Source: an uncultured Gammaproteobacteria bacterium (lineage in GTDB: Bacteria > Patescibacteriota > Microgenomatia > Levybacterales > GWA1-39-11). From it: DNA of 64,000 bases. The stretch lies in the NCBI GenBank assembly GCA_964425075.1, contig CAYRKM010000001.1, forward strand, positions 601,827 through 665,826, given 5' to 3'. Shown here in pieces: positions 1-64,000 of this stretch; position 1 is the stretch's first letter; the number at the start of each line of letters is the position of its first letter. Made by a program: the position numbers and the translations under genes. The notes below the pieces were generated by a model. That model did not search any database and was not told the origin of the DNA. It saw nothing but the letters and a program-made list of their open reading frames with translations.

Positions 1-921
1 ATTGTTGGAAAAAGAGGCATCTTTCTAAGAGCATCAATAATTATTACAATTATTTGTTTTGTTTGTATTTTATTGTTCAGGTTTAAACCCTCCATTGAAT
101 TTACTGGTGGTTCACGTCTCGAAGTATTGAGTGCACAAAAAATAGATATTGCAAAAGTTGAGCAAGTACTTGAAAAGAACAATATAAATGTAGTAACCAT
201 ACGTGAAAATAGTGATAAAGACATTACCATAAGAACCGATACAATCTCGGATAAAGAGAAAAATGACGCTGTTAAGAAACTCAATGATTCGGGTCTTAAG
301 GTACAAGAAAAGAGCTTTGAAACATTGGGACCCACGATTGGAGCAGAAACTCGCAACAATGCTTTAAAGGCAGTTGGAATTGCAATAATTGCAATTACTC
401 TTTATATAGCATTTGCATTTAGGCAAGTTTCTAAGCCTGTATCATCATGGAAGTTTGGAGTTTCCGCAATAATTGCATTAATTCACGATGTTTTAATTGT
501 CCTTGGAACATTTGCAATACTTGGTCATTTTGCTGGAGTTGAAGTGGACACTTTGTTTATTACCGCGGTTTTGACAATTATGGGTTTTTCAGTTCACGAT
601 ACCATAGTGGTATTCGATAGGATTCGCGAAAACCTTGTAAAAAACGTAAGACATTTATCCTTTGAAGAGGTGGTTAATAATTCATTTAATGAAACACTTG
701 CTCGCTCACTCAACACGTCAGTGACAGTGGTTTTGGTGCTGTTAGCTTTACTTTTGTTTGGAGGGGAGTCAACTAGATGGTTTATTGTAGCTTTTATGGT
801 TGGTATGATTGTGGGAACATATTCTTCGATTTTTATTGCCTCCTCAATTTTAGTTGAATGGTATAAATTAGACGAGCATGGAGGATTTAAAAAATTAAAA
901 TTTCTTAAAAAAAGAGGTTAA
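1..921 (+). CDS. secF: Protein-export membrane protein SecF (5' partial; frame open to window start, track ORF begins at TTG 73)
   Basis: KPSIEFTGGSRLEV motif and multiple C-terminal TM helices typical of SecF; in-frame upstream TM segment with no stop back to position 1. Confidence 0.75.
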   Translation: MVGKRGIFLRASIIITIICFVCILLFRFKPSIEFTGGSRLEVLSAQKIDIAKVEQVLEKNNINVVTIRENSDKDITIRTDTISDKEKNDAVKKLNDSGLKVQEKSFETLGPTIGAETRNNALKAVGIAIIAITLYIAFAFRQVSKPVSSWKFGVSAIIALIHDVLIVLGTFAILGHFAGVEVDTLFITAVLTIMGFSVHDTIVVFDRIRENLVKNVRHLSFEEVVNNSFNETLARSLNTSVTVVLVLLALLLFGGESTRWFIVAFMVGMIVGTYSSIFIASSILVEWYKLDEHGGFKKLKFLKKRG

Positions 922-1367
922 GCCAGCTTTTCTCTAACAAGTTTTGAAACTAATTGCCCGTCTGCTTTGCCTTTTGTTTTTGGCATCAAAGCTCCCATGA
1001 CCTTTCCCATGTCAGAAATTGTTGTTGCCCCAGTTTCAGAAATTGCTTCTTCTATCAATTTTGTTAATTCTGCCTCTGACATTTGTTCTGGTAGATATTC
1101 CTGAAGTATTACTAACTCCCTTTTTTCCTTATCAGCAAGTTCTTGTCTTTGGCCTTTCTCATAGAGCTCAATTGATTCTCGACGCTTTTTAATTTCTCTT
1201 CCAACTACTTCAATAACGTCCTCATCTGTTGCAGTATATCCTGCGCCACCTTTTTGTATTTCGTGATATTGAATCGCTGACTTTAACATTCTAATGACAG
1301 ATAATTTTTCTTCGTCTTTTGAACGCATTGCATCAGCTAAATTTTCTTGAATTTTATCTTTTAACAT
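918..1367 (-). CDS. GatB/YqeY domain protein
   Basis: MLKDKIQENLADAMRSKDEEKLSVIRMLKSAI...EYLP pattern matches YqeY/GatB C-terminal domain family. Confidence 0.8.
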   Translation of the reverse strand: MLKDKIQENLADAMRSKDEEKLSVIRMLKSAIQYHEIQKGGAGYTATDEDVIEVVGREIKKRRESIELYEKGQRQELADKEKRELVILQEYLPEQMSEAELTKLIEEAISETGATTISDMGKVMGALMPKTKGKADGQLVSKLVREKLA

Positions 1368-1382
1368 AACAACAATTATACC

Positions 1383-2870
1383 CTACTTATTTAATTCCTC
1401 CAAACGTGATAGCAAATACTCTCTTGTATTTCTTGAAAGATCTTCATCAACTTCTTCAAAGAGTTTTTGTAAAATCTCTCCAATTTTTTTTCCTGGTGGA
1501 AGTTTTAATTCTCTCATTATGTCATTTCCGTCAATTGCCAAGTCATTAATTGAAAAAGGTGGATTGAGTTCTTTCTCAATCTTTTCTTTAAATTGTTTGA
1601 GTCGCCAGCTCTCAGCAGTTTTGGTTCCGCTACCAAGTCTATCGCCAATTCGAAGGTCTATCATATCAGTTACATTCTCAAGCTCTACGCGTCTTATAAA
1701 GCGTCTTACTGCACTATCTGTAATATGCTCATCAACCGTGAACATGTGCCATCTTATGAGAGTGTATAATTTTTCTTTCTGTTTTTTAGAAAGTCTTAGA
1801 CGGTCTGCAATAATTTGCGAAAGCTTTGCTCCTTCAACTTCATGGTTATAGAAGATTACATACCCCTCGTTATCAGTAGAGGCAATATACGGTTTACCAA
1901 CATCATGAATTAGGGCAGCAAATTTAACTAATGGGTCCTCTGAGGGACAATATTTTAAAGACAGTAGATTATGAGTAAACACATCGCTTGTGTGATGCCT
2001 GCCAGGACGCACCTGAGAAACTCCTTTTCCTTTCGAGAGCTCCGGAAGGATTATATCAAGAAGTCCAACTTCATCAAGCAAAAGCATTCCATCATATGCA
2101 TTTGGAAGGCTTAGAATTCTAAATAGTTCGTCGCGTATTCTCTCGTTTGATACGTGGGAAATGAGCGACGCATCATTTTTGATTGCAGATAATGTTTTCT
2201 CTTCAATCGTAAAGCCAAGTTGGGTTGTAAAGCGAATTGCTCTTAAGAGCCTAAGAGCATCTTCCTTAAAACGTTCATCGGGATTGCCAACTGCCCGAAG
2301 TATTTTATTTTGAAGGTCTTTTTGTCCATTTACCAAATCAACGACTTCAGCGTTGTTATCTTTATCCAGTTTTATTGCAAGAGCATTTACGGTGAAGTCT
2401 CGTCTTTTGACATCCTCCTCAAGGGTAGTTCCCCATTCAACTTTTCCAGGGTGTCTAAAGTCAGTGTATCCATTCTCTGTTCTAAAAGTTGTAATTTCTG
2501 CATATTCTTTTCCGGATTCATTTGGAGTGTTGTACTTAACCCCCACAGTACCAAATGAATTATCATCACTCGCTAATTCATTTGTAGTGTTGTACTTAAC
2601 TCCCACAGTACCAAATGAATTATCATCACTCGCTAATTCATTCGGAGTATTGTACTTAACTCCCACAGTACCAAATGAATTATCGTAGAAAGAGTCAGGG
2701 AAAACTTGTTGAATTTGCTCAGGAGTGGCGTTAGTTGTCATGTCCCAATCAGTAACTTCATGAGAGAGCAAGAGGTTTCGTACGCACCCACCCACAAGAT
2801 ACACTTCATATCCTGAGTCAGTTAATTTTCTATAAATTCTTACTACCTTTTCAGGTATATTTTTTTGCAT
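1383..2870 (-). CDS. cca: CCA tRNA nucleotidyltransferase / polyA polymerase family with HD domain
   Basis: N-terminal LVGGCVRNLLL head motif, RRDFTVNA, C-terminal HD (HDVGKP); contains 3x in-frame 20-aa repeat insertion. Confidence 0.8.
   Translation of the reverse strand: MQKNIPEKVVRIYRKLTDSGYEVYLVGGCVRNLLLSHEVTDWDMTTNATPEQIQQVFPDSFYDNSFGTVGVKYNTPNELASDDNSFGTVGVKYNTTNELASDDNSFGTVGVKYNTPNESGKEYAEITTFRTENGYTDFRHPGKVEWGTTLEEDVKRRDFTVNALAIKLDKDNNAEVVDLVNGQKDLQNKILRAVGNPDERFKEDALRLLRAIRFTTQLGFTIEEKTLSAIKNDASLISHVSNERIRDELFRILSLPNAYDGMLLLDEVGLLDIILPELSKGKGVSQVRPGRHHTSDVFTHNLLSLKYCPSEDPLVKFAALIHDVGKPYIASTDNEGYVIFYNHEVEGAKLSQIIADRLRLSKKQKEKLYTLIRWHMFTVDEHITDSAVRRFIRRVELENVTDMIDLRIGDRLGSGTKTAESWRLKQFKEKIEKELNPPFSINDLAIDGNDIMRELKLPPGKKIGEILQKLFEEVDEDLSRNTREYLLSRLEELNK
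2514..2686. repeat. 60-bp tandem direct repeat (~2.9 copies) inside cca coding region, in frame
   Basis: Units at 2521-2580, 2581-2640 and partial 2641-2685 nearly identical; encodes DNSFGTVGVKYNTPNELASD x3. Confidence 0.9.
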
Positions 2871-4550
2871 GTGATATTATTAGTTAATCAAAAAAAGTAT
2901 ATCATGAAACGCTGGAATATATTACAAAACAAACCACTTTCAACAAGTAAGGAAATAGTAGATATCCTTCTTAAAAATCGTAATATTGGTAAAAATGAGA
3001 AAGCAGAATTTTTACATCCCAATACCCAAACCATTATTCTAGAAAATGTTGGTCTCGAAAGAAAGGAATATAAAAAGTTTGAAAAAAGAATTAAATCTGC
3101 CATCAAGGATAATGAAAAAATTATTGTGTATGGTGACTATGATGTTGATGGAATAACTGGAAGCGCAATATTGTTTGAAACACTTTATTCATCTACCAAA
3201 CAAGTTACTGCATATATTCCAGGTAGAGTCGAGGAAGGATATGGTCTGTCTATGAAAGGAATTGACAATGTTTTAGAAAAATATCCTGACGCAAAATTAA
3301 TAATAACCGTTGATAATGGAATTGTTGCAAACAGTGCAGTTGATTATGCGAATAAAAAAGGAATTGACGTTATTATAACTGACCACCATGCAAAAGGAGA
3401 AAAATTACCCGAAGCATTTTGTATTCTTCATACGACTCAACTTTGTGGTGCAGGGGTTGCTTGGGTGATAGCAAAAGAAATGAAATTCGAATCAGATGAA
3501 AAGATCCATCAAAAACTGGAACTTGCAGCACTTGCAACAGTGGCAGATCTCGTACCTTTAATTGGGGCAAATAGAGCAATAGTGAAAGAGGGATTGGAGG
3601 TTCTTAAAAAAACTAAGCGTTTGGGTCTTAAAGAATTATTTAAACACGCAAGAATTGATTTAAATTCAATTTCCGTATACACAATTGGACATCAAATTGC
3701 ACCCCGGCTTAATGCCTCAGGAAGACTTACGCATGCACTCAACGCACTAAGACTTTTGTGTACAAAAGATCCTGAAAAAGCCACAAAGTATGCAAAGATG
3801 CTAGATGATACCAATCGTGACAGGCAGTTTCTCACTGAAGAAGCAGTGCAGCATGCAAAATTACTTGCGCTGGAGCATAAGTTGAACACTAAAATTATGC
3901 TTGTTTCACATAATTCATACAACCAAGGAATAATTGGTCTTGTTGCGTCGAACTTGGTTGAAAGTTATTACAGACCATCTTTTGCAATATCAATTGGGGA
4001 GGATGGGATATCAAAAGGTTCAGCGAGGTCAATTAGTGGTGTAAATATAGTTGAAATGTTACGAATGGTTTCTCATATTTTGGATGAAGTTGGAGGGCAT
4101 CCGATGGCAGCAGGATTTAGCTTAAAGACTGAGAAAATTGAGGAATTGCATATAGCTTTAGCAAAAATTGCAGAAAGATTAGTTACTGATGAGGTTGTTG
4201 AAAGAGTTTTAAGAATTGATGCTTTACTCAAGTTTGAATTGTTAGATAAAAGTTTGTTCAAAAATTTGCAAAGCCTTGCTCCTTTTGGAATGGGAAATCC
4301 TGAGCCAGTTTTTGCGACAGAAAAAGTAACGGTGGAGGAATGTAGAAAAATCGGTAGAGAAGGAAATCATCTCAAGTTGATTGTTTCAAAAGACGGGAAC
4401 AAATTTGATGCTGTGGGTTTTGGACTGGCAGATAAATTCGAAATTTCGAGTGGTGACACCATAGATGTCGCATACACAATTGACGTAAACGAATGGAATG
4501 GAAAGACTACTCTCCAGTTGAAAGTAAGGGACTTGAAAATTAAAGAATAG
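2865..4550 (+). CDS. recJ: Single-stranded-DNA-specific exonuclease RecJ (start may be Met14 near 2904)
   Basis: DHH family motifs (YGDYDVDGITG, ITDHH), DHHA1-like C-terminal region GGHPMAAG. Confidence 0.85.
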   Translation: MHVILLVNQKKYIMKRWNILQNKPLSTSKEIVDILLKNRNIGKNEKAEFLHPNTQTIILENVGLERKEYKKFEKRIKSAIKDNEKIIVYGDYDVDGITGSAILFETLYSSTKQVTAYIPGRVEEGYGLSMKGIDNVLEKYPDAKLIITVDNGIVANSAVDYANKKGIDVIITDHHAKGEKLPEAFCILHTTQLCGAGVAWVIAKEMKFESDEKIHQKLELAALATVADLVPLIGANRAIVKEGLEVLKKTKRLGLKELFKHARIDLNSISVYTIGHQIAPRLNASGRLTHALNALRLLCTKDPEKATKYAKMLDDTNRDRQFLTEEAVQHAKLLALEHKLNTKIMLVSHNSYNQGIIGLVASNLVESYYRPSFAISIGEDGISKGSARSISGVNIVEMLRMVSHILDEVGGHPMAAGFSLKTEKIEELHIALAKIAERLVTDEVVERVLRIDALLKFELLDKSLFKNLQSLAPFGMGNPEPVFATEKVTVEECRKIGREGNHLKLIVSKDGNKFDAVGFGLADKFEISSGDTIDVAYTIDVNEWNGKTTLQLKVRDLKIKE

Positions 4551-5070
4551 TCAACGGAATATTGAGTTGCATACATAATTCTATCTGTGCAGTTTCAGTA
4601 GGCAGTAAATTAACAGATCCATCAGATAGAGTTTCAACAGTATTATTTTCGCAGCCTTGAATTACCCTTCCTCCATGTCTTGTGCTGTATTCTAGTAGGG
4701 GAATAAGTGTTTCATTTTCAGGGTAGTCCTCAGTGACATCAACCACTGCCTCTGTTAACTCATCATCAAGGGCGCCATCATCAATGGTTCCGTCAGGACG
4801 GTAGGTAGTATCTCTGTGAACATCAAGATGCGGCAATTTAGGTCTAATTGCGTCAATTCCTATACCACCACTTGGTTTCCCGCCAGACTGAATTCTTGTT
4901 CTTGCTAAATGAGTCTCAATAACAAATGATGTTGCACCAGAGTCATGTAATATTTCGTTAATTGTCATATTTTTAACCCTTTCTATATCTGCCTGGACCG
5001 CCAGGAATTCCATGTTTTGAAACATGATTGCTCCAAGGTTTTCCTTGTGATTTGCCTCCAACAGGTTCAA
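4540..5070 (-). CDS. Hypothetical protein
   Basis: ORF only; overlaps next ORF in a different frame. Confidence 0.3.
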   Translation of the reverse strand: MNLLEANHKENLGAIMFQNMEFLAVQADIERVKNMTINEILHDSGATSFVIETHLARTRIQSGGKPSGGIGIDAIRPKLPHLDVHRDTTYRPDGTIDDGALDDELTEAVVDVTEDYPENETLIPLLEYSTRHGGRVIQGCENNTVETLSDGSVNLLPTETAQIELCMQLNIPLTIL

Positions 5071-5338
5071 GTATTGGTTCTGAAGTTATAGTAGGTTTAA
5101 TTGGGGGTTCAAATTTTGGCTTTGACTGAGCTGCCTTTTTTAGATCCTCCTCTGTTGCAGGTTTGATTTCAAAACCCCCATCTCGAGCGATGACAGCCAC
5201 TGGCTTTTTGCTTCTCTGCGCCATAAGTGATGCTACATCATGCAACTCCCTATCTCTTGTGTCATCCTGAGGCACATCAGTTCTAACTGCCTCATTTGGT
5301 TTGACTATTTCTTTTACTTCAATACCTTCTTCATTCAT
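4973..5338 (-). CDS. Hypothetical Pro/Lys-rich protein (possibly N-terminal part of a frameshifted gene continuing in 4540..5070)
   Basis: ORF only; 98-bp out-of-frame overlap with downstream ORF suggests frameshift or miscalled start. Confidence 0.25.
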   Translation of the reverse strand: MNEEGIEVKEIVKPNEAVRTDVPQDDTRDRELHDVASLMAQRSKKPVAVIARDGGFEIKPATEEDLKKAAQSKPKFEPPIKPTITSEPILEPVGGKSQGKPWSNHVSKHGIPGGPGRYRKG

Positions 5339-5350
5339 ATTTTTTGCCCA

Positions 5351-5386
5351 AAAAAAACTCCCTTTTTTAGGGAGTCGTGTTTTTCT
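5351..5386. terminator. Intrinsic-terminator-like hairpin flanked by A-tract and T-tract (bidirectional)
   Basis: aaaaaaaACTCCCttttttaGGGAGTcgtgttttt; 6-bp GC-rich stem with oligo-A upstream and oligo-T downstream. Confidence 0.45.
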
Positions 5387-5557
5387 AAAACTTTTTCACA
5401 CGTCTCCCCTAGCCTCTAAAGGCTTGGAGGGAGATAATAATATTCACGTGAGCGAAAAGTTTCATAACAATAAGAATTATATGTTCATGAAAACATTGTT
5501 GTCAAGTAGACTTTTTGAGGTGAAATTACCTTATTTCTATGATATGATAGCAAAAGA

Positions 5558-6913
5558 ATGGAAAAGAGAATATTAACAAAAGATTGTCTTGATAAGGTTG
5601 GCGAAACAGTCATGCTAGCCGGATGGATAGAAAGAGTGCGTTCACACGGAAAGATTGCTTTTTTTGACCTCCGAGACCGAAAAGGTACTCTTCAAGTTGT
5701 AGCTTTAACCCCTGAGACAATTACATCTGTAGAAAATGTTTCACCTCAAACCGTTGTTTCAATAACTGGGAAAGTAAAGGAGAGGGGAGAAAAGTTTGTT
5801 AACAACAATATAGAGCTTGGTGGAATCGAAGTAGAGCTTTTGGAGCCTTTAGAAATTCTTTCGGTTGCGGAAGAGATGCCATTTGATATGGGAGGAGTTG
5901 AGTTAAATTTACAACTGCCAACACTGCTTGATTATCGAGCACTAACATTGAGAAATGATAAAATTGCCAACATTTTTAGAGTGCAAGCAGCTGTTCTTAA
6001 AGGATTTAGAAAAGCTTCAAAAAAATTAGGAGCGGTAGAAATTGTTGTTCCTACAATTTCGGCTTCAGCAACTGAAGGAGGAGCTGAGGTTTTTTCCGTT
6101 GATTATTATGGATACAAAGCATATCTAACCCAAAGTCCTCAGCTTTACAAACAAATGATGGTGCCAGTTTTTGAAAGAGTGTTTACGATATCTCATGCAT
6201 ATAGGGCAGAGCCTTCGGTTACAACCCGTCATCTTTCAGAAAATACTCAAATGGATATGGAAATTGGATTCGTGGATTTTAATGAACTATTAAACATATT
6301 AGAACAAAACATAACCTCAACCCTAAAATATGCAGAGGAAAAATGCGAGAAGATTTTAAAAGAATATAACATTGAACCTATGGCTTTTGGAAGCATACCA
6401 CGATTAACTCTTGCTGAGGCACAAGAAATTATTTTTAAGGAATTTGGAAGGGACAGCCGTGGTGAGAAGGATTTAGCTCCACAGGATGAGATAGATATTT
6501 CAAAATGGGCATTGGACAAGCACAATTCCGATCTTGTTACAATTACTCATTTCCCAACTAAAAAAAGAGCATTTTATACAATGCCCGATCCAGAAAACCC
6601 TGAATTAAGTTTGTCATTCGATGTTTTATTCCGTGGAGTTGAGATATCGAGTGGAAGTCAGCGAATTCATGAATACGCTGACTTAGTAGCTGCAATTAAA
6701 GACAGAGGAATGGATCCGAACAACTTCAAATTGTATCTTCAAGCTTTTCAGTATGGCATGCCACCAGAGGGTGGATTTTCATTTGGTCTTGAAAGAATTA
6801 CAATGCATATATTGGGACTTTCTAATGTGAGGGAAGCCTCACTTTTCCCAAGAGATATGGAGCGCGTTGATGAAAGACTCTCAGTTATCCAGCCAAAAGA
6901 AGATAAAAAATAG
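5558..6913 (+). CDS. aspS: Aspartate--tRNA ligase, archaeal/eukaryal type (likely non-discriminating)
   Basis: N-terminal OB fold; class II motifs; LTQSPQLYKQ and FPRD signatures typical of archaeal-type AspRS rather than AsnRS. Confidence 0.8.
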   Translation: MEKRILTKDCLDKVGETVMLAGWIERVRSHGKIAFFDLRDRKGTLQVVALTPETITSVENVSPQTVVSITGKVKERGEKFVNNNIELGGIEVELLEPLEILSVAEEMPFDMGGVELNLQLPTLLDYRALTLRNDKIANIFRVQAAVLKGFRKASKKLGAVEIVVPTISASATEGGAEVFSVDYYGYKAYLTQSPQLYKQMMVPVFERVFTISHAYRAEPSVTTRHLSENTQMDMEIGFVDFNELLNILEQNITSTLKYAEEKCEKILKEYNIEPMAFGSIPRLTLAEAQEIIFKEFGRDSRGEKDLAPQDEIDISKWALDKHNSDLVTITHFPTKKRAFYTMPDPENPELSLSFDVLFRGVEISSGSQRIHEYADLVAAIKDRGMDPNNFKLYLQAFQYGMPPEGGFSFGLERITMHILGLSNVREASLFPRDMERVDERLSVIQPKEDKK

Positions 6914-7841
6914 TATTCCTAAAATTTCCCATTGGTACTCCAAAATACACCTGTACCATTTATTGGCTGTTGTATTTATTCTTAATTGCGTTGCCCTTTT
7001 ATTAATAGTTCTTTATTTTAGACAACTCCAGAATTTTGTACTCCCTCAGGACACGCCCAATTTTGTGAGTGTTCGCTCTATTCCCAACCTTTCAACAAAT
7101 ATCGATTCAATAAATGCTTCCGCTGCAGCATATGTTGTTTATGATACGGATTCCCGAAGTGTGGTTGCAGGTAAAAACCAAAACCTACGATTCACTCCAG
7201 CCTCAACTGCAAAGATTATGACTGCAATTCTGTCTTTAGAATATTATCCTCTTGAGCAATTACTTTCTGTTCCAAATGTTTCAGGTGTACAAGGTTCAAA
7301 AATGAATCTTATATCTGGTGAAAAACTTAGAGTAATTGATTTATTATATGGGTTAATGCTGCCTTCAGGAAATGATGCGGCATATACTCTCTCGTATAAT
7401 TATCCTGGTGGAAGAGGGGCCTTTATTGAAAAAATGAATAGTAAGGCAGATGAATTAGGTCTTACAAACACTCATTTTGTAGACCCTGCGGGGTATGAGG
7501 ACACGAATTACACAACAGCTGTTGAATTATCTCGTCTTGCATCATATGCAATGGAGAACCCAGCATTTACAAACATAGTAAAAACAAGGAGCATTACTGT
7601 TTATGATTCCACATTTCAACATGAATATTATTTGCAAAATCTTAATGAACTACTTTCATACCCTCACGTTTTGGGGGTTAAGACCGGATTTACCAATGAA
7701 GCAGGTGGGGTTCTTGTAACAGCCGTAAGACACGAAGGTAAAATATTGATTGTAGTTGTTTTAAAGAGTGAAAATAGATTTTTTGATACAGAGGATTTAA
7801 TGAAATTTATTGATCAGAAGGTTATCTATTCTTTACCCTAA
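6867..7841 (+). CDS. D-alanyl-D-alanine carboxypeptidase (serine-type, PBP5-like)
   Basis: N-terminal TM; STAK (SxxK), SGND (SxN) and KTGFT (KTG) motifs. Confidence 0.75.
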   Translation: MMKDSQLSSQKKIKNSIPKISHWYSKIHLYHLLAVVFILNCVALLLIVLYFRQLQNFVLPQDTPNFVSVRSIPNLSTNIDSINASAAAYVVYDTDSRSVVAGKNQNLRFTPASTAKIMTAILSLEYYPLEQLLSVPNVSGVQGSKMNLISGEKLRVIDLLYGLMLPSGNDAAYTLSYNYPGGRGAFIEKMNSKADELGLTNTHFVDPAGYEDTNYTTAVELSRLASYAMENPAFTNIVKTRSITVYDSTFQHEYYLQNLNELLSYPHVLGVKTGFTNEAGGVLVTAVRHEGKILIVVVLKSENRFFDTEDLMKFIDQKVIYSLP

Positions 7842-8878
7842 TTTTCCTCTAAATTTAAGGACGAATTCGGAATAGCCTGGACATATCCAGAAAAGTTAAT
7901 ACCCGTAAATAGATAAACAGGGAGTAAATAACCCTTCATATCTTTTCCCATATAATATCGAAGCGCTACGTTGGTGATGTCAACTGAGGATAATGCTTGA
8001 GGATTAAGCATGTAAGCATCTCCCTTTTTTAAATCCTCTAAAGCTTGCGCGACAGTCTTTATGGGATAGTCAGATTTTTCATCAGACGCTCTGTAGTGGA
8101 AAAATTGTCCTTCGACTAACTGAATATTTGTTGAGCCAGGATAAGAGACAACAAAATTTAAAAGTGAGGAAGTTGGTGTTTCATACACTAAAGGTATTTT
8201 TTCAATATCGTTTTGGACTAATTGAACTCTTGCAAATCTGGCATTTCCCAAATTTTCAGCTTCAACCAATTTACCACCGTTATTTTGAAGATATGTAACT
8301 GTAGATTTTTCAATATTTATATCTGTGGTGTCGACTTCCATTATTTGAAGAAAAGACAATATATCTTTTTTTACGTCTTCCTCAGAAGGCATAATTGAGG
8401 TCGATGTTAGATTTGGGTTGGTAAGATAGTCTGATGAGATTGTGAAATTTTTGGTGACTATGTCGTATTGAATAATTACTCCAGTACTTGTTTGGGTCCA
8501 CTGATATAAAGTGTCGGAAAGCTTTCTTTGATTTTCAACAAAACCTGCAGACTCAAGTATTTCTTTTGAATTGGCTAGATCAAGTAGGCTTGCTTGAGGC
8601 ATTATTAGTTTATAAACATTTGCTCTGTCTGGAAAAGCTGGAAGAGTTCCGTCAATGGTATTAATCTGAAACTCAATTCCAGGTGTACCAGCTGAGGGGA
8701 ATGAAGTTGAGGGTAATTTCCCATATGCTTGCATTGGTGGTGCGGGTGGGCTTGTGAGTTTCTTTATAAAAAGATATCCCTGAACAAAAAAATAAATCAA
8801 AAACCCCAAACCTAAAAGTGCTCCTCCTATTTTAAGAACTAAGCGAGTTTCGCGTGTAACGTTTGCTAAATTTGCCAT
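7838..8878 (-). CDS. Hypothetical membrane-anchored secreted protein
   Basis: N-terminal TM helix; no recognisable catalytic motifs. Confidence 0.4.
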   Translation of the reverse strand: MANLANVTRETRLVLKIGGALLGLGFLIYFFVQGYLFIKKLTSPPAPPMQAYGKLPSTSFPSAGTPGIEFQINTIDGTLPAFPDRANVYKLIMPQASLLDLANSKEILESAGFVENQRKLSDTLYQWTQTSTGVIIQYDIVTKNFTISSDYLTNPNLTSTSIMPSEEDVKKDILSFLQIMEVDTTDINIEKSTVTYLQNNGGKLVEAENLGNARFARVQLVQNDIEKIPLVYETPTSSLLNFVVSYPGSTNIQLVEGQFFHYRASDEKSDYPIKTVAQALEDLKKGDAYMLNPQALSSVDITNVALRYYMGKDMKGYLLPVYLFTGINFSGYVQAIPNSSLNLEEN

Positions 8879-8922
8879 ACTAATATTGAGTATAGGAATA
8901 TTGTACGGTACAATGCAAGAGT

Positions 8923-10164
8923 ATGAACCCTGAAAAACTTAATATCGCGGGTAACGTTAGGGTAAGATTTGCACCCAGCCCGACAGGAATTCCTCACGTG
9001 GGCAACATTAGAACTGCCCTTTTTGACTTTTTTTTGGCAAAAAACAAAAAAGGGACATTTATATTAAGAATTGAGGATACCGATCAAGCAAGGAAAATTG
9101 AAGGTGCAATTGAGGCTATTAAAGAAAGTCTTTCCTGGCTTGGAGCACAATGGGACGAATTTATAGTACAGTCTGAAAGGCTTGATGAATACAAAAAATA
9201 CGCACAGGAATTAGTGGAGAGTGGACTGGCAAGAGAAGAAGAGGGTGCAGTGCGTTTTATTATCCCAAAAGACTCAAAAGAGATTAAATGGACGGATTTG
9301 ATTGGTAATAAAGAAGTTTCATTTAATCTTGACGACGTTGAAGATTTTATAATTTTAAAAGCAGATGGATTCCCAACATACCATTTGGCAAATGTAGTCG
9401 ATGATCATTTAATGGGAATAACCCACGTCATAAGAGGCGAGGATTGGATTCCTTCTACTCCAAAACATCTATTGTTATATAGAGCATTTGGATGGAATGC
9501 TCCAGAATTCGCGCACGTACCAAATGTTTTAGGAACTGATGGCAAGAAGCTTTCAAAGAGAAAAGGCGCTAAGAGCGTTCTGGATTTCAAAAAAGAGGGA
9601 TATTTACCAGAAGCACTCCTGAATTACCTAATGCTCTTGGGGTGGTCACCAAAAAATGATCAGGAAATCTTGTCAAAGGACGAAATTATAAAAGAATTTT
9701 CACTTGAGAAGGTAAATAGTGCGCCATCAATATTTGATGAAAGAAAATTGCAATGGATGAATGGAGAATATATAAGAAAAACTCAAAATTCAGAACTCAA
9801 ATCTCAACTTCTAGAATTCGACCCGTTACTAAAAGAATTTGACGAGGATTTACTTGAGGCTCTTATAGAGCCAGCAAAAACTAGAATGAAGTTACTGTCT
9901 GAGTTTGTGAATTTAGTTTCACCATTTCTTACAACATCAAGAACACCATCTTCAAAATTAAAATCTGAGCTTGAAAGTAAATTTAATCAAATTAAAGTTT
10001 GGAATAAAGATGAAATTTTGATTGCTCTTAAAGACTTTATTGGCGAAAACAACTTAAGCTTTCAAGACATTTACACAATGATAATTGGGCAAAAACAAGG
10101 ACTCCCACTTGCTGATGTTTTTGAAATCCTTGGAAAAGAAAAAACCCTCTCCCTCTTGAAGTAA
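8923..10164 (+). CDS. gltX: Glutamate--tRNA ligase (short form)
   Basis: HIGH-type motif PSPTGIPHVGN and KLSKR (KMSKS) motif; 413 aa with truncated anticodon-binding region. Confidence 0.9.
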   Translation: MNPEKLNIAGNVRVRFAPSPTGIPHVGNIRTALFDFFLAKNKKGTFILRIEDTDQARKIEGAIEAIKESLSWLGAQWDEFIVQSERLDEYKKYAQELVESGLAREEEGAVRFIIPKDSKEIKWTDLIGNKEVSFNLDDVEDFIILKADGFPTYHLANVVDDHLMGITHVIRGEDWIPSTPKHLLLYRAFGWNAPEFAHVPNVLGTDGKKLSKRKGAKSVLDFKKEGYLPEALLNYLMLLGWSPKNDQEILSKDEIIKEFSLEKVNSAPSIFDERKLQWMNGEYIRKTQNSELKSQLLEFDPLLKEFDEDLLEALIEPAKTRMKLLSEFVNLVSPFLTTSRTPSSKLKSELESKFNQIKVWNKDEILIALKDFIGENNLSFQDIYTMIIGQKQGLPLADVFEILGKEKTLSLLK

Positions 10165-10190
10165 AACTTCACTTTCTATATCCTTAAAGC

Positions 10191-10769
10191 ATGAAACAAT
10201 TTGCAAATATTCTGACTTTTTTAATTCATCCCGCTGTTCTTTCCCTTCCTGCGGTTTTTCTAATTGTTTTTCACGAAGTTGGTAGTTTTAATGAGGCATT
10301 GCTTTGGATGATAGTTACGTTAATTGCAGTAGGAATAATTGGAGCATATGTTTTATTTGGGGTAAAAAGGGGCTTTTTTAATAATGTCGATGTTTCAAAT
10401 AGGAAGCAAAGAGTTTTGCTTTACCCATTTGTAGCTGGTGTAGTAATTTTTTTTGTAGGATGTGTTTATTTGCTTAAAGGTCCACCTGTGTTAATTTTTG
10501 GTGGATTTTTTTTGGTAATTTCTTTGCTTGTCTTTGATGCTATAAACACAAAAATAAAAGCAAGTGTTCATGTTGCTTCAATTACCTCTTTAAGCATTAT
10601 CCTAATTTCTCTATATGGTGGTTGGTCATATTTGGCATTACTTTTTGTTCCAATAGTTGCATGGGCTAGAGTAGTTGAGAGGAGACATACATTAAAAGAG
10701 ACAATCGCTGGAGGGGTAAGTGGCGCGATTTTAACAATTATTACGCTTATTGTTATACAATATCTTTAG
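10191..10769 (+). CDS. Integral membrane protein, possible PAP2-like phosphatase
   Basis: 5-6 TM helices; weak PAP2-like K...H...R...H pattern; adjacent to dgkA. Confidence 0.35.
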   Translation: MKQFANILTFLIHPAVLSLPAVFLIVFHEVGSFNEALLWMIVTLIAVGIIGAYVLFGVKRGFFNNVDVSNRKQRVLLYPFVAGVVIFFVGCVYLLKGPPVLIFGGFFLVISLLVFDAINTKIKASVHVASITSLSIILISLYGGWSYLALLFVPIVAWARVVERRHTLKETIAGGVSGAILTIITLIVIQYL

Positions 10770-10775
10770 ACAACT

Positions 10776-11141
10776 ATGTTAAACCCGAAAACATTTTATC
10801 GTTCATTTGGTTATGCCCTAGAAGGATTAAAACTTGCGGTAACACTTGACCAGAATGTTAGGATACATTTAGTTCTTGCTTTGCTCGTAATTCTTCTCTC
10901 AATCTATTTTCAGATATCAAAGTTTGAATTTTTGTTTGTAATTTTTTCAATTTTCTTTGTAATCATTACGGAGCTTGTAAACACAGCAATTGAGGAGATG
11001 ACAAATTTAATAGTTAATGAGCATAGAAGAGAGGCAAAAATTGCAAAGGACGTTGCAGCTGCCTCAGTCCTTCTTGCTGCTATATTTGCTTTAACTGTGG
11101 GAGTTGTTATATTTCTTCCCCGAATTTTAGAATTATTTTGA
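10776..11141 (+). CDS. dgkA: Diacylglycerol kinase / undecaprenol kinase (DgkA family)
   Basis: 121 aa, three TM helices, conserved ITELVNTAIEE motif of prokaryotic DAGK. Confidence 0.75.
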   Translation: MLNPKTFYRSFGYALEGLKLAVTLDQNVRIHLVLALLVILLSIYFQISKFEFLFVIFSIFFVIITELVNTAIEEMTNLIVNEHRREAKIAKDVAAASVLLAAIFALTVGVVIFLPRILELF

Positions 11142-11233
11142 GAGTGAATAACTCGCAACTCATTGCGAGGATGAGAGCGAGAAACAAACTTTTCTTAAAG
11201 AATTTTCTAGCTTTTAAGCCAGAGTAGTTTATT

Positions 11234-11506
11234 CTAATTTTTCTCCCGAGTTTCTGAATGCCCGTGGGTAAGTGCCAAAATTTCAGACAATTTTTTTACA
11301 AATTTTTGCGCATGAACCCTGCTCATTCCAATTCTCGCAACAACTTGAATTTGATCAGAGCTTCCAACTTTTTGGCAAACATCAAAAGTTACTCCATCAT
11401 CATTTACATTCATGAAAATTGTATCAGTGTACATGATGGGAGTAGTTTCTGAATTTAATTTTATTTGGAATTTTCTTGCTGGTTTGTCTGCCATATTATT
11501 CACCAC
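11234..11506 (-). CDS. DUF3467-like small protein
   Basis: ~90 aa with IMYTDTIFMNVNDDGVTFDV...ARIGMSRVHAQKF pattern reminiscent of DUF3467. Confidence 0.45.
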   Translation of the reverse strand: MVNNMADKPARKFQIKLNSETTPIMYTDTIFMNVNDDGVTFDVCQKVGSSDQIQVVARIGMSRVHAQKFVKKLSEILALTHGHSETREKN

Positions 11507-11830
11507 CTATCGAATTCGAAGGCCTGGCTCTACTTCTTTCTCTGGAGTTAAGAGAGAAATATTTTCTATGTCGTCTCCAGCGGCAAGTATCATTCCTTGA
11601 CTTTCAAGTCCCATCATCATTCTTGGTTCTAAATTTACAATTGCTACAATTTCCTTTCCGACCATTTCCTCGGGTGTATATGATTTTCCAATACCTGCAA
11701 GAATTTGTCTCTCTTCCTCACCCGCATTAACTGTTAGTCTCAATAGCTTATCAGAACCTTCAATTCTTTCAGCAGTCAAAACTTTTACAATTCTAATATC
11801 GCATTTTGCAAAATCATCAATTGAAATCAT
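11507..11830 (-). CDS. tRNA-binding protein (CsaA/Trbp111, EMAP-like OB domain)
   Basis: DIRIVKVLTAERIEGSDKLLRLTVNAGEE...LEPRMMMGLESQGMILAA matches tRNA_bind domain. Confidence 0.8.
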   Translation of the reverse strand: MISIDDFAKCDIRIVKVLTAERIEGSDKLLRLTVNAGEEERQILAGIGKSYTPEEMVGKEIVAIVNLEPRMMMGLESQGMILAAGDDIENISLLTPEKEVEPGLRIR

Positions 11831-11852
11831 AGGTAGATTATATACTATAAAC

Positions 11853-13283
11853 TTACTCTTTTACATAAACCTCATAATCCCCAAAGGAGGTAAAGTATGA
11901 ATAATATTGCCTTATATAAAAAATAATTTTTTCGTTTCTACCTTTTTGGATAAGCACTATTGGAACTTTTTTCTTTGATAAATTAAGAATCACGTTATAC
12001 TCATATGTTTTTTCATCAAAATCATAAGTTAGATAATTATGTTCAGTTGCTTCAATTCTATTCGAAATGAAATAAAACATAGGAGCGTAAGCATTTATAA
12101 ATAAATAGTCATTTGTTTTTGAGTTACTGTTGGTAATTTCAAGGAAATTTGAAAAGTCGTTATTTGTCTTTTCATTTACAAAAACAAATACTCTTGGATT
12201 ACTATAAAAATAATTATGTTTTATCAAAGGGTCTTCCCATCGATAGTATCCTTTAAATAAAGCAGTTTGAAATCCTAACGCTATCAAACCAGCTAGTCCT
12301 AAAATTATCAAAATTCTCAATGTCGAATATGTATTTAGTCGCAAAAATAGAACGGATGGAATTCCAACAAGCGAAAGAAGAGGGACAAGATGGAGATAAT
12401 CTGTTGTAGGACGAATTCCAAGAATATAAAAAAGGATTACAAATACTGTAAGGTGCAGGAGGTGGTAGCGTTTTCTGATAAAAATAATAATTAAGGCAGA
12501 TAAAGAAATAATAAATGGAGATAGATAAAGTAGGGTTCTTAAAAACGATTTTGTTAAAGTATCATAATAAATAAATGAAGTATTTAGATCCTTTTGAAAA
12601 ATAATTCTTTCAAGAGTAAATTTGTGCATGTCATAAACAAAATAAGCAAAGGAATTAGTTGTGAGTAAATATATGCAAAACAATATCAAGCTCCAGAAAA
12701 AACCATAGAGAAAAGAGAGAATAGAGGAAATTTTATGTGTTTGTTCTACAAATATAAAAAAGATAATTACGGCTCCAATGCCGGCAACTCCAAAATTCTG
12801 CTTGAAAAGAAATAATAAGAATGCCGAAACTCCTGCAAAGAACAAATATCTTTCAAGTTTTGTTTCAAAAAATTTAAGAAGAAGATAGCAAAGCGCAATA
12901 CCTAATGGAATACAAAACATAACCGGCCACGAAAAGTTAATATGAGTAGGTCCCCAAGCAACATAAACTAAAACAGATAGTATGGCATAGAGTTTATTTT
13001 TTGTTGAAAGAAAAACTGTTTTATAAATAAGAAAGGAAGATAGAAGAGAAACTCCAATCATTAAAATCCTAGTTGATAGAATACTTGGAGAAAAAAGGAA
13101 AAAAGAAAGCGAGGTTATAAAAATACTTCCTGGTGTATAAACGAAGTGAAAGTCTTTGTATGGAATTTCTCCATGTAAAAATCTAAGTGCGGATTGGAGG
13201 ATGTAGCCCTCATCATGCATCACAACGCCACGGGTATGAAAGAAAATAAGAATAAGAAGAATTAAAAAAATAAGAACCCTCAT
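11853..13283 (-). CDS. GT-C fold glycosyltransferase (family 39 / ArnT-PMT-like) integral membrane protein
   Basis: ~12 TM helices, N-terminal HDEGY...YKDFHFVYTPG loop typical of PMT_2/ArnT-like enzymes. Confidence 0.45.
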   Translation of the reverse strand: MRVLIFLILLILIFFHTRGVVMHDEGYILQSALRFLHGEIPYKDFHFVYTPGSIFITSLSFFLFSPSILSTRILMIGVSLLSSFLIYKTVFLSTKNKLYAILSVLVYVAWGPTHINFSWPVMFCIPLGIALCYLLLKFFETKLERYLFFAGVSAFLLFLFKQNFGVAGIGAVIIFFIFVEQTHKISSILSFLYGFFWSLILFCIYLLTTNSFAYFVYDMHKFTLERIIFQKDLNTSFIYYDTLTKSFLRTLLYLSPFIISLSALIIIFIRKRYHLLHLTVFVILFYILGIRPTTDYLHLVPLLSLVGIPSVLFLRLNTYSTLRILIILGLAGLIALGFQTALFKGYYRWEDPLIKHNYFYSNPRVFVFVNEKTNNDFSNFLEITNSNSKTNDYLFINAYAPMFYFISNRIEATEHNYLTYDFDEKTYEYNVILNLSKKKVPIVLIQKGRNEKIIFYIRQYYSYFTSFGDYEVYVKE

Positions 13284-13360
13284 GTATTAAGGGCAGTAGA
13301 GAATTTTTATTATACTATATGTGGAGCAAAGTTTTCTTCAGCTTTTTCGTGGGAGATTAT

Positions 13361-14557
13361 CTATTTTGCGTTATTTCTTTCGTTGTGAATAAAAGTAAGA
13401 TAGGGTCTTCCTACAAAAAATATAGCAGCAGTTACAATCCCTGACAAAACAAATGGGAGGCTTAAGTTAATAGAACCTAGTGCTCCACCAAGTAAAGGTC
13501 CAAAAATCATACCCATAGATCCAATGCTTTGTGTAACCCCTAAGACTATGCCTTGTTCTTCCTGCTTTGATTCAAGTGAAATGAGGGCTTGAGTGTTAAT
13601 CATAATAAGACTAACTGCAAAGGGAGTGGTCGCCCCAACAATTATCATTAGCCATTGGAATGGAGAAAGACCCATTATAAGAATTGAAATGCAGAATGTA
13701 AAAAGTCCAATTTTTATCAAATCAATTTCACTAAACTTTTTAAGTAGGAGTCTAACTAAAAACATTTGGGTGATAAAGGAGCTCATCCCGATAAGCCCAA
13801 AAAACATACCGTTTTGAGCTTGGGTCCAACCAAATTTTTGACTTCCAAGAAGCGAAAATACTCCGACAATAAGTGACAGCGAGAAATTAACGAAAAAGAA
13901 AAGTAAAAGAAGAAAGCCTATGTTCTTTGGTCTCATTACTTCCCTTGTAACCTTCCAGTTGAAAAGTTGGATTTTTATATTTTTTTGCAATGCTTTGTTA
14001 GATTCAGGAAGAATGAAGAAGATAAGTATTGCGTTAATAAGAGATAGTGCAGCCGGAATTGCAAATGCTGCAGAAATAGAAAACATCTCAGAAACAATTC
14101 CACCAAGCAATGGGCCCACAACAAACCCCAAACCAAAAACTGCCCCCATTGTTCCAAGGGTTCTAGTGCGTTCATGCGCGGTTGAGGAATCTGCAATATA
14201 AGCTTGCGCAACAGAGATATTGGCGCTTCCTATTCCAGCAAGCATACGAGCAACAAAAAGTACCCATATCTGCGGAAATAGAAAAATCAGAAAATAAGAA
14301 ATTGAATTTAAAATTGAACTAAGTATCAAAACTGGTCTACGACCATATTTATCTGAAAATCTTCCCAAAATTGGCGCAAAGATGAATTGAAATAAGGAAA
14401 AGGAAGCAATAATTGTCCCAACCAGGAATGTGTTTCCTCCAGATTCGGTTACCAAAGTTGGGAGAATTGGAATCACAATCCCAAACCCAATCATGTCTAT
14501 AAAAACTACAAGCAGAAGTGTTAAGATTTTTTTACTCATGACTATTAATTGTAGCAT
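13361..14557 (-). CDS. MFS transporter
   Basis: 12 TM helices; GRFSDKYGRRPVL signature motif A of major facilitator superfamily. Confidence 0.8.
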   Translation of the reverse strand: MLQLIVMSKKILTLLLVVFIDMIGFGIVIPILPTLVTESGGNTFLVGTIIASFSLFQFIFAPILGRFSDKYGRRPVLILSSILNSISYFLIFLFPQIWVLFVARMLAGIGSANISVAQAYIADSSTAHERTRTLGTMGAVFGLGFVVGPLLGGIVSEMFSISAAFAIPAALSLINAILIFFILPESNKALQKNIKIQLFNWKVTREVMRPKNIGFLLLLFFFVNFSLSLIVGVFSLLGSQKFGWTQAQNGMFFGLIGMSSFITQMFLVRLLLKKFSEIDLIKIGLFTFCISILIMGLSPFQWLMIIVGATTPFAVSLIMINTQALISLESKQEEQGIVLGVTQSIGSMGMIFGPLLGGALGSINLSLPFVLSGIVTAAIFFVGRPYLTFIHNERNNAK

Positions 14558-14744
14558 GAATTTTTATGACTATGACTATTATTTGCTCTTCAAGAAAACC
14601 CCGTCTTTAATAAAGACGGGGATGAATTGAAGAAAGAAAACATCTTTCCTTAGGGAATACCCCAAGTTTTAACTTGGGGAAGATGTTATTTTTATCTTTT
14701 AAGATTAGGGATATAATGTGTTCATTGAATAAGAGCTTGTAAAA

Positions 14745-16550
14745 ATGAAATCATTAAAAGCAGTAGCACAACTAGAACGCTTGGTATGGGCAGATGTATT
14801 AAGAGTAGTAGCAATTTATTTGGTACTTGTAGTTCATGCTTCCACAATGCCCTCATCAGCCTTTCCATTAAGTAATTCTTGGCCATACATAATTTCCTTT
14901 TCAATTGCAAAAATATGCGTGCCACTTTTTGTGATGTTAAGTGGCGCACTTCTTTTGGAAAAAAAGGAAACTTATAAAATGTTTTTCAAAAAAAGAATTT
15001 TAAAAGTGCTAACCCCTTGGATTGTTTGGACAGCGATTTATATGGGAATTAATTACTACACTAGAGATTTTCAACCACAAACTTTTTCTGAATGGAAATA
15101 TTATTTTACGCTGACTTTCTTTACTGAATTGTGGTTCCTACCTCTTATTTTTTCCATTTATTTATTAACTCCTATTATAAGACTTACCATTCCGTTATTA
15201 AAAAAAACTGACAAGATTTACATCATAATTTTGTGGTTTGTGTGGGTGTCGATTTTACCTTTCTTCAATTCAAGTCCCGCTTTTCCAAAACCATTCAACT
15301 CAGGACTTCTTTCATTGGCCGTATATTTTTCCGGGTACTTTCTTTTGGGCCATTTTTTAACAAAAATTAAGTATCCCAAGAATACTTTATGGTTCTCAAG
15401 TGTACTAATTATATTAGGCATACTAATTAATTTTGTTTCACTCTTTTTAGTTAATGAAAACGAATTAGTTCAATACCAAAGTTCTATTTTTGACTATATA
15501 GCACCTGATGAGTGGGGTTCAAACTCAATTGTTATTTCAAAATATGGAGCCAGAATAACCGTCGCATCAACTGAACAAAGCATAAGAGGATTAAGACACG
15601 GTGAGTATCGCCCAGACTTAGTCATATGTGATGATGTGGAAGATTTGAATAGTGTTAAAACACGAGAAGGTAGAGATAAAACATTTCAATGGTTAGTAGG
15701 AGAAGTTTTGCCAATTGGAGATCAGGGGACAAAGATTGTCATTGTAGGAAACCTACTACATGAAGATAGTCTCTTAATGAGATTGAAACAAGGAATCGAA
15801 AACCAAAAGTTAAATGGTAAGTTTTTTGCTTATCCACTCTTAGGCAAGGATAATGAAATTGCATGGAAGGATAAATTTCCTTCTCAAATCGATGTTGAGA
15901 AATTGCGCTCAAGTATAGGAACTGATTCAGCATGGTATAGAGAGTACCTTCTTCGAATCATCTCTGATGCAGAACGACTAGTCCATCCTGAGTGGATTGC
16001 CTATTACGATAAATCGCCTTCTGAAAGAGCTAATGGATTTAGATTTATTGCAACAGGTGTTGATCTTGCTATATCGCAAAAGGACTCAGCCGATTTCACA
16101 GCAATGGTGTCTGCAAAAATATTCGGACAGAAAGATGATCTAAGAGTTTATATCTTACCTTTCCCAATTAACAAAAGACTTAGTTTTCCAGAAACTTTTG
16201 AACAAGCAAAGAATCTTTCTGAAAATTTAGGAAATGGTCTTTACACAATGCTCTATATTGAAGATGTTGGGTATCAACAATCTTTAATCCAACACTTACA
16301 GGGGAATAATATTCCTGCAGTTGGAGTAAAGGTGTCAGGACAAGACAAAAGAGCAAGGCTTGCTTTAATAACCCATCTTATAAAACAAGGTAAAATACTT
16401 TTCCCGAAAAAAGGAGCAGAAGAATTAATACAACAGCTTACAGGTTTTAGCATTGAGAAGCATGACGATTTGGCAGATGCATTTTCCCTTCTAATTCTCA
16501 AGATTCAGGAGATGGATAATAAGCCTACATTCGATTACAGTTTTATCTAG
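14745..16550 (+). pseudogene. Chimeric ORF: acyltransferase-3 family membrane protein N-terminus (aa 1-~246) fused in frame to C-terminal ~355 aa of a phage terminase large subunit (lacks ATPase Walker A)
   Basis: N-terminus has Acyl_transf_3 pattern (LRVVAIYLVLVVHA, VPLFVMLSGALLL); from ~15483 the protein is ~85% identical by eye to residues ~132-490 of TerL at 29787..31313. Confidence 0.6.
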
Positions 16551-16551
16551 G

Positions 16552-16767
16552 CTAAAACAAATCAGACATATTAACCCTCAAAGCTTTAGCCAGCTTTGTC
16601 ATCACCTTAAGCGATGGTGATTTTCTTCCTTGCTCGATGTGACCCATGTGAGTCCTGCTGATATGAATTTTCTCGGCCAACTCTTCTTGAGATAAGCCCA
16701 TATTTTTTCTGAGCTTCTGAATCCTTTTACCCAGCCTTTCTTTTGTTTGTTTTTGACCTAAAATCAT
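16552..16767 (-). CDS. XRE-family HTH transcriptional regulator
   Basis: LRKNMGLSQEELAEKIHISRTHMGHIEQGRKSPSLKVMTKLAKAL helix-turn-helix. Confidence 0.8.
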   Translation of the reverse strand: MILGQKQTKERLGKRIQKLRKNMGLSQEELAEKIHISRTHMGHIEQGRKSPSLKVMTKLAKALRVNMSDLF

Positions 16768-16885
16768 AAGTTAATTTTGATAGCTATAAGCAATCAACTC
16801 TACTAGCTTAAAGCGAGCAATTAGCTTCAAATACTGCTTGCTTTTATGTTCACTTTCGCTTATCATTCAAATTAGAGGAATAAAT

Positions 16886-17386
16886 ATGGCATTATCTGAA
16901 GAACAGAAAATCAAAATTAAAGAAGAAGAGAAAAAGAAGCTTGAGGAAGAGAAATATAGAGAGAATGTAAAGAAAAATCTTAAAAAGGGACCTTGGTGGA
17001 AACCTAGGGGAGTATTAGCGTGGGTCGCAGTAGTCTTTATAATTGGATGGATTATTTATGCTGTATCTACCAACTCTTCTACAAGTACACCTCCTAAAGA
17101 TACAACTAATCTAGATGGAAATGTTTCCTATAATGATTTGCAATTCAAGGTAAGTAATACCGAACAAAAAGATTGGGAATATTGCCACTTTACTCTAAAT
17201 AATGATTATCATTATCCGGGAAGCTCTTTTAGCGATAAAGCTGGGCCAATTAAGGCTGGTGAAACTGTGTTTATTAATGCGTCAAATTTTGCAAAAAGCG
17301 ATGGTACGAGATTTAATCCCTATTCGGTAAAGCCACAGGCTATAAATGTAGATTGCAACGGAAGATTCGGCTACTGGAAATGGTAA
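16886..17386 (+). CDS. Membrane-anchored DUF4352-like protein with Lys/Glu-rich N-terminal coiled coil
   Basis: KKGPWWK then TM helix then beta-rich extracellular domain; positional equivalent of DUF4352 gene at 31663. Confidence 0.4.
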   Translation: MALSEEQKIKIKEEEKKKLEEEKYRENVKKNLKKGPWWKPRGVLAWVAVVFIIGWIIYAVSTNSSTSTPPKDTTNLDGNVSYNDLQFKVSNTEQKDWEYCHFTLNNDYHYPGSSFSDKAGPIKAGETVFINASNFAKSDGTRFNPYSVKPQAINVDCNGRFGYWKW

Positions 17387-17456
17387 ACCTCAAGCTATCC
17401 TTATAAGATTCTCCTACTAGACTTCACAAAACACCTGCGGTACCTTGTGTCCTGAG

Positions 17457-18797
17457 ATGGATAACAGTAACGTATTAGCAAGAGCACCTATAGTTTCATT
17501 ACCTACAACTGAATACTGTCTTTATGCCAGAAAATCGACAGAAGATGACGAAAGACAAGCTATGTCAATCGATTCTCAAATTAAGGAGATGAATGATATG
17601 GCTATACGAGACGGTCTGTTTATCAAAGAAATCCGCCAAGAGAAACATTCGGCTAAAATGTCTGGACAAAGGCCAGTATTTGCAAAATTAATTGAAGATA
17701 TTCGAATTGGAATGTTTACAGGCATTTTGACATGGGCGCCAGATAGATTAAGTAGAAACGCAGGCGACTTAGGGATGTTGGTAGATCTTATGGATCAGGG
17801 AAGCTTACATCACATAAAAACCTTTTCTCAAAGTTTTTCTAATAATCCGAATGAGAAATTTTTACTTATGATCCTATGTTCTCAGGCGAAATTAGAAAAT
17901 GATCAAAAAGGAATAAATGTTAAAAGAGGAATTCGTGCAAAATGTTCAATGGGCTGGCGTCCAGGGATGCCGCCCATCGGTTATTACAATAGAGCTTTTA
18001 ATGGAGTGAAAGATATAATTGTAGATCCTGATAGAGGCCCAATAATCAGAGAAATGTTTGATCGAGTAGCAAAAAATGGAGATAGTGGTAAGACTTTAAA
18101 GAAGTGGCTAGACACTTGCTTAACCACTAGAGCTGGAAAGAAAGTGACACTAAGCCAGATTTATATGATGCTTAAAAATCCTTTTTACTACGGGGAATTT
18201 GAATATCCTATAAACAGCGGCAATAGATATAAAGGAGCTCATCCACCTTTAATATCTAAGGAAATATTTGATGAGGTACAAAATCAACTAACTGCACCCA
18301 AGAGAGGCTGGGGATTTAAAACATTTGCCTTTAAAGATTTATTTAAATGTGGGAATTGTGGGTCAAGTGTAATTGGAGAAGAAAGGTGGAGAAAGAGAAA
18401 AGCAAGACCCCCAGTTCATCACGTCTATTATCATTGTACGCGGCAGAAAAATTGGGATTGTAAAGAACCGTATCTAACGGAGGAAAAATTAATAAAAGAA
18501 TTACTACGATATATCAATTTTAACGTTATTGCCCATCCACAAACTATAAATATTACTCCGGAGCTAAAAAGATATATGAATGAATACGAAAAAGCTAGAG
18601 AAATAACCCTCCTCCAGCAAGATATTGATCCAGACCACATCCAGTTTGGAATCTATGAATATTCTCAATATGCACTTAAGAACGGCTCAATTGAGGAGAA
18701 AAGAGAAGTAATAACTTCAATAAAAACACAGCTGTATATTCACAATCAGTTTATTAGTTCATTATCTAAAGTAAATGATGCACTAGTATCTAGTTGA
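17457..18797 (+). CDS. Large serine recombinase (resolvase catalytic domain + recombinase domain + zinc ribbon)
   Basis: YARKSTEDDERQ nucleophile-serine motif, recombinase domain, CGNCGS...YYHCTRQ zinc ribbon; ~80% identical by eye to paralog at 47374. Confidence 0.85.
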   Translation: MDNSNVLARAPIVSLPTTEYCLYARKSTEDDERQAMSIDSQIKEMNDMAIRDGLFIKEIRQEKHSAKMSGQRPVFAKLIEDIRIGMFTGILTWAPDRLSRNAGDLGMLVDLMDQGSLHHIKTFSQSFSNNPNEKFLLMILCSQAKLENDQKGINVKRGIRAKCSMGWRPGMPPIGYYNRAFNGVKDIIVDPDRGPIIREMFDRVAKNGDSGKTLKKWLDTCLTTRAGKKVTLSQIYMMLKNPFYYGEFEYPINSGNRYKGAHPPLISKEIFDEVQNQLTAPKRGWGFKTFAFKDLFKCGNCGSSVIGEERWRKRKARPPVHHVYYHCTRQKNWDCKEPYLTEEKLIKELLRYINFNVIAHPQTINITPELKRYMNEYEKAREITLLQQDIDPDHIQFGIYEYSQYALKNGSIEEKREVITSIKTQLYIHNQFISSLSKVNDALVSS

Positions 18798-18832
18798 TTT
18801 TGTTAGTGGATATCATGTTATGATAGTTACAT

Positions 18833-21505
18833 ATGCCACAACTATTCAAATCAATATATTTCCCTGATTATAATTCTGACAACAAAGAATCAAAATCATT
18901 TACGTTGGCATTTTCAGATAAGGATCAAGACATTTATGAACTATTAAGGACATCATCGAGCTTAGAGGTAAGAAGTTTATTATCAGTATTTTCATTTTCG
19001 GAATTAATTGATAAAGCTAATCAAGAAAGTCTACCTTTAAATACCTACTGTTTATGGAAAATCAGAAAAAACTTACAAAAGATTACCAGTCAAAATAAAA
19101 CTAACATCCAAACTAACTTATTTCCGCTAGATCCAGTACAGGTTACATTTGAAGGAGGAAAAAACTTACCCCTTCAATCTTGGTATCCCTACCTTGAAGG
19201 ATATTCTCCAGATTTTGTCGAGCACATTATAAAGAATTATTTAACACAGAACACAAGAACAGTTTATGATCCTTTTTCTGGATCTGGAACTACCCCTCTT
19301 GTAGCCTCATCTTTGAAGTATGATTCTTACTATTCAGAAATAAATCCCTTATTGCAATTTTTATCACAAACAAAATTCAGAGCTAAAAACATTAAAGATA
19401 AAAAAAAGACTATATCTAAGCTCACGATAATAAATAACACTCTTAAAAGTAAGATTCTAGCTTCTGATGAAGATATAGATCTTCGAGAAAACTATATTAG
19501 AACCTTTGGAAAGAGTAAGTTTTTCGATGATAAAGTTTTCTCTAACGTTTTAAGGACAAAGACGTATCTTAGGAGACTCGCTAAGCTAGATAGCTTGACA
19601 GCGGATTTAGTATGTACGGCAATCCTAGGAAGTTTAATAAAAGTATCTCTTTTAAAAAGGCAAGGTGATCTAAGGTATAAAACTAAAGATGAATTATCTA
19701 AAACAAAGACAGCTGAATATTTTGAAACTATACAGGCAAATCTGCAAAACATAATAAATGACATTTCGAATCTAAAGAAAGCTCCAGAGCCTATCTTCCT
19801 TACAGATGATGCAAGAAAAATAAAAGATTTAGACAAAATTGGTATAGACGCAGTAATAACTAGCCCCCCCTATCTGAACGGTACTAATTACTTTAGGAAT
19901 ACAAAGTTAGAGTTATGGTTTTTGGGATATTTAAAATCATTAAGTGATTTGACTGACTTTAGGCAACAGGCAGTAACTGCGGGTATTAATGACGTCTCTT
20001 TAAAAATTGAAAAGCAAATAGAAAATGAACTTCTTAAGGAGCTTTTGAAAGAAATTAATAAATCTGCATACGATCGAAGAATTCCTAAAATGATTCATGA
20101 TTATTTTGCAGATATGCAAACTATCTTTGAAGGATTAAAGAAACATTTAAATGATAATGCAGTTTTGGCTATCGATTTGGGAGATTCAATTTACAGTAAT
20201 GTTCATGTTAGAACTGACGAAATCCTGATTTCAATATTAAAACAATTAGGATATGAATTTGAGAGAAGCATTGTTTTGCGAAGACGGATATCCAAGAATG
20301 GCGAAGAACTGAGACAGGTGTTATTAATATTTAAATATAGACAATCCAAGCAGCCCAAAATAATCCCTATGAATAAATCTAATAAATGGGATCAGGATTG
20401 GAGTAAGTTTAAAAACGATTTGCCTCATCAGCAAATTCCATTATCAAAGAGAAATTGGGGAGATCCTATACATTCTTTGTGTTCATATCAAGGTAAGTTA
20501 AAGCCTTCTATTGCTCATATGTTAACCTCGATTTTTGTACCACCTAATGGCTCAGTATTAGATATTTTTGCAGGAGTTGGAACTATTCCACTAGAAGCCT
20601 CTCTCCAAGGAAAAAAATCATTTGGATTTGATATAAGTGCTCCTGCTGTTGCGATATCAAGAGCAAAATTATCTAAGATTTCAAGCGATAAAACTTATGA
20701 AATAATAAATGATCTTGAACAATATATTTTAAGCGGTAGAACTGACAAGTCTGAGCTTTCAAAAGCCCAAACATTTGGATTCAATAAGAAATTAATCGAT
20801 TACTTTCATCCAAATACATTAAAAGAGATTTTGTTAGCACGGGAATACTTCGGGAAGATAGGATATGATACACCAGAAAAGTCTATAGTTCTTGCCTCTA
20901 TTCTTCACATTCTTCATGGAAATAGACCGTATGCATTGAGTAGAAGATCTCACGGAATTACACCCTTTGCGCCTACAGGCGAATTTGAATATAAAAACCT
21001 TATAACTAAACTCAAAGAAAAAGTTTCCAGATCATTAAAATATGTTGATAGAAGTAATTTTGTAGAAGGAAATATGTATTTTCAAAATGCTCTAAATGAG
21101 TGGCCTAAAGAGATAAAGAATTTAGATGCAATCATCACAAGTCCGCCTTTCTTTGATAGTACGAGATTTTATCTTTCTAATTGGATGAGGATATGGTTTG
21201 CTGGCTGGGATGAAGAAAACTTCAAAACAGACTCTGTCGATTTCATAGAAGAATTACAAAAGAAAGATTTTTCCGTATATGACTCAATTTTTAAACAAGC
21301 CCGTGAGCGATTGAATAAAAATGGCGTATTTGTGATGCACTTAGGGAAAAGTAACAAGTGTAATATGGCAAAAATATTATCAGAAAAATCCAAGCCGTGG
21401 TTCAATACTTACGATATCTTTGAGGAAAGTGTAAGGACGGGAGAATCACATGGAGTCACAGATAAAGGAACAGTAGTCGACCATCAATATTTGGTATTAA
21501 ATTAG
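18833..21505 (+). CDS. Tandem two-domain DNA methyltransferase (two alpha-class N6A/N4C MTase domains)
   Basis: Motif I VYDPFSGSGTT + motif IV ITSPPYLNGTNYF in first half; VLDIFAGVGTIP + ITSPPFFDSTRFY in second half. Confidence 0.8.
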   Translation: MPQLFKSIYFPDYNSDNKESKSFTLAFSDKDQDIYELLRTSSSLEVRSLLSVFSFSELIDKANQESLPLNTYCLWKIRKNLQKITSQNKTNIQTNLFPLDPVQVTFEGGKNLPLQSWYPYLEGYSPDFVEHIIKNYLTQNTRTVYDPFSGSGTTPLVASSLKYDSYYSEINPLLQFLSQTKFRAKNIKDKKKTISKLTIINNTLKSKILASDEDIDLRENYIRTFGKSKFFDDKVFSNVLRTKTYLRRLAKLDSLTADLVCTAILGSLIKVSLLKRQGDLRYKTKDELSKTKTAEYFETIQANLQNIINDISNLKKAPEPIFLTDDARKIKDLDKIGIDAVITSPPYLNGTNYFRNTKLELWFLGYLKSLSDLTDFRQQAVTAGINDVSLKIEKQIENELLKELLKEINKSAYDRRIPKMIHDYFADMQTIFEGLKKHLNDNAVLAIDLGDSIYSNVHVRTDEILISILKQLGYEFERSIVLRRRISKNGEELRQVLLIFKYRQSKQPKIIPMNKSNKWDQDWSKFKNDLPHQQIPLSKRNWGDPIHSLCSYQGKLKPSIAHMLTSIFVPPNGSVLDIFAGVGTIPLEASLQGKKSFGFDISAPAVAISRAKLSKISSDKTYEIINDLEQYILSGRTDKSELSKAQTFGFNKKLIDYFHPNTLKEILLAREYFGKIGYDTPEKSIVLASILHILHGNRPYALSRRSHGITPFAPTGEFEYKNLITKLKEKVSRSLKYVDRSNFVEGNMYFQNALNEWPKEIKNLDAIITSPPFFDSTRFYLSNWMRIWFAGWDEENFKTDSVDFIEELQKKDFSVYDSIFKQARERLNKNGVFVMHLGKSNKCNMAKILSEKSKPWFNTYDIFEESVRTGESHGVTDKGTVVDHQYLVLN

Positions 21506-22548
21506 TATCCTAAAAGTTTTTTATTTGCGTCAGAAAGTTGTTCGACTAAATTATAGTCTTCAAGTAATTTCTTAATATCGTCAATTCTCCTACTTAAGTC
21601 CGTTGCAGATCTCACTGTCAGTAATCTTGTTACACACGCATTTACATCAATACGAGGATTAAGAATAGGCTCTCTTTTTGATATTAGCGATAAATCAGCT
21701 CCTGTAATCTGAGCTAAGCGTATAAGTTCCTCATTGGTATAAAAATCACTAGGCCACTTGTCGTTTTTCGCTGCATTTGCTTTTGTTGAGAGTAATGCTG
21801 CATTTTGTGAACTGAGAGGATAAAGCCACCTAGATGGCAAAATGTGATCGATTGCCCACGATCCTCTATCAGATTTGTCAATAATGATACCGGTTTTAAA
21901 ACATTTAGAATCAAATCGTTCAAACAATTCGTCTAAATCGACGGTTTGATTCTCACCCTCAAGTAGTAATTCAGCGGCTCTACGTTTGCTGGAAGATTCA
22001 TGTAGTTGTTGTTGCGTTCTTAGTGGGTTTAAGGTTGTGTTAATAACGGCTTTACAGCTTCTGCATTCAAGTTGTTTCTCCAGAGGTCCCCATCCAACGT
22101 GACGATCGAACGCCGACCCGGGAAGAACTCTACCACAGGTTCCGCACTGTTTCCAATAATTAGCTTTATCTGCTACTGCAATTCTAAAAAACGCTCTCCA
22201 AAATCGTTCTATATGCAAATCTCCTGGTAGGGTGTATTCTTCCTTCCAGTTTGTAAAAGGTGTTTCCTTGCCTGACGCATCAGTTAATGGTAATCCTGAC
22301 TGTCTTGAGTGAATATATCCACAAAAATCACATTTCCATTCTTCATTATCGTAAGCTTCTGTTTCCGATAGCAATCGTTCACCAATAGAATGCTTGTTAA
22401 GCATGTTACAACGTAGGCAATTAAAAATTACCCAGACATCATTGGGTTTTGCCCCAGCAATCCTAGGAATTTCCGTCCTGTTTGTAGTTGATCTTCTTGG
22501 CATATTGTTGCTTGTATTATATCCTAAGTGCCTTCTAAAGAAAAACAC
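21502..22548 (-). CDS. HNH-family endonuclease with zinc-ribbon (candidate restriction endonuclease partner of tandem MTase); start uncertain
   Basis: Multiple CxxC pairs (CLRC, CDFCGY, CGTCG, CRSC) and AIDHILP...N HNH-like motif; convergent and 4-bp overlapping with MTase. Confidence 0.55.
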   Translation of the reverse strand: MFFFRRHLGYNTSNNMPRRSTTNRTEIPRIAGAKPNDVWVIFNCLRCNMLNKHSIGERLLSETEAYDNEEWKCDFCGYIHSRQSGLPLTDASGKETPFTNWKEEYTLPGDLHIERFWRAFFRIAVADKANYWKQCGTCGRVLPGSAFDRHVGWGPLEKQLECRSCKAVINTTLNPLRTQQQLHESSSKRRAAELLLEGENQTVDLDELFERFDSKCFKTGIIIDKSDRGSWAIDHILPSRWLYPLSSQNAALLSTKANAAKNDKWPSDFYTNEELIRLAQITGADLSLISKREPILNPRIDVNACVTRLLTVRSATDLSRRIDDIKKLLEDYNLVEQLSDANKKLLGY

Positions 22549-22692
22549 CTATGATTGGAATTCGAACCGCAACCTCGGTATTCAGATGTTTAAAGGTGTG
22601 AATAGTGAGGGTACGGTGAGATACTAACACGTGCTTGCTGAGAGGCTCGGTCTAGAACCTTCTTATCCTTATAACGATTGTCTCACATCAAG

Positions 22693-22730
22693 GCTAAATG
22701 AGACAAACGAGACACTATAAAAAAGGGTGT
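22693..22730 (+). repeat. Copy A of conserved hairpin motif (aGGCTAAATGAGACAAAyGAGACACyATAAAA)
   Basis: Near-identical 38-nt stretch also at 53786-53822; contains GTCTCA...TGAGAC stem. Confidence 0.6.
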
Positions 22731-22788
22731 CTTATTTTCTATAATATCCCATAACAACACAACAGATAAATGATATATTTTGATATAG

Positions 22789-23382
22789 TTGTGTTTCTGC
22801 CCTTTAATTATGGCAAGGGCAAGAAAATATACAACATTTAATAGGGCAAGGCTTATGTTATTTACTCATTCATATGCCTGTTATGCTATTACTTGCCATG
22901 TAAAAACGAAATATAAAATTAATGATAACCTAACGCCACGAGAATTACGAAAGAGATATATCAATAAGAGAATTATTCCAGAAATTTCTAGGCTTTCTTA
23001 TTCGCTACATTTTGACTACGAAGTTCTATGGAGAGCAATACTATTGAATAAAAAGCCGCTACTGAGTAAGCAGGTAAGAAGCAGTGATGGAATTAGGTTA
23101 TATCTTGCCATCGAGGACGAACTGATTGCTCTTGCCGAATCAAAAAGGCACAGATCACGAGACTTTTTCGACCCTGATTATGAAAATGAATATGCGCTAC
23201 TCAGTATTGCAATAGAACGAGCAGCAGGAAGTCTTCTTAATGACGTAGAGGATGACTTTGTCTTTGATCAGCAATGTGAAGAAATGAAGAAGATATGTTT
23301 CAAGTGGTATTACAAAATTGCGTATCGATATAAACTGCCGACAACAAGAATTGTCCCGTTTGTTTTGAGACTTATCAGCTGA
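22789..23382 (+). CDS. Hypothetical protein (start uncertain)
   Basis: ORF only; convergent with helicase gene, 4-bp gap. Confidence 0.35.
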   Translation: MCFCPLIMARARKYTTFNRARLMLFTHSYACYAITCHVKTKYKINDNLTPRELRKRYINKRIIPEISRLSYSLHFDYEVLWRAILLNKKPLLSKQVRSSDGIRLYLAIEDELIALAESKRHRSRDFFDPDYENEYALLSIAIERAAGSLLNDVEDDFVFDQQCEEMKKICFKWYYKIAYRYKLPTTRIVPFVLRLIS

Positions 23383-23385
23383 AGT

Positions 23386-26300
23386 TTATTGACTGGCTAT
23401 CACTTCTAAGTTTATTGCGTGTGTTTCTTTAAGATAATTTTCTGTAACGGCGAGTAGTTCTAGTTGACTATTACTTGCTTGGTTTTTAGATAAACCTGGC
23501 TGAACAACTGTGATTGTAAATTCAGGAATAAGATAAGGTACTTTATTTCTTATTTCTTCGAGTTTTTCTAAATCACCTTTTTCAAATCTTGAAACCAATC
23601 CTTTCTTTTGTCGACTCACCTCACGTAAAGTTAAGTGATCGATAAGTTTTTGTATATCATCTCTCCAATGAACACTTTTTTGTGCTTGACCGCAAACTGC
23701 ATATAGATCTTCGACTCTTGCTCCGGGAGTGGCAGATTGGGAGAACTTACAATGGTATAAATCAACTATTAATTTCTCCTCTGTCATTTTAATTCCTATT
23801 ACATCCGCAGCTTCATAGGAATCGTCATCGTCAAAAACGACATCATATTGTGAATCGTGGGTATCCTTTAGTGCCTCTTGTATGACTCGATATTGTATTG
23901 AGTCAGTATCTTTATTTACTGTCTGCGATTCTTTACTCAAATCAATACCATTCCAGTCCCATATTTGAATCTTATCCTTATCAAAAGGTGCAGGCGGATC
24001 AGCAGGATTTTCAAAAAGAACGTTGTATTGTAGGTATGAATCGTTTTCAAAACGAACAATAGGAGAATTCTCTTTTAACCAATCAGGAAGGGATTGTGGT
24101 TTTCTCGCAATTATAATTTGTGCAGTGTCTTGCCCAGTCGGTAAATACTCAACATTGTTATTATTAAATGCAATTTTATATTCAACACTTTTGTTTTCAC
24201 TAAAAACCTGGAACTTTATTGGGCCTGTTTTATTAAAGTCCGTTAACTCAATACCTGCTTCATACAATGGAATCGTCTCTCCCGCGATATTTAGTTCAAC
24301 AGTTTCCTCGCTTTTCAAGAGTAAGTCTTCTGGCCACTCTATTGTTAGCGGTACGAGGTTTGGCCGTTGTGTTATTAAAGTTGGGCGCAATACATATTTA
24401 AGAATATCTGTTGCAGAAAAAGTATCATCAAGTAATTTTGTGCCTGTTTTTCGGCACCATTCAATCCATTCCGAGATATCATCTGCTATTTTATAAGACC
24501 AAATCCTCCCTTTGTAAGATGACCCGATGCTTGTTTTACTACCATTCTCAAAACCTCTTCCAAAAAGATTGGATTTAATCCTATTTTGTTGCTGAGCGTC
24601 CGAGATTGCTGATAGTATGTCTGATCCAACATACATTGTGAATCGCATTGCTCGATTTAAGGAATGTGTTAAGCCAAGATTCATAAGGCTTAATCTATTG
24701 ATCCCAGAGAGAGTACGAAACACTTGTTCTCCACGAACTATTTCAACATCATCGCCACAAATAGCTTTTGCTAATTCCCCATGGAAGGACCTGTTGTTTG
24801 AGCTATTGATAAATAATAATTTTTGAGCTTCATCCCAATGAATCAAATACAGATCCCAAATCGTATTATGGATATCCTTAAAATTGCCCCAAGAAATTGG
24901 TTCTTTCTCGCAGGTAACAAAGAACACGACTTTTTCTCCTTGATTTACAGTAGGGTCAATAAAAAGCCTAGATTCTTTTACTACTTTTGGTATGTTTTCG
25001 GGAGTCCACCGCGTATTATTTGTTTTATAAACAACAGTGCTCATTTTAGGCAAAATATTTTGAGGTAAGAATTCTGGAGGCAAATCCACAAATCCTTCAA
25101 AAAACTGAGATAGCTTTTCCTGTTTGGTAGTCGCTCCTTCACTTAAGTTCCGTAGTAATTTATCCCAATCAGCATCTTCTGCATATAAGTCTTTTAACGC
25201 TTCTTCAACACCAGGGTTGGCGATATTTGCAACAATCGTTGCGGAACCAATATTTGGTTTTGTTCTTGTAAATCTTCCTGTAAACTGCAATGTAATGGCA
25301 AGACCTTTATGCACATCATGGAGTGCTGCAATTTTTAATTCAGGTAAGTCAAAACCTTCTCCAAACATGTCAACACATACAATAATTCTTGATTTTCTTT
25401 CATTTATTTCATTAAGAGATTGGCGTTTTTCAGCCACTTTTTTCTTACTATGAAAAAGTTGAGGATTATGATTTGCGCCGTGTTGTTGGTAAATAGCAAA
25501 TATATCTCGCGCACGAGTTATACTATCTGCTCGCGCCAAGATAATATGGTCTAGATTTTGTGCAAGGTCTTCTTCCAGCTTTTTGATTGCTCTTTTGGCA
25601 ATAGTCTCATCGGCACGTTGTTTATTATAATCTCTTACACCAATAAAACTGATTTGCTTGAAATACCCTTCGCTTTGCGCTTTTCGTAATGGATAATTAA
25701 AAATTACCTTTCCATCAATATGTCTTCCATCTCCTCTAAAAGGTGTGGCGGTAAATTGTAATATGGTTTTTTCTTTGAAGAATTTTCTGAATTTTTGCCA
25801 AGTTGGTGCTGAAATATGATGTGCCTCATCTATAAAAAGGTACGTAGCTGTTCCAGCCATTGCCTTTTGAATTTCTTCTGAGCATCCACCTACTATTGCC
25901 ATTGTCGTTATCACCACATTGCATGACCCAAAAAATTTATTTACCTCATCTACTGTTTTGAGTCGATGCTCGAGGGTCCCCACGATAGGATTTTCTGCTT
26001 TCCTTCCAACAGCTCCAATTTTTCTTAATAATCCGAGACCTAGGAATTTATTCGTGATCTGATCTCTTAGCGCATCTGTTGGTACAACTACTAGGATTTT
26101 ATCTATTCGCTCGCAAACCATAAGTGCAAGCATTGTTTCCGTTTTTCCTGTACCAGTAGGCATAACAATGGTGGCTGATGCGTTTGTTACTTTCCAATGA
26201 GCGAGTGCGGCATGGAGTGCACCGATTTGGGGCGGACGCAATCCTTCTTCAAGAATTTGATCATTTTCTCGTTTTTCTTCGACGAAAGAGAATTGCTTAT

Positions 26301-26466
26301 CCCAGGATTTAATTACTTTTTCGCAAGATCTGGGGAATGTAGCAATTCTTCTATTACTAAGTGTTAACGCTCTAGGTTTATCGCCGGAAAATGTAGCAGA
26401 TTTATTAACCTGCCTAATAGGATTACCTAATACTTTTGTGTTGATTATAAATTGATCATTATTCAC
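23386..26466 (-). CDS. SF2 helicase (DEAH, Type III Res-like) with ~500-aa C-terminal extension containing a PD-(D/E)xK-like motif
   Basis: Motif I MPTGTGKT, motif II FIDEAHH, motif III TATP, motif VI QFTGRFTR; C-terminal DVIGIKMTEEK pattern. Confidence 0.75.
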   Translation of the reverse strand: MNNDQFIINTKVLGNPIRQVNKSATFSGDKPRALTLSNRRIATFPRSCEKVIKSWDKQFSFVEEKRENDQILEEGLRPPQIGALHAALAHWKVTNASATIVMPTGTGKTETMLALMVCERIDKILVVVPTDALRDQITNKFLGLGLLRKIGAVGRKAENPIVGTLEHRLKTVDEVNKFFGSCNVVITTMAIVGGCSEEIQKAMAGTATYLFIDEAHHISAPTWQKFRKFFKEKTILQFTATPFRGDGRHIDGKVIFNYPLRKAQSEGYFKQISFIGVRDYNKQRADETIAKRAIKKLEEDLAQNLDHIILARADSITRARDIFAIYQQHGANHNPQLFHSKKKVAEKRQSLNEINERKSRIIVCVDMFGEGFDLPELKIAALHDVHKGLAITLQFTGRFTRTKPNIGSATIVANIANPGVEEALKDLYAEDADWDKLLRNLSEGATTKQEKLSQFFEGFVDLPPEFLPQNILPKMSTVVYKTNNTRWTPENIPKVVKESRLFIDPTVNQGEKVVFFVTCEKEPISWGNFKDIHNTIWDLYLIHWDEAQKLLFINSSNNRSFHGELAKAICGDDVEIVRGEQVFRTLSGINRLSLMNLGLTHSLNRAMRFTMYVGSDILSAISDAQQQNRIKSNLFGRGFENGSKTSIGSSYKGRIWSYKIADDISEWIEWCRKTGTKLLDDTFSATDILKYVLRPTLITQRPNLVPLTIEWPEDLLLKSEETVELNIAGETIPLYEAGIELTDFNKTGPIKFQVFSENKSVEYKIAFNNNNVEYLPTGQDTAQIIIARKPQSLPDWLKENSPIVRFENDSYLQYNVLFENPADPPAPFDKDKIQIWDWNGIDLSKESQTVNKDTDSIQYRVIQEALKDTHDSQYDVVFDDDDSYEAADVIGIKMTEEKLIVDLYHCKFSQSATPGARVEDLYAVCGQAQKSVHWRDDIQKLIDHLTLREVSRQKKGLVSRFEKGDLEKLEEIRNKVPYLIPEFTITVVQPGLSKNQASNSQLELLAVTENYLKETHAINLEVIASQ

Positions 26467-26539
26467 GGTGTTTTGAAGCTGTTCCTTTTATTAGCTGAAT
26501 TATATACAATACGAATGTATAAAGCTAGAATTATGGGCT

Positions 26540-27283
26540 ATGAAAAAAGACTATTTTGCTGAAAAAACGAAGCGACTGAAACAGGAAATAAAAGTGCTTG
26601 TCAGCAGACCTGCATTTCAGAAAGAAATTGCTGACCTCAGGAAAAAATGGAATATTCCTTCCGAAGGAATAAAGAATGAGGATGACAATTTAGAATGGAA
26701 TCATAAGCTTGATATTGCAACTGACGAGTATTACAAAACAGAATGGCCGAAGTGTCGAGCAGAGATTGATAGCTTAAATAAAGAGAAAAAGTTCCTAGAA
26801 GCTGAGGATAAAAGAAAAGAGTGTAACGCTAAAGCTCCAATGCATGCATTTCGTGAGGATGTATGGGGTGTCGTCAGAAAATATCGCCTTTCTCCACGTT
26901 GGCACACTGGTATTCGTCGCTACCTTTTATTTAATGATCCCGATAATCTGAACTTGACCGCAGGAGTAACTATGGTTACGACATGGGAAAACGGTATGAA
27001 AAGACTTTCGCTTGAAATTGATGGCGATACGACCCTCAATGACATCAGGCATATTTGGCCGTGGGTGAAGCGAATGCAGAAAGATTTAATGTATAGGAAG
27101 GCTGATAAGTTCCAGCCTATTAAGAACTTTGACCGAGATCAAAGAATTTATGAGCTTGAACAAGAAGGAAAGTCGGAAAAGGATATTGGGGATATCATAC
27201 AGCAAGAATTTGGTGACTCACTTGATTACAACGAAATAAATATAGCTATCAACCGCTACAAGAAACGCCTCAACATCAATTAG
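26540..27283 (+). CDS. Hypothetical protein (phage-like, basic/acidic mixed)
   Basis: ORF only. Confidence 0.4.
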   Translation: MKKDYFAEKTKRLKQEIKVLVSRPAFQKEIADLRKKWNIPSEGIKNEDDNLEWNHKLDIATDEYYKTEWPKCRAEIDSLNKEKKFLEAEDKRKECNAKAPMHAFREDVWGVVRKYRLSPRWHTGIRRYLLFNDPDNLNLTAGVTMVTTWENGMKRLSLEIDGDTTLNDIRHIWPWVKRMQKDLMYRKADKFQPIKNFDRDQRIYELEQEGKSEKDIGDIIQQEFGDSLDYNEINIAINRYKKRLNIN

Positions 27284-27333
27284 TCACAATTGTTGTTTAT
27301 ACACAAGCCCTTTTTCATCCTATTATTGATAGT

Positions 27334-28626
27334 ATGTTGAACGCACATACTAAACAAGAGAACCCATATTCTATCGTTTATGTTTCAGCTCAAGAACTTC
27401 GCCCCGCTGAATACAATCCAAGAAAATGGGATGAGGAAGCTGCCAAGCAATTAACGGAGAGTATTAAGCGCTTCGGATTGATAGATCCCATTATTGCGAA
27501 TGGTGCATCTAATCGAAAAAATATTGTAATTGGTGGACATTTCAGACTCGAAGTAGGAAAAAGACTAGGTATAGAAAAAGTACCTGTGGTTTATGTTAAT
27601 ATCCCCAATCTTCAGAAGGAAAAGGAGTTGAATCTACGTCTTAACCGCAATACTGGAGAATGGGATTTTGAACTTCTGAAATCATTTAATGTCGAGCTGT
27701 TACTTGATGTTGGATTTGATGATAGCGATCTTTCACACATTTGGGATGATAACTTGGGAGTCGAAAATGACGACTTTGATGTTAAAAAAGAAATTGAAAA
27801 GATCAAAGAACCAAAAAGCAAATGGGGAGATATATACCAGCTTGGATCGCACCGACTTATTTGTGGAGACGCGACAGATCCCGAAGTACTCAAAAAGCTA
27901 GTACAGGATGACAAGATATCCATGCTCTACTGCGATCCCCCATATAATATCTCGCTCGATTACAGCAACGGGATTGGAACAAATGGAAAATATGGCGGGA
28001 AAACGAATGACAAGAAATCTGAAGAAGAATATAAAGCGTTTCTCAAGAAAACGCTTGAAAATGGGCTATCAACTGCTTTTCCTGATGCACACGTGTTTTA
28101 TTGGTGTGATGAAAATTACATTGGACTAATCCAGGGAATATACAAGGAACTTGGGATTATAAACAAACGAGTTTGTCTTTGGATTAAGAATAACCAGAAC
28201 GTCACTCCACAAACTGCATTTAATAAAGTGTATGAACCATGCGTTTATGGTATTCAAGGTAATCCGTATCTTTCCGAATCAGTCAAAAACCTGAATGAGG
28301 TTCTCAATAAAGAGGTAGGAACAGGAAATCGACTGACAGATGATATCCTTGACCTTTTTAATATATGGCTAGCAAAACGTCTTCCTGCACAAGAATACGA
28401 ACATCCGACAGAAAAACCACCAACACTCCATGAAAAAGCATTACGTCGTTGCACGAAAGCTGGAGACATCGTGCTTGATGTATTCGGTGGCTCCGGATCT
28501 ACTCTCATTGCGTGTGAACAACTCAAACGCAGAGCATATCTTTGCGAAATTGAGCCTATTTTTTGTGACCTTATTATCAAGCGCTTCGAGAAGTTGACTG
28601 GACAGGAGGCAAAGCTATGCAAATAA
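27334..28626 (+). CDS. ParB-like nuclease domain fused to beta-class DNA methyltransferase
   Basis: N-terminal ParB/Srx fold (VIGGHFRLEVGKRLG); motif IV CDPPYNI then motif I VLDVFGGSGSTLIA. Confidence 0.8.
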   Translation: MLNAHTKQENPYSIVYVSAQELRPAEYNPRKWDEEAAKQLTESIKRFGLIDPIIANGASNRKNIVIGGHFRLEVGKRLGIEKVPVVYVNIPNLQKEKELNLRLNRNTGEWDFELLKSFNVELLLDVGFDDSDLSHIWDDNLGVENDDFDVKKEIEKIKEPKSKWGDIYQLGSHRLICGDATDPEVLKKLVQDDKISMLYCDPPYNISLDYSNGIGTNGKYGGKTNDKKSEEEYKAFLKKTLENGLSTAFPDAHVFYWCDENYIGLIQGIYKELGIINKRVCLWIKNNQNVTPQTAFNKVYEPCVYGIQGNPYLSESVKNLNEVLNKEVGTGNRLTDDILDLFNIWLAKRLPAQEYEHPTEKPPTLHEKALRRCTKAGDIVLDVFGGSGSTLIACEQLKRRAYLCEIEPIFCDLIIKRFEKLTGQEAKLCK

Positions 28627-29372
28627 AAATAGGTGATGTTCTACAACTCGGTGATCATCGCTTGGCGTGTGGAGATGCAAAAGACTCAGCGTTGTTAAAG
28701 AGGCTTATTTTAGATGATCGAATCTCTCTCCTTCTGACGGATCCGCCCTACGGCGTGGCTTATGTTGAAGGAAAAGCTGAACTTACGGAAATTAAGAGTA
28801 ATAAAAAGATAGCCAACGATCACAACCAAACAGAAGGAACGTATCGCCATTTTACGAAGGAATGGCTAGAAGCAATAAAGCCATATCTTGCCAAGAAAAA
28901 TTCTTTTTACATTTTTAACTCAGACAAAATGGTGTTCTCCTTGCGAGATGGCATTGTTGATGCGGGTTTTCGACTCACACAACTACTTGTGTGGATCAAA
29001 AACAATGTTGTCGTCGGACGGCTTCACTATTTACCACAACATGAGCTGATCGCATACGGATGGTTTGGAAGTCATGAGTTCTATAAAGCAAAGGACAAAA
29101 GTATCCTCATCTATCCAAAACCTAATAAAAGCCCACTTCATCCAACCATGAAGCCAGTCGGACTTCTCAGAAACTTAATCCTTAATAGCTCGAAAATTGA
29201 TGACTATGTCTATGACCCATTCGGCGGATCGGGATCAACACTTATTGCTTGCGAACAAACGAAAAGGAAATGCCTCATGGTGGAGATAGATCCGGAGTAC
29301 TGCCAAGTGATTATTGATCGCTTTGAAAAAGTTACAGGTTACAAAGCAGAAAGGACAAAAGATGGAAAATAA
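28617..29372 (+). CDS. DNA methyltransferase (beta-class N4C/N6A)
   Basis: Motif IV LLLTDPPYGV followed by motif I VYDPFGGSGSTLIA. Confidence 0.8.
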   Translation: MQIKIGDVLQLGDHRLACGDAKDSALLKRLILDDRISLLLTDPPYGVAYVEGKAELTEIKSNKKIANDHNQTEGTYRHFTKEWLEAIKPYLAKKNSFYIFNSDKMVFSLRDGIVDAGFRLTQLLVWIKNNVVVGRLHYLPQHELIAYGWFGSHEFYKAKDKSILIYPKPNKSPLHPTMKPVGLLRNLILNSSKIDDYVYDPFGGSGSTLIACEQTKRKCLMVEIDPEYCQVIIDRFEKVTGYKAERTKDGK

Positions 29373-29790
29373 TCCGACGATTCAGAAGCGAATAGATAAA
29401 AATCAGGAACTACTTATTGAGCAGCTTAAGAAAACGCCAATTGTTCAAGTTGCGTGTGAGAAAGTCGGGGTAGGCCGAGCTACTTATTACCGATGGAGAA
29501 AAGAAAATGAAGTATTTGCCGAACAAGCAGATGAAGCAATAGCTGAAGGAGCGTTACTTGTGAATGACATGGCCGAGTCCCAACTCATGGCAGCGATTCG
29601 GGATAAAAATCTCACAGCCATCATTTTCTGGTTGAAGCACCATCACCCTCACTACGCAACGAAAGTTGAAGTGACGGCTAGACTAAAAGCTGATAACGAA
29701 GTTTTAACGCCTGAACAAGAAGCACTAGTAACGAAAGCATTAAAACTTGCCTCATTAATTCCTGAAACAAAGGAGGAAGTAAAACAATGA
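29362..29790 (+). CDS. Terminase small subunit-like HTH protein
   Basis: VACEKVGVGRATYYRWRKE helix-turn-helix; immediately upstream of and overlapping TerL. Confidence 0.5.
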   Translation: MENNPTIQKRIDKNQELLIEQLKKTPIVQVACEKVGVGRATYYRWRKENEVFAEQADEAIAEGALLVNDMAESQLMAAIRDKNLTAIIFWLKHHHPHYATKVEVTARLKADNEVLTPEQEALVTKALKLASLIPETKEEVKQ

Positions 29791-31313
29791 TTGTTGGAGC
29801 AATTACAGATAACGTGCTCGAAGGAATAAAAAGAGAAAGATCCGTGAGACGAGAAGTCGCAAGAAGTAGCCATCTTTGGTTTTTCTCAATATACCTTGGA
29901 CACTATATCAAGTATCCATTTGCGCCGTTTCATTCAGAAATGTTTGCGCTGACGGAAAATGCTGACATACGATTATCAGTTCTTGTAGCATTTCGTGGTT
30001 CTGGAAAATCAACGCTTATAACTCTGTCTTATCCAATCTGGGCAATTGTGGGAGCACAGCAAAAGAAGTTTGTGCTCATCCTCTCTCAAACCCAAACGCA
30101 AGCAAGACTTCATATGGCAAACATAAAACGAGAGCTTGAGAGTAATGACTTATTAAAAGCAGATATTGGACCATTTGAAGAAGTAAGTGACGAATGGGGA
30201 TCAAATTCAATTGTCATCTCAAAATATGGCGCACGTATTACTGTTGCCTCAACGGAGCAGAGTATTCGAGGATTAAGACATGGGGAGCATCGACCTGATC
30301 TGGTTATTTGTGATGATGTGGAGGATTTAAATAGTGTAAAAACCCGGGAAGGACGAGACAAAACATTCCAATGGCTGGTTGGTGAAGTGCTCCCAATCGG
30401 AGATCAAGAAACAAAGATTGTAATTGTTGGAAATCTTTTGCACGAAGACAGTCTCTTAATGCGACTGAAAAAAGGAATTGAAAATGAAAAACTTAATGGA
30501 AAATATTTTGCCTATCCACTCCTAGATATAAATAATACTATTGCATGGCAGGCTAAATTTAAAACTTTAGAGGACGTTGAGAGATTACGGGCAAGTATTG
30601 GAACAGACTCTGCGTGGTATCGAGAGTATTTATTACGAATAATTTCTGATGCGGACCGCTTAGTCCATCCTGAATGGATTCAGTATTATGACCGGATACC
30701 ATCTGAAGATAGTGGTGACTTCCATTACACTGCAACTGGTATTGATCTGGCGATATCTCAACGGGAGTCTGCAGACTATACTGCAATGGTTTCAGCTAAA
30801 GTATTTGGCTACTATGAGAAATTAAAAATATACATCCTGCCCCATCCCGTAAATGAACGTTTAAGTTTTCCTGAAACCTACGAGAAAGCAAAACAATTGT
30901 CCAAAGATTTAGGGGACGGTCACTATACTAAATTATTTATCGAAGATGTAGGATATCAAGCTGCTCTTATCCAAGACTTATCAAATCACAATGTTCCAGC
31001 AGAAGGGGTAAAGGTATCAGGACAAGATAAAAGATCAAGACTTGCTTTGATAACGCATCTTATTAAGCAAGGAAAAGTTCTCTTCCCTAAGGGAAACCAA
31101 GCTGAAGAACTTATTATGCAACTTACCGGGTTCGGTATTGAGAAACATGACGATTTAGCTGATGCGTTTTCGCTTCTACTTCTAAAGATCCTGGAAGAGG
31201 ATCAAGGAGAGCCAAGTGTCTATATCATCGATATGGGAAGCAGTCTTTATGATAGATATTCACCACTCGGGAATCTGAACGAAGACCGTTTTACACTTGA
31301 TACAAAATTTTAG
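29787..31313 (+). CDS. Phage terminase large subunit (ATPase + nuclease)
   Basis: Walker A AFRGSGKSTLI, Walker B LVICDDVED, C-terminal RNaseH-like nuclease with DDLADAF. Confidence 0.85.
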   Translation: MIVGAITDNVLEGIKRERSVRREVARSSHLWFFSIYLGHYIKYPFAPFHSEMFALTENADIRLSVLVAFRGSGKSTLITLSYPIWAIVGAQQKKFVLILSQTQTQARLHMANIKRELESNDLLKADIGPFEEVSDEWGSNSIVISKYGARITVASTEQSIRGLRHGEHRPDLVICDDVEDLNSVKTREGRDKTFQWLVGEVLPIGDQETKIVIVGNLLHEDSLLMRLKKGIENEKLNGKYFAYPLLDINNTIAWQAKFKTLEDVERLRASIGTDSAWYREYLLRIISDADRLVHPEWIQYYDRIPSEDSGDFHYTATGIDLAISQRESADYTAMVSAKVFGYYEKLKIYILPHPVNERLSFPETYEKAKQLSKDLGDGHYTKLFIEDVGYQAALIQDLSNHNVPAEGVKVSGQDKRSRLALITHLIKQGKVLFPKGNQAEELIMQLTGFGIEKHDDLADAFSLLLLKILEEDQGEPSVYIIDMGSSLYDRYSPLGNLNEDRFTLDTKF

Positions 31314-31580
31314 CTAAACAGTCGAAGGATACAAATCATCAACTTTTACCTTCAATGCTTTGGCAATACGATAGAGCGTGTAGGATGAAGGTGTTCTTTT
31401 CGCAGTCTCTACAAGATTAATATATGTCCGATAAAAACCACATTCAGCAGAAAGTTGATCTTGAGACCACCCCTTCTTCTTTCTCGCCTCCCTTATATTG
31501 TTACCGACAATTTCGGTAAACTTATACTTACTCAGCATATAGCATATTTTCCTAGGCTCTCCTACAACTGTGCAACGCAC
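31314..31580 (-). CDS. XRE-family HTH transcriptional regulator
   Basis: NNIREARKKKGWSQDQLSAECGFYRTYINLVETAKRTPS helix-turn-helix. Confidence 0.75.
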   Translation of the reverse strand: MRCTVVGEPRKICYMLSKYKFTEIVGNNIREARKKKGWSQDQLSAECGFYRTYINLVETAKRTPSSYTLYRIAKALKVKVDDLYPSTV

Positions 31581-31662
31581 TATTAGTAGAATTACTGCTT
31601 GATTTCCTCTATAATTAGCGATAATGTTGGGTTTAACCTATAAAGAAAGGAGGTGCTAAAAC

Positions 31663-32223
31663 ATGAAGAAATTACTTAAATGGGGAGGAATCGGACTCAT
31701 AATTATTATTGTGCTTGCAGTAATTGCAAGTAGCGGTGGAGATAAATCAGGTAACCAATCCACAACTGACTCAAACTCAGCGGGATCGCCTGATAGCAAG
31801 CAGGACAATACTGCTAAAACATACGGTCTTAATGAGACTGTCCAGGACGGAGATCTTGCTTTTACCGTTACCGGTGTTGAAACAGCCAAAACGCTTGGAA
31901 ATCAATTCACCGAGAAAGATTCTCAGGGCACGTTTTACGTTGTAACCCTGAAAATTGAAAATAAGGGAAACAAAACCGCAACCTTTGATAGCTCAATGGC
32001 GAAAGTAACAGACGACCAAGGCCGTGAATTTGAACGCTCTATCGAAGGCCAAACCGCCAAAGGTATGGCGCAGGGTAGTGTGGATTTATTTCTACAGCAA
32101 ATTCAACCATCATTATCTGTAACAGGAGACTTGGTGTTTGATCTGCCAGCGGATATGCAAAATCCAATGCTGGTTGTTAAAGGTTCACTCTTTGCAAAAG
32201 GAGCGAAAATTAAGCTTCAGTAA
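31663..32223 (+). CDS. DUF4352 domain membrane-anchored protein
   Basis: N-terminal TM, Ser/Thr-rich linker, FTVTGVE...YVVTLKIENKG...DDQGREF pattern of DUF4352; strong SD AAAGGAGGTG 8 nt upstream. Confidence 0.6.
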   Translation: MKKLLKWGGIGLIIIIVLAVIASSGGDKSGNQSTTDSNSAGSPDSKQDNTAKTYGLNETVQDGDLAFTVTGVETAKTLGNQFTEKDSQGTFYVVTLKIENKGNKTATFDSSMAKVTDDQGREFERSIEGQTAKGMAQGSVDLFLQQIQPSLSVTGDLVFDLPADMQNPMLVVKGSLFAKGAKIKLQ

Positions 32224-32224
32224 A

Positions 32225-32274
32225 AATAACGGATCCGTTATTTTCAAAAGCCCCTTCTTTAAGGAGGGGCTTTT
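32225..32274 (+). terminator. Two tandem intrinsic terminators after DUF4352 gene
   Basis: AATAACGGATCCGTTATTtt perfect palindrome then AAAAGCCCCTtctttaaggAGGGGCTTTT hairpin with T-tract. Confidence 0.6.
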
Positions 32275-32279
32275 AGTTC

Positions 32280-32306
32280 TTGACACACTACTACACAATG
32301 TAGTAG
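32280..32306 (+). promoter_or_regulatory. Promoter -35 TTGACA with overlapping cop-box-like palindromic operator CTACTACA-caa-TGTAGTAG upstream of csoR
   Basis: TTGACA at 32280-32285; perfect 8-bp inverted repeat at 32288-32306; same motif recurs 3 more times in island. Confidence 0.5.
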
Positions 32307-32326
32307 ATTATCTCTATGGGGGGTAT

Positions 32327-32599
32327 ATGTCATACAGGCCTAAAGATACACAAGAGCGAATAATCCACCGTCTCAAGATCGCAAAGGGGCAACTAGAGAA
32401 AGTAATCAAAATGGTTGAAGAAGATACATATTGTATTGATATCCTTCACCAATCGCACGCTATACAGAAAGCCCTAAAAGAGACAGATCATCTCATGCTT
32501 GAGAATCATCTACAAAAATGTGCCGCTGATGCTATTGGCAAAGGTCGCAAAGATGAAGCAATAAAAGAAGTAATGCAAGTTTTCAAAAAATCTCAATGA
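32327..32599 (+). CDS. csoR: CsoR/RcnR-family metal-sensing transcriptional repressor
   Basis: ~91 aa from Met64 of track ORF; conserved C-x24-H-x3-C style residues (YCIDILHQSHAIQKAL) of CsoR family. Confidence 0.75.
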   Translation: MSYRPKDTQERIIHRLKIAKGQLEKVIKMVEEDTYCIDILHQSHAIQKALKETDHLMLENHLQKCAADAIGKGRKDEAIKEVMQVFKKSQ

Positions 32600-33384
32600 A
32601 AGTGATTTTAATTATTGTTATTTTATTCTTTGCCATAGCCGCGTCAGGATTTCTATATTTTACGGTTAATAGAAATGGCACGAAAGCTCAAGAGAACTCA
32701 AGAACAAAAGTTCAGCAGAGTAATTCAAGCTTACAAGATCTCGTTGTTGCTCCACAAAAACCCACGGATAAAGTAATTGTAGAAAAAGTTACTCTCAAGA
32801 AAGCTGGATTTCTTGCTCTACGTGAGATGGAAGGAGACACACTGAGCCAAATTGTTGAGATAAGTACTTTCTTAAAGGTAGGAACACACACTGATGTGGA
32901 GATTCCTCTTAACAACGTGGATATTACGGATAAGGATCTTATTGTAATGGTTTATGAAGATCAAGAAAATGATCAGGTTTTTAATGATCTTGAGATTCCG
33001 GCAGTCAATGAGAAAGGTTCTTTGATTGCAAGATATGTAAAAACTGGTGAACCCCTTCCAGAAAATCTAGTTGAAGGAAATACATCTGACATGCCTGCAC
33101 ACAGCATGGAAGGAATGGTAACAGTAAAGTATACAGATAATGGATTTACACCAAATAAGATAGAAATTAACGAGGGAGATATGGTTGAATTTCGAAATGA
33201 GAGTAACAGGAATATGTGGGTTGCCTCAGCCAATCACCCGGCACATGAAGTTCTACCTACTTTTGACCAATTCAGAGCGTTTACGAAAGGTTCTGTATAT
33301 CGCTATGTATTCAAAAAGACAGGTTCATGGGAGTATCACGATCACTTAAGTCCAACTTTAGGAGGAGTAGTTGTCGTAAATTAA
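32596..33384 (+). CDS. Membrane-anchored protein with C-terminal cupredoxin-like domain (putative metal-binding)
   Basis: N-terminal TM; C-terminal beta-rich region with His cluster EYHDHL; context in copper island. Confidence 0.35.
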   Translation: MKVILIIVILFFAIAASGFLYFTVNRNGTKAQENSRTKVQQSNSSLQDLVVAPQKPTDKVIVEKVTLKKAGFLALREMEGDTLSQIVEISTFLKVGTHTDVEIPLNNVDITDKDLIVMVYEDQENDQVFNDLEIPAVNEKGSLIARYVKTGEPLPENLVEGNTSDMPAHSMEGMVTVKYTDNGFTPNKIEINEGDMVEFRNESNRNMWVASANHPAHEVLPTFDQFRAFTKGSVYRYVFKKTGSWEYHDHLSPTLGGVVVVN

Positions 33385-33422
33385 ATGTAAATATTGAAAT
33401 GTAGGACATAATAACTTTTACT

Positions 33423-34580
33423 ATGCAATTATCAAAACACATATATACAATTGCTTCATTTGTTTTTGTAATATTCGTATTGGGACTAGCCTTTTTCTCC
33501 GATAAAATAGCTGCTACTAATAACTCAACTGTTAAACAAAATCAAGCCGCAGAAAAATTATATGTAGCCTTAGAGGATGATGGTGCAATCGCTGTGATTG
33601 ATACAAAAGATAATTCACTTCTTGGCAAAATCGATCTTACAGAAAAGAATGGGGAGATGGAAGTCGGTTACTCAGCTCATAATGTGCAGGTAGCACCGGA
33701 TGGCAAAAGTGTTTGGGTAACTGCAAACTTTATGGGTCTTGGGGGACATGAAGGAGAAAATGATACCACTGAAAATGAAGAAACAAAAGAAGCATTTTCA
33801 GACCAAGTGATAATCATTGATCCCCAAAAGGATTCTATAGTAAAACGTATTGATATAGGAGCTGATCAGCATCTTGCCCACATAGTTGTAACCAGGGGCG
33901 GAAAAACTGCCTTTGCTACCGCGCAGGAACCAGGACTGGTATATAAAATAAACGGTGTAACATACGAAGTCGAGAAAACTATCCCTCTTACAAAAGATGC
34001 AGAGCCGCATGGTCTAAGACTTTCAGCAGATGACACAAAAGCTTTTGTTGCACTTATAGATGGAAAAGGCATTGGTGTAGTCGATACCAGAACAAATGAA
34101 GTAAAAACTGTCCCACTTTCAGGAAGCGCTGTACAAACAGCGGTTATTCCTAATACTAACTATATTGCAGCTTCGGTGTACGATACAAAGCAGATAGCAT
34201 TTTATGATACCGTTACAGGGGAAGTTTCCTATGTAGATTTACCTGCTGAATCTGAAGGCGCAATCCAATCATATGCTACACCAGATGGAAGGTATTTATA
34301 TATTGCAGATCAAGGATATTACTTCGGCAAACCAACAAGTGATTATGTGTATGTTATTGATGTTCAAGGGAAGCAGGTTGTTGGCAAAATTCAGGCAGGT
34401 GTTGCGCCTCACGGTGTTGTAGTGTCCCCTGATGGGAAAAGAGCGTATATTACAAATCTTTTAAGTGATGACATTTCAGTTATTGATACAGCCACTGATA
34501 AAGAACTTACCAAAATAAAAGTTGGAAAAATGCCAAATGGTATTAGCTTGTGGTCACACCAATCGGGAGGTACACCTTAA
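33423..34580 (+). CDS. Secreted YVTN-family beta-propeller repeat protein
   Basis: Signal/TM then repeated ~40-aa units (YVxxxxDxxIxVIDT) typical of YVTN beta-propeller. Confidence 0.55.
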
Positions 34581-36859
34581 TGGAAACGAAAACATTTCAA
34601 GTTAAAGGGATGCACTGCGCATCCTGCGCAAATATCATAAAAAGAAAATTAGAAAAGCTCGAGGGAGTTACAACTTGCACTGTTAATTTCGGAACAGAAA
34701 AAGCAGAAGTAGCATTTGATGCTACGAAAGTTGGGTTGCTTCAGATGAATGAGCAAGTTAACAAGCTTGGGTATACTCTTAATACTACTGAAGCTCCTAA
34801 TGCTTCTGAACAATCACAAGTTTCGACAGAAAATGAGGCAAAAGAGCAAAAGCTTAAAGAACTTGAAGAAATGAGGCAGAAAACAGCCTTTGTCATGCCG
34901 ATTGCAGCAGTTGTTTTTGTCTTGATGCTCTGGGAAATTCTTGTCTCTAGGGTAGCGTTTCTTCCTACCTTTCCTCTTTCAATGGATGCATTTAACAGAG
35001 CATCATTTATATTGGCAACTCCTGTCATGTTCTGGATCGGGAAACCTTTTATTAACGGCGTGGTACGGTTTATTAAGTATAGAGCCGCAAATATGGATAC
35101 ACTGGTTGGAATTGGTACATTAGTTGCATACTTCTACAGCAGTATTATGCTTCTTTTTCCTGAAATAAAGACGCTTCTAAACGCTCCTGAAGGGTTATAT
35201 TATGATGTAACAATTGTCGTTATTGGATTTATTACGTTAGGTAAGTATCTTGAAGCAAAATCAAAACTTAAGACTGGTGAGGCAATTGAAAAACTTTTAG
35301 GGCTTGCGGCAAAATCTGCTATTGTGATTCGCGATGGAAAAGAATTAGAGATTCCCATTGGACAAGTAGTTGTCGACGATACGCTTATTGTGAAACCAGG
35401 TCAAAAAATCCCAGTAGATGGAGAGATTATTCAAGGAAAATCCTCAATAGATGAGTCCATGATTACAGGAGAATCAATACCAGTTGATAAAACTGTTGGG
35501 GATACCGTGATCGGTGCAACTATTAATAAACACGGCGCATTTCAAATGAAGGCAACACAGGTAGGAGGACAAACAGTTTTGTCTCAAATAATAAAAATGG
35601 TTGAGGCGGCTCAAGGATCAAAAGCGCCTATTGAAAGGATAGCCGATCAAGTATCAGGAGTTTTCGTTCCCATTGTTTTGGTATTTGCAGTTATTGTCCT
35701 TCTTTTATGGCTCACTGTTGGATCTCAATTTATGCCATTCTCTCAAGCTCTCTCGCTTGGTCTTATTAGCTTTGTAGGAATTTTGGTTATCGCCTGTCCA
35801 TGCGCAATGGGTCTTGCAACTCCCACCGCTGTCATAGTCGGCGTTGGTAAAGCAGCGCAAAATGGTATCTTAATTAAGAATGCAGAAAGTCTTGAGAAGT
35901 TTCAAGGTATTAACTTTGTTGTGATGGATAAAACAGGCACGATTACTAATGGAACACCCGCAGTAACGGATATAAAAGTGACTGCAAAAATAGCGCAAAA
36001 AAAGATATTACAGCTGCTTGCGTCTTTAGAAAAACAATCAGAACACCCATTAGCTCAGGCAGTAGTTGATGCGGCAAAAGATGAAAATATTAGCTTCTTA
36101 TCAGTTTCTCACTTCAAGGCATTGGAAGGAAAGGGGCTTGAAGGAAGTATTGCCGGAACGCATTACTTTGCCGGAAATCTTAAATTAGCAGATGATCTTG
36201 GGTTAAAAGTTGATACAAATTTGATTAAAAAATTAACTTCGCAAGGAAAAACACCAGTAGTCTTTGCAACTAAAAAAGCAATTATTGCCTATGTTGCTAT
36301 AGCCGATACCATCAAAGAAGACGCAAAAGAAGCAGTTGCAGCGCTTCATAAGCTTGGTATCAAAGTTGCAATGCTAACAGGAGATAACAGACGTACTGCA
36401 GAACACATTGCAAAGCAAGTTGGCATTGATCGGGTTATTGCAGAAGTGCTACCAAGCGATAAGGCGAAGGAAGTAAAAAAGCTACAGGATGAAGGGTATA
36501 AAGTCGCAATGGTAGGTGATGGTATTAATGATGCACCAGCGCTTGCTACGGCTGATGTGGGAGTGGCAATGGGCACAGGAACTGATGTGGCTATTGAGTC
36601 TGCAGGAATAACCCTTCTTGGCGGTCACATTTCTAAATTACCAAAAGCAATAAAGCTTTCCCGTAAAACTATGCGGGTTATCAAACAGAATCTGTTCTGG
36701 GCATTTTTCTATAATATTGTCGGGATCCCGGTAGCTGCGGGAGCGCTATATCCATTTATAGGTATTATGCTTTCTCCTGCGATTGCAGGGGCAGCGATGG
36801 CCTTTAGCAGTGTTTCAGTCGTGACCAATTCACTTCTTCTAAAACGTCATAGACTTTAA
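34580..36859 (+). CDS. copA: Copper-translocating P1B-type ATPase (CopA-like)
   Basis: N-terminal [13 protein letters not shown]6 CPC ([11 protein letters not shown]), [15 protein letters not shown]. Confidence 0.9.
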
Positions 36860-36863
36860 CTTT

Positions 36864-37589
36864 ATGAAAATTCTCAAGTTGGTAATAATTTGTATTTTTT
36901 TATTGGCCGTTATAGGAGGAGTTATTGTTTGGCAAAAAACAAACTTCTCTCCTTCAAGCCAACAAATAAATAATACTCAAAATCTTGATAAGGAGTATCA
37001 ACTAGCTGAAGGAAAAATAACTATTCTGGATAGACATAATAAGAAAGAAATAGCCACAATCGACTTAGCTGCAAAAGAAGGAGATTTCCTCATTAAATTT
37101 TATCCCCATGACATTACAACGGTAGATGATAAAAATCAGATTTGGATAACAGTAAGTGCATCACAAGAAGAAATACAGACAATAACCAAAGAACTTGTCG
37201 AAAAAACACAAAGAGATCAGCACGTTATGATGGCTACAGATCAGGTAATTGTCATAGATAAAACTTTAGACAAGATTGTAAAAAGAATCCCAATAGGAGT
37301 AAGTTTAGGATTAGCAGATATTATCATTGCGCCAGATAATAGAAACGCTTATGTTACAGTAGAGGCGAGTGCTGTTTACAAAGTTAACATAGATACCCAT
37401 AAAGTGGAATTAATACAACTGCCTCCTGAAAGTAAACCTCATCAGCTTGCTTTATCAGCTTCAGGAGCAGAACTTTACACAAAAAATCAGGTAAATGGTA
37501 GTGTTTATCTAATTTCGACAAAAACAAATGAAGTTAAGAACTTAAAAGATACTGAAGAGATAAAAAATCTTAGATGGTCGAGTCACTAA
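36864..37589 (+). CDS. Secreted beta-propeller-like protein
   Basis: N-terminal TM; partial YVTN-like repeats (VIVIDKTLDKIVKRIPIG). Confidence 0.4.
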   Translation: MKILKLVIICIFLLAVIGGVIVWQKTNFSPSSQQINNTQNLDKEYQLAEGKITILDRHNKKEIATIDLAAKEGDFLIKFYPHDITTVDDKNQIWITVSASQEEIQTITKELVEKTQRDQHVMMATDQVIVIDKTLDKIVKRIPIGVSLGLADIIIAPDNRNAYVTVEASAVYKVNIDTHKVELIQLPPESKPHQLALSASGAELYTKNQVNGSVYLISTKTNEVKNLKDTEEIKNLRWSSH

Positions 37590-38581
37590 ACGAAATAGTA
37601 ATTATGAATAGAAAGTTAATAATCTTATTTGTATTATTAGTTATTTTTGCAGGAGCATTTTTTCTCTGGCAAAGAAATAACTTCTCTGTCTCGAATCAAC
37701 AAATAGGCACTCCCCAAAATACAAATCCTGAGAGTGATCAGTTATCAGATACTAACAATAATCAGTCGTTTATTGAAGGCTTACAAAATAGGGAGTTTAA
37801 AGGCGGAGAAATAAAAATTGAAGAAACACTAGCACATAATAACTCCTATACAAGTTATATTTTTTCTTATCCCTCAGATAATTTAAAAATTTACGGCATG
37901 ATGAATATTCCCGAAGGAGATGGACCGTTTCCGGTTATTGTTCTTAATCATGGTTACTATAATCCTTCAAGTTTTAATAGCGGTGATGGTACACGAACAA
38001 TGGCAGATATTCTTGCGACAAATGGCTACATTACAGTTGCTTCAGATTATAGAGGACATGGACAATCAGAAGATGATGGACAAAGACGAGGAGGTCATCG
38101 ACCGGAGTTTGCAATTGATGTTTTAAATCTTATCGCTTCAATAAAGAGTATTGATAAAGCAGATCCAAATAGGATTGGTATGTGGGGACATAGTATGGGA
38201 GGAGAGGTGGCTTTGAGAGTTGCAGAAGCAACAGATAAAGTAAAAGCAATTGCATTGTGGGCACCAACGAGCGCAAATGCTTCAGATAATGCTAATTTTT
38301 ATGGAGGAAGGCATAATCCTAATACAAATAATCCTGAGAATGATGGTATATCACCTATTAACTATTTACAGTACATCTCAGCACCAATTAGCTTACATCA
38401 GGGATTAGTTGACGTAGAAGTAAAACCTGAGTGGTCAAAGCAATTGAATGATGCTTTGAAAAAAGAAGGAAAGCAGGTTGAATATTTTGAGTATGAAGGG
38501 CAAGATCATAACTTTAGAAATTTAGGTTGGGATTTGATTTCTCAAAGAACTTTAGAGTTCTATAACAAGTACCTAAAGTAG
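37574..38581 (+). CDS. Alpha/beta hydrolase (dienelactone hydrolase / S9 peptidase-like esterase)
   Basis: GHSMGG nucleophile elbow, downstream Asp and His (QDHNF). Confidence 0.65.
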   Translation: MVESLNEIVIMNRKLIILFVLLVIFAGAFFLWQRNNFSVSNQQIGTPQNTNPESDQLSDTNNNQSFIEGLQNREFKGGEIKIEETLAHNNSYTSYIFSYPSDNLKIYGMMNIPEGDGPFPVIVLNHGYYNPSSFNSGDGTRTMADILATNGYITVASDYRGHGQSEDDGQRRGGHRPEFAIDVLNLIASIKSIDKADPNRIGMWGHSMGGEVALRVAEATDKVKAIALWAPTSANASDNANFYGGRHNPNTNNPENDGISPINYLQYISAPISLHQGLVDVEVKPEWSKQLNDALKKEGKQVEYFEYEGQDHNFRNLGWDLISQRTLEFYNKYLK

Positions 38582-38598
38582 TGATTTGTTATCTAACC

Positions 38599-38615
38599 TG
38601 CTACAATATGTAGTA
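38599..38615 (+). promoter_or_regulatory. Cop-box-like operator tgCTACA-ATA-TGTAGta overlapping TACAAT -10 and start codon of blaI-like gene
   Basis: Inverted repeat CTACA/TGTAG with 3-nt spacer; TACAAT hexamer inside. Confidence 0.45.
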
Positions 38616-38992
38616 TGAAACCTAATCTTGGTGAGCTTGAGCAACAGATCATGGACATTGTTTGGGAGCACAAAAACTGCTCTGCTCGTGATGTTCTTAA
38701 TATGATTGAGAAAGATAAAAAACTTGCATACACCACCGTCGCAACAATCTTACAAAGACTCTTCGATAAAGGTCTTCTTACTCGAAATGAAAATACTGCT
38801 GGACATATTTACTCTCCTAAGGTTTCAAAGGAAAAATACACAAAAAATGTCGCTCAGTCGTTTTTAAAGAACTTCATAAATTCTTTTGGTGATACCGCAA
38901 TCGCCTCATTTGCGGACAGTATTGATAAGCTGCCGGAAAAAAAGAGAAAGTATTTTTTAAAAGTTCTCGACGAGTATGATAAAAATAAATAA
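38615..38992 (+). CDS. BlaI/MecI/CopY-family winged-helix transcriptional repressor
   Basis: LGELEQQIMDIVWEHKNCSARDVL...AYTTVATILQRLFDKGLL matches Penicillinase_R family; lacks CopY C-terminal Cys motif. Confidence 0.8.
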   Translation: MKPNLGELEQQIMDIVWEHKNCSARDVLNMIEKDKKLAYTTVATILQRLFDKGLLTRNENTAGHIYSPKVSKEKYTKNVAQSFLKNFINSFGDTAIASFADSIDKLPEKKRKYFLKVLDEYDKNK

Positions 38993-39983
38993 AAATCTTT
39001 CCTTATTTTCGGGGTTATTTCTTTTATTGGGAACGCTTTTACTTTACACGCTTCAAAAGTTTTCTCCACTTTTAGGTCACGTTACATATTACTGTCAGTC
39101 ATTACTAATAGATGCAAATATGGTCCCGATACCCTATTACCTTAGTATGATTCCATTTGCTTTACTTTTCATTATTTTGGCAATTTCTGTAATAAAGTTT
39201 CTTGTTCTAAACATTAAAGTACAATTTCTTAAATTTAAATTAAAAGGAAGTGTTGCTATTGATACTAGCACTTATAAACTAATCAGTCGGCTTGGATTAC
39301 AAGATAAAGCAATCCTTGTAAAGTCAGATAAGCAGTTTGCATTTTGTTTAGGCGTCAGAATGCCCAAGATTTACTTTTCAACTGGTTTACTTACTCAGTT
39401 GTCACAGAAAGAATTAGAAGCAGTGCTATTACATGAACAATATCATTTAGAAAATTATGATACATTTACTATGATTGTCGCATCAGTCGCGCAATCACTG
39501 TTTCCTTTTTTCCCATTGATTAATGATCTTATTAATAAATACAGGATTGAAAGAGAAATAGCTGCTGACAAATTTGCAGTTGACAAGTTAGCTGACAAAT
39601 ACATACTTATATCGGCCCTTAAAAAACTTCTTGCGTTTCCTACTGTTCAGGCAGCACCAGTTGCTGCTATTGCAGACCAGGATACACTAGAACCAAGAAT
39701 TTACTCGCTTGTAAATAAACCATATGTCAGGCGACACTTTAAACTAAAACATGCATTTATAACCTTATTTTCTTGTTTGGTACTTGCAGCAGTTATTGTT
39801 ATGCCAGTACATGCCAAAGAGCTTCACCACGAAGAACATGATGTCATGATGCTCTGTACAGATGGAGAATGTATGAACTCATGCACAAGCGAAAAGAACT
39901 TGAATAAACTTTATTCTGAAATACCAGGTGCTGAAGTGAATCAGTCAATCTCATCACAACCATACAGTCCAATTCATAAGTAG
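38976..39983 (+). CDS. BlaR1/MecR1-like M56 peptidase membrane protein with Cys/His-rich C-terminal tail
   Basis: 4 TM helices, HEQYHL (HExxH) zinc-protease motif; C-terminal HHEEHDVMMLCTDGECMNSC instead of a penicillin-binding sensor domain. Confidence 0.75.
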   Translation: MIKINKNLSLFSGLFLLLGTLLLYTLQKFSPLLGHVTYYCQSLLIDANMVPIPYYLSMIPFALLFIILAISVIKFLVLNIKVQFLKFKLKGSVAIDTSTYKLISRLGLQDKAILVKSDKQFAFCLGVRMPKIYFSTGLLTQLSQKELEAVLLHEQYHLENYDTFTMIVASVAQSLFPFFPLINDLINKYRIEREIAADKFAVDKLADKYILISALKKLLAFPTVQAAPVAAIADQDTLEPRIYSLVNKPYVRRHFKLKHAFITLFSCLVLAAVIVMPVHAKELHHEEHDVMMLCTDGECMNSCTSEKNLNKLYSEIPGAEVNQSISSQPYSPIHK

Positions 39984-40021
39984 CCTCTAATAAATTTACC
40001 CTTGACAACACTAGAATTATA

Positions 40022-40040
40022 CTACTACAATATGTAGTAG
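40022..40040 (+). promoter_or_regulatory. Cop-box-like operator CTACTACA-ATA-TGTAGTAG within promoter (TTGACA 40002-40007; TACAAT 40026-40031) of dsbA-like operon
   Basis: Perfect 8-bp inverted repeat with 3-nt spacer; overlaps -10. Confidence 0.55.
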
Positions 40041-40058
40041 GCAGTTTTTAACAGTAGT

Positions 40059-40862
40059 ATGACAGAACAAAAAGAAAATAATTATATAACATTACGTGTT
40101 CCAAAGTTTCATAAAACACAACTTTTATTAACAATTGCTTTGATGGTCGCTGCATTTCTTATTGGCTCACTCTGGACAAAACTTCAATACTTGGAAAAAG
40201 GTGGAACTCTTACAAAGGGAGCGACTACTGCAAATGCCCAAGGTGCAGCGCAACAAGTACCACCTCAACAAGCTCCTCCAGAAGACACTACTCCTAAAAA
40301 AGTATCAATTGATGATGACCCGGTTTTAGGTGATAAAAATGCTAAAGTTACACTTATTGACTTCACGGACTATGAATGTCCATTCTGTAAGCGATATTAT
40401 GATGAGACTTTTTCTCAAATAAAAAGAGACTATATTGATACTGGTAAAATGAAATATGTCGTTCGTGATTTACCTTTAAGTTTCCATGCAAATGCTCATA
40501 AAGAAGCGCAAGCTGCAGAGTGCGCACGAGAACAAGGTGGGGACGAAGCATATTTCAAGTATCACGATGAAATATTTAAAAGAACAACCTCAAACGGAAC
40601 AGGTATTGCGCTTGATAAACTTTCAGTAATAGCAAATGATTTAGGCTTAAGTGGTGATACACTACAATCATGTCTTGACGCAGATAAATTTAAAGCAGAG
40701 GTTGATAAAGACTTGGCAGATGCTTCGGCAGTAGGAGCAACTGGCACACCAACATTTTTTATCGGAAAATCAACATCTGATGGTATTATTACAGGTACAA
40801 AAATAGTAGGAGCACAACCATACAGCGCATTTCAGGCAGAAATTGATAAACAACTGAAATAA
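40059..40862 (+). CDS. DsbA-like thioredoxin-fold protein, membrane-anchored
   Basis: N-terminal TM, CPFC active site (DYECPFCKRYY), Thioredoxin_4-like. Confidence 0.75.
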   Translation: MTEQKENNYITLRVPKFHKTQLLLTIALMVAAFLIGSLWTKLQYLEKGGTLTKGATTANAQGAAQQVPPQQAPPEDTTPKKVSIDDDPVLGDKNAKVTLIDFTDYECPFCKRYYDETFSQIKRDYIDTGKMKYVVRDLPLSFHANAHKEAQAAECAREQGGDEAYFKYHDEIFKRTTSNGTGIALDKLSVIANDLGLSGDTLQSCLDADKFKAEVDKDLADASAVGATGTPTFFIGKSTSDGIITGTKIVGAQPYSAFQAEIDKQLK

Positions 40863-40864
40863 TT

Positions 40865-41899
40865 ATGAATTTAGGAGCAGTTTTTTTAACAGGGCTATTT
40901 ACAGGCGGACTTACTTGCCTTGCTGTGCAGGGTGGACTTCTTGCTACAACAATTGCCCAGCGTGAAGAGGAAAAACTTAAGGAGAAAACTAAAACATCCG
41001 GTAATGCCCTGCCAATTCTTTCCTTTCTTGTTGCAAAAGTGGTTGCCTACACTATTCTCGGGTTCTTATTAGGCTGGCTTGGTTCGGTTGTTCAGTTATC
41101 TTTAACAGCTACGGTTATTTTGACAGTTGCAGTCGCTATCTTTATGATCGGTACTGCATTGAACCTTTTAAATGTTCATCCAATATTCCGTTACTTCATT
41201 ATCCAGCCACCTAAGTTTCTAACAAGACTCGTGAGGAATCAGTCAAAAAGTAACAGTATTTTTGCACCAGCTATGCTTGGAGCATTTACTGTATTTATTC
41301 CATGCGGGACTACACAGGCAATGATGGCATTAGCAATTGCCTCTGGTAACCCCCTATATGGAGCAGCAATACTTGCCGCATTTACGTTAGGCACTTCTCC
41401 AGTATTCTTTACACTTGGGTATCTTGCAACAAAACTTGGAGACGCAATGCATCGAAAATTCTTGAAGGTTGCAGCCTATGCGCTTATTCTTCTTGCTGTC
41501 TATAATCTGAATGGAGCAATAGCTCTAACTGGAAGTAACCTGACGCTTGAGAATGCATGGACAAATTTTTACTGCACATTCACTTTCTGTGAGAGGGATT
41601 TTGCACCAACAGCGCAAGCTGCAGTCCCTGTATCAGATGCCACTATAACAATTAATAATGATGGATATAGCCCGAATAACCTTACTGTCAAAGCAGGATC
41701 AAAAGTTACTTTGAAAATTGTCAATGAAGGTGGTGGAGGTTGTACCCAGGCCTTCACCCTACCAAAATATAATATTCAAAAAATAGTTCCGATAGGAAGT
41801 TCTGATCAGGTAACCTTTACTGCGCCGAATGAACCTGGCACGCAACTTGCTTTTATGTGTAGTATGGGGATGTACCGGGGAACAATTAACGTGATATAA
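40865..41899 (+). CDS. CcdA/DsbD-like thiol-disulfide transporter membrane domain fused to C-terminal cupredoxin-like domain
   Basis: Cys in TM1 (GLTCLAVQ) and TM4 (FIPCGTTQ) as in CcdA; C-terminal beta-sandwich with Cys/Met (GGGGCTQ...FMCSMGMY). Confidence 0.55.
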   Translation: MNLGAVFLTGLFTGGLTCLAVQGGLLATTIAQREEEKLKEKTKTSGNALPILSFLVAKVVAYTILGFLLGWLGSVVQLSLTATVILTVAVAIFMIGTALNLLNVHPIFRYFIIQPPKFLTRLVRNQSKSNSIFAPAMLGAFTVFIPCGTTQAMMALAIASGNPLYGAAILAAFTLGTSPVFFTLGYLATKLGDAMHRKFLKVAAYALILLAVYNLNGAIALTGSNLTLENAWTNFYCTFTFCERDFAPTAQAAVPVSDATITINNDGYSPNNLTVKAGSKVTLKIVNEGGGGCTQAFTLPKYNIQKIVPIGSSDQVTFTAPNEPGTQLAFMCSMGMYRGTINVI

Positions 41900-41903
41900 A
41901 CTT

Positions 41904-42131
41904 ATGCAAACAGTAAAATTAAACATTTATGGCATGCATTGTACGAGTTGCGCTTTCAATATTGATGGTGAGCTTGAAGATATGGAAGGAGTTAAAGAAT
42001 CAAAGACAAATTATGCAAAGCAGCAAACTGAAGTAACTTTTGATCCTAAAAAAATTTCACCAGATAAGATTATAAGCATTATTAAAAAGCTTGATGATAG
42101 TTATGATGCTGAAGTTAATAAAGAAGAGTAA
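41904..42131 (+). CDS. copZ: Heavy-metal-associated (HMA) copper chaperone CopZ-like
   Basis: 75 aa with GMHCTSCA MxCxxC motif. Confidence 0.85.
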   Translation: MQTVKLNIYGMHCTSCAFNIDGELEDMEGVKESKTNYAKQQTEVTFDPKKISPDKIISIIKKLDDSYDAEVNKEE

Positions 42132-42136
42132 CATGT

Positions 42137-42646
42137 ATGACAACAGAAAAGAAAGTAATCGGCGGTATTGCACTTTTAACTATAGCCATATTAGTTGGTG
42201 GAGTTTTCTTTTTGTCGGCTAGCTCTAATCAATCCACTTCTGGTAACTCAAATAACAATTCCGATACATCTGTCCCCGAAAGTGAAATTGTTGTTCGTAA
42301 TGGTATGCATTGGCATCCGAAACTATCGATCTATATTAACGGAGAAAAACAGCCTTTCACAAACGGTATTGGTTTAAATGGTGCAGTACATAACCCTATT
42401 CATACTCATGATGACGCTGACAAAGATATTGTTCACATGGAGTTTCAGGGTGTTGTTAGCAAGGAAGATACAAAATTAAGTAACTTCTTTAAGATATGGG
42501 GTAAAGACTTTTCATCAACTCAGATTTTTGATAAGAAAAATGGAGAAGAAGGAACTGTTAAAATGATGGTTAACGGAAAAGAAAACACAGAATTTCAAAA
42601 TTATATGATGAAGGATGGCGATAATATTGAGATACGCTATGAATAA
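42137..42646 (+). CDS. Secreted His-rich hypothetical protein
   Basis: N-terminal TM; HNPIHTHDDADKDIVHMEF His cluster. Confidence 0.35.
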   Translation: MTTEKKVIGGIALLTIAILVGGVFFLSASSNQSTSGNSNNNSDTSVPESEIVVRNGMHWHPKLSIYINGEKQPFTNGIGLNGAVHNPIHTHDDADKDIVHMEFQGVVSKEDTKLSNFFKIWGKDFSSTQIFDKKNGEEGTVKMMVNGKENTEFQNYMMKDGDNIEIRYE

Positions 42647-42851
42647 AGAAATAAAAACAATCGCTCATCTTGCTTGTCCGAAGTGCGGAAAATTACAAAC
42701 AGCAAAAATGCCTACAGATGCCTGTCAGCATTTTTATAAATGTCAAAGCTGTGGTGAAACCATAAAGCCAAAAGAAGGAGATTGTTGTGTATTCTGTTCT
42801 TATGCTGATACAAAATGTCCGCCAAAACAAGCGGAGCAAATGATGATATGA
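42642..42851 (+). CDS. Small Cys-rich (zinc-ribbon-like) protein
   Basis: CPKCG...CQSCG...CCVFCSY Cys pairs in ~70 aa. Confidence 0.4.
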   Translation, partial: NKEIKTIAHLACPKCGKLQTAKMPTDACQHFYKCQSCGETIKPKEGDCCVFCSYADTKCPPKQAEQMMI

Positions 42852-44458
42852 ATACTATGCAAAGAATACTTATTGCTGTCGTTATAGGTATTGCGCTTCT
42901 GGGAGCAGGAATATATTTGTATTCAAATTCTCAGAGGCAAAGAGAAGGATCGAGTAAGACGGGAGAATATTCAAAAGCGGTAAAGAATTATCCTGAAGCA
43001 AAATCTTCTGAGGTTGTAGAGCTAAAGAATGGTGATTCGTACAATTTAACGGCGAGTATAGTAAAGAGAAAAATTAATGGAACAGAAGTAAAAATGCTCG
43101 CCTATAACGGCTCGATTCCAGGCCCACTTATCAAAGTACCACAAGATGCTGAAATTACCATTAATTTCAAAAACGACACTGATGTAGATACAGCCCTACA
43201 TTCACATGGAGTCAGGCTTGAGAATCAATTTGATGGGGTGGTAGATGTTACCCAGAAGGCAATTCCAGTTGGCGGTACTTTTACTTACAAAGTGAAATTT
43301 CCGGATGAAGGGATCTTCTGGTATCATCCTCACTTTCGAGAAGATTATGCTCAAGAACTTGGACTCTATGGTAATTACCTTGTAGCACCTGAACAAAAAG
43401 ACTATTGGGCTGAAGTAGATCGAGAAGAAGCGCTGTTTTTAGATGATATTCTTTTGCAAAACGGGCAGGTAGCAGCTTTCAGCAGAGCAGGGGCAGATCA
43501 TACCTTAATGGGAAGATTTGGGAACGTCATGCTTGTGAATGGTAACGACAATTATAAATTATCGGTTAAACAAGGAGAGAGGATCCGTTTCTATATAACC
43601 AATTCAGCTAATACCAGAGTATTTAATTTTTCTATTCCCAATGCCCGAATGAAGTTAGTAGGCGCGGACAATGGCAAATACGAGCGCGAGGAGTGGGTCG
43701 ATTCGATTGTAATCGGACCGTCTGAACGCTCAGTTATAGAAATCTGGTTTGATCAGGCAGGAGATTATCAGATAGTTAATAAAACCCCTGAAAAAACATA
43801 CACGATGGGCACAATAGCCGTTGCATCTGCTCCAGTAACTACATCATATCTTCTCGTGCCTCGGGTAAATCAAGATTTTATTAATTCTTTATCCTCAATT
43901 CGTCCGCTCTTTACTAAACCTGCTGATAAGACACTTAATATGACTCTTACGATGATGGGAAATATGATGCAGCAAAATCAGAACAATGAGGGTATGCACA
44001 ACATGCATGGAGGCCAAATGATGCCAAATGAAGAAATGCCTTTGAATGACGGAACAGTTGAAAAAATAGAATGGGAAGATGATATGGGACAGATGAACGT
44101 AATGTCCAATACAAAAATGATTACATGGAAACTTGTTGACACAGAAACAAAAGCGGAAAATATGGATATTAAATGGCAGTTTAAAAAAGGAGACAAGATA
44201 AAACTCAAGCTTATCAATGATCCGAAAGCTCAACACCCTATGCAACATCCCATCCATGTTCACGGCCAGCGGTTCTTAGTACTGAATACAAATGGAGTAC
44301 CGAATCAAAACTTGGTTTGGAAAGACACAGTGCTCGTGCAGACCGGTGACACAGTAGAACTACTTGTCGATATGGATAATCCTGGCGACTGGGTGCTTCA
44401 CTGTCATATACCTGAGCATATGGAAGCCGGGATGATGTCACAGTTTGAAGTAATCTAA
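42815..44458 (+). CDS. Multicopper oxidase (CueO/laccase-like) with Met-rich insert (start may be Met12 at 42848)
   Basis: WYHPH and HCHIPEHMEAGMM copper-site motifs; Met-rich segment MMGNMMQQNQNNEGMHNMHGGQMM. Confidence 0.85.
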   Translation: MSAKTSGANDDMNTMQRILIAVVIGIALLGAGIYLYSNSQRQREGSSKTGEYSKAVKNYPEAKSSEVVELKNGDSYNLTASIVKRKINGTEVKMLAYNGSIPGPLIKVPQDAEITINFKNDTDVDTALHSHGVRLENQFDGVVDVTQKAIPVGGTFTYKVKFPDEGIFWYHPHFREDYAQELGLYGNYLVAPEQKDYWAEVDREEALFLDDILLQNGQVAAFSRAGADHTLMGRFGNVMLVNGNDNYKLSVKQGERIRFYITNSANTRVFNFSIPNARMKLVGADNGKYEREEWVDSIVIGPSERSVIEIWFDQAGDYQIVNKTPEKTYTMGTIAVASAPVTTSYLLVPRVNQDFINSLSSIRPLFTKPADKTLNMTLTMMGNMMQQNQNNEGMHNMHGGQMMPNEEMPLNDGTVEKIEWEDDMGQMNVMSNTKMITWKLVDTETKAENMDIKWQFKKGDKIKLKLINDPKAQHPMQHPIHVHGQRFLVLNTNGVPNQNLVWKDTVLVQTGDTVELLVDMDNPGDWVLHCHIPEHMEAGMMSQFEVI

Positions 44459-44535
44459 ATTGTGGAGGAGATGATGACTATGATGGATGAAAAGAGGCAT
44501 AAGCATTAAACAATATCAAGAGGAGAGATCAACAT

Positions 44536-45030
44536 ATGGCAAAGGAACATGAACATAATGTCGAGCCAATAAGAGGAAGCATTTTTGTTTTAACTCTAAA
44601 ACTTGCACTCATACTGCTTATTATAGACTCTCTTTACAGCCTTATATATTATCTCCTTAATTTAGGCTTTGGTATTCCTTTTGATTTCCATCACCACATT
44701 TCAGTAACGCTCTTTATCACACAAGTAGGAAAGATCATACTTGAAATTTTTCTGATTACTTATGTGGTTTTGCAGTGGGCAAATAATACCTATTTTCTTA
44801 CAGATAAGCATTTAATACGAAGAACTGGAATACTTAGCACCGAAGAAGATGTATTTCATTTCGAAAATATCAGATCTATTACAACACACCAGTCTTTATT
44901 AGGAAGGCTTTTTAACTACGGAGACGTTATATTAAAAACAAGTGCTTCAGGAGGGTATCAAGGCGAAGTTACCCTGACAGGAATCTCCAATCCATATAAA
45001 TACGAAAACGCTCTCAAAAAATCCTTTTGA
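44536..45030 (+). CDS. Membrane protein with bacterial PH domain (bPH_2/YdbS-like)
   Basis: Two TM helices then YFLTDKHLIRRTGILSTEEDVFHFENIRSI pattern of bPH_2. Confidence 0.6.
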   Translation: MAKEHEHNVEPIRGSIFVLTLKLALILLIIDSLYSLIYYLLNLGFGIPFDFHHHISVTLFITQVGKIILEIFLITYVVLQWANNTYFLTDKHLIRRTGILSTEEDVFHFENIRSITTHQSLLGRLFNYGDVILKTSASGGYQGEVTLTGISNPYKYENALKKSF

Positions 45031-45033
45031 CTG

Positions 45034-45054
45034 TGTACTACAATTAGTAGTACA
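45034..45054 (+). promoter_or_regulatory. Cop-box-like operator TGTACTACA-ATT-AGTAGTACA upstream of second P-type ATPase
   Basis: 8/9-bp inverted repeat arms; TTGACT -35-like hexamer at 45027-45032. Confidence 0.45.
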
Positions 45055-45081
45055 AATATATTATGCAGATGAGAAATAGTT

Positions 45082-47304
45082 ATGAGTAACAAAACATATA
45101 CCTGTCCAATGCATCCTGAAGTCAGAAAAGACAAGCCTGGTGTTTGTCCTAAATGTGGCATGGCACTTGTTGAAGTAAAGAATGATAAACATGGAATGCA
45201 TGAAAGTCATTTGAGCCATGAGCATACAATGAAATCCCTTGATCAAATGTCATTTTGGGAAAAATTCAAGATGAGTATGACTATGACAATGGGTATGGAC
45301 CATACAGGGAAAGCAGGACGTGAGATGGCGAAGCTAATGGAAGAGGATATTCGAAATAAGTTTTTGGTCTCTCTTCTTTTGACACTTCCAATTGTTGCCT
45401 ATTCTCCACTTGGAAAGAACATCTTTGGTCTTAATCTACCAACGCCGATTCCTGAGAATTGGTTAATGCTGTTACTGACAACTCCTGTTTATTTTTATTG
45501 TGGTTGGATATTCCTTTACTCAAGTTATATTGCTCTTAAACAAAAGACGCTCAATATGGCAGTTTTGATTGCCGTTGGCATTACTGCGGCCTATGTCTTT
45601 AGTATTGTTTTAACTCTTTTAGGATCTGAAGAATCTTTTTATGAAGCAGCAGCAATGCTTACTACTTTTGTCCTCTTTGGTCATTGGATGGAAATGAAAT
45701 CAAGGCGTGGCACAACTGATGCCCTTCAGGCCCTATTTAATCTCGTTCCCCCTCAAGCACGAGTAATGAGAAATGGCAAAGAGCAGTTAATTCCTACCTC
45801 AGAAGTTGTATTAGGAGATATTGTCGTTCTTAAGCCTGGCGATAAAGTGCCGGTTGACGGGGAAATTATAGAAGGAGAAACGTCAATAGACGAATCACTT
45901 GTTACAGGTGAATCAATACCTGTTGCCAAGAAAAAGGGAGATAGTGTCATTGGCGGTTCCATCAATACTTCAGGATCAGTACAATTCAATGCCACAAAAG
46001 TAGGAGGAGATACAGCGCTAGCACAGATTGTAAAGATGGTAGAAACAGCTCAGAACTCAAAAGCTCCCGGGCAGAAGCTTGCTGATAGGTTTGCCAAGTA
46101 TTTAGTTATTGTAGCTGTTGGAGGAGGATTACTAACCTTTGCAGTATGGTTTTTAATTCTCGGCCAACCATTCTTATTTGCAGTCACATTTGCCATTTCA
46201 ACAGTTGTTATTGCCTGTCCTGATGCTCTTGGACTTGCAACACCTACAGCGGTGGCAGTAGGAACAGGACTTGGAGCCAAACACAACATTTTGATTAAAG
46301 ACGCTCCGACACTTGAACAGGTATCCAAGATCCAAGCCGTAGTGTTAGATAAAACAGGCACTCTCACAGAAGGAAAGCCACAAGTGACAGGTATTGCAAC
46401 CGCAAAAGGGTTTTCAGAAAAAGAAGCACTAAGACTCGTGGGAGCCGCAGAGGTAAAATCTTCTCATCCTTTAGCAAACGCCGTAATCGAAGAGCTGAAA
46501 AAAAGAAAACTTGCTTTGCCTACATCAATAGAAAAATTTGAGAATCTTTCTGGGCTTGGCGTAAAAGCCACAGTAGAAGGTAAAAAGGTACTTGTCGGGA
46601 CAGTGAAATTGATGAAAGAAAATAGCGTTGATGTAAAGCCTCTCGAAAACAAAATTAATGAATTTTTAGAAAACGGAAATACTATCATGCTTCTTGCAGT
46701 TGAAGGTACCATTTCAGCTCTTGTAGGAGCTGCAGATCCAATAAAAGAGAATGCAAAAAAAGCTATAGATAAATTAAATGAATTAGGCATAGAAACTGCA
46801 ATGATCACTGGGGACAACGAAAAAACAGCACAAGTAGTTGCGAAGAAGATTGGTATCAAACGAGTATTTGCCGATGTCATGCCTGAAGATAAAGCTTCAT
46901 ATGTTAAAAAGTTGCAGCAAGAAGGAAAATTTGTGGCTATGGTTGGCGATGGTGTAAACGATGCGCCTGCACTTGCTCAAGCAGATATAGGAATTGCTAT
47001 TGGTGCCGGAACGGATGTAGCAATAGAAACAGCGAAAGTTGTACTTATGAAATCTGATCCAGCAGATGTGCTTCGCGCTATTAGACTCTCCAAAGCAACA
47101 GTAAGGAAAATGAAACAAAACCTATTCTGGGCATCTATTTATAATCTTTTGGCAATTCCTGTGGCTGCTGGAGTTCTTTACCCTGCTTTCCAGATTTCGC
47201 TACGTCCCGAAATATCAGCTCTTCTGATGAGCATTTCCTCAATCATTGTTGCAACAAATGCAGTCCTCCTTAATAGAGCAGAAAAAGACCTTATAAGTGT
47301 GTAA
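45082..47304 (+). CDS. Heavy-metal P1B-type ATPase with N-terminal CxxC x2 metal-binding domain, His-rich stretch and non-canonical CPD TM6 motif
   Basis: YTCPMHPE...CPKCGM; HGMHESHLSHEH; IACPDALGLATP; DKTGTLT; GDGVNDAP. Confidence 0.85.
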   Translation: MSNKTYTCPMHPEVRKDKPGVCPKCGMALVEVKNDKHGMHESHLSHEHTMKSLDQMSFWEKFKMSMTMTMGMDHTGKAGREMAKLMEEDIRNKFLVSLLLTLPIVAYSPLGKNIFGLNLPTPIPENWLMLLLTTPVYFYCGWIFLYSSYIALKQKTLNMAVLIAVGITAAYVFSIVLTLLGSEESFYEAAAMLTTFVLFGHWMEMKSRRGTTDALQALFNLVPPQARVMRNGKEQLIPTSEVVLGDIVVLKPGDKVPVDGEIIEGETSIDESLVTGESIPVAKKKGDSVIGGSINTSGSVQFNATKVGGDTALAQIVKMVETAQNSKAPGQKLADRFAKYLVIVAVGGGLLTFAVWFLILGQPFLFAVTFAISTVVIACPDALGLATPTAVAVGTGLGAKHNILIKDAPTLEQVSKIQAVVLDKTGTLTEGKPQVTGIATAKGFSEKEALRLVGAAEVKSSHPLANAVIEELKKRKLALPTSIEKFENLSGLGVKATVEGKKVLVGTVKLMKENSVDVKPLENKINEFLENGNTIMLLAVEGTISALVGAADPIKENAKKAIDKLNELGIETAMITGDNEKTAQVVAKKIGIKRVFADVMPEDKASYVKKLQQEGKFVAMVGDGVNDAPALAQADIGIAIGAGTDVAIETAKVVLMKSDPADVLRAIRLSKATVRKMKQNLFWASIYNLLAIPVAAGVLYPAFQISLRPEISALLMSISSIIVATNAVLLNRAEKDLISV

Positions 47305-47373
47305 TTTTGATTAATCCTCATAGTATTTTGCGTCTGGACTTCAAAGAACGGTTGCGGTACCTTGTCCCCTGAT

Positions 47374-48702
47374 ATGAACTACCAGAATGAATTATTACAG
47401 CAACCAACTCAAACACAACCGCTGGTTATTGAATATTGTCTCTACGCACGAAAATCCACAGAAGATGACGAGCGCCAAGCGATGTCAATCGATTCTCAAA
47501 TTAAAGAGATGACTGACATGGCGATCAAAGAAGGACTCTTTATCAAAGAAATCAGACGAGAAAGTCATTCTGCTAAAATGTCAGGACAACGACCAGTCTT
47601 CAATCAACTTCTCAATGACTTAAGAAATGGTCTATTCACCGGAATTCTCACATGGGCTCCGGATCGATTATCAAGAAATGCAGGAGATTTAGGAATGCTG
47701 GTTGATATGATGGATGGCGGAAAACTCATTCACATTAAAACATTTACGCAGGCATTCTCAAACAGTCCAAGCGATAAATTTTTACTCATGATTCTCTGCT
47801 CTCAAGCAAAACTCGAGAATGACCAAAAAGGGATAAATGTTAAACGAGGTATCAGAGCTAAATGCAATATGGGATGGAGACCAGGGATGCCACCAATCGG
47901 TTATTTCAACAGAGCAATGGCTGGGATAAAAGATATTATTCCTGACCCTGAAAGAGCACCATTTGTGACAGAAATGTTTGAAAGAGTTGCGAGGAACGGA
48001 GATAGTGGACGAACACTCAAAAAATGGCTGGATACATGCCTTACAACAAGGGCGGGAAAGAGAGTCACGCTAAGTCAGATTTATCTCATGCTCAAGAATC
48101 CTTTCTATTACGGGGAATTTGAATATCCAATTGGAAGCGGTAATTGGTATAAGGGATCACATAAGCCATTAATTACCAAAGAGCTATTTGATCAAGTCCA
48201 GAAACAACTTACAGTGCCATTTAAAAAAGCAAAATGGGGAAGCAAAATGTTTACCTTCAAAGAACTCTTTAAATGTGCAAGCTGCGGATCATTAGTAATT
48301 GGTGAGGACAGATATAGAAAGAGAAAATATGGAGAGCCGAGGTATCATATCTACTATCATTGTACTAGACAAAAGAAGTACGGCTGTCCTGAGCCATACT
48401 TAACAGAAGAAAAGCTTGTAAAGCAAATTCTTCGATATCTTAATTTTATGTACATGGCACACCCGCAAATATTTACCTTCAAGGAATTTATAAAACAAAG
48501 CATGGAAGCATATAAGAAAATGAGAGACGAAATTCTCTGGGCGCAAGATATAAACCCTGAGAATAAGCCTGTACATTTTATGGATTATGCAAATTATATT
48601 TTCAGAAATGGAACACTGCAAGAAAAACGAGAAATAACGAATATCCTCAATCGACAACTCTATATACACAACGAAACGGTCACTTCAGTACCCCTTATCT
48701 AG
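47374..48702 (+). CDS. Large serine recombinase (paralog of 17457..18797)
   Basis: Same motif set; conserved upstream TGCGGTACCTTGT..CCTGA.ATG shared with paralog. Confidence 0.85.
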   Translation: MNYQNELLQQPTQTQPLVIEYCLYARKSTEDDERQAMSIDSQIKEMTDMAIKEGLFIKEIRRESHSAKMSGQRPVFNQLLNDLRNGLFTGILTWAPDRLSRNAGDLGMLVDMMDGGKLIHIKTFTQAFSNSPSDKFLLMILCSQAKLENDQKGINVKRGIRAKCNMGWRPGMPPIGYFNRAMAGIKDIIPDPERAPFVTEMFERVARNGDSGRTLKKWLDTCLTTRAGKRVTLSQIYLMLKNPFYYGEFEYPIGSGNWYKGSHKPLITKELFDQVQKQLTVPFKKAKWGSKMFTFKELFKCASCGSLVIGEDRYRKRKYGEPRYHIYYHCTRQKKYGCPEPYLTEEKLVKQILRYLNFMYMAHPQIFTFKEFIKQSMEAYKKMRDEILWAQDINPENKPVHFMDYANYIFRNGTLQEKREITNILNRQLYIHNETVTSVPLI

Positions 48703-49267
48703 ATGATTTTCTCTTTCGTTTCTTTAAAACAAAAGCAACTAGTCCTAGTCCCAAAGCACCTCCAATGATGGGTAAAAGCATATTTGTATTAACAGACTTC
48801 TCTACAGTTTCACTTGTCTGGGAACTGGATAAATCCTGAGTATAACCATTTGGTGAATATCCACTGCCAAGAACTGCTCTATCTTCTTCCGAAAGATTTC
48901 CTGTAACTTCTTTATTTCCCATGCATGCATTTGTTTTAAGGTTACCTGAGTCCATTTTTAGAAAAAGGAGATATTTTTTGTCCTCTTCAAACGCAAAATC
49001 GACAGACGTTACTGTACCTGGAGCTTCTTGTCCACTTACCTCAATCTGAGAAGGTCCACCATGACCTTTAAAGTATCGCTCGACATTAAATATAGCTGGA
49101 GTATCAGCTATACTTGTTACTCTACCTAACACGACAATATCTGCCTGTTCTTTATATTCAGCTAATGACACAGCAGGAGCACAGGAAGCAAAGGCAACAT
49201 GAGGAGTAAAGGATAAGAGCGAAAAAAGTGCGATTATAAAGGTAAATAGTATATTTCTAAGTTGCAT
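48695..49267 (-). CDS. Secreted protein with signal peptide and C-terminal TM anchor plus basic tail
   Basis: N-terminal hydrophobic leader; C-terminal LLPIIGGALGLGLVAFVLKKRKRKSSR sorting-signal-like segment. Confidence 0.4.
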   Translation of the reverse strand: MQLRNILFTFIIALFSLLSFTPHVAFASCAPAVSLAEYKEQADIVVLGRVTSIADTPAIFNVERYFKGHGGPSQIEVSGQEAPGTVTSVDFAFEEDKKYLLFLKMDSGNLKTNACMGNKEVTGNLSEEDRAVLGSGYSPNGYTQDLSSSQTSETVEKSVNTNMLLPIIGGALGLGLVAFVLKKRKRKSSR

Positions 49268-49466
49268 GTTTATAAAAGGATTATACCAAAAATTTTCTGT
49301 TTGAATCCTAACTCTGCGGTTAAGTAGGACATATATGAACCTTAGCCTTAATATGGGGATTTTGAGGGTGTTTTGCCGGTCCGAATGTTTCCCGTCTTGA
49401 AGGGGATTTTAGCAAGCCCCTTCAAGCTAAATAGGGAATACGGTCACTCTAGGGTGCCCGTCTCAG

Positions 49467-49537
49467 CTGGGAGTCAGGGATTTGAACCCCAATAAACAGA
49501 TCCAGAATCTGTTGTCCTACCATTAGACGAACTCCCA
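49467..49537 (-). tRNA. tRNA-Gln (anticodon CUG), U1-A72, discriminator G, CCA not encoded
   Basis: Manual cloverleaf: acceptor TGGGAGT/ACTCCCA, D stem GTCT/GGAC, anticodon stem ACAGA/TCTGT with loop TTCTGGA, T loop TTCAAAT. Confidence 0.7.
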
Positions 49538-49658
49538 AAAAATTTGTTCGATTTATTGCCATTCGTCTAATGTCGAACTCATTAGACGAACTCCCATTGA
49601 GTTCACATATTTTACTAGATTTGATCATTTATTGCTATTCTAGTGATAAAATTATGAA

Positions 49659-49991
49659 ATGAGGATTTGGGATTTGGACCCTAAAATTTTATGTAGAAAT
49701 CACCTACTCGGGGAACATAGGGAGCTTCATGCTCTTTGGTCTATTATTTCTAACAACAAAAAAGGGTATTCTAGACACCCAGAAACCCTAAGATGGCAGG
49801 GCAAGCTTAATGCATTATATTTGCGCCACGAAAAATTAGTAAAAGAGATGGAAAGTAGGGGGTATTCTCACCACAGCCCTCTTGATAAGAAGCTAGCTAA
49901 AGGTGGAAATATTCAGGAAATTTATGTACATACACCAGAAGAGCAGAAAGAAATTTTACGTTTGAAAAATTGTGAATGTAAGTTGAAATGA
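49659..49991 (+). CDS. Pyrimidine-dimer DNA glycosylase (T4 endonuclease V / DenV-like)
   Basis: N-terminal MRIWDLDPKILCRNHLLGEHRELHALW resembles T4 endoV N-terminus (MTRINL...QHLMAEYREL). Confidence 0.55.
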   Translation: MRIWDLDPKILCRNHLLGEHRELHALWSIISNNKKGYSRHPETLRWQGKLNALYLRHEKLVKEMESRGYSHHSPLDKKLAKGGNIQEIYVHTPEEQKEILRLKNCECKLK

Positions 49992-50102
49992 GTCAATTTC
50001 GCCTTGACTTAGCGTAGTTATTCAATTATTCTATATGTGTCTTCTTCAAGATATTATTTAAGGAATTGACAATTAGCAATTGATTTGCTAAACTGCTAAT
50101 CC

Positions 50103-52505
50103 ATGGCACAATCATACTCAAACTACAGCGAAAAACAAATCCCAGTTATACCAATCCGCGACGGAATTGTATTCCCTCACACTGAATCCATACTTACCTT
50201 TGGTCGAGAAAGAAGCCTAGCTGCTCTTGAGGCTGCTTTTGCGGGAGAAAGAGTCGTTTGTTTTGTTTTGCAAAAAAATCCTAGACAAGAAGACCCCGAG
50301 CTTTCAGATCTTTACCAAATGGGTACAATTGCCCACATTGAACGCATGATAAGAGCAGATGGTGAGGTAAATGCACTCGTTAAAGGACTTTCTCGAGCAC
50401 AAATTGTTTCATACTCTGAGTCATCTCAATTTCTTCAAGCAGTAGTTCATGAAATTGACGATTTTGAACCTGAAAATCCTGAAGTAAGAGCTCTTATGAA
50501 TCAGCTTACTACTTTGTTCAAAAAAGCCTTAAGTCTTGGAAAACAAGCCGACTTTTTGGTTTTCATGAATATTATGTCTGAAATCAACGCTTCAGAGTTA
50601 GCTGACCAAATAGCTTCCACTCTGGACATAAAGGGAAGCGAGAGACAAGAGATTTTGGAAACCATACCTGTTAGAAAAAGACTTGAGAAAGTCTATGAAT
50701 ACCTTTCAAAGGAAGTAAAAGTATTGGAGCTTGAACGAAAAATTGCCTCAAAAACCCAAGAACAACTTGAGAAAAGCACGAAAGACGCAATTTTGAGAGA
50801 AAGACTTAAAACAATCGAAAAAGAGTTGGGGGATACTGATGAGGGTGGAGAGATAAAGGAGCTTTCTGACAAAATCAAGAAAGCAGGAATGCCTAAAGAC
50901 GTTGAGGAAAAGGCCGTAAAGGAGCTTAAAAAGCTTCAACAACTTACACCATATAACCCAGAATCAGGGTATATCAGAAATTATCTAGAGTGGATTGTTG
51001 CGCTTCCTTGGAATGTAAAGACTGAGCGCAAGATTAATATAAAAGATGCTGAAAAGATATTGGATGAAGGACATTATGGCCTTCAGAAAGTGAAAGAGAG
51101 GGTTGTCGAATACCTGGCCGTTCATCAACTCTCAGGGAAAATGAAGGGGCCCATCCTTTGTTTCTCTGGACCTCCTGGAGTTGGTAAAACTTCAATTGGT
51201 AAATCAATCGCAAAAGCTTTGGGTAGAGAATTTGTAAAAATGTCACTTGGAGGAATTCGGGATGAGGCTGAAATTCGAGGGCACAGAAGAACATATGTTG
51301 GTGCGCTTCCAGGAAGAATTATTCAAGGCATAAAAGACTCAGGGACGAAAAATCCTGTTTTTATGTTAGACGAGATTGATAAAGTAGGAGCTGATTTTAG
51401 AGGCGACCCATCTTCAGCACTTCTTGAGGCTTTGGATCCAGAGCAGAATAGTGGATTTTCAGATCACTATTTAGAAGTTCCTTTTGATCTTTCTGACGTG
51501 ATGTTTATAACAACCGCAAATATGCTTCATACTATCCCGCCTGCACTTCGTGATAGACTCGAAATTATAAATTTTGCAGGATACACACAGGAAGAAAAAT
51601 TTCATATTGCAAAGGACTTTTTGACCAAAAAACAAGTCCAAGCTCACGGGTTAAAACCATCTCAAGTAAGGATTTCTGATGATGCTATTCAGCATATTAT
51701 TAATCGCTACACAAGAGAAGCTGGAGTTAGAGGTCTTGAAAGACAACTTGCTGCAATACTTAGAAAAGTAGCAAGAAAAGTGGCTGAGGGTGGAAAAGGA
51801 AAGATTGTAATAACTGGTAAAAATATCACGAAATTCCTAGGTCCTGAAAAATTTGCCTCAACAATTGCCGAGAAAAAGGACGAAGTTGGAATGGCAACAG
51901 GACTTGCATGGACTGAAGTAGGGGGAGAGATATTGTTTGTTGAGGTTGCTCTTATGCCAGGAAAAGGACAGTTAATTCTTACTGGACAGCTTGGTGATGT
52001 GATGAAAGAATCATGTCAGGCCGCAATGACTTATGTTAGGGCAAGGGCTAAGAAATTTGGACTGGAAGATGACTTTTACAAGCAAATTGACGTCCATGTT
52101 CACGTACCAGAAGGCGCAACACCAAAAGATGGTCCATCAGCTGGAGATACAATAACCACTGCTTTGGTTAGTGCTCTTACCAAAATTCCAGTAAATAGAC
52201 TTGTAGGTATGACAGGGGAGGTAACCATCAGAGGCAAGATACTTGAAATCGGAGGAGTGAAAGAAAAAATTATTGCAGCACACAGAGCAGGGCTTCGAAC
52301 AATAATTCTGCCAAAAGATAACAGAAAAGACTTAGAGGAGATTCCAAAAGAAGTTGCAAAGGACTTAAGGTTTATATTCGTATCTCACATGGATGATGTG
52401 TTAAAAGTTGCTCTTACAAAACCTCTTCCTGGATTTAGAGAAATAAAGGGAGAAAAAGAAAAGAAAAACAATCTTACTACCCCAACCCCTACCCTTGCTG
52501 ACTAG
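50103..52505 (+). CDS. lon: ATP-dependent Lon protease
   Basis: Lon N-domain, Walker A GPPGVGKTS, S16 protease Ser site PKDGPSAG and downstream Lys. Confidence 0.9.
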   Translation: MAQSYSNYSEKQIPVIPIRDGIVFPHTESILTFGRERSLAALEAAFAGERVVCFVLQKNPRQEDPELSDLYQMGTIAHIERMIRADGEVNALVKGLSRAQIVSYSESSQFLQAVVHEIDDFEPENPEVRALMNQLTTLFKKALSLGKQADFLVFMNIMSEINASELADQIASTLDIKGSERQEILETIPVRKRLEKVYEYLSKEVKVLELERKIASKTQEQLEKSTKDAILRERLKTIEKELGDTDEGGEIKELSDKIKKAGMPKDVEEKAVKELKKLQQLTPYNPESGYIRNYLEWIVALPWNVKTERKINIKDAEKILDEGHYGLQKVKERVVEYLAVHQLSGKMKGPILCFSGPPGVGKTSIGKSIAKALGREFVKMSLGGIRDEAEIRGHRRTYVGALPGRIIQGIKDSGTKNPVFMLDEIDKVGADFRGDPSSALLEALDPEQNSGFSDHYLEVPFDLSDVMFITTANMLHTIPPALRDRLEIINFAGYTQEEKFHIAKDFLTKKQVQAHGLKPSQVRISDDAIQHIINRYTREAGVRGLERQLAAILRKVARKVAEGGKGKIVITGKNITKFLGPEKFASTIAEKKDEVGMATGLAWTEVGGEILFVEVALMPGKGQLILTGQLGDVMKESCQAAMTYVRARAKKFGLEDDFYKQIDVHVHVPEGATPKDGPSAGDTITTALVSALTKIPVNRLVGMTGEVTIRGKILEIGGVKEKIIAAHRAGLRTIILPKDNRKDLEEIPKEVAKDLRFIFVSHMDDVLKVALTKPLPGFREIKGEKEKKNNLTTPTPTLAD

Positions 52506-52517
52506 GGAAGATAAAAA

Positions 52518-53591
52518 TCATTCGTTATAAGGTGTAAATTTCGTTAGATAATTATTTTCAATATCTTCTTTTTTTGCCAAGGTTACATCAACTACTATTG
52601 CTCCAATGTTTTTTTGCCCGTAAATAACCAATGAGTTTAATGGTGCAAAAAGTACGCTTGGTATTACCAATAAGTCTTCCTCGCCAAATATTTTGATAGC
52701 TAATTTTATATTTTCTTTAAATGCTTTAGTGATTGTTTTTTGGATCCCTAGCGCCGTCCTTGAATTTATAGTGCCAGGCTTGTTATTAAGAGCAACATTC
52801 ATAGCTGGAAGTGATGCAAGAACATCATTTGGTATTTTGGTTCTGGAGTTAATATGATCATAAATTGAAATGTTCGGAATAATACCTTTCTTGACAAGGT
52901 TATAAACGACAATATCGCCCACTGCGATTATAAATTTATCCTTTAATTCAAATGGCGCAAATTCTTTAACTATATACCCAAGTGGTTTTTTAAATTCTTC
53001 CCTGTATTTTTCCAAAAGCGTAAAGCTTTCTGCCTTACCAAAAAAGTCAGCATAATGAATTCCAAAGTCATTTGTAAGACCGAGTCTTATATTGCTTGAG
53101 GAAATTATTTCTCCAGCCTCATTTTTTAGCATTTCGACTTTTATGATTTCAAGAGGTGGGAAATTAATTTTTATTCTCTCCTCATTTATTCTTTCTGCAT
53201 TTTTTATATTGTCCTCAGTTACAAAAATCGCATCGATATTTTTCTCCTCCAATGTTATTCCATAAATATTCTCGATTGGTATAATTTCTGCCTGGGTAAA
53301 TAGATTTTCTGTTTTAAGAAAATTAATAAGAGCCGATTTCCTATCTTCAAAGGGTGCAATGGGGGAAGGAGTTTTGTTTTGCACAAAGTTATCGGAAGTA
53401 AGGCCAATTATCACCTTGTGAGACTTTTCAAACGCACTTTTAATAAAAAAGATATGTCCATTGTGAAGATTGTCAAAAGTTCCACCAATGACTACAGTGT
53501 TAAATTTTTTCATGAAGAAAGTTTGTGCTCTGATTATATCAGAGCAATCTATTTGAGGACTGGGGGAGGTTCGAATTAAGCTAGTAAACAC
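52518..53591 (-). CDS. Cytidylyltransferase-like (archaeal-type PPAT-like) domain fused to DUF359-like domain (candidate archaeal-type CoA biosynthesis fusion); start probably Met27
   Basis: VVIGGTFDNLHNGH (GxFDxxHxGH) nucleotidyltransferase motif; C-terminal region with AVGDIVV pattern reminiscent of DUF359 GTP-dependent dephospho-CoA kinase. Confidence 0.5.
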   Translation of the reverse strand: MFTSLIRTSPSPQIDCSDIIRAQTFFMKKFNTVVIGGTFDNLHNGHIFFIKSAFEKSHKVIIGLTSDNFVQNKTPSPIAPFEDRKSALINFLKTENLFTQAEIIPIENIYGITLEEKNIDAIFVTEDNIKNAERINEERIKINFPPLEIIKVEMLKNEAGEIISSSNIRLGLTNDFGIHYADFFGKAESFTLLEKYREEFKKPLGYIVKEFAPFELKDKFIIAVGDIVVYNLVKKGIIPNISIYDHINSRTKIPNDVLASLPAMNVALNNKPGTINSRTALGIQKTITKAFKENIKLAIKIFGEEDLLVIPSVLFAPLNSLVIYGQKNIGAIVVDVTLAKKEDIENNYLTKFTPYNE

Positions 53592-53785
53592 GAGTTTGGT
53601 GTGGGTTTGGGTTTCGTCGTAGCATTAAATCTGTGACCCGTAGGAGAGTCGAACTCCTCTTACTAGGATGAGAACCTAATTTCATCGCTACCTTGATGCA
53701 AGCATCAAGGGTAACCAATAGAATGTGACCCAAACGGGTTCGGAACCATATAGGCCTTATAGCGGTTCTTTGGACTGTCTCACCT

Positions 53786-53822
53786 TGAGGCTAAATGAGA
53801 CAAATGAGACACCATAAAAGAG
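53786..53822 (+). repeat. Copy B of conserved hairpin motif (GAGGCTAAATGAGACAAATGAGACACCATAAAA)
   Basis: Matches 22693-22730 with 2-3 substitutions; preceded by weaker ~50-nt similarity. Confidence 0.6.
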
Positions 53823-53872
53823 AATCGTATAGTCTTAAAATGATATAGTTTGATATATTTAAGGCAGTGCTG

Positions 53873-54319
53873 CTAATGTAGCTCGTAGAATTTTACATTT
53901 TCTCCATATGAGTATGGTGAATCGAATATTTTATGTTCAAAAATCGGCCCATTTGACCATTTTGAGCGAACCATTCCTTTTCCAAGATAAATACCAGAAT
54001 GGTAGATGATTGGAGCGATTTCTCTTTCAGTATCTATGTATAAAATTATGCAGTTTAGTTTAGGTTGAGGTAGCTCAACTAAGTTACCATCTGTTAGTAG
54101 TTGAAAGACATTTGGTGTGGGAAACCAAACGCCTTTATTGAATGTGAAGCCGTGACAATTCATTTGTCTCTCGCGTGTATCCGGCTCGCCAATAATTTTA
54201 AGACTTGAGGGGATACTGCTTTCTACTTCATCAAAGAAATTAGCATCAACCATACCTCTTTTTTTCATCAACTGATCAAGGCTTATTCTGGAACCTTGGG
54301 AATATTTTTTAAAATTCAT
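53873..54319 (-). CDS. Hypothetical protein (possible Cys/His papain-like hydrolase)
   Basis: Weak CHGFTF...IIYHSGIYLGKG pattern only. Confidence 0.3.
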   Translation of the reverse strand: MNFKKYSQGSRISLDQLMKKRGMVDANFFDEVESSIPSSLKIIGEPDTRERQMNCHGFTFNKGVWFPTPNVFQLLTDGNLVELPQPKLNCIILYIDTEREIAPIIYHSGIYLGKGMVRSKWSNGPIFEHKIFDSPYSYGENVKFYELH

Positions 54320-54451
54320 AGATTAGTAAAAAAAAGGGTAAAAACTTGTTCCTCGCAAGAACACACCTCATATAAGCTACTCCGGTTGTTTTGTGAAGTC
54401 TTTACCCTCAAAAATATTATAACACTGGATTAAAAATAGAAAAAAACGAAC

Positions 54452-55453
54452 CTAACTTATGAGGGTAACATTTGGATCTTCTGGAGCATTGTTTCTGATA
54501 ATACTTATGTATTTAGAATCTTTTGCAATTTTCTGAACCTCATCTAGATAATTAACAGTGTTATCCTTTTCAAGGTATACGATATTTCTCTTATGCTTCA
54601 TGTATTTCTTAATCAGATCAAGAGTTTCCTCTTCCCTCAAGAACTCACTACTGTCCATTGTGATTGTTACTTTCATTGGATTAAAATCTTCAGAGGAGAA
54701 TGATAAAGCCCATTTTGCCTGCTCCTCAACAGTCATATATTCGTGATATTTTCCTTTAACCATGTAAGGGGATACGACTGCAATGCCTGAGAGTGCGAAA
54801 AGTTGGATAGTTAGTAAAAATCTGTCCTCTCTCAATTCGTTATCAAGAATATAAAATATATCTACTCCCCGGCTTTGTATTGCATCCCAGAACTCAGTAA
54901 TAACAGTTGCAAAGTATGCGCGAGTATAATCATCTACCTGAGTAGCAGATGATGAATAACGATATGTATGATCTACTAAGAATATTGCTAAACTTTTAAG
55001 TTTTTCTTTATCGGGACTTACATCACGGAAAAAATTCCAAATATAGTTAGTTAATTGTTTTGGCAGTTCGGTTTTGTCATCATTCTTTCGCATCTCTGCT
55101 AGATAAAGGTCAATTTTCTCAATAATATCTGTAATTTTTAAAAGAAGGGTGTCAGATTTGCCTGAGGGGCTATCGTGTTGGCTTTTACTCCTCTCAACTA
55201 CCTTAAGTGCCATTTCCTCTTTTATGACATCGGGGACATTAGTATGCAAGAATATATCTTCAATTTCTTCCTGAACATCCCACAGGTGTTTTTTAAGAAA
55301 GTGGTACTTTTTTTCACCATTTTCTATCACACTAGTTGCATATAAATCCCCGTTTTCATCTGCAAGTTTGTCTATGGTTTCAATATCAACATCCCAGTAT
55401 TCCTCAAGAATTTCATCAAAATCTTTTATGAATACCTTATTTTTCTTATTCAT
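54452..55453 (-). CDS. Hypothetical protein
   Basis: ORF only. Confidence 0.35.
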   Translation of the reverse strand: MNKKNKVFIKDFDEILEEYWDVDIETIDKLADENGDLYATSVIENGEKKYHFLKKHLWDVQEEIEDIFLHTNVPDVIKEEMALKVVERSKSQHDSPSGKSDTLLLKITDIIEKIDLYLAEMRKNDDKTELPKQLTNYIWNFFRDVSPDKEKLKSLAIFLVDHTYRYSSSATQVDDYTRAYFATVITEFWDAIQSRGVDIFYILDNELREDRFLLTIQLFALSGIAVVSPYMVKGKYHEYMTVEEQAKWALSFSSEDFNPMKVTITMDSSEFLREEETLDLIKKYMKHKRNIVYLEKDNTVNYLDEVQKIAKDSKYISIIRNNAPEDPNVTLIS

Positions 55454-55475
55454 GCTATTACAAATTGTTTTGTTA

Positions 55476-55802
55476 TTATTTGTTTCTTTGGTGAATTACT
55501 TCTACTAACGCGTCGGCTACTTGATCGAGGCATCTGTCAATAATCTGGTTGGTAACATAAAAAGTACTAAAATCATCACCATCAGAGTAATGGCTTCTCT
55601 TAAAGTCTCTTGTTATTTGTGTGGGATCTGTAAAGTGTTGTAAGCCATCAACTTCGATGAACAATTTTGCATCCAATACTGCAATATCAACAGTCTTGTG
55701 CCCATCGTTATATTCCAATACAGCATTGATTCCCCTGGCTGTTAATGCGTCATATAACATTTTTGAATGTTGACTTGAGGAATTATTAATAGCTTGATCC
55801 AT
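55476..55802 (-). CDS. DUF559 / Vsr-like endonuclease-fold protein
   Basis: VDIAVLDAKLFIEVDGLQH matches DUF559 hhD...hIExDGxxH core. Confidence 0.6.
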   Translation of the reverse strand: MDQAINNSSSQHSKMLYDALTARGINAVLEYNDGHKTVDIAVLDAKLFIEVDGLQHFTDPTQITRDFKRSHYSDGDDFSTFYVTNQIIDRCLDQVADALVEVIHQRNK

Positions 55803-55843
55803 GACTTATTAAAATATAGCAGATTTGATAATACTCTGAAGGA

Positions 55844-56245
55844 CTACTCTAGAATTTCCTCAATTAATCCAATGACTTCAAATGCAAAATCATCAAGATT
55901 TTTATAATCTTTGAAAACTATTTTCTGAATACCTTTTGCACGTAATTGGTCGTTATATTCAGGAATCGAAGATATTCCAATGATTTCAGAGTCTTTGTAT
56001 TTATTAAGATCAAGAGCATGGAATGAGCCTCCGGCTTTACAGTCGCGATCTAAAAGAATTACATCAAATTTTTCAGTTGTACTTGGATTAATATGTTCTT
56101 CAACCTGCCAGTATTCAGAAAGTACCGTGATAGCAATATCTCTCCCTTCGTTTTGGATCCTTTTTTCAAGGAGGGTAAAATGTTTCAGAAGTGTTGCAAG
56201 CGTTTCGAGGTCATCTTCAAGAATTAAAATGCGATGCATTTTCAT
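55844..56245 (-). CDS. Standalone response-regulator receiver domain protein
   Basis: ILILEDD acidic pair, VILLDRD phospho-acceptor Asp context, ~130 aa. Confidence 0.55.
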   Translation of the reverse strand: MKMHRILILEDDLETLATLLKHFTLLEKRIQNEGRDIAITVLSEYWQVEEHINPSTTEKFDVILLDRDCKAGGSFHALDLNKYKDSEIIGISSIPEYNDQLRAKGIQKIVFKDYKNLDDFAFEVIGLIEEILE

Positions 56246-56367
56246 ATATATTGACTTACCTTAGCATATATTTCTCTGTTTGTGTAGCCTCAAATTAAAG
56301 TCATTATAGATGATAGGATTTACAAAATATTTGCTTTGAAAAATAACAGCGAGTATACTTTTTAGGA

Positions 56368-56739
56368 ATGGATGAAGAAGCAAAAAAACAAATCGAAGAA
56401 CTCAAAACTGAGGTCGTAAGCTTACGAATTAGGGTAAAAAGACTTGAAGATTTTTACAATGCATTTCCAGATCCAGCAGAATATTTATATGACCATGATT
56501 TAGGACCTGGAGAAAGAGATGATCTATTCGAACAAGCTGTGAGGGTAGTAGCTCAACATGATAGAGCCTCCGCTTCACTAATCCAGAGAAGAATGCAGAT
56601 TGGATTTAATAGAGCCGCAAGACTATTAGAACAACTGGAAGAAGCAGGCGCAATAGGAGCTGCCGATGGATCAAAACCAAGAGATGTTTTGATAAAAAAT
56701 GCTGACGAGTTTTTAAAGAAACTTGAGGAAAATAGTTAA
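56368..56739 (+). CDS. Standalone FtsK gamma (KOPS-binding winged-helix) domain protein with N-terminal coiled coil
   Basis: DDLFEQAVRVVAQHDRASASLIQRRMQIGFNRAARLLEQLEEAGAIG closely matches FtsK gamma domain (DPLFDQAV...[30 protein letters not shown]). Confidence 0.85.
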   Translation: MDEEAKKQIEELKTEVVSLRIRVKRLEDFYNAFPDPAEYLYDHDLGPGERDDLFEQAVRVVAQHDRASASLIQRRMQIGFNRAARLLEQLEEAGAIGAADGSKPRDVLIKNADEFLKKLEENS

Positions 56740-56745
56740 TTATTC

Positions 56746-57459
56746 TTATTTATTCGCTAAATCAACAGCCCTATAAATTGCCCCAAGCTCGCGCACCGAT
56801 TCCATTTCATTTTCAAAAATTAACTTTTCGCAATCCTCTGGGTTATTTTTATAAAGTTTTTGGACACAAAAGACTAATGTTTTTAAGTCTCCAACAACCT
56901 GACTTGATGATTGATTATCAAAAAACATCACATAGAAGAACTGCATGCAAAATAGAGCTAAATTGAAAAGAAAAAAGTTAGGTAGAGCAAACAATAAGAT
57001 AATAAGTAGCACGCCGACCTCAGCCCCATTTCTAAATGCGTGATATTTGAAACCTACTGAATTATAGTGAGATATAACGTGCAGTGCCCCCTCTGGATTC
57101 TCTGACTCTGCATCGTCTATTTTCAAAGTTTTGATATTTTTTAAGTAATAATTTATACTTTTTCGTCTTTTGACATGGATCTTATACATCCACGACTTTT
57201 TCATTAGAAACCAGAAAGTATTTGACCATGCAAGACTAATAAATGTAGTTACACTGATGAAAAAGATTTTTATATAAATCAAAGGTAGAGTATAGGGGTC
57301 AGGATTAATTAAAATTGGGATTGTTAAAATAACGCAGACAATCAATATCAAAATACGCTTATTAATTGGTGGATTATCAATGATAACAGTTGCAAAATTC
57401 CAACAAGATTCAAAGTCTCCAATAATATCAAAAAATAAGGATTTAATTTTATTCAGCAC
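56746..57459 (-). CDS. Hypothetical multi-pass membrane protein
   Basis: Several TM helices; no motifs. Confidence 0.4.
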   Translation of the reverse strand: MLNKIKSLFFDIIGDFESCWNFATVIIDNPPINKRILILIVCVILTIPILINPDPYTLPLIYIKIFFISVTTFISLAWSNTFWFLMKKSWMYKIHVKRRKSINYYLKNIKTLKIDDAESENPEGALHVISHYNSVGFKYHAFRNGAEVGVLLIILLFALPNFFLFNLALFCMQFFYVMFFDNQSSSQVVGDLKTLVFCVQKLYKNNPEDCEKLIFENEMESVRELGAIYRAVDLANK

Positions 57460-57475
57460 AAATTATTTAATTGAG

Positions 57476-59686
57476 TTATTTAAGTTTTATCTGTTTTCCT
57501 GGTTTAAGAAATTGCTTTGAAATTTTCTCTACAACTTCATCCTTTACCCAATCAAACGATAAAAATGTAGCCAAATCAACAAGTTTACTACTGTTTTTGT
57601 CCCATCCAAACCCTACCCACTCTTTACATTTAGTGGAATATTTTTTCATGACTGCAAATGAATAGAGCTGTTTATATAGTTTTTCTGGATCATCGCGAGT
57701 ATCCATTCCAATAAAACAATATCCTAACGGCTTTTCATCAAGTACAAAAGAAAAACTTTCAAGTTTTTTCCCAGACGTAACTTTAGTTTTGAGAGATTCT
57801 ACGGATTTAACGAAATTTTCTCTTCCCTTATATCCAAGATCGAGTAATCTCATGGCACAATCTGTACTATAAGGAGTTCTGAGTTTAGTGATAGCTGATA
57901 AATAATCATCAAAGCCATCAGGTGATTGTTGACGAGGTTTGGTAGGATTTAAAGTTGTTTCATGCTTTTCAAAGATATATTTATCTACTTCTCCAGAAAC
58001 ACCAGAAAAACTCGCGGCGTTATATTGATCAAATTCGCCATCTTCAAAATAAATTCCTCTTGAGAAATACAGCCCGAGTAAGTCTATTTCATCAGCCATC
58101 AAATGAAAAGTCGTCTTTTCTATTGTCATTCTACGCGAAATGTAATGTAAAAATTGTTCAGGTGAGTCAATTATTTCCGTGATTGTACCAAGATCAGAAA
58201 GAGATACAGACCAAGGATATTTATTCTCTTCAAAAACTTTAAGGATAGAATTCGTATTCGAGAATCTCGTTGTAAAATTTTGGTAGCTATCTAGCGTAAC
58301 GCTTATTGGAAAAATCTTAGATATTTGTCGACTATCTACTACAATTTCTCCCTTTTCTACCTTGATTTTTACTGGCTTACCAGCCTCTAGGTAATTTTTA
58401 GCTTTTATTGCCTGGTCGAATGCACTTCGTATTCCTTTTGAAATATCACTTTTGATTGCTTCTATATTCATGCCTATTAATGATTCATGTTGCATCCGCT
58501 TTGTCTTATCTTGAAAGACCAAAACATATCTATCAAAAAGAACTAACACATCACACATTTCCGTACCATCTGGGTATTCAGGATTTAGAAAAATACAGTC
58601 TTTTGGAAATATTCTTTCAAGATATTCGGCTGTTTTCTCTTCGAGAGAGTTGGCGTAGGTTTTTGATCCACCTGAGTTCCAATATTGGCTATCTCCAATC
58701 AAATCATAGTAAAACGTATGATATAGAACTTCATAAAATAATGAAGGTATTGGAACATAATATTTTCCACCACGCCCAATAATTGGTTTTTCGTAGAGGG
58801 TGTTGTAGTCCCAAGGTGCAAGTTTTGCTTCTTCAAATGAATTGGGAAATCTTGGATTTTTGTATCCGAAATTTTGGCTCAGCCTAGATAAGAAAGCTTT
58901 GCAGATATCTTCTGGGAATCCTGAAAATGATACAAGCTCTTTCAACGAAAAAGAAAGAATTCGATCAGATTCTCCAAAAAAGTAGTAACAACCAACTCGC
59001 GTTATATATTTTTTCTCATCAAAAAGTGGATCGCTACTTTCTGGATGATCTTTTACATATTTCTTTGCTTTTTTGAGACTTAATTCTTTCTCAAGATTAA
59101 CTCTATCGTTATATTCTGAAATAATTGATTCGCTTATGCTTAGTGCCTCAGCGATAGTAAAGCCAAGCCTTTCCTTAAACCATTTATCATGAGTAGAGTA
59201 TAGACTAACTAATATATCTCTCAGTTGATGTTGGTATGATTCTCCTCGAACATAAAATGAAAATAACTTAGCACTTTTAAGAATAGCTTCAATTTCTTTG
59301 TCCTCTTCCTTTTCTATTAAGCTACCTGATGTGAGAAGGTCAGTCGTAATACTTTTTAGATATCTTTCAAGTGCTTTCTCTACAATCTCCAAATCCCCTC
59401 CATCTACTAATGATTTTGGGGCTATCGGGTAATCCTGGGAAAGATACAGTCCAGCAAGAAATTCTGACTTTCTGAGCCATTCTTCCTGTTCTGAATCTTC
59501 ACCATGAAATTCGTTTTCTGGAACTAATAAATATGTGAGATGAATTTGGCTCAGTAACTTAATCGGGTCGTATTTAGACAAAGTTTCTATTAGTTCCTTG
59601 AATGAAGTTTCAATTTCTTGGAGATTGTCTTTATTTACATCCGTAAGTTTTTTAGTAAATGCCTGTTGTTTTGGTAGTTTCTTCAT
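57476..59686 (-). CDS. Large uncharacterised protein (736 aa), possible PD-(D/E)xK-like segment
   Basis: ORF; GTEMCDVLVLFDRYVLVFQDK nuclease-like strand pattern; ATGA overlap with upstream gene. Confidence 0.45.
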   Translation of the reverse strand: MKKLPKQQAFTKKLTDVNKDNLQEIETSFKELIETLSKYDPIKLLSQIHLTYLLVPENEFHGEDSEQEEWLRKSEFLAGLYLSQDYPIAPKSLVDGGDLEIVEKALERYLKSITTDLLTSGSLIEKEEDKEIEAILKSAKLFSFYVRGESYQHQLRDILVSLYSTHDKWFKERLGFTIAEALSISESIISEYNDRVNLEKELSLKKAKKYVKDHPESSDPLFDEKKYITRVGCYYFFGESDRILSFSLKELVSFSGFPEDICKAFLSRLSQNFGYKNPRFPNSFEEAKLAPWDYNTLYEKPIIGRGGKYYVPIPSLFYEVLYHTFYYDLIGDSQYWNSGGSKTYANSLEEKTAEYLERIFPKDCIFLNPEYPDGTEMCDVLVLFDRYVLVFQDKTKRMQHESLIGMNIEAIKSDISKGIRSAFDQAIKAKNYLEAGKPVKIKVEKGEIVVDSRQISKIFPISVTLDSYQNFTTRFSNTNSILKVFEENKYPWSVSLSDLGTITEIIDSPEQFLHYISRRMTIEKTTFHLMADEIDLLGLYFSRGIYFEDGEFDQYNAASFSGVSGEVDKYIFEKHETTLNPTKPRQQSPDGFDDYLSAITKLRTPYSTDCAMRLLDLGYKGRENFVKSVESLKTKVTSGKKLESFSFVLDEKPLGYCFIGMDTRDDPEKLYKQLYSFAVMKKYSTKCKEWVGFGWDKNSSKLVDLATFLSFDWVKDEVVEKISKQFLKPGKQIKLK

Positions 59687-61350
59687 AATTCAATTGATTT
59701 TCCGTCTTTACCGCTAACCGTCATCTTTATATCAGATTTCTTTTTCGGATACTTCTTGAGAAATTCCTGATTTTCACTCACTAAGTAAACTGTGTAGTAA
59801 TCAGATCCATCTTGTCTCTTTAAATCCCTACCATGAAGCAATCCTTCTTTCATTAATTTACGAACAGATGATGGGTGAACTCCATGATTGGACTTTATCT
59901 GCCAACTCTCAAACCAATTACTTTTGTCATCATATCTGGGTGTTAATGATGGAATAACGCCTTCTTGAATGTTTCTCCAGCAATCTTTGCATCGTGTTCC
60001 GTCCAAATTCCACCACATTTCATTACCATAGTAGTGTTCACCACAAATAGTACATGTAAGTGGGCCTTCACTGGCTTCAAGGAAGAACCCTTCTGGTTCC
60101 TTTTCAAGTCTTCGCTTTCTCATATTCTCAATTCCTGCATACTTCCCAGTCATTCGCCCAAGTTGGACTAAGTTGTTTGAAGCGTACTTCTGGCGTTTTT
60201 CTTCATCAATTTTTGGTTTGGGCTTGGGCTCATCTGTTTTTCCAGCAAGTTTGAGCATATCTTCTTCTCGTTCATATCCTTTCAGTCGTCCCTCAAGATA
60301 TCCAAGTCGGTACATGACGCTATTGGATAATAACCGCCAATTAGTGTTTTCCAGAGCACCCTTAATCAGTTTTTCTAGTTCAGAAACGCTTACTCTGTCT
60401 CTCCGCGTGGAATCGTTGTCCTGAAGCGTAAAGGGAACAATGACATATTGACCAATCTCTGGTTTCTCAAATGAGAGTTTGGCGTATTTGGCTTTTTCGA
60501 GTGGTTCTAATAATAGTTTTTCCAGGTCTACAATGGTTGTTCTCTTTAGTTTAGTAACTCGCTCATAAACAGGGTTATCATACTTTTGCATCTCTTCTTC
60601 ATGAACAACATTAGCAACTTCCATAGCTTCAAGTGTTTCAACGTATTCTTTGCCTTCTTTGTCTGACAAACAAAATTCTACTCGGTACTTTTCAAGAAGT
60701 TTTTTACCTTCTTCTTCCTTTTTATCTTGTTCTTCTTGCCATTTCTTGTGCTCTTCATCGTGCTTGCTAAGATCTTCCACTTCAGTTTTTGAGAAGCCAC
60801 AAACTTTGCACTTATGCTTCCAAGTAATGGCTTTGCCTTTTCGAGTAGCCTTTATATCTATTCCTTTCTTGCACTTGGGACAAAGATCAGGTTTTGAAAC
60901 TCGTATTTCACCATCATCGAATACCCATTGTTGTTTATCGCAGTTGTTACACTTAAAAAGAAACATCATCCTTAGAATTGGACTATCGTATGAGTATTCA
61001 AGATGCTTTGAAGAGTTAAAAGACATTGAACCAACGCAGAAGGGACAAACAATTCCTTCTGGAGCGGGAGTAAGATCCTGTTTGTCTTGTTTTAGCTTAT
61101 CTTCCTCAATCCATTTCTGGATGGTTTCTTGTCTTTTCTCATATCTTTTTCCTTTTATAACAAAAAGTGTTCGATGGAGCATGAGATTTGAATCTTTTAA
61201 TTTGTCTTCTTGGGAAAGATGTTTAAGATCTTCGCTAACTAAGATTTTTTGATAAATATCTTGAAACATTTTTACATTATCAAGGCATTCTTCAATGGTG
61301 TGAAGGTCGTAACGATTTATATAGTGTTGTTCATCACGAAGATACTGCAT
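59683..61350 (-). CDS. Uncharacterised Lys/Glu-rich protein with multiple zinc-ribbon motifs (555 aa)
   Basis: CPFC...CNNC, CPKC...CKVC, CTIC...CKDC Cys pairs. Confidence 0.45.
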   Translation of the reverse strand: MQYLRDEQHYINRYDLHTIEECLDNVKMFQDIYQKILVSEDLKHLSQEDKLKDSNLMLHRTLFVIKGKRYEKRQETIQKWIEEDKLKQDKQDLTPAPEGIVCPFCVGSMSFNSSKHLEYSYDSPILRMMFLFKCNNCDKQQWVFDDGEIRVSKPDLCPKCKKGIDIKATRKGKAITWKHKCKVCGFSKTEVEDLSKHDEEHKKWQEEQDKKEEEGKKLLEKYRVEFCLSDKEGKEYVETLEAMEVANVVHEEEMQKYDNPVYERVTKLKRTTIVDLEKLLLEPLEKAKYAKLSFEKPEIGQYVIVPFTLQDNDSTRRDRVSVSELEKLIKGALENTNWRLLSNSVMYRLGYLEGRLKGYEREEDMLKLAGKTDEPKPKPKIDEEKRQKYASNNLVQLGRMTGKYAGIENMRKRRLEKEPEGFFLEASEGPLTCTICGEHYYGNEMWWNLDGTRCKDCWRNIQEGVIPSLTPRYDDKSNWFESWQIKSNHGVHPSSVRKLMKEGLLHGRDLKRQDGSDYYTVYLVSENQEFLKKYPKKKSDIKMTVSGKDGKSIEL

Positions 61351-64000
61351 TGTATTTTTCGTAAATCTCCCTCAGTCGAAGATTTCGGTGTTCAGCATAA
61401 AACACACATATTTGATTAGCAAGATCCTTTACTTCTTTCTCTTTTTTGCCTACGTTGTACAAAAAGGTAATAATTTCCACAATATTTTCCCATTTGTAGT
61501 CAGGTATTAACTCTTCTGCACCTTCAAGCATTTTGAGAAAAAGCAAACCGATATATTTGGCCGTTTTTTGTTGATCACCCTTATTCTTAATATCGTTTAG
61601 ATATTCAATGAAGTATGGTGAGTCAAAATCCACAGTTACAAATGGAGCGGAGATAAGTAACCTTTTATATCCTATTTCATCTAAGTTAGAAAGATAAATA
61701 GAAAACTTACCCATTTCACTTAACACTTTTTTATCATCTTCTGTTAAAGGCTTCTTCTTGCTAAATATGTCAAGAATATAATCCCAGAATGTGATAATTC
61801 TTGATTTAAATTCTGACTGTTCTTTCTGGACAGCTTCGTCCTTGCTTTTCTCAAAGATTATATAGTCTTTTTGATGCCACAGGAATTCAACTACCTGGCG
61901 AAGGTATACTGAGTCCTCTGTGGCAATAATTGTATCCATCAGGCTATCGCTTCCAAGCTTTTCATCTCCTCTTACATAGCCAACCGTTATGTGCTGAATA
62001 AGACGCTCTTGAATTCTTTTATCTTCAAAATTCACAGCAAGAGCTTTTTCATAAGCCTTTACTAACAATTTGTATAGCTTTTCATAAACTTTGCCAGTGA
62101 ATAAATACCCCTCCATGAATGTTTCAAACTTTTTATCTTCTAGGGTATGGATACTTTTTGACTTATTTTCAGCCCATTCTTTGTCGATGTAATGGAGGTT
62201 TGGTAGATACTGTCCCAATAATGTATATGCTTCCAAGATGTCTTGCTCTAAAGCTTTTTCAAAGTTACCTTTCAAAGATTTACTCCATTTTGAGGTTTTT
62301 TTCTCTTTGTTTTTGTCACTTAATCTTGCTTCTCTAAGACCTAAGTAAATAATAGCTATGAGCATTTTCCCCCAACTCGAGTTTAAGGCGTGATCAACCC
62401 CTGCGCCTTTGTATGTTTCATTATCATAAGGCAACTTATCAACAATAATATCAATGACCTTTTCTATGTCAGTATGTAGGGATTCATTAAAACTCCAGTC
62501 ATCAGCTCTGCAACCCTCCCGTATCAGATCTCCAATTGCTGAAAGTGTCCAAGCGTAATAATTTTGATGGCGTAATTTATCTTCTTCTGGAGGTTTCCAA
62601 AACCAGTCTTCTTGCAGCAGTTCAAGCGTAAATTTTATTACTTTATCCCAAGAAATATCTTTATGCTGTTTCCAGGCTTCCTCCAAGCCATTATAGAGAC
62701 TTAATAACAAGTGGTAGTCCTTAGTTTTAAAGGGAAATATATTCTGAGTAAATTTATTGGGATCAAGCTCTACAGCAGATTGCAATGTACTATATATTCC
62801 ATCCGGTGAAAAATTCGAGAATTGTCCTGAAGGTTTGTATTCTGCAACATACTTTACTATCCCGTCATTTTCTTTTGTCAAAAATTCTTCAGCCGAAACC
62901 GGTGACTTATCAAATTCCTCCTTAAATATTACTCCATCGTTGTATTCAGGCAATCTTACTTCCCGCTTAGTTACTTTCTTAATTTCTTCATACCTAGACT
63001 TAAACTCAGGATTTGTGTCAAGAATTTTATATAAGCTTTGTTTCCAATAAAGTTTATATTCTTCTTTCTTATTGTCTGGCAGCTCATCAGAAGGGCCTTT
63101 ATCAATTATTCTTTCGAGTTTATTTTTTTGTTTTTGTGTCAATTCGTTTGAATGTTCCCTTAGAAGGTGCGCAAGTTCCGGCTTAAATGCATCTCTATCA
63201 AAATATTTCTCTTTGTTGTCATCTAAAATAAGGTCGAAATACTTACTAAAATTTTTCCAATCCATAGAAATAAGTACTATTGCCAGACGTTTGAAAAGGG
63301 TATGGGGATATTCATCGCTTAAGAACCTATCAATAACTTCCATGCCTTCTTTCTTACTATGTTTTACCTTTTCTATTGCAATCTGACGGAGTATTATGGC
63401 AAGAAAGTGTTCAGGATTATAAATCGATTTTGTTTGATCTTTAGTCAAATCCCTAAGCCAAATATAAGAATAGTCATCAGTTTTATATTTCTTATTAAAA
63501 ATCCTCCGTATCTTGTTTGAGAGATTAAAAATAGGTTCGTTTGTGCATTTTTGTGCAATAAGCTGCGAATTATTTTTAGCAATAAAGCTTTCTTCAAGCC
63601 AATGAGTATCAATTTTTGTTTCTACGTCTATTGTGTCGCCGAGCGTGCTTTTTTTAACTTTTAAATCTTTAACATCAAGTAAAGCATCGACAAGTCTTTC
63701 AACCTTTTTAACATCTTCCGGATTATTAATTTGATTAAGATATGATGGCAATAGATCATCAGTTAGATCTGCACCAGGCAAAGTAAGGTTAAATTTAGAA
63801 TCAAGCCACACTGGCAGTGCTTGGTTAAATATTTTGTATGGAACTTTTGACAGAGGAATGTTAAGTAAGATTTTTACGAAATACCACCAAGTTCTGTAAT
63901 TATCTATGTGTGCGCCATTTTTTTTGTATAGCGATACCTCATCAATTATTTTTAGTAATTCATCATCAAGCTTCCTATACTTAACAGATAGTTTTTCAAG
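61334..64000 (-). CDS. Very large uncharacterised alpha-helical protein, 3' part (gene continues beyond window end; track Met at 63811 is an internal GTG)
   Basis: Reading frame stays open from 63811 to 64000 on minus strand (…KIFNQALPVWLDS…), no stop. Confidence 0.45.
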   Translation of the reverse strand, partial: LEKLSVKYRKLDDELLKIIDEVSLYKKNGAHIDNYRTWWYFVKILLNIPLSKVPYKIFNQALPVWLDSKFNLTLPGADLTDDLLPSYLNQINNPEDVKKVERLVDALLDVKDLKVKKSTLGDTIDVETKIDTHWLEESFIAKNNSQLIAQKCTNEPIFNLSNKIRRIFNKKYKTDDYSYIWLRDLTKDQTKSIYNPEHFLAIILRQIAIEKVKHSKKEGMEVIDRFLSDEYPHTLFKRLAIVLISMDWKNFSKYFDLILDDNKEKYFDRDAFKPELAHLLREHSNELTQKQKNKLERIIDKGPSDELPDNKKEEYKLYWKQSLYKILDTNPEFKSRYEEIKKVTKREVRLPEYNDGVIFKEEFDKSPVSAEEFLTKENDGIVKYVAEYKPSGQFSNFSPDGIYSTLQSAVELDPNKFTQNIFPFKTKDYHLLLSLYNGLEEAWKQHKDISWDKVIKFTLELLQEDWFWKPPEEDKLRHQNYYAWTLSAIGDLIREGCRADDWSFNESLHTDIEKVIDIIVDKLPYDNETYKGAGVDHALNSSWGKMLIAIIYLGLREARLSDKNKEKKTSKWSKSLKGNFEKALEQDILEAYTLLGQYLPNLHYIDKEWAENKSKSIHTLEDKKFETFMEGYLFTGKVYEKLYKLLVKAYEKALAVNFEDKRIQERLIQHITVGYVRGDEKLGSDSLMDTIIATEDSVYLRQVVEFLWHQKDYIIFEKSKDEAVQKEQSEFKSRIITFWDYILDIFSKKKPLTEDDKKVLSEMGKFSIYLSNLDEIGYKRLLISAPFVTVDFDSPYFIEYLNDIKNKGDQQKTAKYIGLLFLKMLEGAEELIPDYKWENIVEIITFLYNVGKKEKEVKDLANQICVFYAEHRNLRLREIYEKYNAVSS

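What the first reader, a model, noticed from the sequence alone, without database searches (positions are those of the whole stretch)
22789..27283. Helicase-nuclease candidate defence gene flanked by small unknown ORFs
The 1026-aa minus-strand protein has a complete DEAH SF2 helicase core (motifs in the features) in its N-terminal half. The C-terminal half is unannotatable but acidic-rich and contains a DVIGIKMTEEK PD-(D/E)xK-like strand pattern. Its architecture resembles single-gene helicase-nuclease anti-phage proteins (Hna-like, DUF3427-type). It sits in a defence/mobile context between an R-M system and phage-derived MTases and is flanked by hypothetical genes (197 aa, 247 aa) that could be partners.
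Basis: inference. Interest (0 to 1): 0.7.

Follow-up and report, generated by a model that had tools for sequence, protein, structure and literature searches.

The report
Stand-alone helicase-nuclease in defence hotspot
The 1026-residue gene is a real, intact member of a large, unnamed family of single-protein helicase-nucleases, and here it fills a swap-in "defence slot" of a mobile element in a Patescibacteria-type genome, so it is very probably an anti-phage or anti-plasmid enzyme whose two small neighbours are not its partners.

Summary

All helicase and nuclease motifs are invariant in 89 of 89 relatives.

The family is large: over 5700 hits, about 1550 50%-identity clusters and at least 569 species, including E. 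coli and Klebsiella plasmids. Its architecture is fixed, its taxonomic spread is patchy, and its neighbours vary and are rich in defence genes.

The 197-aa and 247-aa genes are backbone genes of a Patescibacteria integrative, terminase-bearing element. Between or beside them, related elements carry CBASS, an OLD-family nuclease or an R-M system instead. The helicase gene is therefore an exact single-gene cassette in a defence hotspot.

It is not Hna, not DUF3427/SauUSI-type and not a type III Res. I read it as a new variant of the single-polypeptide nuclease-NTPase defence proteins. Its function and trigger are untested.

The parts
23386..26466 (-). Helicase-nuclease gene, 1026 aa, GTG start, stop codon included. 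It forms a single-gene cassette.
   Evidence: ORF list and translation. 96%, 90% and 83% identical full-length homologues. Homology with sister elements breaks at 23386 (L005), about 23375 (L095) and 26482 (L094).
25183..26241 (-). SF2 helicase/translocase core, aa ~76-428, RadD/XPB/SauUSI/ResIII type.
   Evidence: Pfam ResIII 2.8e-25, DEAD and Helicase_C. PDB sequence hits to SauUSI, XPB and RadD. Foldseek hits to RadD, XPB, LlaBIII and SauUSI.
26140..26163 (-). Walker A / motif I, MPTGTGKT (aa 102-109).
   Evidence: G105, G107, K108 and T109 are invariant in 89 of 89 relatives.
25819..25830 (-). Motif II, DEAH (aa 213-216).
   Evidence: Invariant in 89 of 89 relatives.
25264..25293 (-). Motif VI, TLQFTGRFTR (aa 392-401).
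   Evidence: Q394, R398 and R401 are invariant.
24367..25059 (-). RdgC-like / TBP-like DNA-binding fold, aa ~470-700. Boundaries are approximate.
23962..24366 (-). All-beta domain, aa ~701-835, function unknown. Boundaries are approximate.
   Evidence: Secondary structure of the models. No specific fold match was identified.
23389..23904 (-). C-terminal PD-(D/E)xK-fold nuclease domain, aa ~855-1026.
23746..23814 (-). Putative catalytic motif, E885-x2-D888-x16-H905-C-K907.
   Evidence: E885, D888, H905 and K907 are invariant in 47 of 47 and 89 of 89 relatives. D888 lies just before strand 2, and H-x-K at the end of strand 3.
22789..23382 (+). p197, a conserved hypothetical gene (likely start at ATG 22810). 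It is the left flank of the cargo slot, not a partner.
   Evidence: Homologues in L012 (57%), L098 (71-92%), L095 (49%, where the cargo is CBASS) and L002 (31%, not adjacent). Absent from L005 and from all non-Patescibacteria loci.
26540..27283 (+). p247, a conserved hypothetical gene. It is the first backbone gene and the right flank of the cargo slot, not a partner.
   Evidence: 40 clusters, with named members only in Patescibacteria. Always followed by ParB-MTase, TerS and TerL, whether the cargo is the helicase, an OLD nuclease, CBASS, an R-M system or unknown genes. 43% identical where the helicase is 83% identical.
27334..31313 (+). Element backbone: ParB-MTase (27334-28626), MTase (28617-29372), TerS-like (29314-29790), TerL-like (29787-31313).
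   Evidence: Pfam and PHROGs matches. Syntenic with L005, L094-L100 and L038/L039.

Best explanation
The gene encodes a stand-alone, single-polypeptide ATP-dependent helicase-nuclease that acts as an innate defence effector against invading DNA (phage or plasmid).

Proposed mechanism, all inferred:
- The RadD/XPB/SauUSI-type SF2 motor binds DNA and translocates on it using ATP.
- The RdgC-like and beta domains hold or sense the DNA substrate. If the domain dimerises as RdgC does, it could encircle the duplex.
- The C-terminal FokI/BspD6I/HamA-like PD-(D/E)xK domain (D888, H905, K907) cuts DNA without sequence specificity once the motor is engaged. Cutting probably needs two nuclease domains to meet, as in FokI, type ISP and SauUSI enzymes.

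In this window the gene is the sole cargo of a defence hotspot, bounded by p197 and p247, of an integrative terminase- and MTase-bearing element in a Patescibacteria-type genome.

Shown: the ORF, the motifs and their invariance, the fold assignments, the fixed architecture, the distribution, the hotspot swapping and the defence-island neighbours. Inferred: defence function, dsDNA translocation, cleavage chemistry, dimerisation and the trigger.
For: Motifs and domain structure:
- Both active sites are intact and invariant in 89 of 89 relatives.
- The C-terminal domain has a PD-(D/E)xK fold closest to non-specific cleavage modules and defence nucleases: N.BspD6I, FokI, HamA, Shedu, LlaBIII, Upx, Hna.
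- The 582-aa C-terminal module occurs only behind this helicase, in about 1550 cluster representatives.

Distribution:
- The family is patchy and found across phyla, including an archaeon, at 40-55% identity.
- It occurs on at least 57 plasmids but essentially not in phages.

Neighbourhoods:
- Neighbours vary between loci.
- They include Azaca, Hma, DRT, Lamassu, IetA, AbiL, PARIS and type III MTases.
- In B. thuringiensis the neighbours are an AAA ATPase and an ATP-dependent helicase, which I read as Gabija-like.
- In E. coli the neighbour is retron Ec78 with PtuAB, and on a Klebsiella plasmid the gene is flanked by IS5 elements.

Hotspot:
- In sister elements the slot next to p247 holds an OLD-family nuclease, CBASS, an Alw26I-type R-M system or unknown genes.
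- The homology breakpoints coincide with the ends of the helicase ORF.
Against: - There is no experimental evidence for any family member.
- No full-length match exists to any PADLOC v2 model, so defence rests on association.
- The position normally held by an acidic residue in (D/E)xK is His. Catalysis is therefore plausible but unproven.
- All structural inference rests on AlphaFold models.
- Nothing identifies the trigger or how self DNA is spared.
- In one clade the gene is operonic with AddAB-like genes, so it is not always autonomous.
Confidence: 0.68

Rival explanations
1. It is a modification-dependent (type IV-like) restriction enzyme of the SauUSI logic. The motor and nuclease are licensed when the RdgC-like and beta domains read a modified base in foreign DNA. 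This would explain why no cognate methyltransferase is needed.
For: The closest solved sequence relatives of the motor include SauUSI (7clg, E 5e-9; profile 9.5e-13), and the PADLOC mREase_IV model matches at 1e-10. The gene is solitary in most loci, with no co-conserved MTase. In the Azaca-adjacent clade the neighbour system prefers modified T4 DNA in vitro (bioRxiv 10.1101/2025.07.10.664194).
Against: No SRA, DUF3427, PLD or other known modified-base reader was detected. The gene shares its element with three or four N6/N4 MTase domains, which would be risky for an m6A- or m4C-dependent enzyme. Nothing here tests modification dependence. This is a sub-case of the defence reading rather than a contradiction of it.
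Confidence: 0.15
2. It is a sensor of aberrant DNA structures or ends, working like Hachiman, Hna or Druantia. The motor surveys DNA, and the nuclease is released on ssDNA, forks, free ends or recombination intermediates. In one clade it cooperates with a dedicated AddAB-like end-processing pair. The outcome may be abortive infection.
Against: The AddAB-like link is confined to essentially one clade and is absent from the window's clade. The RdgC similarity is at fold level only, with no Pfam RdgC hit. No trigger data exist.
Confidence: 0.3
3. It forms a multi-gene system with the flanking 197-aa and 247-aa proteins as partners.
For: p247 is adjacent and divergent in W, L001-L003, L005, L012 and L098. 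p197 is convergent and adjacent in W, L012 and L098.
Against: p247 keeps its place next to ParB-MTase, TerS and TerL when the slot holds an OLD nuclease, CBASS, an R-M system or unknown genes. p197 flanks a CBASS cargo in L095. Both are absent from the roughly 80 non-Patescibacteria loci. p247 diverges much faster than the helicase, 43% against 83% identity.
Confidence: 0.04
4. It is a housekeeping or element-maintenance enzyme: a RadD-like repair helicase-nuclease, or a replication or recombination function of the terminase-bearing element.
For: The helicase core resembles RadD and XPB repair helicases. It is associated with AddAB-like genes in one clade.
Against: The distribution is patchy and not syntenic, on plasmids and IS-flanked islands. 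Only 8 of 5426 complete E. coli genomes carry it. Sister elements do without it and carry defence systems in its place.
Confidence: 0.06

Closest known systems
Hna (Sinorhizobium meliloti helicase/nuclease; PDB 9YKJ, 10UJ, 9YHN)
   Different: Hna is 845 aa, with a DinG/XPD-like motor carrying an Arch domain, and it is a 3'-5' ssDNA exonuclease (PMC13381803). This motor is RadD/XPB/SauUSI-type. The protein has an extra ~400-aa RdgC-like plus beta module. No sequence similarity to Hna was found among the listed PDB hits.
SauUSI-type ATP-dependent type IV restriction enzymes (PLD-helicase-DUF3427; PDB 7CLG)
   Same: It is among the closest solved sequence relatives of the motor domain (PADLOC mREase_IV 1e-10). 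It is also a single-protein motor plus nuclease plus extra DNA-binding domain, with no cognate MTase.
   Different: SauUSI has an N-terminal PLD nuclease and a C-terminal DUF3427/SRA-like reader. This protein has neither. Its nuclease is a C-terminal PD-(D/E)xK domain, and its extra domain is RdgC-like.
Hachiman (HamA nuclease + HamB helicase)
   Different: Hachiman has two proteins, with HamA as DUF1837 and a different helicase clade. Here the two functions are fused in the order helicase then nuclease, with an intervening RdgC-like module. There is no DUF1837 or HamB match.
Type IIS / type ISP cleavage modules (FokI, N.BspD6I/R.BspD6I, LlaBIII)
   Different: This protein has no fused methyltransferase or sequence-recognition domain, and no co-conserved MTase. 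Its motif is D...HxK instead of D...(D/E)xK.
RdgC (E. coli recombination-associated DNA-binding protein, PDB 2OWL)
   Different: There is no sequence-level RdgC match. The domain is embedded in a 1026-aa enzyme. Ring-forming dimerisation is not shown.

Membership tests
Hna | DinG/XPD-type SF2 helicase with a reduced Arch domain (PMC13381803). | tested here: not met
   The motor matches ResIII, RadD, XPB and SauUSI by sequence and fold. No DinG or XPD appears among the listed top hits.
Hna | C-terminal PD-(D/E)xK nuclease domain. | tested here: met
Hna | Detectable sequence homology to Hna over the full length. | tested here: not met
   Hna chains are in the PDB copy (9yhn appears). They are absent from the phmmer hits at E<=0.01 and from the 60 best profile hits, the weakest of which is at E 0.013.
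SauUSI / DUF3427-type type IV restriction enzymes | N-terminal PLD nuclease and C-terminal DUF3427 target-recognition domain. | tested here: not met
   Pfam at E<=0.1 finds only ResIII, DEAD, Helicase_C, SWI2_SNF2 and AAA_22. The PADLOC mREase_IV hit covers the helicase region only, 230-560 of 953.
Type III R-M Res subunit | Co-conserved adjacent Mod methyltransferase, and a Res-type C-terminal endonuclease. | tested here: not met
   No MTase is co-conserved across 92 loci. The ParB-MTase next door belongs to the element backbone whatever the cargo. L004 has a separate type III-like pair beside the gene.
Hachiman | Two-gene HamA (DUF1837) plus HamB helicase operon. | tested here: not met
PD-(D/E)xK nuclease superfamily | [quoted passage not shown] | tested here: inconclusive
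   Fold and topology are met. D888 and K907 are invariant, but the middle acidic residue is an invariant His (H905). Catalytic competence cannot be tested with these tools.
RdgC family | RdgC fold and sequence family (Pfam RdgC); ring-shaped dimer that binds DNA. | tested here: inconclusive
Known defence systems in PADLOC v2.0.0 (including Upx, Hhe, Mokosh, Druantia, DISARM, Zorya, PDC candidates) | Full-length match to a system's protein model. | tested here: not met
   Only partial helicase-core matches were found: PbeA, mREase_IV, Cas3, DpdF, DrmA. Newer DefenseFinder and PADLOC releases could not be run.
Defence gene by genomic association (operational criterion) | Recurrent location in defence islands or MGE hotspots beside known systems. 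| tested here: met
   The hotspot slot is shared with OLD, CBASS and R-M cargo. Neighbours include Azaca in 12-13 loci, Hma, DRT, Lamassu, PARIS, AbiL and retron Ec78.

The most novel reading that the evidence does not exclude
This is the founding example of an unrecognised, very widespread stand-alone defence enzyme class with three coupled parts. An XPB/RadD-type motor is joined to an RdgC-like DNA clamp, which dimerises around DNA and perhaps reads recombination or replication intermediates. A FokI-like His-variant PD-(D/E)xK nuclease does the cutting. One clade has recruited a private AddAB-like end-processing pair and travels with Azaca. In addition, Patescibacteria carry a capsid-less, terminase-bearing integrative element with a true defence hotspot, analogous to the hotspots of P2/P4 and PICI elements.
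Probability: 0.25. Interest if true: 0.75.

Novelty: new variant of a known kind. Interest (0 to 1): 0.58.

Why it matters
If confirmed, this adds a large, cross-phylum family to the single-protein nuclease-NTPase immune effectors. The family has about 1550 clusters at 50% identity and occurs in at least 569 species. It is present in E. coli chromosomes and Klebsiella IncF/IncHI plasmids, yet is annotated only as "DEAD/DEAH box helicase".

Its domain combination of an RdgC-like module with a His-variant nuclease has not been described in the sources I could search. The E. coli and Klebsiella copies make it directly testable.

The finding also shows that candidate-phyla-radiation bacteria have a mobile element with a swap-in defence slot. 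That slot could be used to discover further defence genes, for example the 803-aa and three-gene unknown cargos.

Tried and rejected
- **Family libraries.** Pfam, NCBIfam, PADLOC and PHROGs on the three proteins gave only helicase-core hits. Nothing matched the C-terminal half, p197 or p247.
- **PDB sequence searches.** Single-sequence and profile searches found helicase cores only.
- **Full-length Foldseek.** It was swamped by helicase cores, so I modelled aa 445-1026 separately.
- **AFDB search.** The afdb50 library was unavailable.
- **Type III-like R-M with the adjacent MTases.** Rejected, because the MTases are backbone genes.
- **AddAB-like genes as universal partners.** Rejected, because they are confined to one clade plus L026. 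An HMM search found no divergent AddAB-like pairs elsewhere, apart from one extra UvrD-like ORF in L049.
- **Literature searches.** I searched Hna, helicase-nuclease and defence terms, RdgC with anti-phage, Azaca, and the accessions WP_001549206 and WP_074091248. None revealed a description of this family.
- **Promoter and terminator scan of 22400-27500.** It gave no more sites than shuffled sequence.
- **att-like repeats.** I found no exact 18-mer repeats between the tRNA-Gln region and elsewhere in the window.


Full report
**1. The observation**

The minus-strand ORF at 23386-26466 is real. It has 1026 codons and a GTG start.

Its N-terminal half carries a complete SF2 core:
- Walker A MPTGTGKT, aa 102-109
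- motif Ia, aa 126-136
- DEAH, aa 213-216
- TAT, aa 239-241
- motif V, aa 364-373
- motif VI QFTGRFTR, aa 394-401

Pfam matches ResIII (2.8e-25), DEAD and Helicase_C at aa 76-417. Nothing in Pfam, NCBIfam, PADLOC or PHROGs matches aa ~430-1026.

To the left lie a fused double type II MTase (18833-21505) and an HNH-like endonuclease (21502-22548). To the right lie a ParB-MTase (27334-28626) and a second MTase (28617-29372).

Two details need correction:
- The conserved nuclease motif is not D...EEK. In a 47-sequence alignment, and again in 89 relatives, E896, E897 and K898 vary. E885, D888, H905, K907 and Q927 are invariant, and D880/D881 nearly so.
- The C-terminal half is only mildly acidic.

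**2. What the protein is**

A full-length AlphaFold model built on 47 homologues has mean pLDDT 82. A model of aa 445-1026 has pLDDT 90.6 and pTM 0.87.

*Motor.* The closest solved relatives by sequence and fold are RadD, XPB/Rad25, SauUSI, and the type I and type ISP motors. It is not the DinG/XPD type.

- then Shedu, LlaBIII, NucS, AspBHI, Upx, Can2, Hna and McrC

The model's secondary structure is helix 857-866, strands 876-879, 889-894 and 898-906, helix 918-930, then strand 980-993. [quoted passage not shown] D888 sits just before strand 2, and H905-x-K907 at the end of strand 3.

The inferred architecture is:
- a small N-terminal domain
- SF2 motor, aa ~76-428
- RdgC-like domain, aa ~470-700
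- beta domain, aa ~701-835
- PD-(D/E)xK nuclease, aa ~855-1026

Domain boundaries are approximate, because I could not inspect coordinates.

**3. The family**

The protein belongs to a large and uniform family.
- More than 5700 database proteins match. Full-length identity is 49-57% across phyla and most members are 1090-1110 aa.
- A scan of species-representative genomes found at least 569 relatives. They include Patescibacteria, Acidobacteriota, Alpha-, Beta- and Gammaproteobacteria (Pseudomonas, Rhizobium, Methylobacterium), Streptomyces, Paenibacillus, Bacteroidota, Planctomycetes and one Aenigmatarchaeota genome.
- The best genome match is a Patescibacteria MAG at 90%, so the window is from that group.
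- Searching 1.84 billion cluster representatives with the 582-aa C-terminal module alone gave 1549 hits. Every full-length hit is a ~1000-1120-aa protein with the module at about 500-1100. The module therefore exists only behind this helicase.
- All ATPase and nuclease motif residues listed above are invariant in 89 of 89 relatives. Both activities are under selection.
- Annotated records call it only "DEAD/DEAH box helicase (family protein)".

**4. Genomic context outside the window**

ORFs flanking the gene in 92 loci were clustered by all-against-all BLAST. No neighbour is conserved family-wide. Two recurrent patterns emerged.

*AddAB-like and Azaca.* In 21 loci the gene lies about 15 nt downstream of two same-strand genes. 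One is a 708-aa PD-(D/E)XK protein, and the other a 1131-aa UvrD-helicase plus PD-(D/E)XK protein, forming an AddB/AddA-like pair. In 12-13 of these loci an Azaca system (ZacABC; ZacC E=0, ZacB 8e-168, ZacA 2e-92) is the next neighbour, in either orientation. These loci form one clade, plus one Paenibacillaceae outlier.

*Other defence genes.* A census of 148 other neighbours from 52 loci against PADLOC found Hma (A, B, C), DRT reverse transcriptases, LmuB, IetA, AbiLi, AriA, NsnB, DrmD, PDC-S22 and type II/III MTases.

Annotated records agree:
- On a Klebsiella IncFIB/IncHI1B plasmid the gene is solitary between IS5 copies.
- On a B. thuringiensis plasmid it lies beside an AAA ATPase plus an ATP-dependent helicase, which I read as Gabija-like.
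- In E. coli ECONIH5 it lies beside retron Ec78 RT-PtuA-PtuB, IS remnants and an integrase.

Only 8 of 5426 complete E. coli genomes carry it. It is on at least 57 plasmids at over 80% coverage. It is absent from phage records, apart from two 30%-identity matches in atypically large Acinetobacter 'phage' records.

**5. The two small flanking genes**

*p247 (26540-27283).* It has 40 homologous clusters, and the only named ones are Patescibacteria. In every locus examined it is followed by ParB-MTase, sometimes a second MTase, a TerS-like gene and a TerL-like gene, often with a serine recombinase nearby.

The gene or genes immediately upstream and divergent from p247 differ between loci:

| Cargo in the slot | Loci |
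|---|---|
| Helicase-nuclease | window, L005, L012, L098 |
| OLD-family ATPase-TOPRIM protein (AriA/Old/GajA models 1e-27 to 1e-23) plus a 198-aa gene | L094 |
| CBASS cyclase (4e-109) plus 2TM effector (1e-38) | L095 |
| Alw26I-type R-M system | L099 |
| 803-aa unknown protein | L096, L097 |
| Three unknown genes | L100 |

*p197 (22789-23382).* It is also conserved, in L012 (57%), L098 (71-92%) and L002 (31%). Its 49% homologue in L095 sits on the far side of the CBASS cargo.

*Breakpoints.* At the DNA level the window is homologous to L095 at 22660-23375 and 26963-31202, to L094 from 26482 onward, and to L005 up to exactly 23386.

The helicase ORF (23386-26466) is therefore a one-gene cassette. 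Its ends coincide, within about 15 nt, with the breakpoints of a variable slot bounded by p197 and p247. This shows that the small genes are element backbone rather than partners. It is also the strongest argument here that the gene is an autonomous defence module.

The divergence rates point the same way. p247 is 43% identical between loci where the helicase is 83% identical.

**6. How it most likely works**

This section is inference from the anatomy and from established knowledge of the compared families.

- The motor belongs to the group that includes dsDNA translocases: type I HsdR, type ISP, SauUSI and XPB.
- The nuclease resembles non-specific cleavage modules that act when brought together (FokI, BspD6I) and the Hachiman effector HamA.
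- RdgC is a DNA-binding protein that forms a ring-shaped dimer.

I therefore propose an ATP-driven translocating nuclease whose RdgC-like and beta module clamps or senses the DNA substrate. Cleavage by the D888/H905/K907 site would follow engagement or dimerisation.

How self DNA is spared is unknown. Two sub-models remain open:
- Modification-dependent restriction, as in SauUSI. The gene is solitary with no cognate MTase, but no known modified-base reader is present, and it co-resides with N6/N4 MTases.
- Structure or end sensing, as in Hachiman and Hna. This fits the RdgC-like fold and the AddAB-like partners in one clade.

**7. Comparison with known systems**

- **Hna:** it works like Hna in outline but is not a member. 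The motor clade differs, there is an extra 400-aa module, and there is no sequence homology (PMC13381803).
- **SauUSI/DUF3427:** not a member. It has no PLD and no DUF3427.
- **Type III Res:** not a member. No Mod gene is co-conserved.
- **Hachiman:** not a member. It is a single polypeptide with no DUF1837.
- **PADLOC v2:** no model matches beyond the helicase core.
- **Literature:** the searchable literature gave no description of this family.

It fits the general class recently called nuclease-NTPase systems (bioRxiv 10.1101/2025.07.10.664194), as a fused, single-protein form. I cannot exclude that a newer DefenseFinder or PADLOC release, or a paper outside the library, already names it.

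**8. Verdict**

- Novelty: a new variant of a known kind. It is a large, uncharacterised family with a distinctive RdgC-like module and a His-variant nuclease motif.
- Confidence that it is a defence effector is about 0.7. The mechanistic details carry lower confidence.
- Interest is moderate to good. The family is widespread and testable in E. coli and Klebsiella, and the Patescibacteria hotspot is a useful discovery handle. New candidate defence helicase-nucleases are, however, not in themselves surprising.

Noticed in passing
window 14745-16550 (+), compared with 29787-31313 (+): The 601-aa ORF is a chimera. An Acyl_transf_3 N-terminus (aa 14-265) runs in frame into the C-terminal ~355 aa of a TerL-like terminase that is 77% identical to the intact TerL at 29787-31313. 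The two copies lie 14,682 nt apart as direct repeats of 76-82% nt identity. This looks like the scar of a second, truncated element copy.
   Followed up: partly
window 17445-18797 (+) and 47362-48702 (+); tRNA-Gln 49466-49537 (-): Two paralogous large serine recombinases are 68% identical. Each follows a TerL, HTH and small-gene block in at least one related locus. This suggests two tandem integrative elements, the second possibly ending near tRNA-Gln. I found no exact 18-mer att-like repeats between the tRNA-Gln region and elsewhere in the window.
   Followed up: partly
window 26540-31313; loci L005, L038, L039, L094-L100: A conserved Patescibacteria backbone runs p247, ParB-MTase, (MTase), TerS-like, TerL-like, with no capsid or portal genes seen next to it. 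It carries a variable slot holding the helicase-nuclease, an OLD nuclease, CBASS, an Alw26I-type R-M system or unknown genes (803 aa; a 332+285+289-aa trio). It resembles a satellite or cryptic-prophage defence hotspot. The unknown cargos are candidate new defence genes.
   Followed up: partly
window 32138-36859 and beyond; L095 12682-14744: A copper and metal-handling cluster follows the TerL/HTH block both in the window and in the CBASS-bearing element L095. It comprises a CsoR-type repressor, DUF7282, a cupredoxin-like protein, a beta-propeller and a P-type ATPase. It may therefore be element cargo rather than core genome.
   Followed up: no
loci L035, L041, L044, L045, L052, L054, L056, L058, L060, L062-L065, L067-L071 and others: In one clade of the family (mostly Alphaproteobacteria, plus a Pseudomonas) the helicase-nuclease is the third gene of an apparent operon. 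It follows an AddB-like 708-aa PD-(D/E)XK protein and an AddA-like 1131-aa UvrD-plus-nuclease protein. An Azaca system (ZacABC) is immediately adjacent in 12-13 loci, in either orientation. This could be an unrecognised multi-gene system or an Azaca accessory module.
   Followed up: partly
L001 11849-12961; L002 4273-5634; L003 8485-9846: In the 83%-identical relatives, a diversity-generating-retroelement-like pair (bAvd accessory protein plus RVT_1 reverse transcriptase) and a small HTH gene lie just downstream of the helicase-nuclease.
   Followed up: no
window 18833-22548: The 890-aa methyltransferase contains two MTase modules (PADLOC MTase_II hits at aa ~102-501 and ~545-819). It overlaps tail-to-tail by 4 nt with a 348-aa gene carrying an HNH-like nuclease (PHROG 'endonuclease VII'; Cas9 HNH region). 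This is probably a type II R-M system inserted beside the hotspot.
   Followed up: partly
L101 (E. coli ECONIH5 chromosome, NZ_CP026202.1 103400-126390): The E. coli family member WP_001549206.1 sits in an IS-riddled island inside a disrupted fimbrial operon. It lies next to retron Ec78 (RT, PtuA, PtuB) and near an integrase. It is a convenient native context for experiments.
   Followed up: no
window aa 1-75 of the helicase-nuclease (26242-26466), compared with homologues: The Patescibacteria clade (about 1025 aa) lacks roughly 70-100 N-terminal residues present in most other family members (about 1090-1110 aa). The missing stretch includes conserved 'NPI.QL' and 'RW..P' motifs. The role of this N-terminal extension is unknown.
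   Followed up: no

What the first reader, a model, noticed from the sequence alone, without database searches (positions are those of the whole stretch)
27334..31313. Phage packaging/modification module without structural genes (satellite-like or decayed prophage)
A ParB-MTase fusion, a second MTase, a TerS-like HTH protein and a full TerL are contiguous and co-oriented, as in many phage genomes. No portal, capsid, tail or lysis genes follow; an XRE regulator and DUF4352 come next. Either the prophage has decayed or this is a satellite-type element that keeps its own terminase.
Basis: partly seen in the sequence, partly recalled or inferred. Interest (0 to 1): 0.5.

Follow-up and report, generated by a model that had tools for sequence, protein, structure and literature searches.

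The report
Capsid-less terminase island of Patescibacteria
The methylase-terminase gene block is the conserved core of a mobile island about 27 kb long, one of a family found across the tiny Patescibacteria (CPR) bacteria, that keeps a working phage DNA-packaging enzyme and a serine recombinase but no virus shell genes, and here carries copper-resistance genes.

Summary
ParB-methylase, a second methylase, a TerS-like protein and a full TerL are contiguous and co-oriented at 27334-31313, and no structural genes follow.

It is not a decayed prophage. More than 120 related loci keep the order ParB-MTase, (MTase), TerS, TerL, 0-15 cargo genes, large serine recombinase. The loci whose record titles I could interpret are from Patescibacteria. 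In 28 loci the recombinase lies directly after TerL. None of the recombinase-linked loci has a portal or capsid gene.

The TerL catalytic motifs are invariant, and dN/dS for the core genes is 0.01-0.07.

In a crude TerL tree the island TerLs form one clade. Its sister is a group of real phages ordered MTase-TerS-TerL-portal-protease-capsid.

In the window the island spans about 22637-49465. It runs from a conserved tRNA-like left-end motif to tRNA-Gln and carries about 15 kb of copper-resistance cargo. An older, truncated copy lies in tandem at 15459-22636.

Best reading (inferred, about 0.5): a repressor-controlled, phage-derived hitchhiker that excises with its recombinase and packages its own methylated DNA into capsids borrowed from a helper phage. 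I found no description of this family in the held literature.

The parts
22637..22732 (+). Left end of island B. It starts with the 37-nt motif GCTGAGAGGCTCGGTCTAGAACCTTCTTATCCTTATA, which resembles a tRNA 3' end, followed by a conserved left arm.
   Evidence: Colinearity with L008 starts exactly here, and L009 shares these 96 nt at 91.7%. The motif is identical in three loci, and two copies flank a complete 14.7-kb element in L015. Of its first 24 nt, 16 match the 3' end of tRNA-Gln in register, p about 9e-5. Eighteen more copies with diverse upstream flanks occur in metagenomes.
22789..23382 (+). c197, a conserved left-arm ORF of unknown function (197 aa).
   Evidence: It clusters with the left-most genes of L005, L008, L018, L062 and L076. 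It has no Pfam, PHROG or PADLOC hit.
23386..26466 (-). ResIII/DEAD helicase-nuclease-like protein (1026 aa). It sits in the variable left-arm slot and is probably defence or restriction cargo.
   Evidence: Pfam ResIII 2.8e-25 and Helicase_C. Weak PADLOC hits to PbeA and type IV restriction enzymes. In L009 an OLD-family nuclease takes its place, and other loci have other large genes here.
26540..27283 (+). c247, the first gene of the rightward operon. Its function is unknown and it is an accessory gene, present in about 30 of 106 loci.
   Evidence: Clustering and an iterated HMM search. dN/dS 0.05-0.07. No family hit. A single-sequence AF2 model (pLDDT 72) gave no significant fold match.
27334..28626 (+). 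ParB-N/Srx-like domain fused to a beta-class N6/N4 DNA methyltransferase (core gene).
   Evidence: Pfam ParB_N plus N6_N4_Mtase, and phrog_498 at 3.6e-102. The DPPY and FGGSGST motifs are visible in the translation. The family is present in 76 of 87 loci in the genome set. dN/dS 0.01-0.025.
28617..29372 (+). Second DNA methyltransferase without a ParB domain, present in a subset of islands.
   Evidence: Pfam N6_N4_Mtase 9e-32. It is present in L008, L009, L016, L018, L023 and others, and absent in many loci.
29362..29790 (+). TerS-like small HTH protein (core gene). The mechanical ORF starts at 29314.
   Evidence: PF13022 at 1.6e-7 and six PHROG TerS families. It always lies directly upstream of TerL and overlaps it. 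The family has 3783 proteins at E<=1e-5. dN/dS 0.025-0.045. The AF2 model is all-helical, with an HTH at residues 28-48 and a long helix at 50-80, but the fold search was not significant.
29787..31313 (+). TerL, the terminase large subunit (ATPase plus nuclease), apparently intact (core gene).
   Evidence: phrog_38 at 2.1e-78. Walker A is AFRGSGKST, Walker B is DLVICDDVED, and nuclease residues D320, E386, D456 and D459 are invariant across 21 diverse homologues. The only sequence match to a solved structure is T7 gp19. dN/dS 0.02-0.04.
31314..31580 (-). XRE/CI-type HTH repressor, transcribed divergently from the cargo-side genes.
   Evidence: Pfam HTH_3 at 1.8e-13. The same family occupies the same position in 32 loci.
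31663..32223 (+). DUF4352 protein, a recurrent gene at the head of the cargo region.
   Evidence: Pfam DUF4352 at 4.2e-28 and phrog_806 at 1.3e-34. It is found in about 22 loci, mostly between TerL and the recombinase.
32138..47304 (+). Copper/redox resistance cargo: CsoR, a cupredoxin protein, a beta-propeller, two P-type Cu-ATPases, a BlaI/CopY-like repressor with an M56 sensor, a DsbA-like protein, a DsbD-cupredoxin protein, a multicopper oxidase and others.
   Evidence: Pfam. Colinearity with relatives L008 and L009 ends at 32274, after which their cargo differs. Other islands carry MFS efflux genes, DGRs or restriction-modification systems in this slot.
47314..47394 (+). Conserved leader upstream of the recombinase, containing the palindrome GGTACCTTGTACC.
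   Evidence: Direct repeat D7 with 17397-17477. It is conserved in L001, L017, L020, L062 and L110. Its function is unknown.
47362..48702 (+). Large serine recombinase 2, the integrase of island B (core gene).
   Evidence: Pfam Resolvase, Recombinase and Zn_ribbon_recom. The catalytic-serine motif YARKSTEDDERQ is present. A recombinase of this family lies downstream of TerL on the same strand in 66 non-redundant loci, and in 28 of them the gap is at most 217 nt.
48695..49267 (-). Small ORF (190 aa) in the variable slot between the recombinase and the right end. From its sequence it looks secreted or membrane-bound.
   Evidence: No Pfam hit. An unrelated 177-aa ORF replaces it in L017.
49377..49465 (.). 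Conserved right arm of island B, abutting the tRNA.
   Evidence: It is 88.7% identical to L017 although the neighbouring ORFs differ. A right-arm consensus (ACGGTCAC...GGTGCCCGTCT) precedes tRNA-Gln in other loci, and it precedes the left motif at tandem or attP-type junctions.
49466..49537 (-). tRNA-Gln(CTG), the integration target. Its 3' end faces the recombinase.
   Evidence: Called by ARAGORN and Rfam (58.6 bits). Sixteen of 75 recombinases have a tRNA (Ser, Gln or Glu) within 1 kb downstream, and all 16 are on the opposite strand. The background density is 0.031 tRNA per kb.
15459..16550 (+). Older island A: a 5'-truncated TerL (residues 120-473) fused in frame to the first ~240 aa of an acyltransferase (ORF 14745-16550).
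   Evidence: BLASTP gives 77% identity over 355 aa to the intact TerL. Pfam finds Acyl_transf_3 plus Terminase_6C in one ORF. Intact acyltransferase orthologues are about 345 aa.
16552..18797 (.). Island A, continued: XRE (16552-16767, minus strand), c182 (16838-17386) and large serine recombinase 1 (17445-18797).
   Evidence: XRE and c182 cluster with the genes at the same position in L001 and L005. Recombinase 1 is 68% identical to recombinase 2.
18833..22548 (.). Right arm of island A: a two-domain DNA methyltransferase (890 aa, + strand) and an HNH endonuclease-like protein (348 aa, minus strand), probably a restriction-modification pair.
   Evidence: Pfam and PADLOC MTase_II at 3.7e-70, with HNH-type hits to phrog_1035 and to the Cas9 HNH region. 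The pair lies between recombinase 1 and the left end of island B. Assigning it to island A is an inference.

Best explanation
SHOWN
- The block is the conserved core of an integrative mobile island about 26.8 kb long (about 22637-49465), inserted at the 3' end of tRNA-Gln.
- It belongs to a large family. Every record title I could interpret names a Patescibacteria/CPR lineage.
- The family's invariant gene set is ParB-methyltransferase, TerS-like protein, TerL and a large serine recombinase.
- Cargo slots lie (a) upstream of the operon, (b) between TerL and the recombinase, and (c) between the recombinase and the right end. Here slot (b) holds copper resistance.
- The terminase is under strong purifying selection and has all its catalytic residues.
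- No island encodes a portal, capsid, tail or lysis protein.
- The island TerLs form one clade whose sister is a group of real phages ordered MTase-TerS-TerL-portal-MuF-protease-capsid.

INFERRED mechanism
1. The island is a phage-derived hitchhiker (satellite-like).
2. A repressor keeps the rightward operon off. It is an XRE type here and a LexA/CI-type self-cleaving S24 repressor in about 16 relatives.
3. On induction, by DNA damage or helper-phage activity, the serine recombinase excises the island at its tRNA-like att sites.
4. The ParB-methyltransferase(s) methylate the island's DNA, which protects it from the restriction systems of the next cell.
5. TerS recognises a site on the island, and TerL cuts the DNA and pumps it into procapsids made by a co-resident or infecting tailed phage, probably of the sister lineage.
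6. In the new cell the recombinase integrates the island next to a tRNA gene.

The terminase therefore serves the island's own spread. The cargo is what makes the island useful to its host.
For: Domains and order in the window.

Family size:
- 3493 TerL hits at E<=1e-10, the top 120 at 63-100% identity.
- 3783 TerS hits.

Conserved order in related loci:
- PM-(MTase)-terS-TerL-(cargo)-recombinase in 78 genome loci and 52 IMG/VR loci.
- The minimal four-gene form occurs in at least 15 loci, and 28 of 66 TerL-to-recombinase gaps are at most 217 nt.

Catalytic motifs are invariant. dN/dS is 0.01-0.07 with saturated synonymous sites.

A control shows that structural genes are detectable when present. 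Portal, MuF, protease and capsid homologues appear only in the phage loci L078, L130, L139 and L141-L167.

In the TerL neighbour-joining tree, the islands are monophyletic, sister to phages L130 and L078, with phages L141-143 as the next outgroup.

Signs of mobility:
- Tandem copies and a truncated copy in the window.
- Several copies per contig or MAG.
- The same backbone with different cargo.
- A tRNA next to the recombinase in 16 of 75 cases, always in the same orientation.
- A shared left-end motif with diverse outside flanks, which flanks a whole element in L015.
- A probably circular 17.3-kb contig carrying the core genes.

Inducible regulation: XRE in 32 loci, LexA_DNA_bind plus Peptidase_S24 repressors in 16 loci (13 of them 350-1300 nt upstream of the operon), and an HTH_17 excisionase-like gene.
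Against: - No helper phage has been identified, and no packaged, concatemeric or unambiguous attP form was found. The attP-junction search of IMG/VR gave 0 hits.
- The 'right arm plus left motif' junctions can be tandem arrays rather than circles.
- Only one putative circular contig exists. Its 44-nt end overlap is an unusual length for what the contig name suggests was a k=87 assembly.
- No replication module is conserved, so it is unclear how a packaging substrate (a concatemer) would form.
- Island sizes range from about 5 to more than 27 kb with no preferred size.
- The TerS assignment rests on weak profile hits and position. PDB profile and fold searches were not significant.
- Pairwise divergences of TerL against the recombinase or the methylase correlate only weakly (rho 0.12-0.13). 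Gene-by-gene distances are also discordant (c247 versus TerL against L016). The modules therefore recombine and are not strictly co-inherited.
- All evidence is computational.
Confidence: 0.5

Rival explanations
1. The island moves or is maintained only through its serine recombinase. The TerS-TerL pair is an anti-phage device: a decoy terminase that cuts or mis-packages the DNA of infecting phages, or blocks their portals. The methylase protects the cell's own DNA.
For: Restriction-modification genes, helicase-nucleases, OLD-family nucleases and DGRs cluster in the islands, so they look like defence islands. CPR genomes depend heavily on restriction-type defence (my own background knowledge). 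Known satellites also interfere with their helpers (PMC10803314).
Against: PADLOC has no model matching TerS, TerL or the accessory ORFs. TerL is tightly linked in one operon to the recombinase, not to the defence genes. The defence-like genes are variable cargo, whereas the terminase is the invariant part. A pure decoy would not need both the ATPase and nuclease sites to stay invariant together with a cognate TerS.
Confidence: 0.12
2. The terminase works without any capsid. TerS-TerL acts as a site-specific cutter and translocase that processes the excised island for replication or for export by another route, such as vesicles, released DNA taken up by competence pili, or cell-to-cell contact.
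For: No capsid genes occur in any of more than 120 recombinase-linked loci. No size constraint is apparent. Natural competence is thought to be widespread in CPR (my own background knowledge). Cargo-carrying tycheposons are proposed to travel in vesicles (10.1101/2020.12.28.424599).
Against: All characterised TerL proteins translocate DNA only when docked on a portal (established knowledge of the family). The sister clade consists of ordinary phages with a portal next to TerL. Nothing in the islands suggests another docking partner.
Confidence: 0.12
3. It is the packaging half of a split, domesticated gene-transfer agent. The head and tail genes sit elsewhere in the same genome and are host-controlled.
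For: Known GTAs do have split loci (established knowledge). The rest of this genome cannot be read with these tools.
Against: The core is mobile, multi-copy, tandemly inserted, bounded by att sites and always linked to an integrase. A domesticated GTA gene would not be expected to show these features. The islands occur in only some genomes and at different sites.
Confidence: 0.08
4. It is a decayed prophage that lost its structural and lysis genes by deletion.
For: A truncated TerL copy exists in the window, and deletions clearly happen here.
Against: The same capsid-less architecture recurs in more than 120 loci across CPR. dN/dS is 0.01-0.07 and the catalytic residues are invariant. The TerL clade is monophyletic and distinct from phages. 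In many loci the recombinase lies directly after TerL.
Confidence: 0.02

Closest known systems
Capsid-forming PICIs (cf-PICIs)
   Same: They are integrated satellites that encode both TerS and TerL, so packaging is specific for the island. They depend on a helper phage for part of the virion (10.1101/2022.09.08.507074, listed).
   Different: cf-PICIs also encode capsid, portal, protease and head-tail connector proteins and borrow only the tails. They have a primase/replication module and AlpA-type control. The islands here have no structural gene at all, have no conserved replication gene, and use a large serine recombinase.
Classical PICIs/SaPIs and PICMIs
   Same: They are small integrated elements induced with or by a helper phage and packaged in helper capsids. 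They carry accessory or defence cargo. PICMIs show that a minimal satellite can fill full-size capsids as concatemers (PMC10803314).
   Different: PICIs carry at most TerS and re-direct the helper's TerL. PICMIs carry no packaging gene. Both have int-alpA-primase cores. Here the invariant core is TerS, TerL, ParB-methylase and a serine recombinase.
Tycheposons of Prochlorococcus
   Same: They are cargo shuttles in streamlined genomes, inserted next to tRNA genes and often in tandem arrays. A subset carries phage packaging genes (10.1101/2020.12.28.424599).
   Different: Of the tycheposons, 97% use tyrosine recombinases, and most have a replication module. The PICI-like ones carry terS or a capsid gene but never cargo. 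None is reported with TerL. Here packaging genes and cargo sit in the same element.
Tailed phages with the late-operon order MTase-TerS-TerL-portal (IMG/VR contig 3300035698_013676 = L130, and L078)
   Same: TerL is 46-47% identical and forms the sister clade. The methylase family (phrog_498), the TerS position and the gene order up to TerL are the same.
   Different: In the phages, portal, MuF-like, protease and HK97-type capsid genes follow TerL. In the islands, a repressor, cargo and a serine recombinase follow it.
Serine-recombinase islands such as SCCmec and Tn4451-type mobilisable transposons
   Same: They are chromosomal cassettes excised and integrated by large serine recombinases. They carry resistance cargo, and their own route of cell-to-cell transfer is not encoded or not known (my own background knowledge).
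   Different: None of these has a terminase. Their hosts and target sites differ.

Membership tests
Terminase large subunit (TerL, Terminase_6/T7-like branch) | N-terminal ASCE ATPase with Walker A and Walker B motifs | tested here: met
   AFRGSGKST and DLVICDDVED are present. R70, S72, K74, T76, D176, D177 and E179 are invariant in 21 diverse homologues. A profile built from the family hits the T7 gp19 ATPase domain.
Terminase large subunit (TerL, Terminase_6/T7-like branch) | C-terminal RNase H-like nuclease with three acidic residues | tested here: met
   Terminase_6C at 6.5e-6. D320, E386, D456 and D459 are invariant.
Terminase large subunit (TerL, Terminase_6/T7-like branch) | Works on a procapsid portal, normally encoded nearby | tested here: not met
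   There is no portal in the window element or in any recombinase-linked locus. Whether TerL docks on a foreign portal cannot be tested with these tools.
Terminase small subunit (TerS) | Small protein encoded directly upstream of TerL, with an N-terminal HTH and helical oligomerisation core | tested here: inconclusive
   Position, size and overlap with TerL fit, and six PHROG TerS families hit at 1.7e-9 to 4e-4. The AF2 model shows an HTH plus a long helix. The PDB profile search found nothing. Foldseek gave only non-significant matches to the phBC6A51 phage protein 2ao9 and to Sf6 gp1 (E 0.7-3.7).
Large serine recombinase (phage-type integrase) | Resolvase catalytic domain with the nucleophilic serine, plus Recombinase and zinc-ribbon domains | tested here: met
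   All three Pfam domains are found in both copies. The motif YARKSTEDDERQ is present.
Large serine recombinase (phage-type integrase) | Lies next to its attachment site at one end of the element | tested here: met
   The right end and tRNA-Gln lie 764 nt downstream. In 16 of 75 loci a tRNA lies within 1 kb, always facing the recombinase. Recombination at these sites was not tested.
Prophage (intact or decaying) | Structural and lysis genes or their remnants, with pseudogenisation if decaying | tested here: not met
   No structural homologue was found. The core genes are under strong purifying selection.
PICI/SaPI | Core of int, alpA/stl and primase-replication genes, with terS only | tested here: not met
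   No primase or replication gene is conserved. TerL is present. The integrase is a large serine recombinase.
cf-PICI | Own capsid, portal, protease and connector genes in addition to TerS and TerL | tested here: not met
   TerS and TerL are present, but none of the head genes is.
Phage satellite in the functional sense | Induction by a helper phage, and packaging and transfer in its virions | not testable with these tools
   The only support is indirect: repressor types, a sister phage clade and one probable circular form.
Gene transfer agent | Host-fixed, non-mobile locus with head-tail genes that packages random host DNA | tested here: not met
   The locus is mobile, multi-copy and bounded by att sites, and it has no head or tail genes. 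The rest of the genome could not be read.
Known anti-phage defence systems (PADLOC) | Match of the core proteins to a defence-system model | tested here: not met
   TerS, TerL, c247, c197 and DUF4352 have no hit, and the methylases hit only generic MTase models.
Tycheposon | tRNA-adjacent insertion, site-specific recombinase, replication module, cargo | tested here: inconclusive
   The tRNA adjacency, recombinase and cargo are met. The replication module was not found. The recombinase class differs from 97% of tycheposons, and the host phylum differs. The resemblance is in design, with no evidence of common descent.

The most novel reading that the evidence does not exclude
The terminase of these islands works with no virion at all. 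In this reading a TerS-TerL motor has been taken over by a serine-recombinase element as a capsid-independent machine that cuts out and moves its DNA, either for replication or for export to another cell. That would make it the first terminase known to act outside virus assembly, and possibly the main gene-exchange route in Patescibacteria.
Probability: 0.1. Interest if true: 0.9.

Novelty: new variant of a known kind. Interest (0 to 1): 0.65.

Why it matters
Patescibacteria make up a large share of bacterial diversity. They have tiny genomes and no known conjugation systems, and how they exchange genes is largely unknown.

This family numbers thousands of protein clusters. It carries metal resistance, efflux pumps, restriction-modification systems and diversity-generating retroelements, so it is a concrete candidate vehicle for that exchange.

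If the islands use borrowed capsids, they would be a satellite type that brings a complete terminase but no shell. That would extend the known range of phage-satellite strategies.

The family also supplies many natural pairs of large serine recombinases and tRNA-linked att sites, and a set of compact TerS-TerL pairs for biochemical work.

Tried and rejected
- Near-identity DNA searches of the core against the phage and plasmid collections found nothing. tblastn of TerL gave at most 28% identity to catalogued phages.
- Empty-site comparison through acyltransferase orthologues failed. The closest orthologue is only 60% identical and shows no synteny.
- A BLAST search for a tRNA-derived direct repeat on the left side of 18 loci found nothing. 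The left end was found later by comparing related islands.
- Direct and inverted alignment of the two ends of island B gave only chance-level matches.
- The TerS profile against PDB sequences and Foldseek of its model were not significant.
- The single-sequence model of c247 and its Foldseek search were not significant.
- PADLOC had no hit for any core protein.
- A pattern search for an attP junction in IMG/VR gave 0 hits.
- The correlation of pairwise identities (TerL against recombinase or methylase) was weak and not informative.
- The promoter and terminator scan found fewer sites than in shuffled sequence, so I drew nothing from it.
- Seven literature searches, six of them aimed at the family itself, found no description of it. 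The library is incomplete, so prior description cannot be excluded.
- Hypotheses considered and rejected: conjugative element (no conjugation genes seen), type III restriction-modification system (the methylase and helicase lie on opposite strands in different islands), and plasmid (housekeeping flanks).

Full report
**1. Observation**

- 27334-28626 is a ParB_N plus N6_N4 methyltransferase fusion.
- 28617-29372 is a second methyltransferase.
- 29314/29362-29790 is a small HTH protein. It passes the Pfam cut-off for PF13022 and hits six PHROG small-terminase families.
- 29787-31313 is a full-length TerL (phrog_38 at 2e-78, Terminase_6C).

An XRE repressor on the other strand and a DUF4352 protein follow. 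Everything between them and 48.7 kb is copper/redox cargo, two unknown ORFs or a recombinase, and none of it is structural or lytic. Housekeeping genes lie on both sides within the window.

**2. Organism and relatives**

No near-identical DNA exists in the phage or plasmid collections, and catalogued phage TerLs are at most 28% identical.

In the large protein collection TerL has 3493 relatives at E<=1e-10, the best 120 at 63-100% identity. The few that carry names are from Patescibacteria. TerS has 3783 relatives.

A scan of one genome per species returned 78 loci with 41-89% identical TerL. Where the titles name an organism, they name Levy-, Roizman-, Woese-, Shapiro-, Gottesman-, Falkow-, Uhr-, Yanofsky-, Nomura-, Zambryski-, Moran-, Buchanan-, Staskawicz-, Pacei-, Peri- and Saccharibacteria. 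About 20 co-assembly MAGs are titled 'uncultured Gammaproteobacteria' and similar. Their loci have the same low G+C as the others. I could not verify those names, so restriction to CPR is probable, not proven.

**3. A conserved capsid-less architecture**

I called ORFs in all the loci and clustered the proteins. The order is: ParB-methylase, an optional second methylase, TerS, TerL, an optional XRE on the opposite strand, 0-15 cargo genes, then a large serine recombinase on the same strand.

The methylase is present in 76 of 87 loci in the genome set. The recombinase lies downstream of TerL in 66 non-redundant loci, and in 28 of them the gap is at most 217 nt. The bare four-gene form (about 5 kb) exists in at least 15 loci.

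IMG/VR holds 52 more loci of this kind with TerL at least 43% identical, and three real phages in the same identity range, L130 and L139 (IMG/VR) and L078 (genome set) (section 5).

Precomputed annotation of four contigs shows the same core with different cargo: DGR plus AAA ATPase, MarR plus MFS efflux, or two-component system plus copper ATPases. The upstream genes also differ: helicase, OLD-family nuclease or HNH.

**4. The core is functional, not decaying**

Across 21 diverse TerLs, the Walker A, Walker B and nuclease acidic residues are all invariant, and the window protein has them.

Against its closest relatives, TerL, TerS, the ParB-methylase and c247 have dN/dS of 0.01-0.07 with saturated synonymous sites.

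**5. Relation to real phages**

As a control, I compared every protein of the phage-type loci with every protein of the island-type loci. Portal, MuF, protease and capsid homologues turned up only in L078, L130 and L139.

PHROG scans show that L130 reads methylase (the same phrog_498 as here), TerS, TerL, portal, MuF-like, protease, HK97-type capsid. L142 reads TerL, portal-MuF, HNH, tail fibre, protease.

In a neighbour-joining tree of 150 TerLs, all recombinase-linked TerLs form one clade. L130 plus L078 are its sister and L141-143 the next outgroup. This is a crude distance tree.

The simplest reading is a single origin from a phage late operon. The portal and everything after it were replaced by a repressor, cargo and a recombinase, and the lineage then radiated widely.

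**6. Ends and insertion site in the window**

The window aligns colinearly with L008 from exactly 22637 to 32274. L009 shares only the first 96 nt at 91.7%.

The first 37 nt are identical in the three loci. A related pair of copies flanks a complete 14.7-kb island in L015. Eighteen further copies in metagenomes have unrelated upstream flanks but a conserved ~60 nt downstream.

On the right, recombinase 2 is followed by a variable small ORF, a conserved 89-nt arm (88.7% identical to L017) and tRNA-Gln(CTG), whose 3' end faces the island.

The first 24 nt of the left motif match the tRNA 3' end at 16 positions in register (p about 9e-5).

Sixteen of 75 recombinases have a Ser, Gln or Glu tRNA within 1 kb, all in this orientation. 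About one would be expected by chance.

I therefore place island B at about 22637-49465 (26.8 kb). The exact crossover point is not determined.

**7. A second, older copy**

ORF 14745-16550 is the first ~240 residues of an acyltransferase joined in frame to TerL residues 120-473 (77% identical to the intact copy). It is followed by an XRE, a c182 ORF and recombinase 1, which is 68% identical to recombinase 2.

A two-domain methylase and an HNH protein fill the space up to 22636.

This is what successive insertions at one tRNA site would give. The older island A was pushed away from the tRNA and later lost its left part by deletion.

The sequence just left of the motif at 22637 resembles a second type of right arm seen at similar junctions in L172, L178 and L186.

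**8. Regulation**

Thirty-two loci have the XRE gene. Sixteen have a LexA_DNA_bind plus Peptidase_S24 protein with the Ala/Cys-Gly cleavage site and the catalytic-serine (GDSM-type) motif. Thirteen of these lie 350-1300 nt upstream of the methylase operon, mostly divergent from it. A 65-aa HTH_17 (excisionase/AlpA-like) family also recurs in the left arm.

A ~60-nt leader with the palindrome GGTACCTTGTACC precedes the recombinase in a subset of loci.

These are the control parts of temperate phages, integrative conjugative elements and satellites.

**9. Possible free form**

Contig L037 (17,334 nt, a Falkowbacteria MAG) has a 44-nt terminal direct repeat. An Rhs-like ORF of 398 aa reads through the junction. 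It carries methylase, methylase, TerS, TerL and two recombinases.

This suggests a circular molecule, but it is one case. The junctions of 'right arm plus left motif' in short metagenome contigs can equally be tandem arrays.

**10. Mechanism**

Shown:
- a mobile, tRNA-targeting, recombinase-bounded island family;
- an intact, selected terminase;
- no virion genes;
- phage ancestry of the core;
- repressor control.

Inferred: after induction the island excises, is methylated, and is cut and packaged by its own TerS-TerL into procapsids of a helper phage. It then integrates in the next cell.

I rate the whole chain at about 0.5. The part 'conserved mobile island family, not a decayed prophage' I rate at about 0.9.

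Weak points are the absence of an identified helper, of a replication module and of any packaged form, and the weak TerS evidence.

Rivals are a decoy or defence role for the terminase, a capsid-independent role, and a split gene-transfer agent.

**11. Comparison and novelty**

The closest known designs are cf-PICIs, PICIs and PICMIs, and tycheposons.
- cf-PICIs share the TerS plus TerL pair but have a full head module.
- PICIs and PICMIs are borrowed-capsid satellites but lack TerL.
- Tycheposons are tRNA-linked cargo shuttles in streamlined genomes, but they mostly use tyrosine recombinases, have a replication module, and never combine packaging genes with cargo.

The islands fail the defining gene sets of all of these (see the membership table). 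Seven searches of the held literature (six aimed at the family itself) found no description of the family.

I class it as a new variant of a known kind (hitchhiking integrative elements or satellites), with an interest score of 0.65.

Noticed in passing
window 14745-16550: A single 601-aa ORF joins the N-terminal two thirds of a surface-polysaccharide acyltransferase in frame to a TerL lacking its first 119 residues. It is the scar of a deletion that removed the left part of an older island and the 3' end of a host gene.
   Followed up: yes
window 18833-22548: An 890-aa protein with two DNA-methyltransferase domains lies next to a convergent 348-aa HNH-type nuclease. This is probably a restriction-modification pair carried between recombinase 1 and the next island.
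   Followed up: partly
window 32288-32305, 38598-38615, 40022-40039: An 18-nt palindrome (CTACTACAATATGTAGTA and close variants) occurs three times: near the predicted CsoR start, directly in front of the BlaI/CopY-family repressor gene, and upstream of the DsbA-like gene. It may be the operator of that repressor (family D17).
   Followed up: no
window 17397-17477 and 47314-47394; L001, L017, L020, L062, L110: A conserved ~60-nt leader with the palindrome GGTACCTTGTACC lies just before the start codon of the serine recombinase. It is kept although the upstream genes differ. It may act in regulation or as a recombinase-binding site.
   Followed up: partly
window 49521-49537 and 49580-49596: The 5'-terminal 17 nt of tRNA-Gln are repeated exactly 59 nt further on, outside the island. 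This may be a trace of another insertion event at this tRNA.
   Followed up: no
L070, L085, L091-L094, L097: One sub-clade carries two full-length TerL paralogues in tandem, about 52% identical to each other, both with all catalytic motifs intact. I have no explanation. A mixed motor or two helper specificities are possibilities.
   Followed up: partly
L037 (JAFGMD010000010.1, 17,334 nt): This is probably a circular contig, with a 44-nt end overlap and an ORF that continues across the junction. It carries the core genes plus two recombinases and an Rhs-like toxin gene.
   Followed up: partly
L001-L004 (Roizmanbacteria), L054, L063, L077, L109, L122 and others: Diversity-generating retroelement parts (reverse transcriptase, bAvd, AAA_5 ATPase) recur as cargo of these islands.
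   Followed up: no
L005, L009, L072, L103, L119, L122: A different, longer serine recombinase (476-580 aa) often sits just outside the left end of the island. In L009 its stop codon overlaps the left-end motif. This suggests that other recombinase elements use the same att site.
   Followed up: no
L185, L187: Two long metagenome loci carry the left-end motif, but none of the island core genes follows within 5-11 kb. Other kinds of element may share this end sequence.
   Followed up: no
window 57476-63811: Three large minus-strand ORFs (736, 555 and 825 aa) have no Pfam hit. The 555-aa one belongs to a family that also lies next to islands in L017, L047, L051, L068 and L083.
   Followed up: no

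What the first reader, a model, noticed from the sequence alone, without database searches (positions are those of the whole stretch)
32280..45054. Recurring cop-box-like palindromic operator defines a four-promoter regulon inside the copper island
A near-perfect inverted repeat built on TACA-N3-TGTA occurs at 32288-32306 upstream of csoR, 38599-38615 at the blaI-like start, 40022-40040 upstream of the dsbA-like operon and 45034-45054 upstream of the second ATPase (arm and spacer sequences are in the features). Each overlaps recognisable -35/-10 elements (TTGACA 32280; TTGACA 40002 with TACAAT 40026; TTGACT 45027). CopY/BlaI-family repressors are known to bind TACAnnTGTA-type boxes, and a BlaI/CopY-family repressor lacking the CopY Cys tail is encoded in the island. 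Here the spacer is 3 nt rather than 2.
Basis: partly seen in the sequence, partly recalled or inferred. Interest (0 to 1): 0.72.

Follow-up and report, generated by a model that had tools for sequence, protein, structure and literature searches.

The report
BlaI-type operator controlling a copper island
A 17-base palindrome (TACTAC-N5-GTAGTA) in four promoters of a copper-resistance island in a candidate-phyla-radiation bacterium is very probably the binding site of the island's own BlaI-family repressor, which is paired with a membrane protease that may sense copper; the same arrangement recurs across this poorly understood bacterial group.

Summary
All four palindromes are at the stated coordinates. 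Each lies in front of one of the island's four transcription units.

In 36 related loci from Microgenomates (CPR) genomes plus the window (650 kb) there are 54 exact and 26 one-mismatch copies; shuffles give about 0 and 2.1. Almost all are in promoters. One follows the BlaR1-like gene in 35 of 36 loci, behind a conserved TTGACA -35 box. A copy within three mismatches precedes or abuts the BlaI-like start codon in 33 of 36.

The arms never change in a compensatory way, so this is a protein-read DNA operator rather than an RNA hairpin. The geometry matches published M. tuberculosis BlaI sites, and cyanobacterial PetR uses the same spacing, so the "3-nt spacer" is not new. It is not a CopY cop box.

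Inferred mechanism: the BlaI-like repressor is cleaved by its partner M56 protease. That protease lacks a beta-lactam sensor and instead has conserved extracytoplasmic His/Cys motifs. Cleavage would derepress the DsbA/DsbD-cupredoxin/CopZ/multicopper-oxidase operon, two copper ATPases and csoR.

Binding, proteolysis and the copper signal are all untested. Verdict: a new variant of a known kind, of moderate interest.

The parts
32280..32309 (+). Promoter-like element of the csoR operon: -35 TTGACA (32280-32285), 18-nt spacer, -10 TAGATT (32304-32309). A terminator-like hairpin at 32252-32269 lies just upstream.
   Evidence: 10 of 12 consensus match; terminator-like site. The same TTGAC[A]-N3-operator layout occurs upstream of csoR in L012, L013 and L022.
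32289..32305 (.). Operator site 1, TACTACACAATGTAGTA (extended palindrome 32288-32306). It fills the -35/-10 spacer of the csoR promoter.
   Evidence: 0 mismatches.
32307..32328 (.). Degenerate CsoR-type box ATTATCTCTATGGGGGGTATAT, between the -10 and the csoR ATG. This is a second, different operator.
   Evidence: homologous loci carry ATATCCC-N4/5-GGGGATAT at the same position. The window copy does not match that consensus within 3 mismatches.
32327..38581 (+). Transcription unit 1: csoR (32327-32599), DUF7282/cupredoxin protein (32596-33384), YncE-like beta-propeller (33423-34580), Cu P1B-ATPase with HMA domain (34550-36859), unknown protein (36864-37589), alpha/beta hydrolase (37574-38581).
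   Evidence: the ATPase passes TIGR01511, copper-translocating ATPase.
38599..38615 (.). Operator site 2, TGCTACAATATGTAGTA (1 mismatch). It contains a -10-like TACAAT (38602-38607), and its last base is the A of the BlaI-like ATG. This is the autoregulatory site; the mRNA is probably leaderless.
   Evidence: In 34 regions (33 related loci plus the window) the ATG lies 7-15 nt after the -10.
38615..38992 (+). BlaI/MecI/CopY-family winged-helix repressor, 125 aa, with no C-terminal Cys motif. Recognition helix LAYTTVATILQRL. Invariant S98-F99 aligned with the BlaI N101-F102 scissile bond.
   Evidence: (PF03965, 5e-28).
38976..39983 (+). BlaR1-like M56/M48 membrane zinc protease, 335 aa, HEQYH at 153-157, no PBP-type sensor domain. 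Conserved extracytoplasmic H35-x2-Y-Y-C40 loop and C-terminal tail E282-x-H284 ... C294-x4-C299-x3-C303. The ORF overlaps the blaI stop codon.
   Evidence: top fold matches are S. aureus BlaR1, 8EXP and related entries.
40002..40031 (+). Promoter of the dsbA-like operon: -35 TTGACA (40002-40007), 18 nt, -10 TACAAT (40026-40031). The -10 lies inside the operator.
   Evidence: 11 of 12. Of 36 homologous promoters, 28 have a perfect TTGACA and 8 have 5 of 6, at 17-18 nt.
40023..40039 (.). Operator site 3, TACTACAATATGTAGTA (extended palindrome 40022-40040).
   Evidence: An exact copy occupies this position, after blaR, in 35 of 36 related loci.
40059..45030 (+). Transcription unit 3: DsbA-like thioredoxin-fold protein (40059-40862), DsbD_2-cupredoxin fusion (40865-41899), CopZ-like HMA protein (41904-42131), two unknown proteins (42137-42646 and 42615-42851), multicopper oxidase (42815-44458), bacterial PH-domain protein (44536-45030).
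45027..45056 (+). Promoter-like element of the second ATPase: -35 TTGACT (45027-45032), 18 nt, -10-like TACAAA (45051-45056).
   Evidence: Read directly. It was not picked up by the scanner, so it is a weaker consensus match.
45036..45052 (.). Operator site 4, TACTACAATTAGTAGTA (extended palindrome 45034-45054). It fills the -35/-10 spacer.
   Evidence: 0 mismatches. A comparable site lies upstream of the HMBD-ATPase in L035.
45082..47304 (+). Transcription unit 4: Cu P1B-ATPase with an N-terminal HMBD zinc-ribbon-type metal-binding domain.
   Evidence: TIGR01511, 591 bits against a cutoff of 397.

Best explanation
The palindrome TACTAC-N5-GTAGTA (core CTACA-N3-TGTAG) is the DNA operator of the island's BlaI-family repressor (38615-38992), which binds as a dimer.

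At the blaI-blaR and dsbA-like promoters the operator contains the -10 hexamer (TACAAT or TACACT) and the transcription start. At the csoR and HMBD-ATPase promoters it fills the -35/-10 spacer. Bound repressor therefore blocks RNA polymerase at all four transcription units.

Repression is most likely relieved by the co-transcribed BlaR1-like M56 zinc protease (38976-39983). By analogy with BlaR1/BlaI and PetP/PetR, it would cleave the repressor at or near the invariant S98-F99 when it is activated from outside the cell. In place of the beta-lactam sensor domain it has a short extracytoplasmic module: a loop with H35 and C40, and a tail with H284, C294, C299 and C303. I propose that this module binds copper, or is oxidised by copper.

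Derepression would then turn on:
- thiol-disulfide repair and copper handling outside the membrane (DsbA-like protein, DsbD-cupredoxin, CopZ, multicopper oxidase);
- a second copper ATPase;
- more BlaI/BlaR, giving feedback;
- the csoR-copA operon, which also needs cytoplasmic Cu(I) release of CsoR, so it would behave as an AND gate.

Shown here: the motif, its statistics, its positional conservation, its overlap with promoters, its linkage to the BlaI/BlaR pair, and the gene content. Inferred: who binds the motif, the proteolysis, and that copper is the signal.
For: 1. Statistics. There are four sites in 64 kb against about 0.25-1.2 expected. In 650 kb (36 related loci plus the window) there are 54 exact and 26 one-mismatch sites against about 0 and 2.1 in shuffles. 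In 716 kb around distant (about 30% identity) BlaI-family genes there are 0 exact and 1 one-mismatch sites.

2. Position. An exact site follows blaR in 35 of 36 loci, and a site within 3 mismatches lies directly upstream of blaI in 33 of 36. In 36 regions (35 loci plus the window), the site after blaR sits behind a TTGACA box that is perfect in 28 and 5 of 6 in the other 8, 17-18 nt upstream of the TACA[AC]T inside the site.

3. Regulon content. Extra sites precede csoR, DsbD-cupredoxin, plastocyanin-family cupredoxins, a two-domain multicopper oxidase, an HMBD Cu-ATPase, a HlyD/CusB-like protein and an M23 peptidase.

4. Inverse test. Of 120 arbitrary metagenome contigs chosen only because they hold TACTACA-N3-TGTAGTA, 14 encode a BlaI homologue beside the site and about 20 encode copper-island genes. 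The figure is 0 of 120 for viral contigs.

5. Protein-read DNA rather than RNA. The six core arm pairs show no compensatory change in 75 distinct sites; departures are single mismatches. There is no Rfam match.

6. Family fit. The repressor matches PF03965 at 5e-28. The operator geometry equals the published M. tuberculosis BlaI sites TACGACAGCGAGTAGTA and TACGACCGGTCGTCGTA (supplement of PMC4757040). The recognition helix is nearly identical to that of Mtb BlaI: LAYTTVATILQRL against LAYTTVMAVLQRL. The half-site CTACA equals the mec half-operator AGACTACAT.

7. Protease partner. It matches M56/M48. HExxH is present in all 37 homologues. The AF2 model has pLDDT 79.5 and its best PDB matches are S. 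aureus BlaR1. The BlaI N101-F102 cleavage site (PMC9834060) aligns with S98-F99, which is invariant in 120 homologues.

8. Copper precedent. PetP/PetR is a sensor-domain-less BlaR/BlaI pair that degrades the repressor in response to copper and uses a GACA-N3-TGTC operator.
Against: - No experiment links this protein to this DNA; the assignment rests on co-occurrence and family analogy.
- The copper signal is inferred only from the regulated genes and from the His/Cys/Met content of the protease's outer segments. Several homologues keep only one Cys in the tail (L016, L018, L031, L034), so the full three-Cys motif cannot be essential.
- The most conserved target is a DsbA-like oxidoreductase, so the direct signal could be thiol or envelope stress rather than copper itself.
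- Site 2 in this window has a poor -35 (3 of 6).
- Only 64 kb of the source genome could be examined, so sites elsewhere in the genome are not excluded.
- Neither protein reaches any curated NCBIfam equivalog cutoff.
Confidence: 0.7

Rival explanations
1. The operator is bound by the BlaI-like repressor as above, but the signal is not copper binding. The BlaR1-like protease reports extracytoplasmic thiol/disulfide or envelope stress, for example oxidation of its own Cys-containing loop and tail. Copper would be only one of several inducers.
For: The one target present in nearly every locus is a DsbA-like oxidoreductase, usually followed by a DsbD-type reductase. An M23 peptidase carries a site in L032 and L038, and an L,D-transpeptidase gene follows blaR in L009, although no site was found there. 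The conserved Cys residues of the protease are extracytoplasmic and could form disulfides. CenIR shows that sensor-less BlaIR systems with unknown, non-beta-lactam signals exist (abstract of PMC13492132).
Against: Most regulated genes are copper-specific: two TIGR01511 Cu-ATPases, CopZ, a multicopper oxidase and cupredoxins. The system sits beside csoR and Cu-ATPase genes in most loci. The invariant His and Glu in the tail (E282, H284) look like metal ligands rather than redox residues.
Confidence: 0.2
2. The BlaI-like repressor senses copper directly, as CopY does, for example through the conserved Cys22 and His64. It leaves the DNA without proteolysis, and the adjacent M56 protein only turns the repressor over.
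For: Cys22 is present in 98% of the 120 closest homologues. CopY_TcrY is the best-scoring NCBIfam model.
Against: There is no CxC or CxCx4CxC motif, and the score is far below the CopY cutoff (53.5 against 122 bits). Cys22 is replaced by Ser, Gly or Thr in L015, L016, L019, L020, L025, L027, L029, L091 and L158, and those loci still carry the operator. The protease gene is invariably fused in an operon with the repressor gene, and the cleavage-site-equivalent block GDTAIASFA is the most conserved part of the repressor.
Confidence: 0.07
3. The palindromes are bound by CsoR, the other copper repressor of the island, rather than by the BlaI-like protein.
For: Site 1 lies upstream of csoR, and CsoR-family repressors autoregulate.
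Against: A separate GC-tract palindrome of the usual CsoR type (ATATCCC-N4/5-GGGGATAT) lies right before csoR in eight related loci, whether or not the TACTAC site is present. The TACTAC site always flanks blaI-blaR, including in loci with no csoR within 10 kb. Its half-site is the BlaI/MecI type.
Confidence: 0.02
4. The palindromes act as RNA hairpins (terminators, attenuators or processing sites), or are chance or mobile repeats.
For: Each can fold into a 7-8 bp hairpin of -5.6 to -9.5 kcal/mol, and three were flagged by the terminator-like scan.
Against: - There is no compensatory change in the six core pairs across 75 distinct sites, and the innermost pair is broken in 18 of them.
- The -10 lies inside the palindrome or abuts it, so most of the left arm would not be transcribed.
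- None is followed by an uninterrupted run of T.
- There is no Rfam match.
- Chance is excluded.
Confidence: 0.01

Closest known systems
Mycobacterium tuberculosis BlaI (Rv1846c) with BlaR (Rv1845c) and its operator
   Same: The operator geometry is the same, hexamer-N5-hexamer. The published sites are TACGACAGCGAGTAGTA (blaI) and TACGACCGGTCGTCGTA (blaC), and one half-site, GTAGTA, is identical. The recognition helix is nearly identical. Both systems autoregulate. From memory and unverified: the Mtb BlaR also lacks a penicillin-binding sensor domain.
   Different: The left hexamer differs at one base (TACTAC against TACGAC). The regulon differs: copper and thiol homeostasis here, against blaC and ATP synthase genes in Mtb. 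The organism is a CPR bacterium. The protease here carries a conserved His/Cys outer loop and tail.
Cyanobacterial PetR/PetP copper switch (Synechocystis slr0240/slr0241)
   Same: A BlaI-family regulator is paired with an M48/M56 protease that lacks the beta-lactam sensor, and the two ORFs overlap. Copper triggers protease-dependent loss of the regulator. The operator is an inverted repeat with the same spacing (GAC-N5-GTC, which is GACA-N3-TGTC). A cupredoxin gene (petE) is derepressed by copper.
   Different: The operator bases differ (GACA against TACA/CTACA). PetR also activates petJ, and its regulon has four genes for photosynthetic electron carriers rather than for resistance. PetP's proposed ligands are two Met residues in the outer loop and it has no Cys/His tail. 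The copper response of the CPR system is untested.
CopY/CopR repressors and the cop box (Enterococcus, Streptococcus, Lactococcus)
   Same: Same protein superfamily (PF03965). Both repress copper-export operons. The operator has a dyad with a TACA/TGTA core overlapping the promoter.
   Different: The cop box is KACA-N2-TGTA (RNYKACANNYGTMRNY), whereas the spacer here is 3 nt. CopY senses Cu(I) directly through a C-terminal CxCx4CxC motif, which is absent here. CopY has no partner protease. The protein scores below the CopY_TcrY cutoff.
Staphylococcus aureus and Bacillus licheniformis BlaI/BlaR1 and MecI/MecR1
   Same: A repressor and an M56 protease share an operon and the operon is autoregulated. 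The half-site CTACA matches the mec half-operator AGACTACAT. The BlaI scissile bond N101-F102 aligns with the invariant S98-F99. BlaR1 is the best structural match of the protease model.
   Different: The central spacer is 2 nt in bla and mec. BlaR1 carries a roughly 250-aa penicillin-binding sensor domain that is absent here. The signal there is a beta-lactam and the targets are a beta-lactamase or PBP2a. Those promoters have two dyads, whereas there is usually one here.
CsoR/RicR copper repressors
   Same: A CsoR homologue is encoded in the island, and a CsoR-type GC-tract box lies at its promoter.
   Different: It is a different protein fold with a different operator. It is a second, cytoplasmic copper sensor working alongside the element studied here, not the same element.

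Membership tests
BlaI/MecI/CopY (Penicillinase_R, PF03965) repressor-operator systems | Repressor with an N-terminal winged-helix Penicillinase_R domain | tested here: met
   PF03965 at E 5.2e-28, covering 112 of 115 profile positions. PDB sequence hits are BlaI, MecI and Mtb BlaI.
BlaI/MecI/CopY (Penicillinase_R, PF03965) repressor-operator systems | Dyad-symmetric operator with a TACA/TGTA-type core overlapping the promoter | tested here: met
   The CTACA-N3-TGTAG core overlaps the -10 or the -35/-10 spacer at all four window sites and in 36 related loci. The spacing differs from the bla, mec and cop N2 spacing, but equals that of Mtb BlaI and PetR.
BlaI/MecI/CopY (Penicillinase_R, PF03965) repressor-operator systems | Autoregulation: an operator in front of the repressor's own gene | tested here: met
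   A site within 3 mismatches lies in the 90 nt before, or abutting, the blaI-like start in 34 of 37 regions (33 of 36 related loci plus the window).
BlaI/MecI/CopY (Penicillinase_R, PF03965) repressor-operator systems | Physical binding of the repressor to the operator | not testable with these tools
   Needs EMSA, footprinting or DAP-seq.
BlaR1/MecR1-type proteolytic signalling (M56) | Adjacent membrane M56 zinc protease with HExxH | tested here: met
   PF05569 at 1e-14 and PF01435 at 4e-12. HExxH is present in 37 of 37 homologues. The ORF overlaps the blaI stop codon. The best fold matches are BlaR1 entries 8EXP, 8EXQ and 8EXR.
BlaR1/MecR1-type proteolytic signalling (M56) | C-terminal extracellular penicillin-binding (class D beta-lactamase-like) sensor domain | tested here: not met
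   The protein is 335 aa. Only about 58 residues follow the last TM helix and no transpeptidase domain is detected. It scores 41.5 bits against the blaR1_generic cutoff of 400.
BlaR1/MecR1-type proteolytic signalling (M56) | Repressor cleaved at a conserved site in the dimerisation domain (BlaI N101-F102) | tested here: inconclusive
   The aligned dipeptide is S98-F99, invariant in 120 homologues and lying in the most conserved block, GDTAIASFA. P1' Phe is kept and P1 differs. BlaR1's own autocleavage site is S283-F284. Cleavage itself was not tested.
CopY/TcrY copper repressors and the cop box | C-terminal CxCx4CxC (or CxC) Cu(I)/Zn(II) site | tested here: not met
   The C-terminus is ...KYFLKVLDEYDKNK, with no Cys after residue 22.
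CopY/TcrY copper repressors and the cop box | Operator KACA-N2-TGTA (RNYKACANNYGTMRNY) | tested here: not met
   All sites have a 3-nt central spacer. The cop box definition is from PMC7253601.
CopY/TcrY copper repressors and the cop box | Score above the curated equivalog threshold (TIGR02698) | tested here: not met
   53.5 bits against a cutoff of 121.95.
PetR/PetP-type copper-responsive BlaI/BlaR pair | BlaI-family regulator with a sensor-domain-less M48/M56 protease in one operon | tested here: met
   the PetP description is.
PetR/PetP-type copper-responsive BlaI/BlaR pair | GAC-N5-GTC core operator | tested here: not met
   The spacing is the same, but the bases are TAC-N5-GTA within TACTAC-N5-GTAGTA.
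PetR/PetP-type copper-responsive BlaI/BlaR pair | Copper- and protease-dependent degradation of the regulator | not testable with these tools
   Requires in vivo or in vitro degradation assays.
CsoR operator | GC-tract pseudo-palindrome (C4-5 ... G4-5) recognised by a CsoR tetramer | tested here: not met
   The TACTAC palindrome has no C or G tracts. A distinct ATATCCC-N4/5-GGGGATAT box fills that role at csoR promoters.

The most novel reading that the evidence does not exclude
The BlaR1-like protease is a direct extracytoplasmic copper receptor. Its first outer loop (invariant H35, Y38, C40) and its C-terminal tail (E282, H284, C294, C299, C303) would together form a metal site that replaces the beta-lactam sensor domain and its loop contact in BlaR1. 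Copper binding there would switch on cleavage of the repressor. If so, this is a lineage-wide proteolytic copper-sensing pathway in Microgenomates (CPR). It would work in series with CsoR at a dual-operator promoter, and it drives largely leaderless transcripts. It would be one of the first regulatory circuits defined for CPR bacteria, and a structural model for how PetP-type proteases sense copper.
Probability: 0.4. Interest if true: 0.72.

Novelty: new variant of a known kind. Interest (0 to 1): 0.58.

Why it matters
Almost nothing is known about gene regulation in CPR/Patescibacteria because they are essentially uncultured. Here a complete sensor-repressor-operator-regulon circuit can be read from sequence. 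It has about 80 aligned operator sites and conserved sigma-70-type -35/-10 boxes, and it implies leaderless transcripts.

The circuit extends BlaI/BlaR-type proteolytic signalling, best known from beta-lactam resistance, to copper and thiol homeostasis outside cyanobacteria.

It also offers concrete candidate ligands (His/Cys in the outer loop and tail) for a question left open for PetP: how does a sensor-domain-less BlaR-type protease detect copper?

The tandem BlaI-type and CsoR-type operators at csoR promoters suggest that extracytoplasmic and cytoplasmic copper signals are integrated at one promoter.

The operator itself is an ordinary member of a known operator class, so the cis-element alone is not surprising.

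Tried and rejected
- Megablast of the island against PLSDB plasmids and INPHARED phages found no relatives.
- An exact-protein lookup returned only short Logan contigs with no names, so the source organism is inferred from homologue names only.
- Literature searches for a BlaI/BlaR-copper link in CPR found nothing. The apparent "BlaI" hits in Patescibacteria papers were the author name Blainey.
- The Sala et al. 2009 paper on Mtb BlaI is not held. Its binding sites were recovered from the supplement of PMC4757040.
- The motif scan of viral contigs gave only chance matches: 0 of 120 were linked to BlaI.
- Distant BlaI-family loci (Poribacteria and others, about 30% identity) have no ACA-N(1-5)-TGT palindromes upstream, so they say nothing about spacing evolution. 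They served as a negative control.
- A CsoR-box consensus scan found no match in the window at up to 3 mismatches; the window copy is degenerate.
- The RNA hairpin/terminator reading was rejected.
- Direct Cu sensing by Cys22 was judged unlikely because that residue is not invariant.

Full report
**1. The observation**

- site 1: 32288-32306, CTACTACACAATGTAGTAG;
- site 2: 38599-38615, TGCTACAATATGTAGTA;
- site 3: 40022-40040, CTACTACAATATGTAGTAG;
- site 4: 45034-45054, TGTACTACAATTAGTAGTACA.

A search for CTACTACA-N3-TGTAGTAG at up to 3 mismatches returns exactly these four in 64 kb. The expectation is 0.25, and no shuffle out of 100 reaches four.

Site 4 reads TACA-ATT-AGTA. The core also has one chance match inside csoR, at 32425.

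A better description is TACTAC-N5-GTAGTA. It fits the four sites with 0, 1, 0 and 0 mismatches. The only other hit at up to 2 mismatches is a 2-mismatch match inside an ORF, at 46130.

**2. Gene context**

Pfam and NCBIfam scans show four co-directional transcription units, each preceded by one site.
- Unit 1: csoR, a DUF7282/cupredoxin protein, a YncE-like propeller, a Cu P1B-ATPase with an HMA domain, an unknown protein, and an alpha/beta hydrolase.
- Unit 2: a 125-aa BlaI/MecI/CopY-family repressor and an overlapping 335-aa M56/M48 BlaR1-like protease.
- Unit 3: a DsbA-like protein, a DsbD_2-cupredoxin fusion, a CopZ-like protein, two unknown proteins, a multicopper oxidase, and a bacterial PH-domain protein.
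- Unit 4: a second Cu P1B-ATPase with an HMBD domain.

Both ATPases pass the curated threshold for copper-translocating ATPases (TIGR01511).

The two best-placed promoter-like matches in the region coincide with sites 3 and 1: 40002-40031 (TTGACA-18-TACAAT) and 32280-32309 (TTGACA-18-TAGATT). A terminator-like hairpin at 32252-32269 separates the csoR promoter from the upstream gene.

**3. Source and relatives**

There is no close DNA relative among plasmids or phages. Homologues of the repressor and the protease come from Patescibacteria/CPR of the Microgenomates group: Woesebacteria, Levybacteria, Gottesmanbacteria, Daviesbacteria and Shapirobacteria.

A scan of species-representative genomes gave 37 such loci (L007-L043), with repressor identity of 50-81%. 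L008 duplicates L007, which leaves 36 distinct loci. The scan also returned 43 loci around distant BlaI-family genes of about 30% identity, mostly from Poribacteria.

**4. Phylogenetic footprinting**

In the 36 distinct loci plus the window (650 kb, 89% coding) there are 54 exact and 26 one-mismatch copies of TACTAC-N5-GTAGTA. Shuffles give about 0 and 2.1. The apparently coding copies were artefacts of my greedy ORF caller: they sit at the two standard promoter positions. One site, a one-mismatch copy at L019:1211, may be an exception.

An exact copy lies between the protease stop codon and the next gene in 35 of 36 loci. A copy within 3 mismatches lies within the 90 nt before the repressor start, usually abutting it, in 33 of 36.

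The control set of 716 kb around distant BlaI-family genes has no exact copy and one one-mismatch copy. Their upstream regions lack ACA-N-TGT palindromes.

Synteny is conserved: blaI, blaR, the site, then dsbA, usually followed by dsbD-cupredoxin and copZ. Cu-ATPases, csoR and a multicopper oxidase lie nearby.

**5. Inverse test**

Fourteen of them encode a BlaI homologue next to the site, at 29-90% identity. About twenty carry island genes, with the site in the same relative positions. None of 120 viral contigs carrying the pattern does.

So the motif predicts the protein, as well as the protein predicting the motif.

**6. Promoter architecture**

Two layouts recur.

*Type I* (the dsbA-like and blaI promoters). 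The -10 hexamer lies inside the operator: TACA[AC]T, made of the left arm plus the spacer. For the dsbA-like promoter, 28 of 36 regions have a perfect TTGACA and the other 8 have 5 of 6, placed 17-18 nt upstream. For the blaI promoter the -35 is weaker (TTGAAA, TTGATA, TTGCAA).

In all 34 blaI cases the ATG lies 7-15 nt after the -10. In ten of them it is exactly 7 nt. In 26 of 36 dsbA-like cases it lies within 20 nt. There is no room for a Shine-Dalgarno leader, so these mRNAs are probably leaderless or nearly so. This is an inference.

*Type II* (the csoR and HMBD-ATPase promoters). The layout is TTGAC[AT], then 3 nt, then the 17-bp operator, whose last two bases (TA) begin the -10.

Either way, a bound dimer would occlude RNA polymerase.

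**7. DNA operator, not RNA structure**

I aligned 80 sites, 75 of them distinct. Seven columns are invariant and six more are at least 90% conserved, while the central three bases vary.

The six core arm pairs show no change on both sides. All departures are unpaired single mismatches, and the innermost pair is broken in 18 sites.

The hairpins are only -5.6 to -9.5 kcal/mol, and nothing in Rfam matches.

Repressor identity falls to about 50% across these loci, yet its recognition helix (LAYTT.AT.LQRL) is at least 95% conserved among the 120 closest database homologues. That matches the invariance of the arms.

**8. Who binds it**

The evidence is indirect but coherent.
- The site always flanks the blaI-blaR pair, including in loci with no csoR nearby.
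- Autoregulation is typical of the family (PMC8457756).
- The half-site CTACA is the one in the mec half-operator AGACTACAT (PMC1935004).
- The full geometry equals the published M. tuberculosis BlaI sites, TACGACAGCGAGTAGTA and TACGACCGGTCGTCGTA (supplement of PMC4757040, citing Sala et al. 2009).
- The recognition helix is almost identical to that of Mtb BlaI, LAYTTVMAVLQRL.

CsoR is excluded. Its own GC-tract box, ATATCCC-N4/5-GGGGATAT, lies separately just before csoR in eight related loci. The window has a degenerate copy at 32307-32328.

Four csoR promoters carry both operators in tandem: the window, L012, L013 (2 mismatches) and L022.

**9. How repression is probably relieved (inference)**

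The repressor has no CopY-type Cys motif. It scores below the CopY_TcrY, BlaI and MecI equivalog cutoffs.

Cys22 is common (98% of close homologues) but is replaced in nine loci that keep the operator. Direct metal sensing by the repressor is therefore unlikely.

The partner protease:
- has HExxH in all 37 homologues;
- gives an AF2 model with pLDDT 79.5 and pTM 0.73;
- has S. aureus BlaR1 cryo-EM structures as its top PDB matches (E 3e-6; TM-scores are low, 0.38-0.50, as expected for a domain-swapped dimer that has an extra sensor domain).

It lacks the penicillin-binding sensor domain. In a 45-sequence alignment the invariant residues outside the catalytic core are H35, Y38 and C40, in the first outer loop (motif HxxYYCQS), and P277, A280, E282, H284 and C303 in the tail after the last TM helix. 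D289, C294 and C299 are at least 90% conserved. The model predicts a beta-hairpin in each of these two segments.

In BlaR1 the extracellular loop EL1 sits in the sensor domain's active site (PMC9834060). In PetP two conserved Met residues in the equivalent loop were proposed as copper ligands. By analogy, I propose that the loop and the tail form a copper site, or a copper-sensitive thiol site.

The BlaI scissile bond N101-F102 aligns with S98-F99 of the CPR repressor. That dipeptide is invariant in 120 homologues and lies in the most conserved block, GDTAIASFA. Ser-Phe is also BlaR1's own autocleavage pair.

**10. Regulon and logic**

Besides the four window units, sites in other loci precede:
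- DsbD-cupredoxin genes;
- plastocyanin-family cupredoxins;
- a two-domain multicopper oxidase;
- a HlyD/CusB-like protein;
- an M23 peptidase;
- DUF7282-cupredoxin genes.

The set is dominated by extracytoplasmic copper handling and thiol-disulfide maintenance. That fits a sensor facing outward. The csoR-copA unit, with its two operators, would need both signals.

**11. Comparison with what is known**

The system works like PetR/PetP and BlaI/BlaR1. Its operator is of the M. tuberculosis BlaI type. It is not a CopY/cop-box system, because the Cys motif, the N2 spacing and the family threshold all fail. It is also not a canonical BlaR1 system, because it has no sensor domain.

It is already documented for PetR (GACA-N3-TGTC), for Mtb BlaI and for a C. 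thermocellum BlaI (hexamers 5 nt apart).

I found no paper linking BlaI/BlaR systems to copper islands in CPR bacteria. The library held is incomplete.

**12. Verdict**

- That this is a real, conserved cis-regulatory operator: about 0.95.
- That the BlaI-like protein binds it: about 0.85.
- That protease-mediated copper sensing relieves repression: about 0.5-0.6.

Novelty: a new variant of a known kind. Interest is moderate. The cis-element is conventional, but the circuit is a rare readable regulatory system in CPR bacteria, and it gives a testable model for copper sensing by sensor-less BlaR-type proteases.

Noticed in passing
window 32307-32328; L007, L009, L011, L012, L013, L019, L022 just upstream of csoR: A second, different palindrome of CsoR type (ATATCCC-N4/5-GGGGATAT) lies immediately before the csoR start codon in related loci. 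The window copy (ATTATCTCTATGGGGGGTATAT) is degenerate. Four csoR promoters (the window, L012, L013 and L022) carry it in tandem with the BlaI-type operator, which suggests dual control.
   Followed up: partly
window 38602-38617 and 40026-40061; class A and B sites in L007-L043: The start codons of the blaI-like genes (34 of 34) and of most dsbA-like genes lie only 7-15 nt after the -10 hexamer embedded in the operator, with no Shine-Dalgarno sequence. That implies leaderless or near-leaderless mRNAs in these CPR bacteria.
   Followed up: partly
window 18833-31313 and 47362-49537: The copper island is flanked upstream by three DNA methylase genes (one fused to ParB-N), a ResIII/SNF2 helicase, and terminase-like genes (HTH_Tnp_1_2 and Terminase_6). 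Downstream are a large serine recombinase and tRNA-Gln (49466-49537, minus strand). Serine recombinases also follow the island in L013 and L014. It may be an integrated mobile element or a prophage remnant.
   Followed up: partly
L012 and L013 (both from OZ246394.1, 1.61 Mb): One CPR chromosome carries two paralogous copies of the whole csoR-ATPase-blaI-blaR-dsbA-dsbD-copZ island, each with its own operators.
   Followed up: no
window 42137-42646 and 42615-42851: Two ORFs with no significant Pfam match (169 aa and 78 aa; the latter has a faint zinc-ribbon hit) travel with the regulon in many loci. Homologues at 49-73% identity follow dsbA or precede the multicopper oxidase. They are unknown components of the copper response.
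   Followed up: no
L016 689-705 and 745-761: One locus has two tandem operators, 56 bp apart, upstream of blaI. This is reminiscent of the two dyads of bla, mec and cop promoters. All other loci have a single operator per promoter.
   Followed up: no
L032 17843-17859 and L038 19086-19102: Exact operator copies precede a coiled-coil M23 peptidase gene several kb from the island. Separately, an L,D-transpeptidase (YkuD) gene has been inserted between blaR and dsbA in L009. Both hint at a link to cell-wall remodelling.
   Followed up: partly
L007-L009, L011-L015, L023, L025, L027-L031, L034, L036, L038, L042 (record titles): Many TPA MAG records holding this Microgenomates-type island are titled 'uncultured Gammaproteobacteria' or 'Pseudomonadales'. 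These are probably mislabelled taxonomy in the source records.
   Followed up: no
window 32425-32435: TACATATTGTA inside the csoR coding sequence matches the minimal TACA-N3-TGTA core but lacks the flanking CTAC/GTAG bases. I judged it a chance match.
   Followed up: yes
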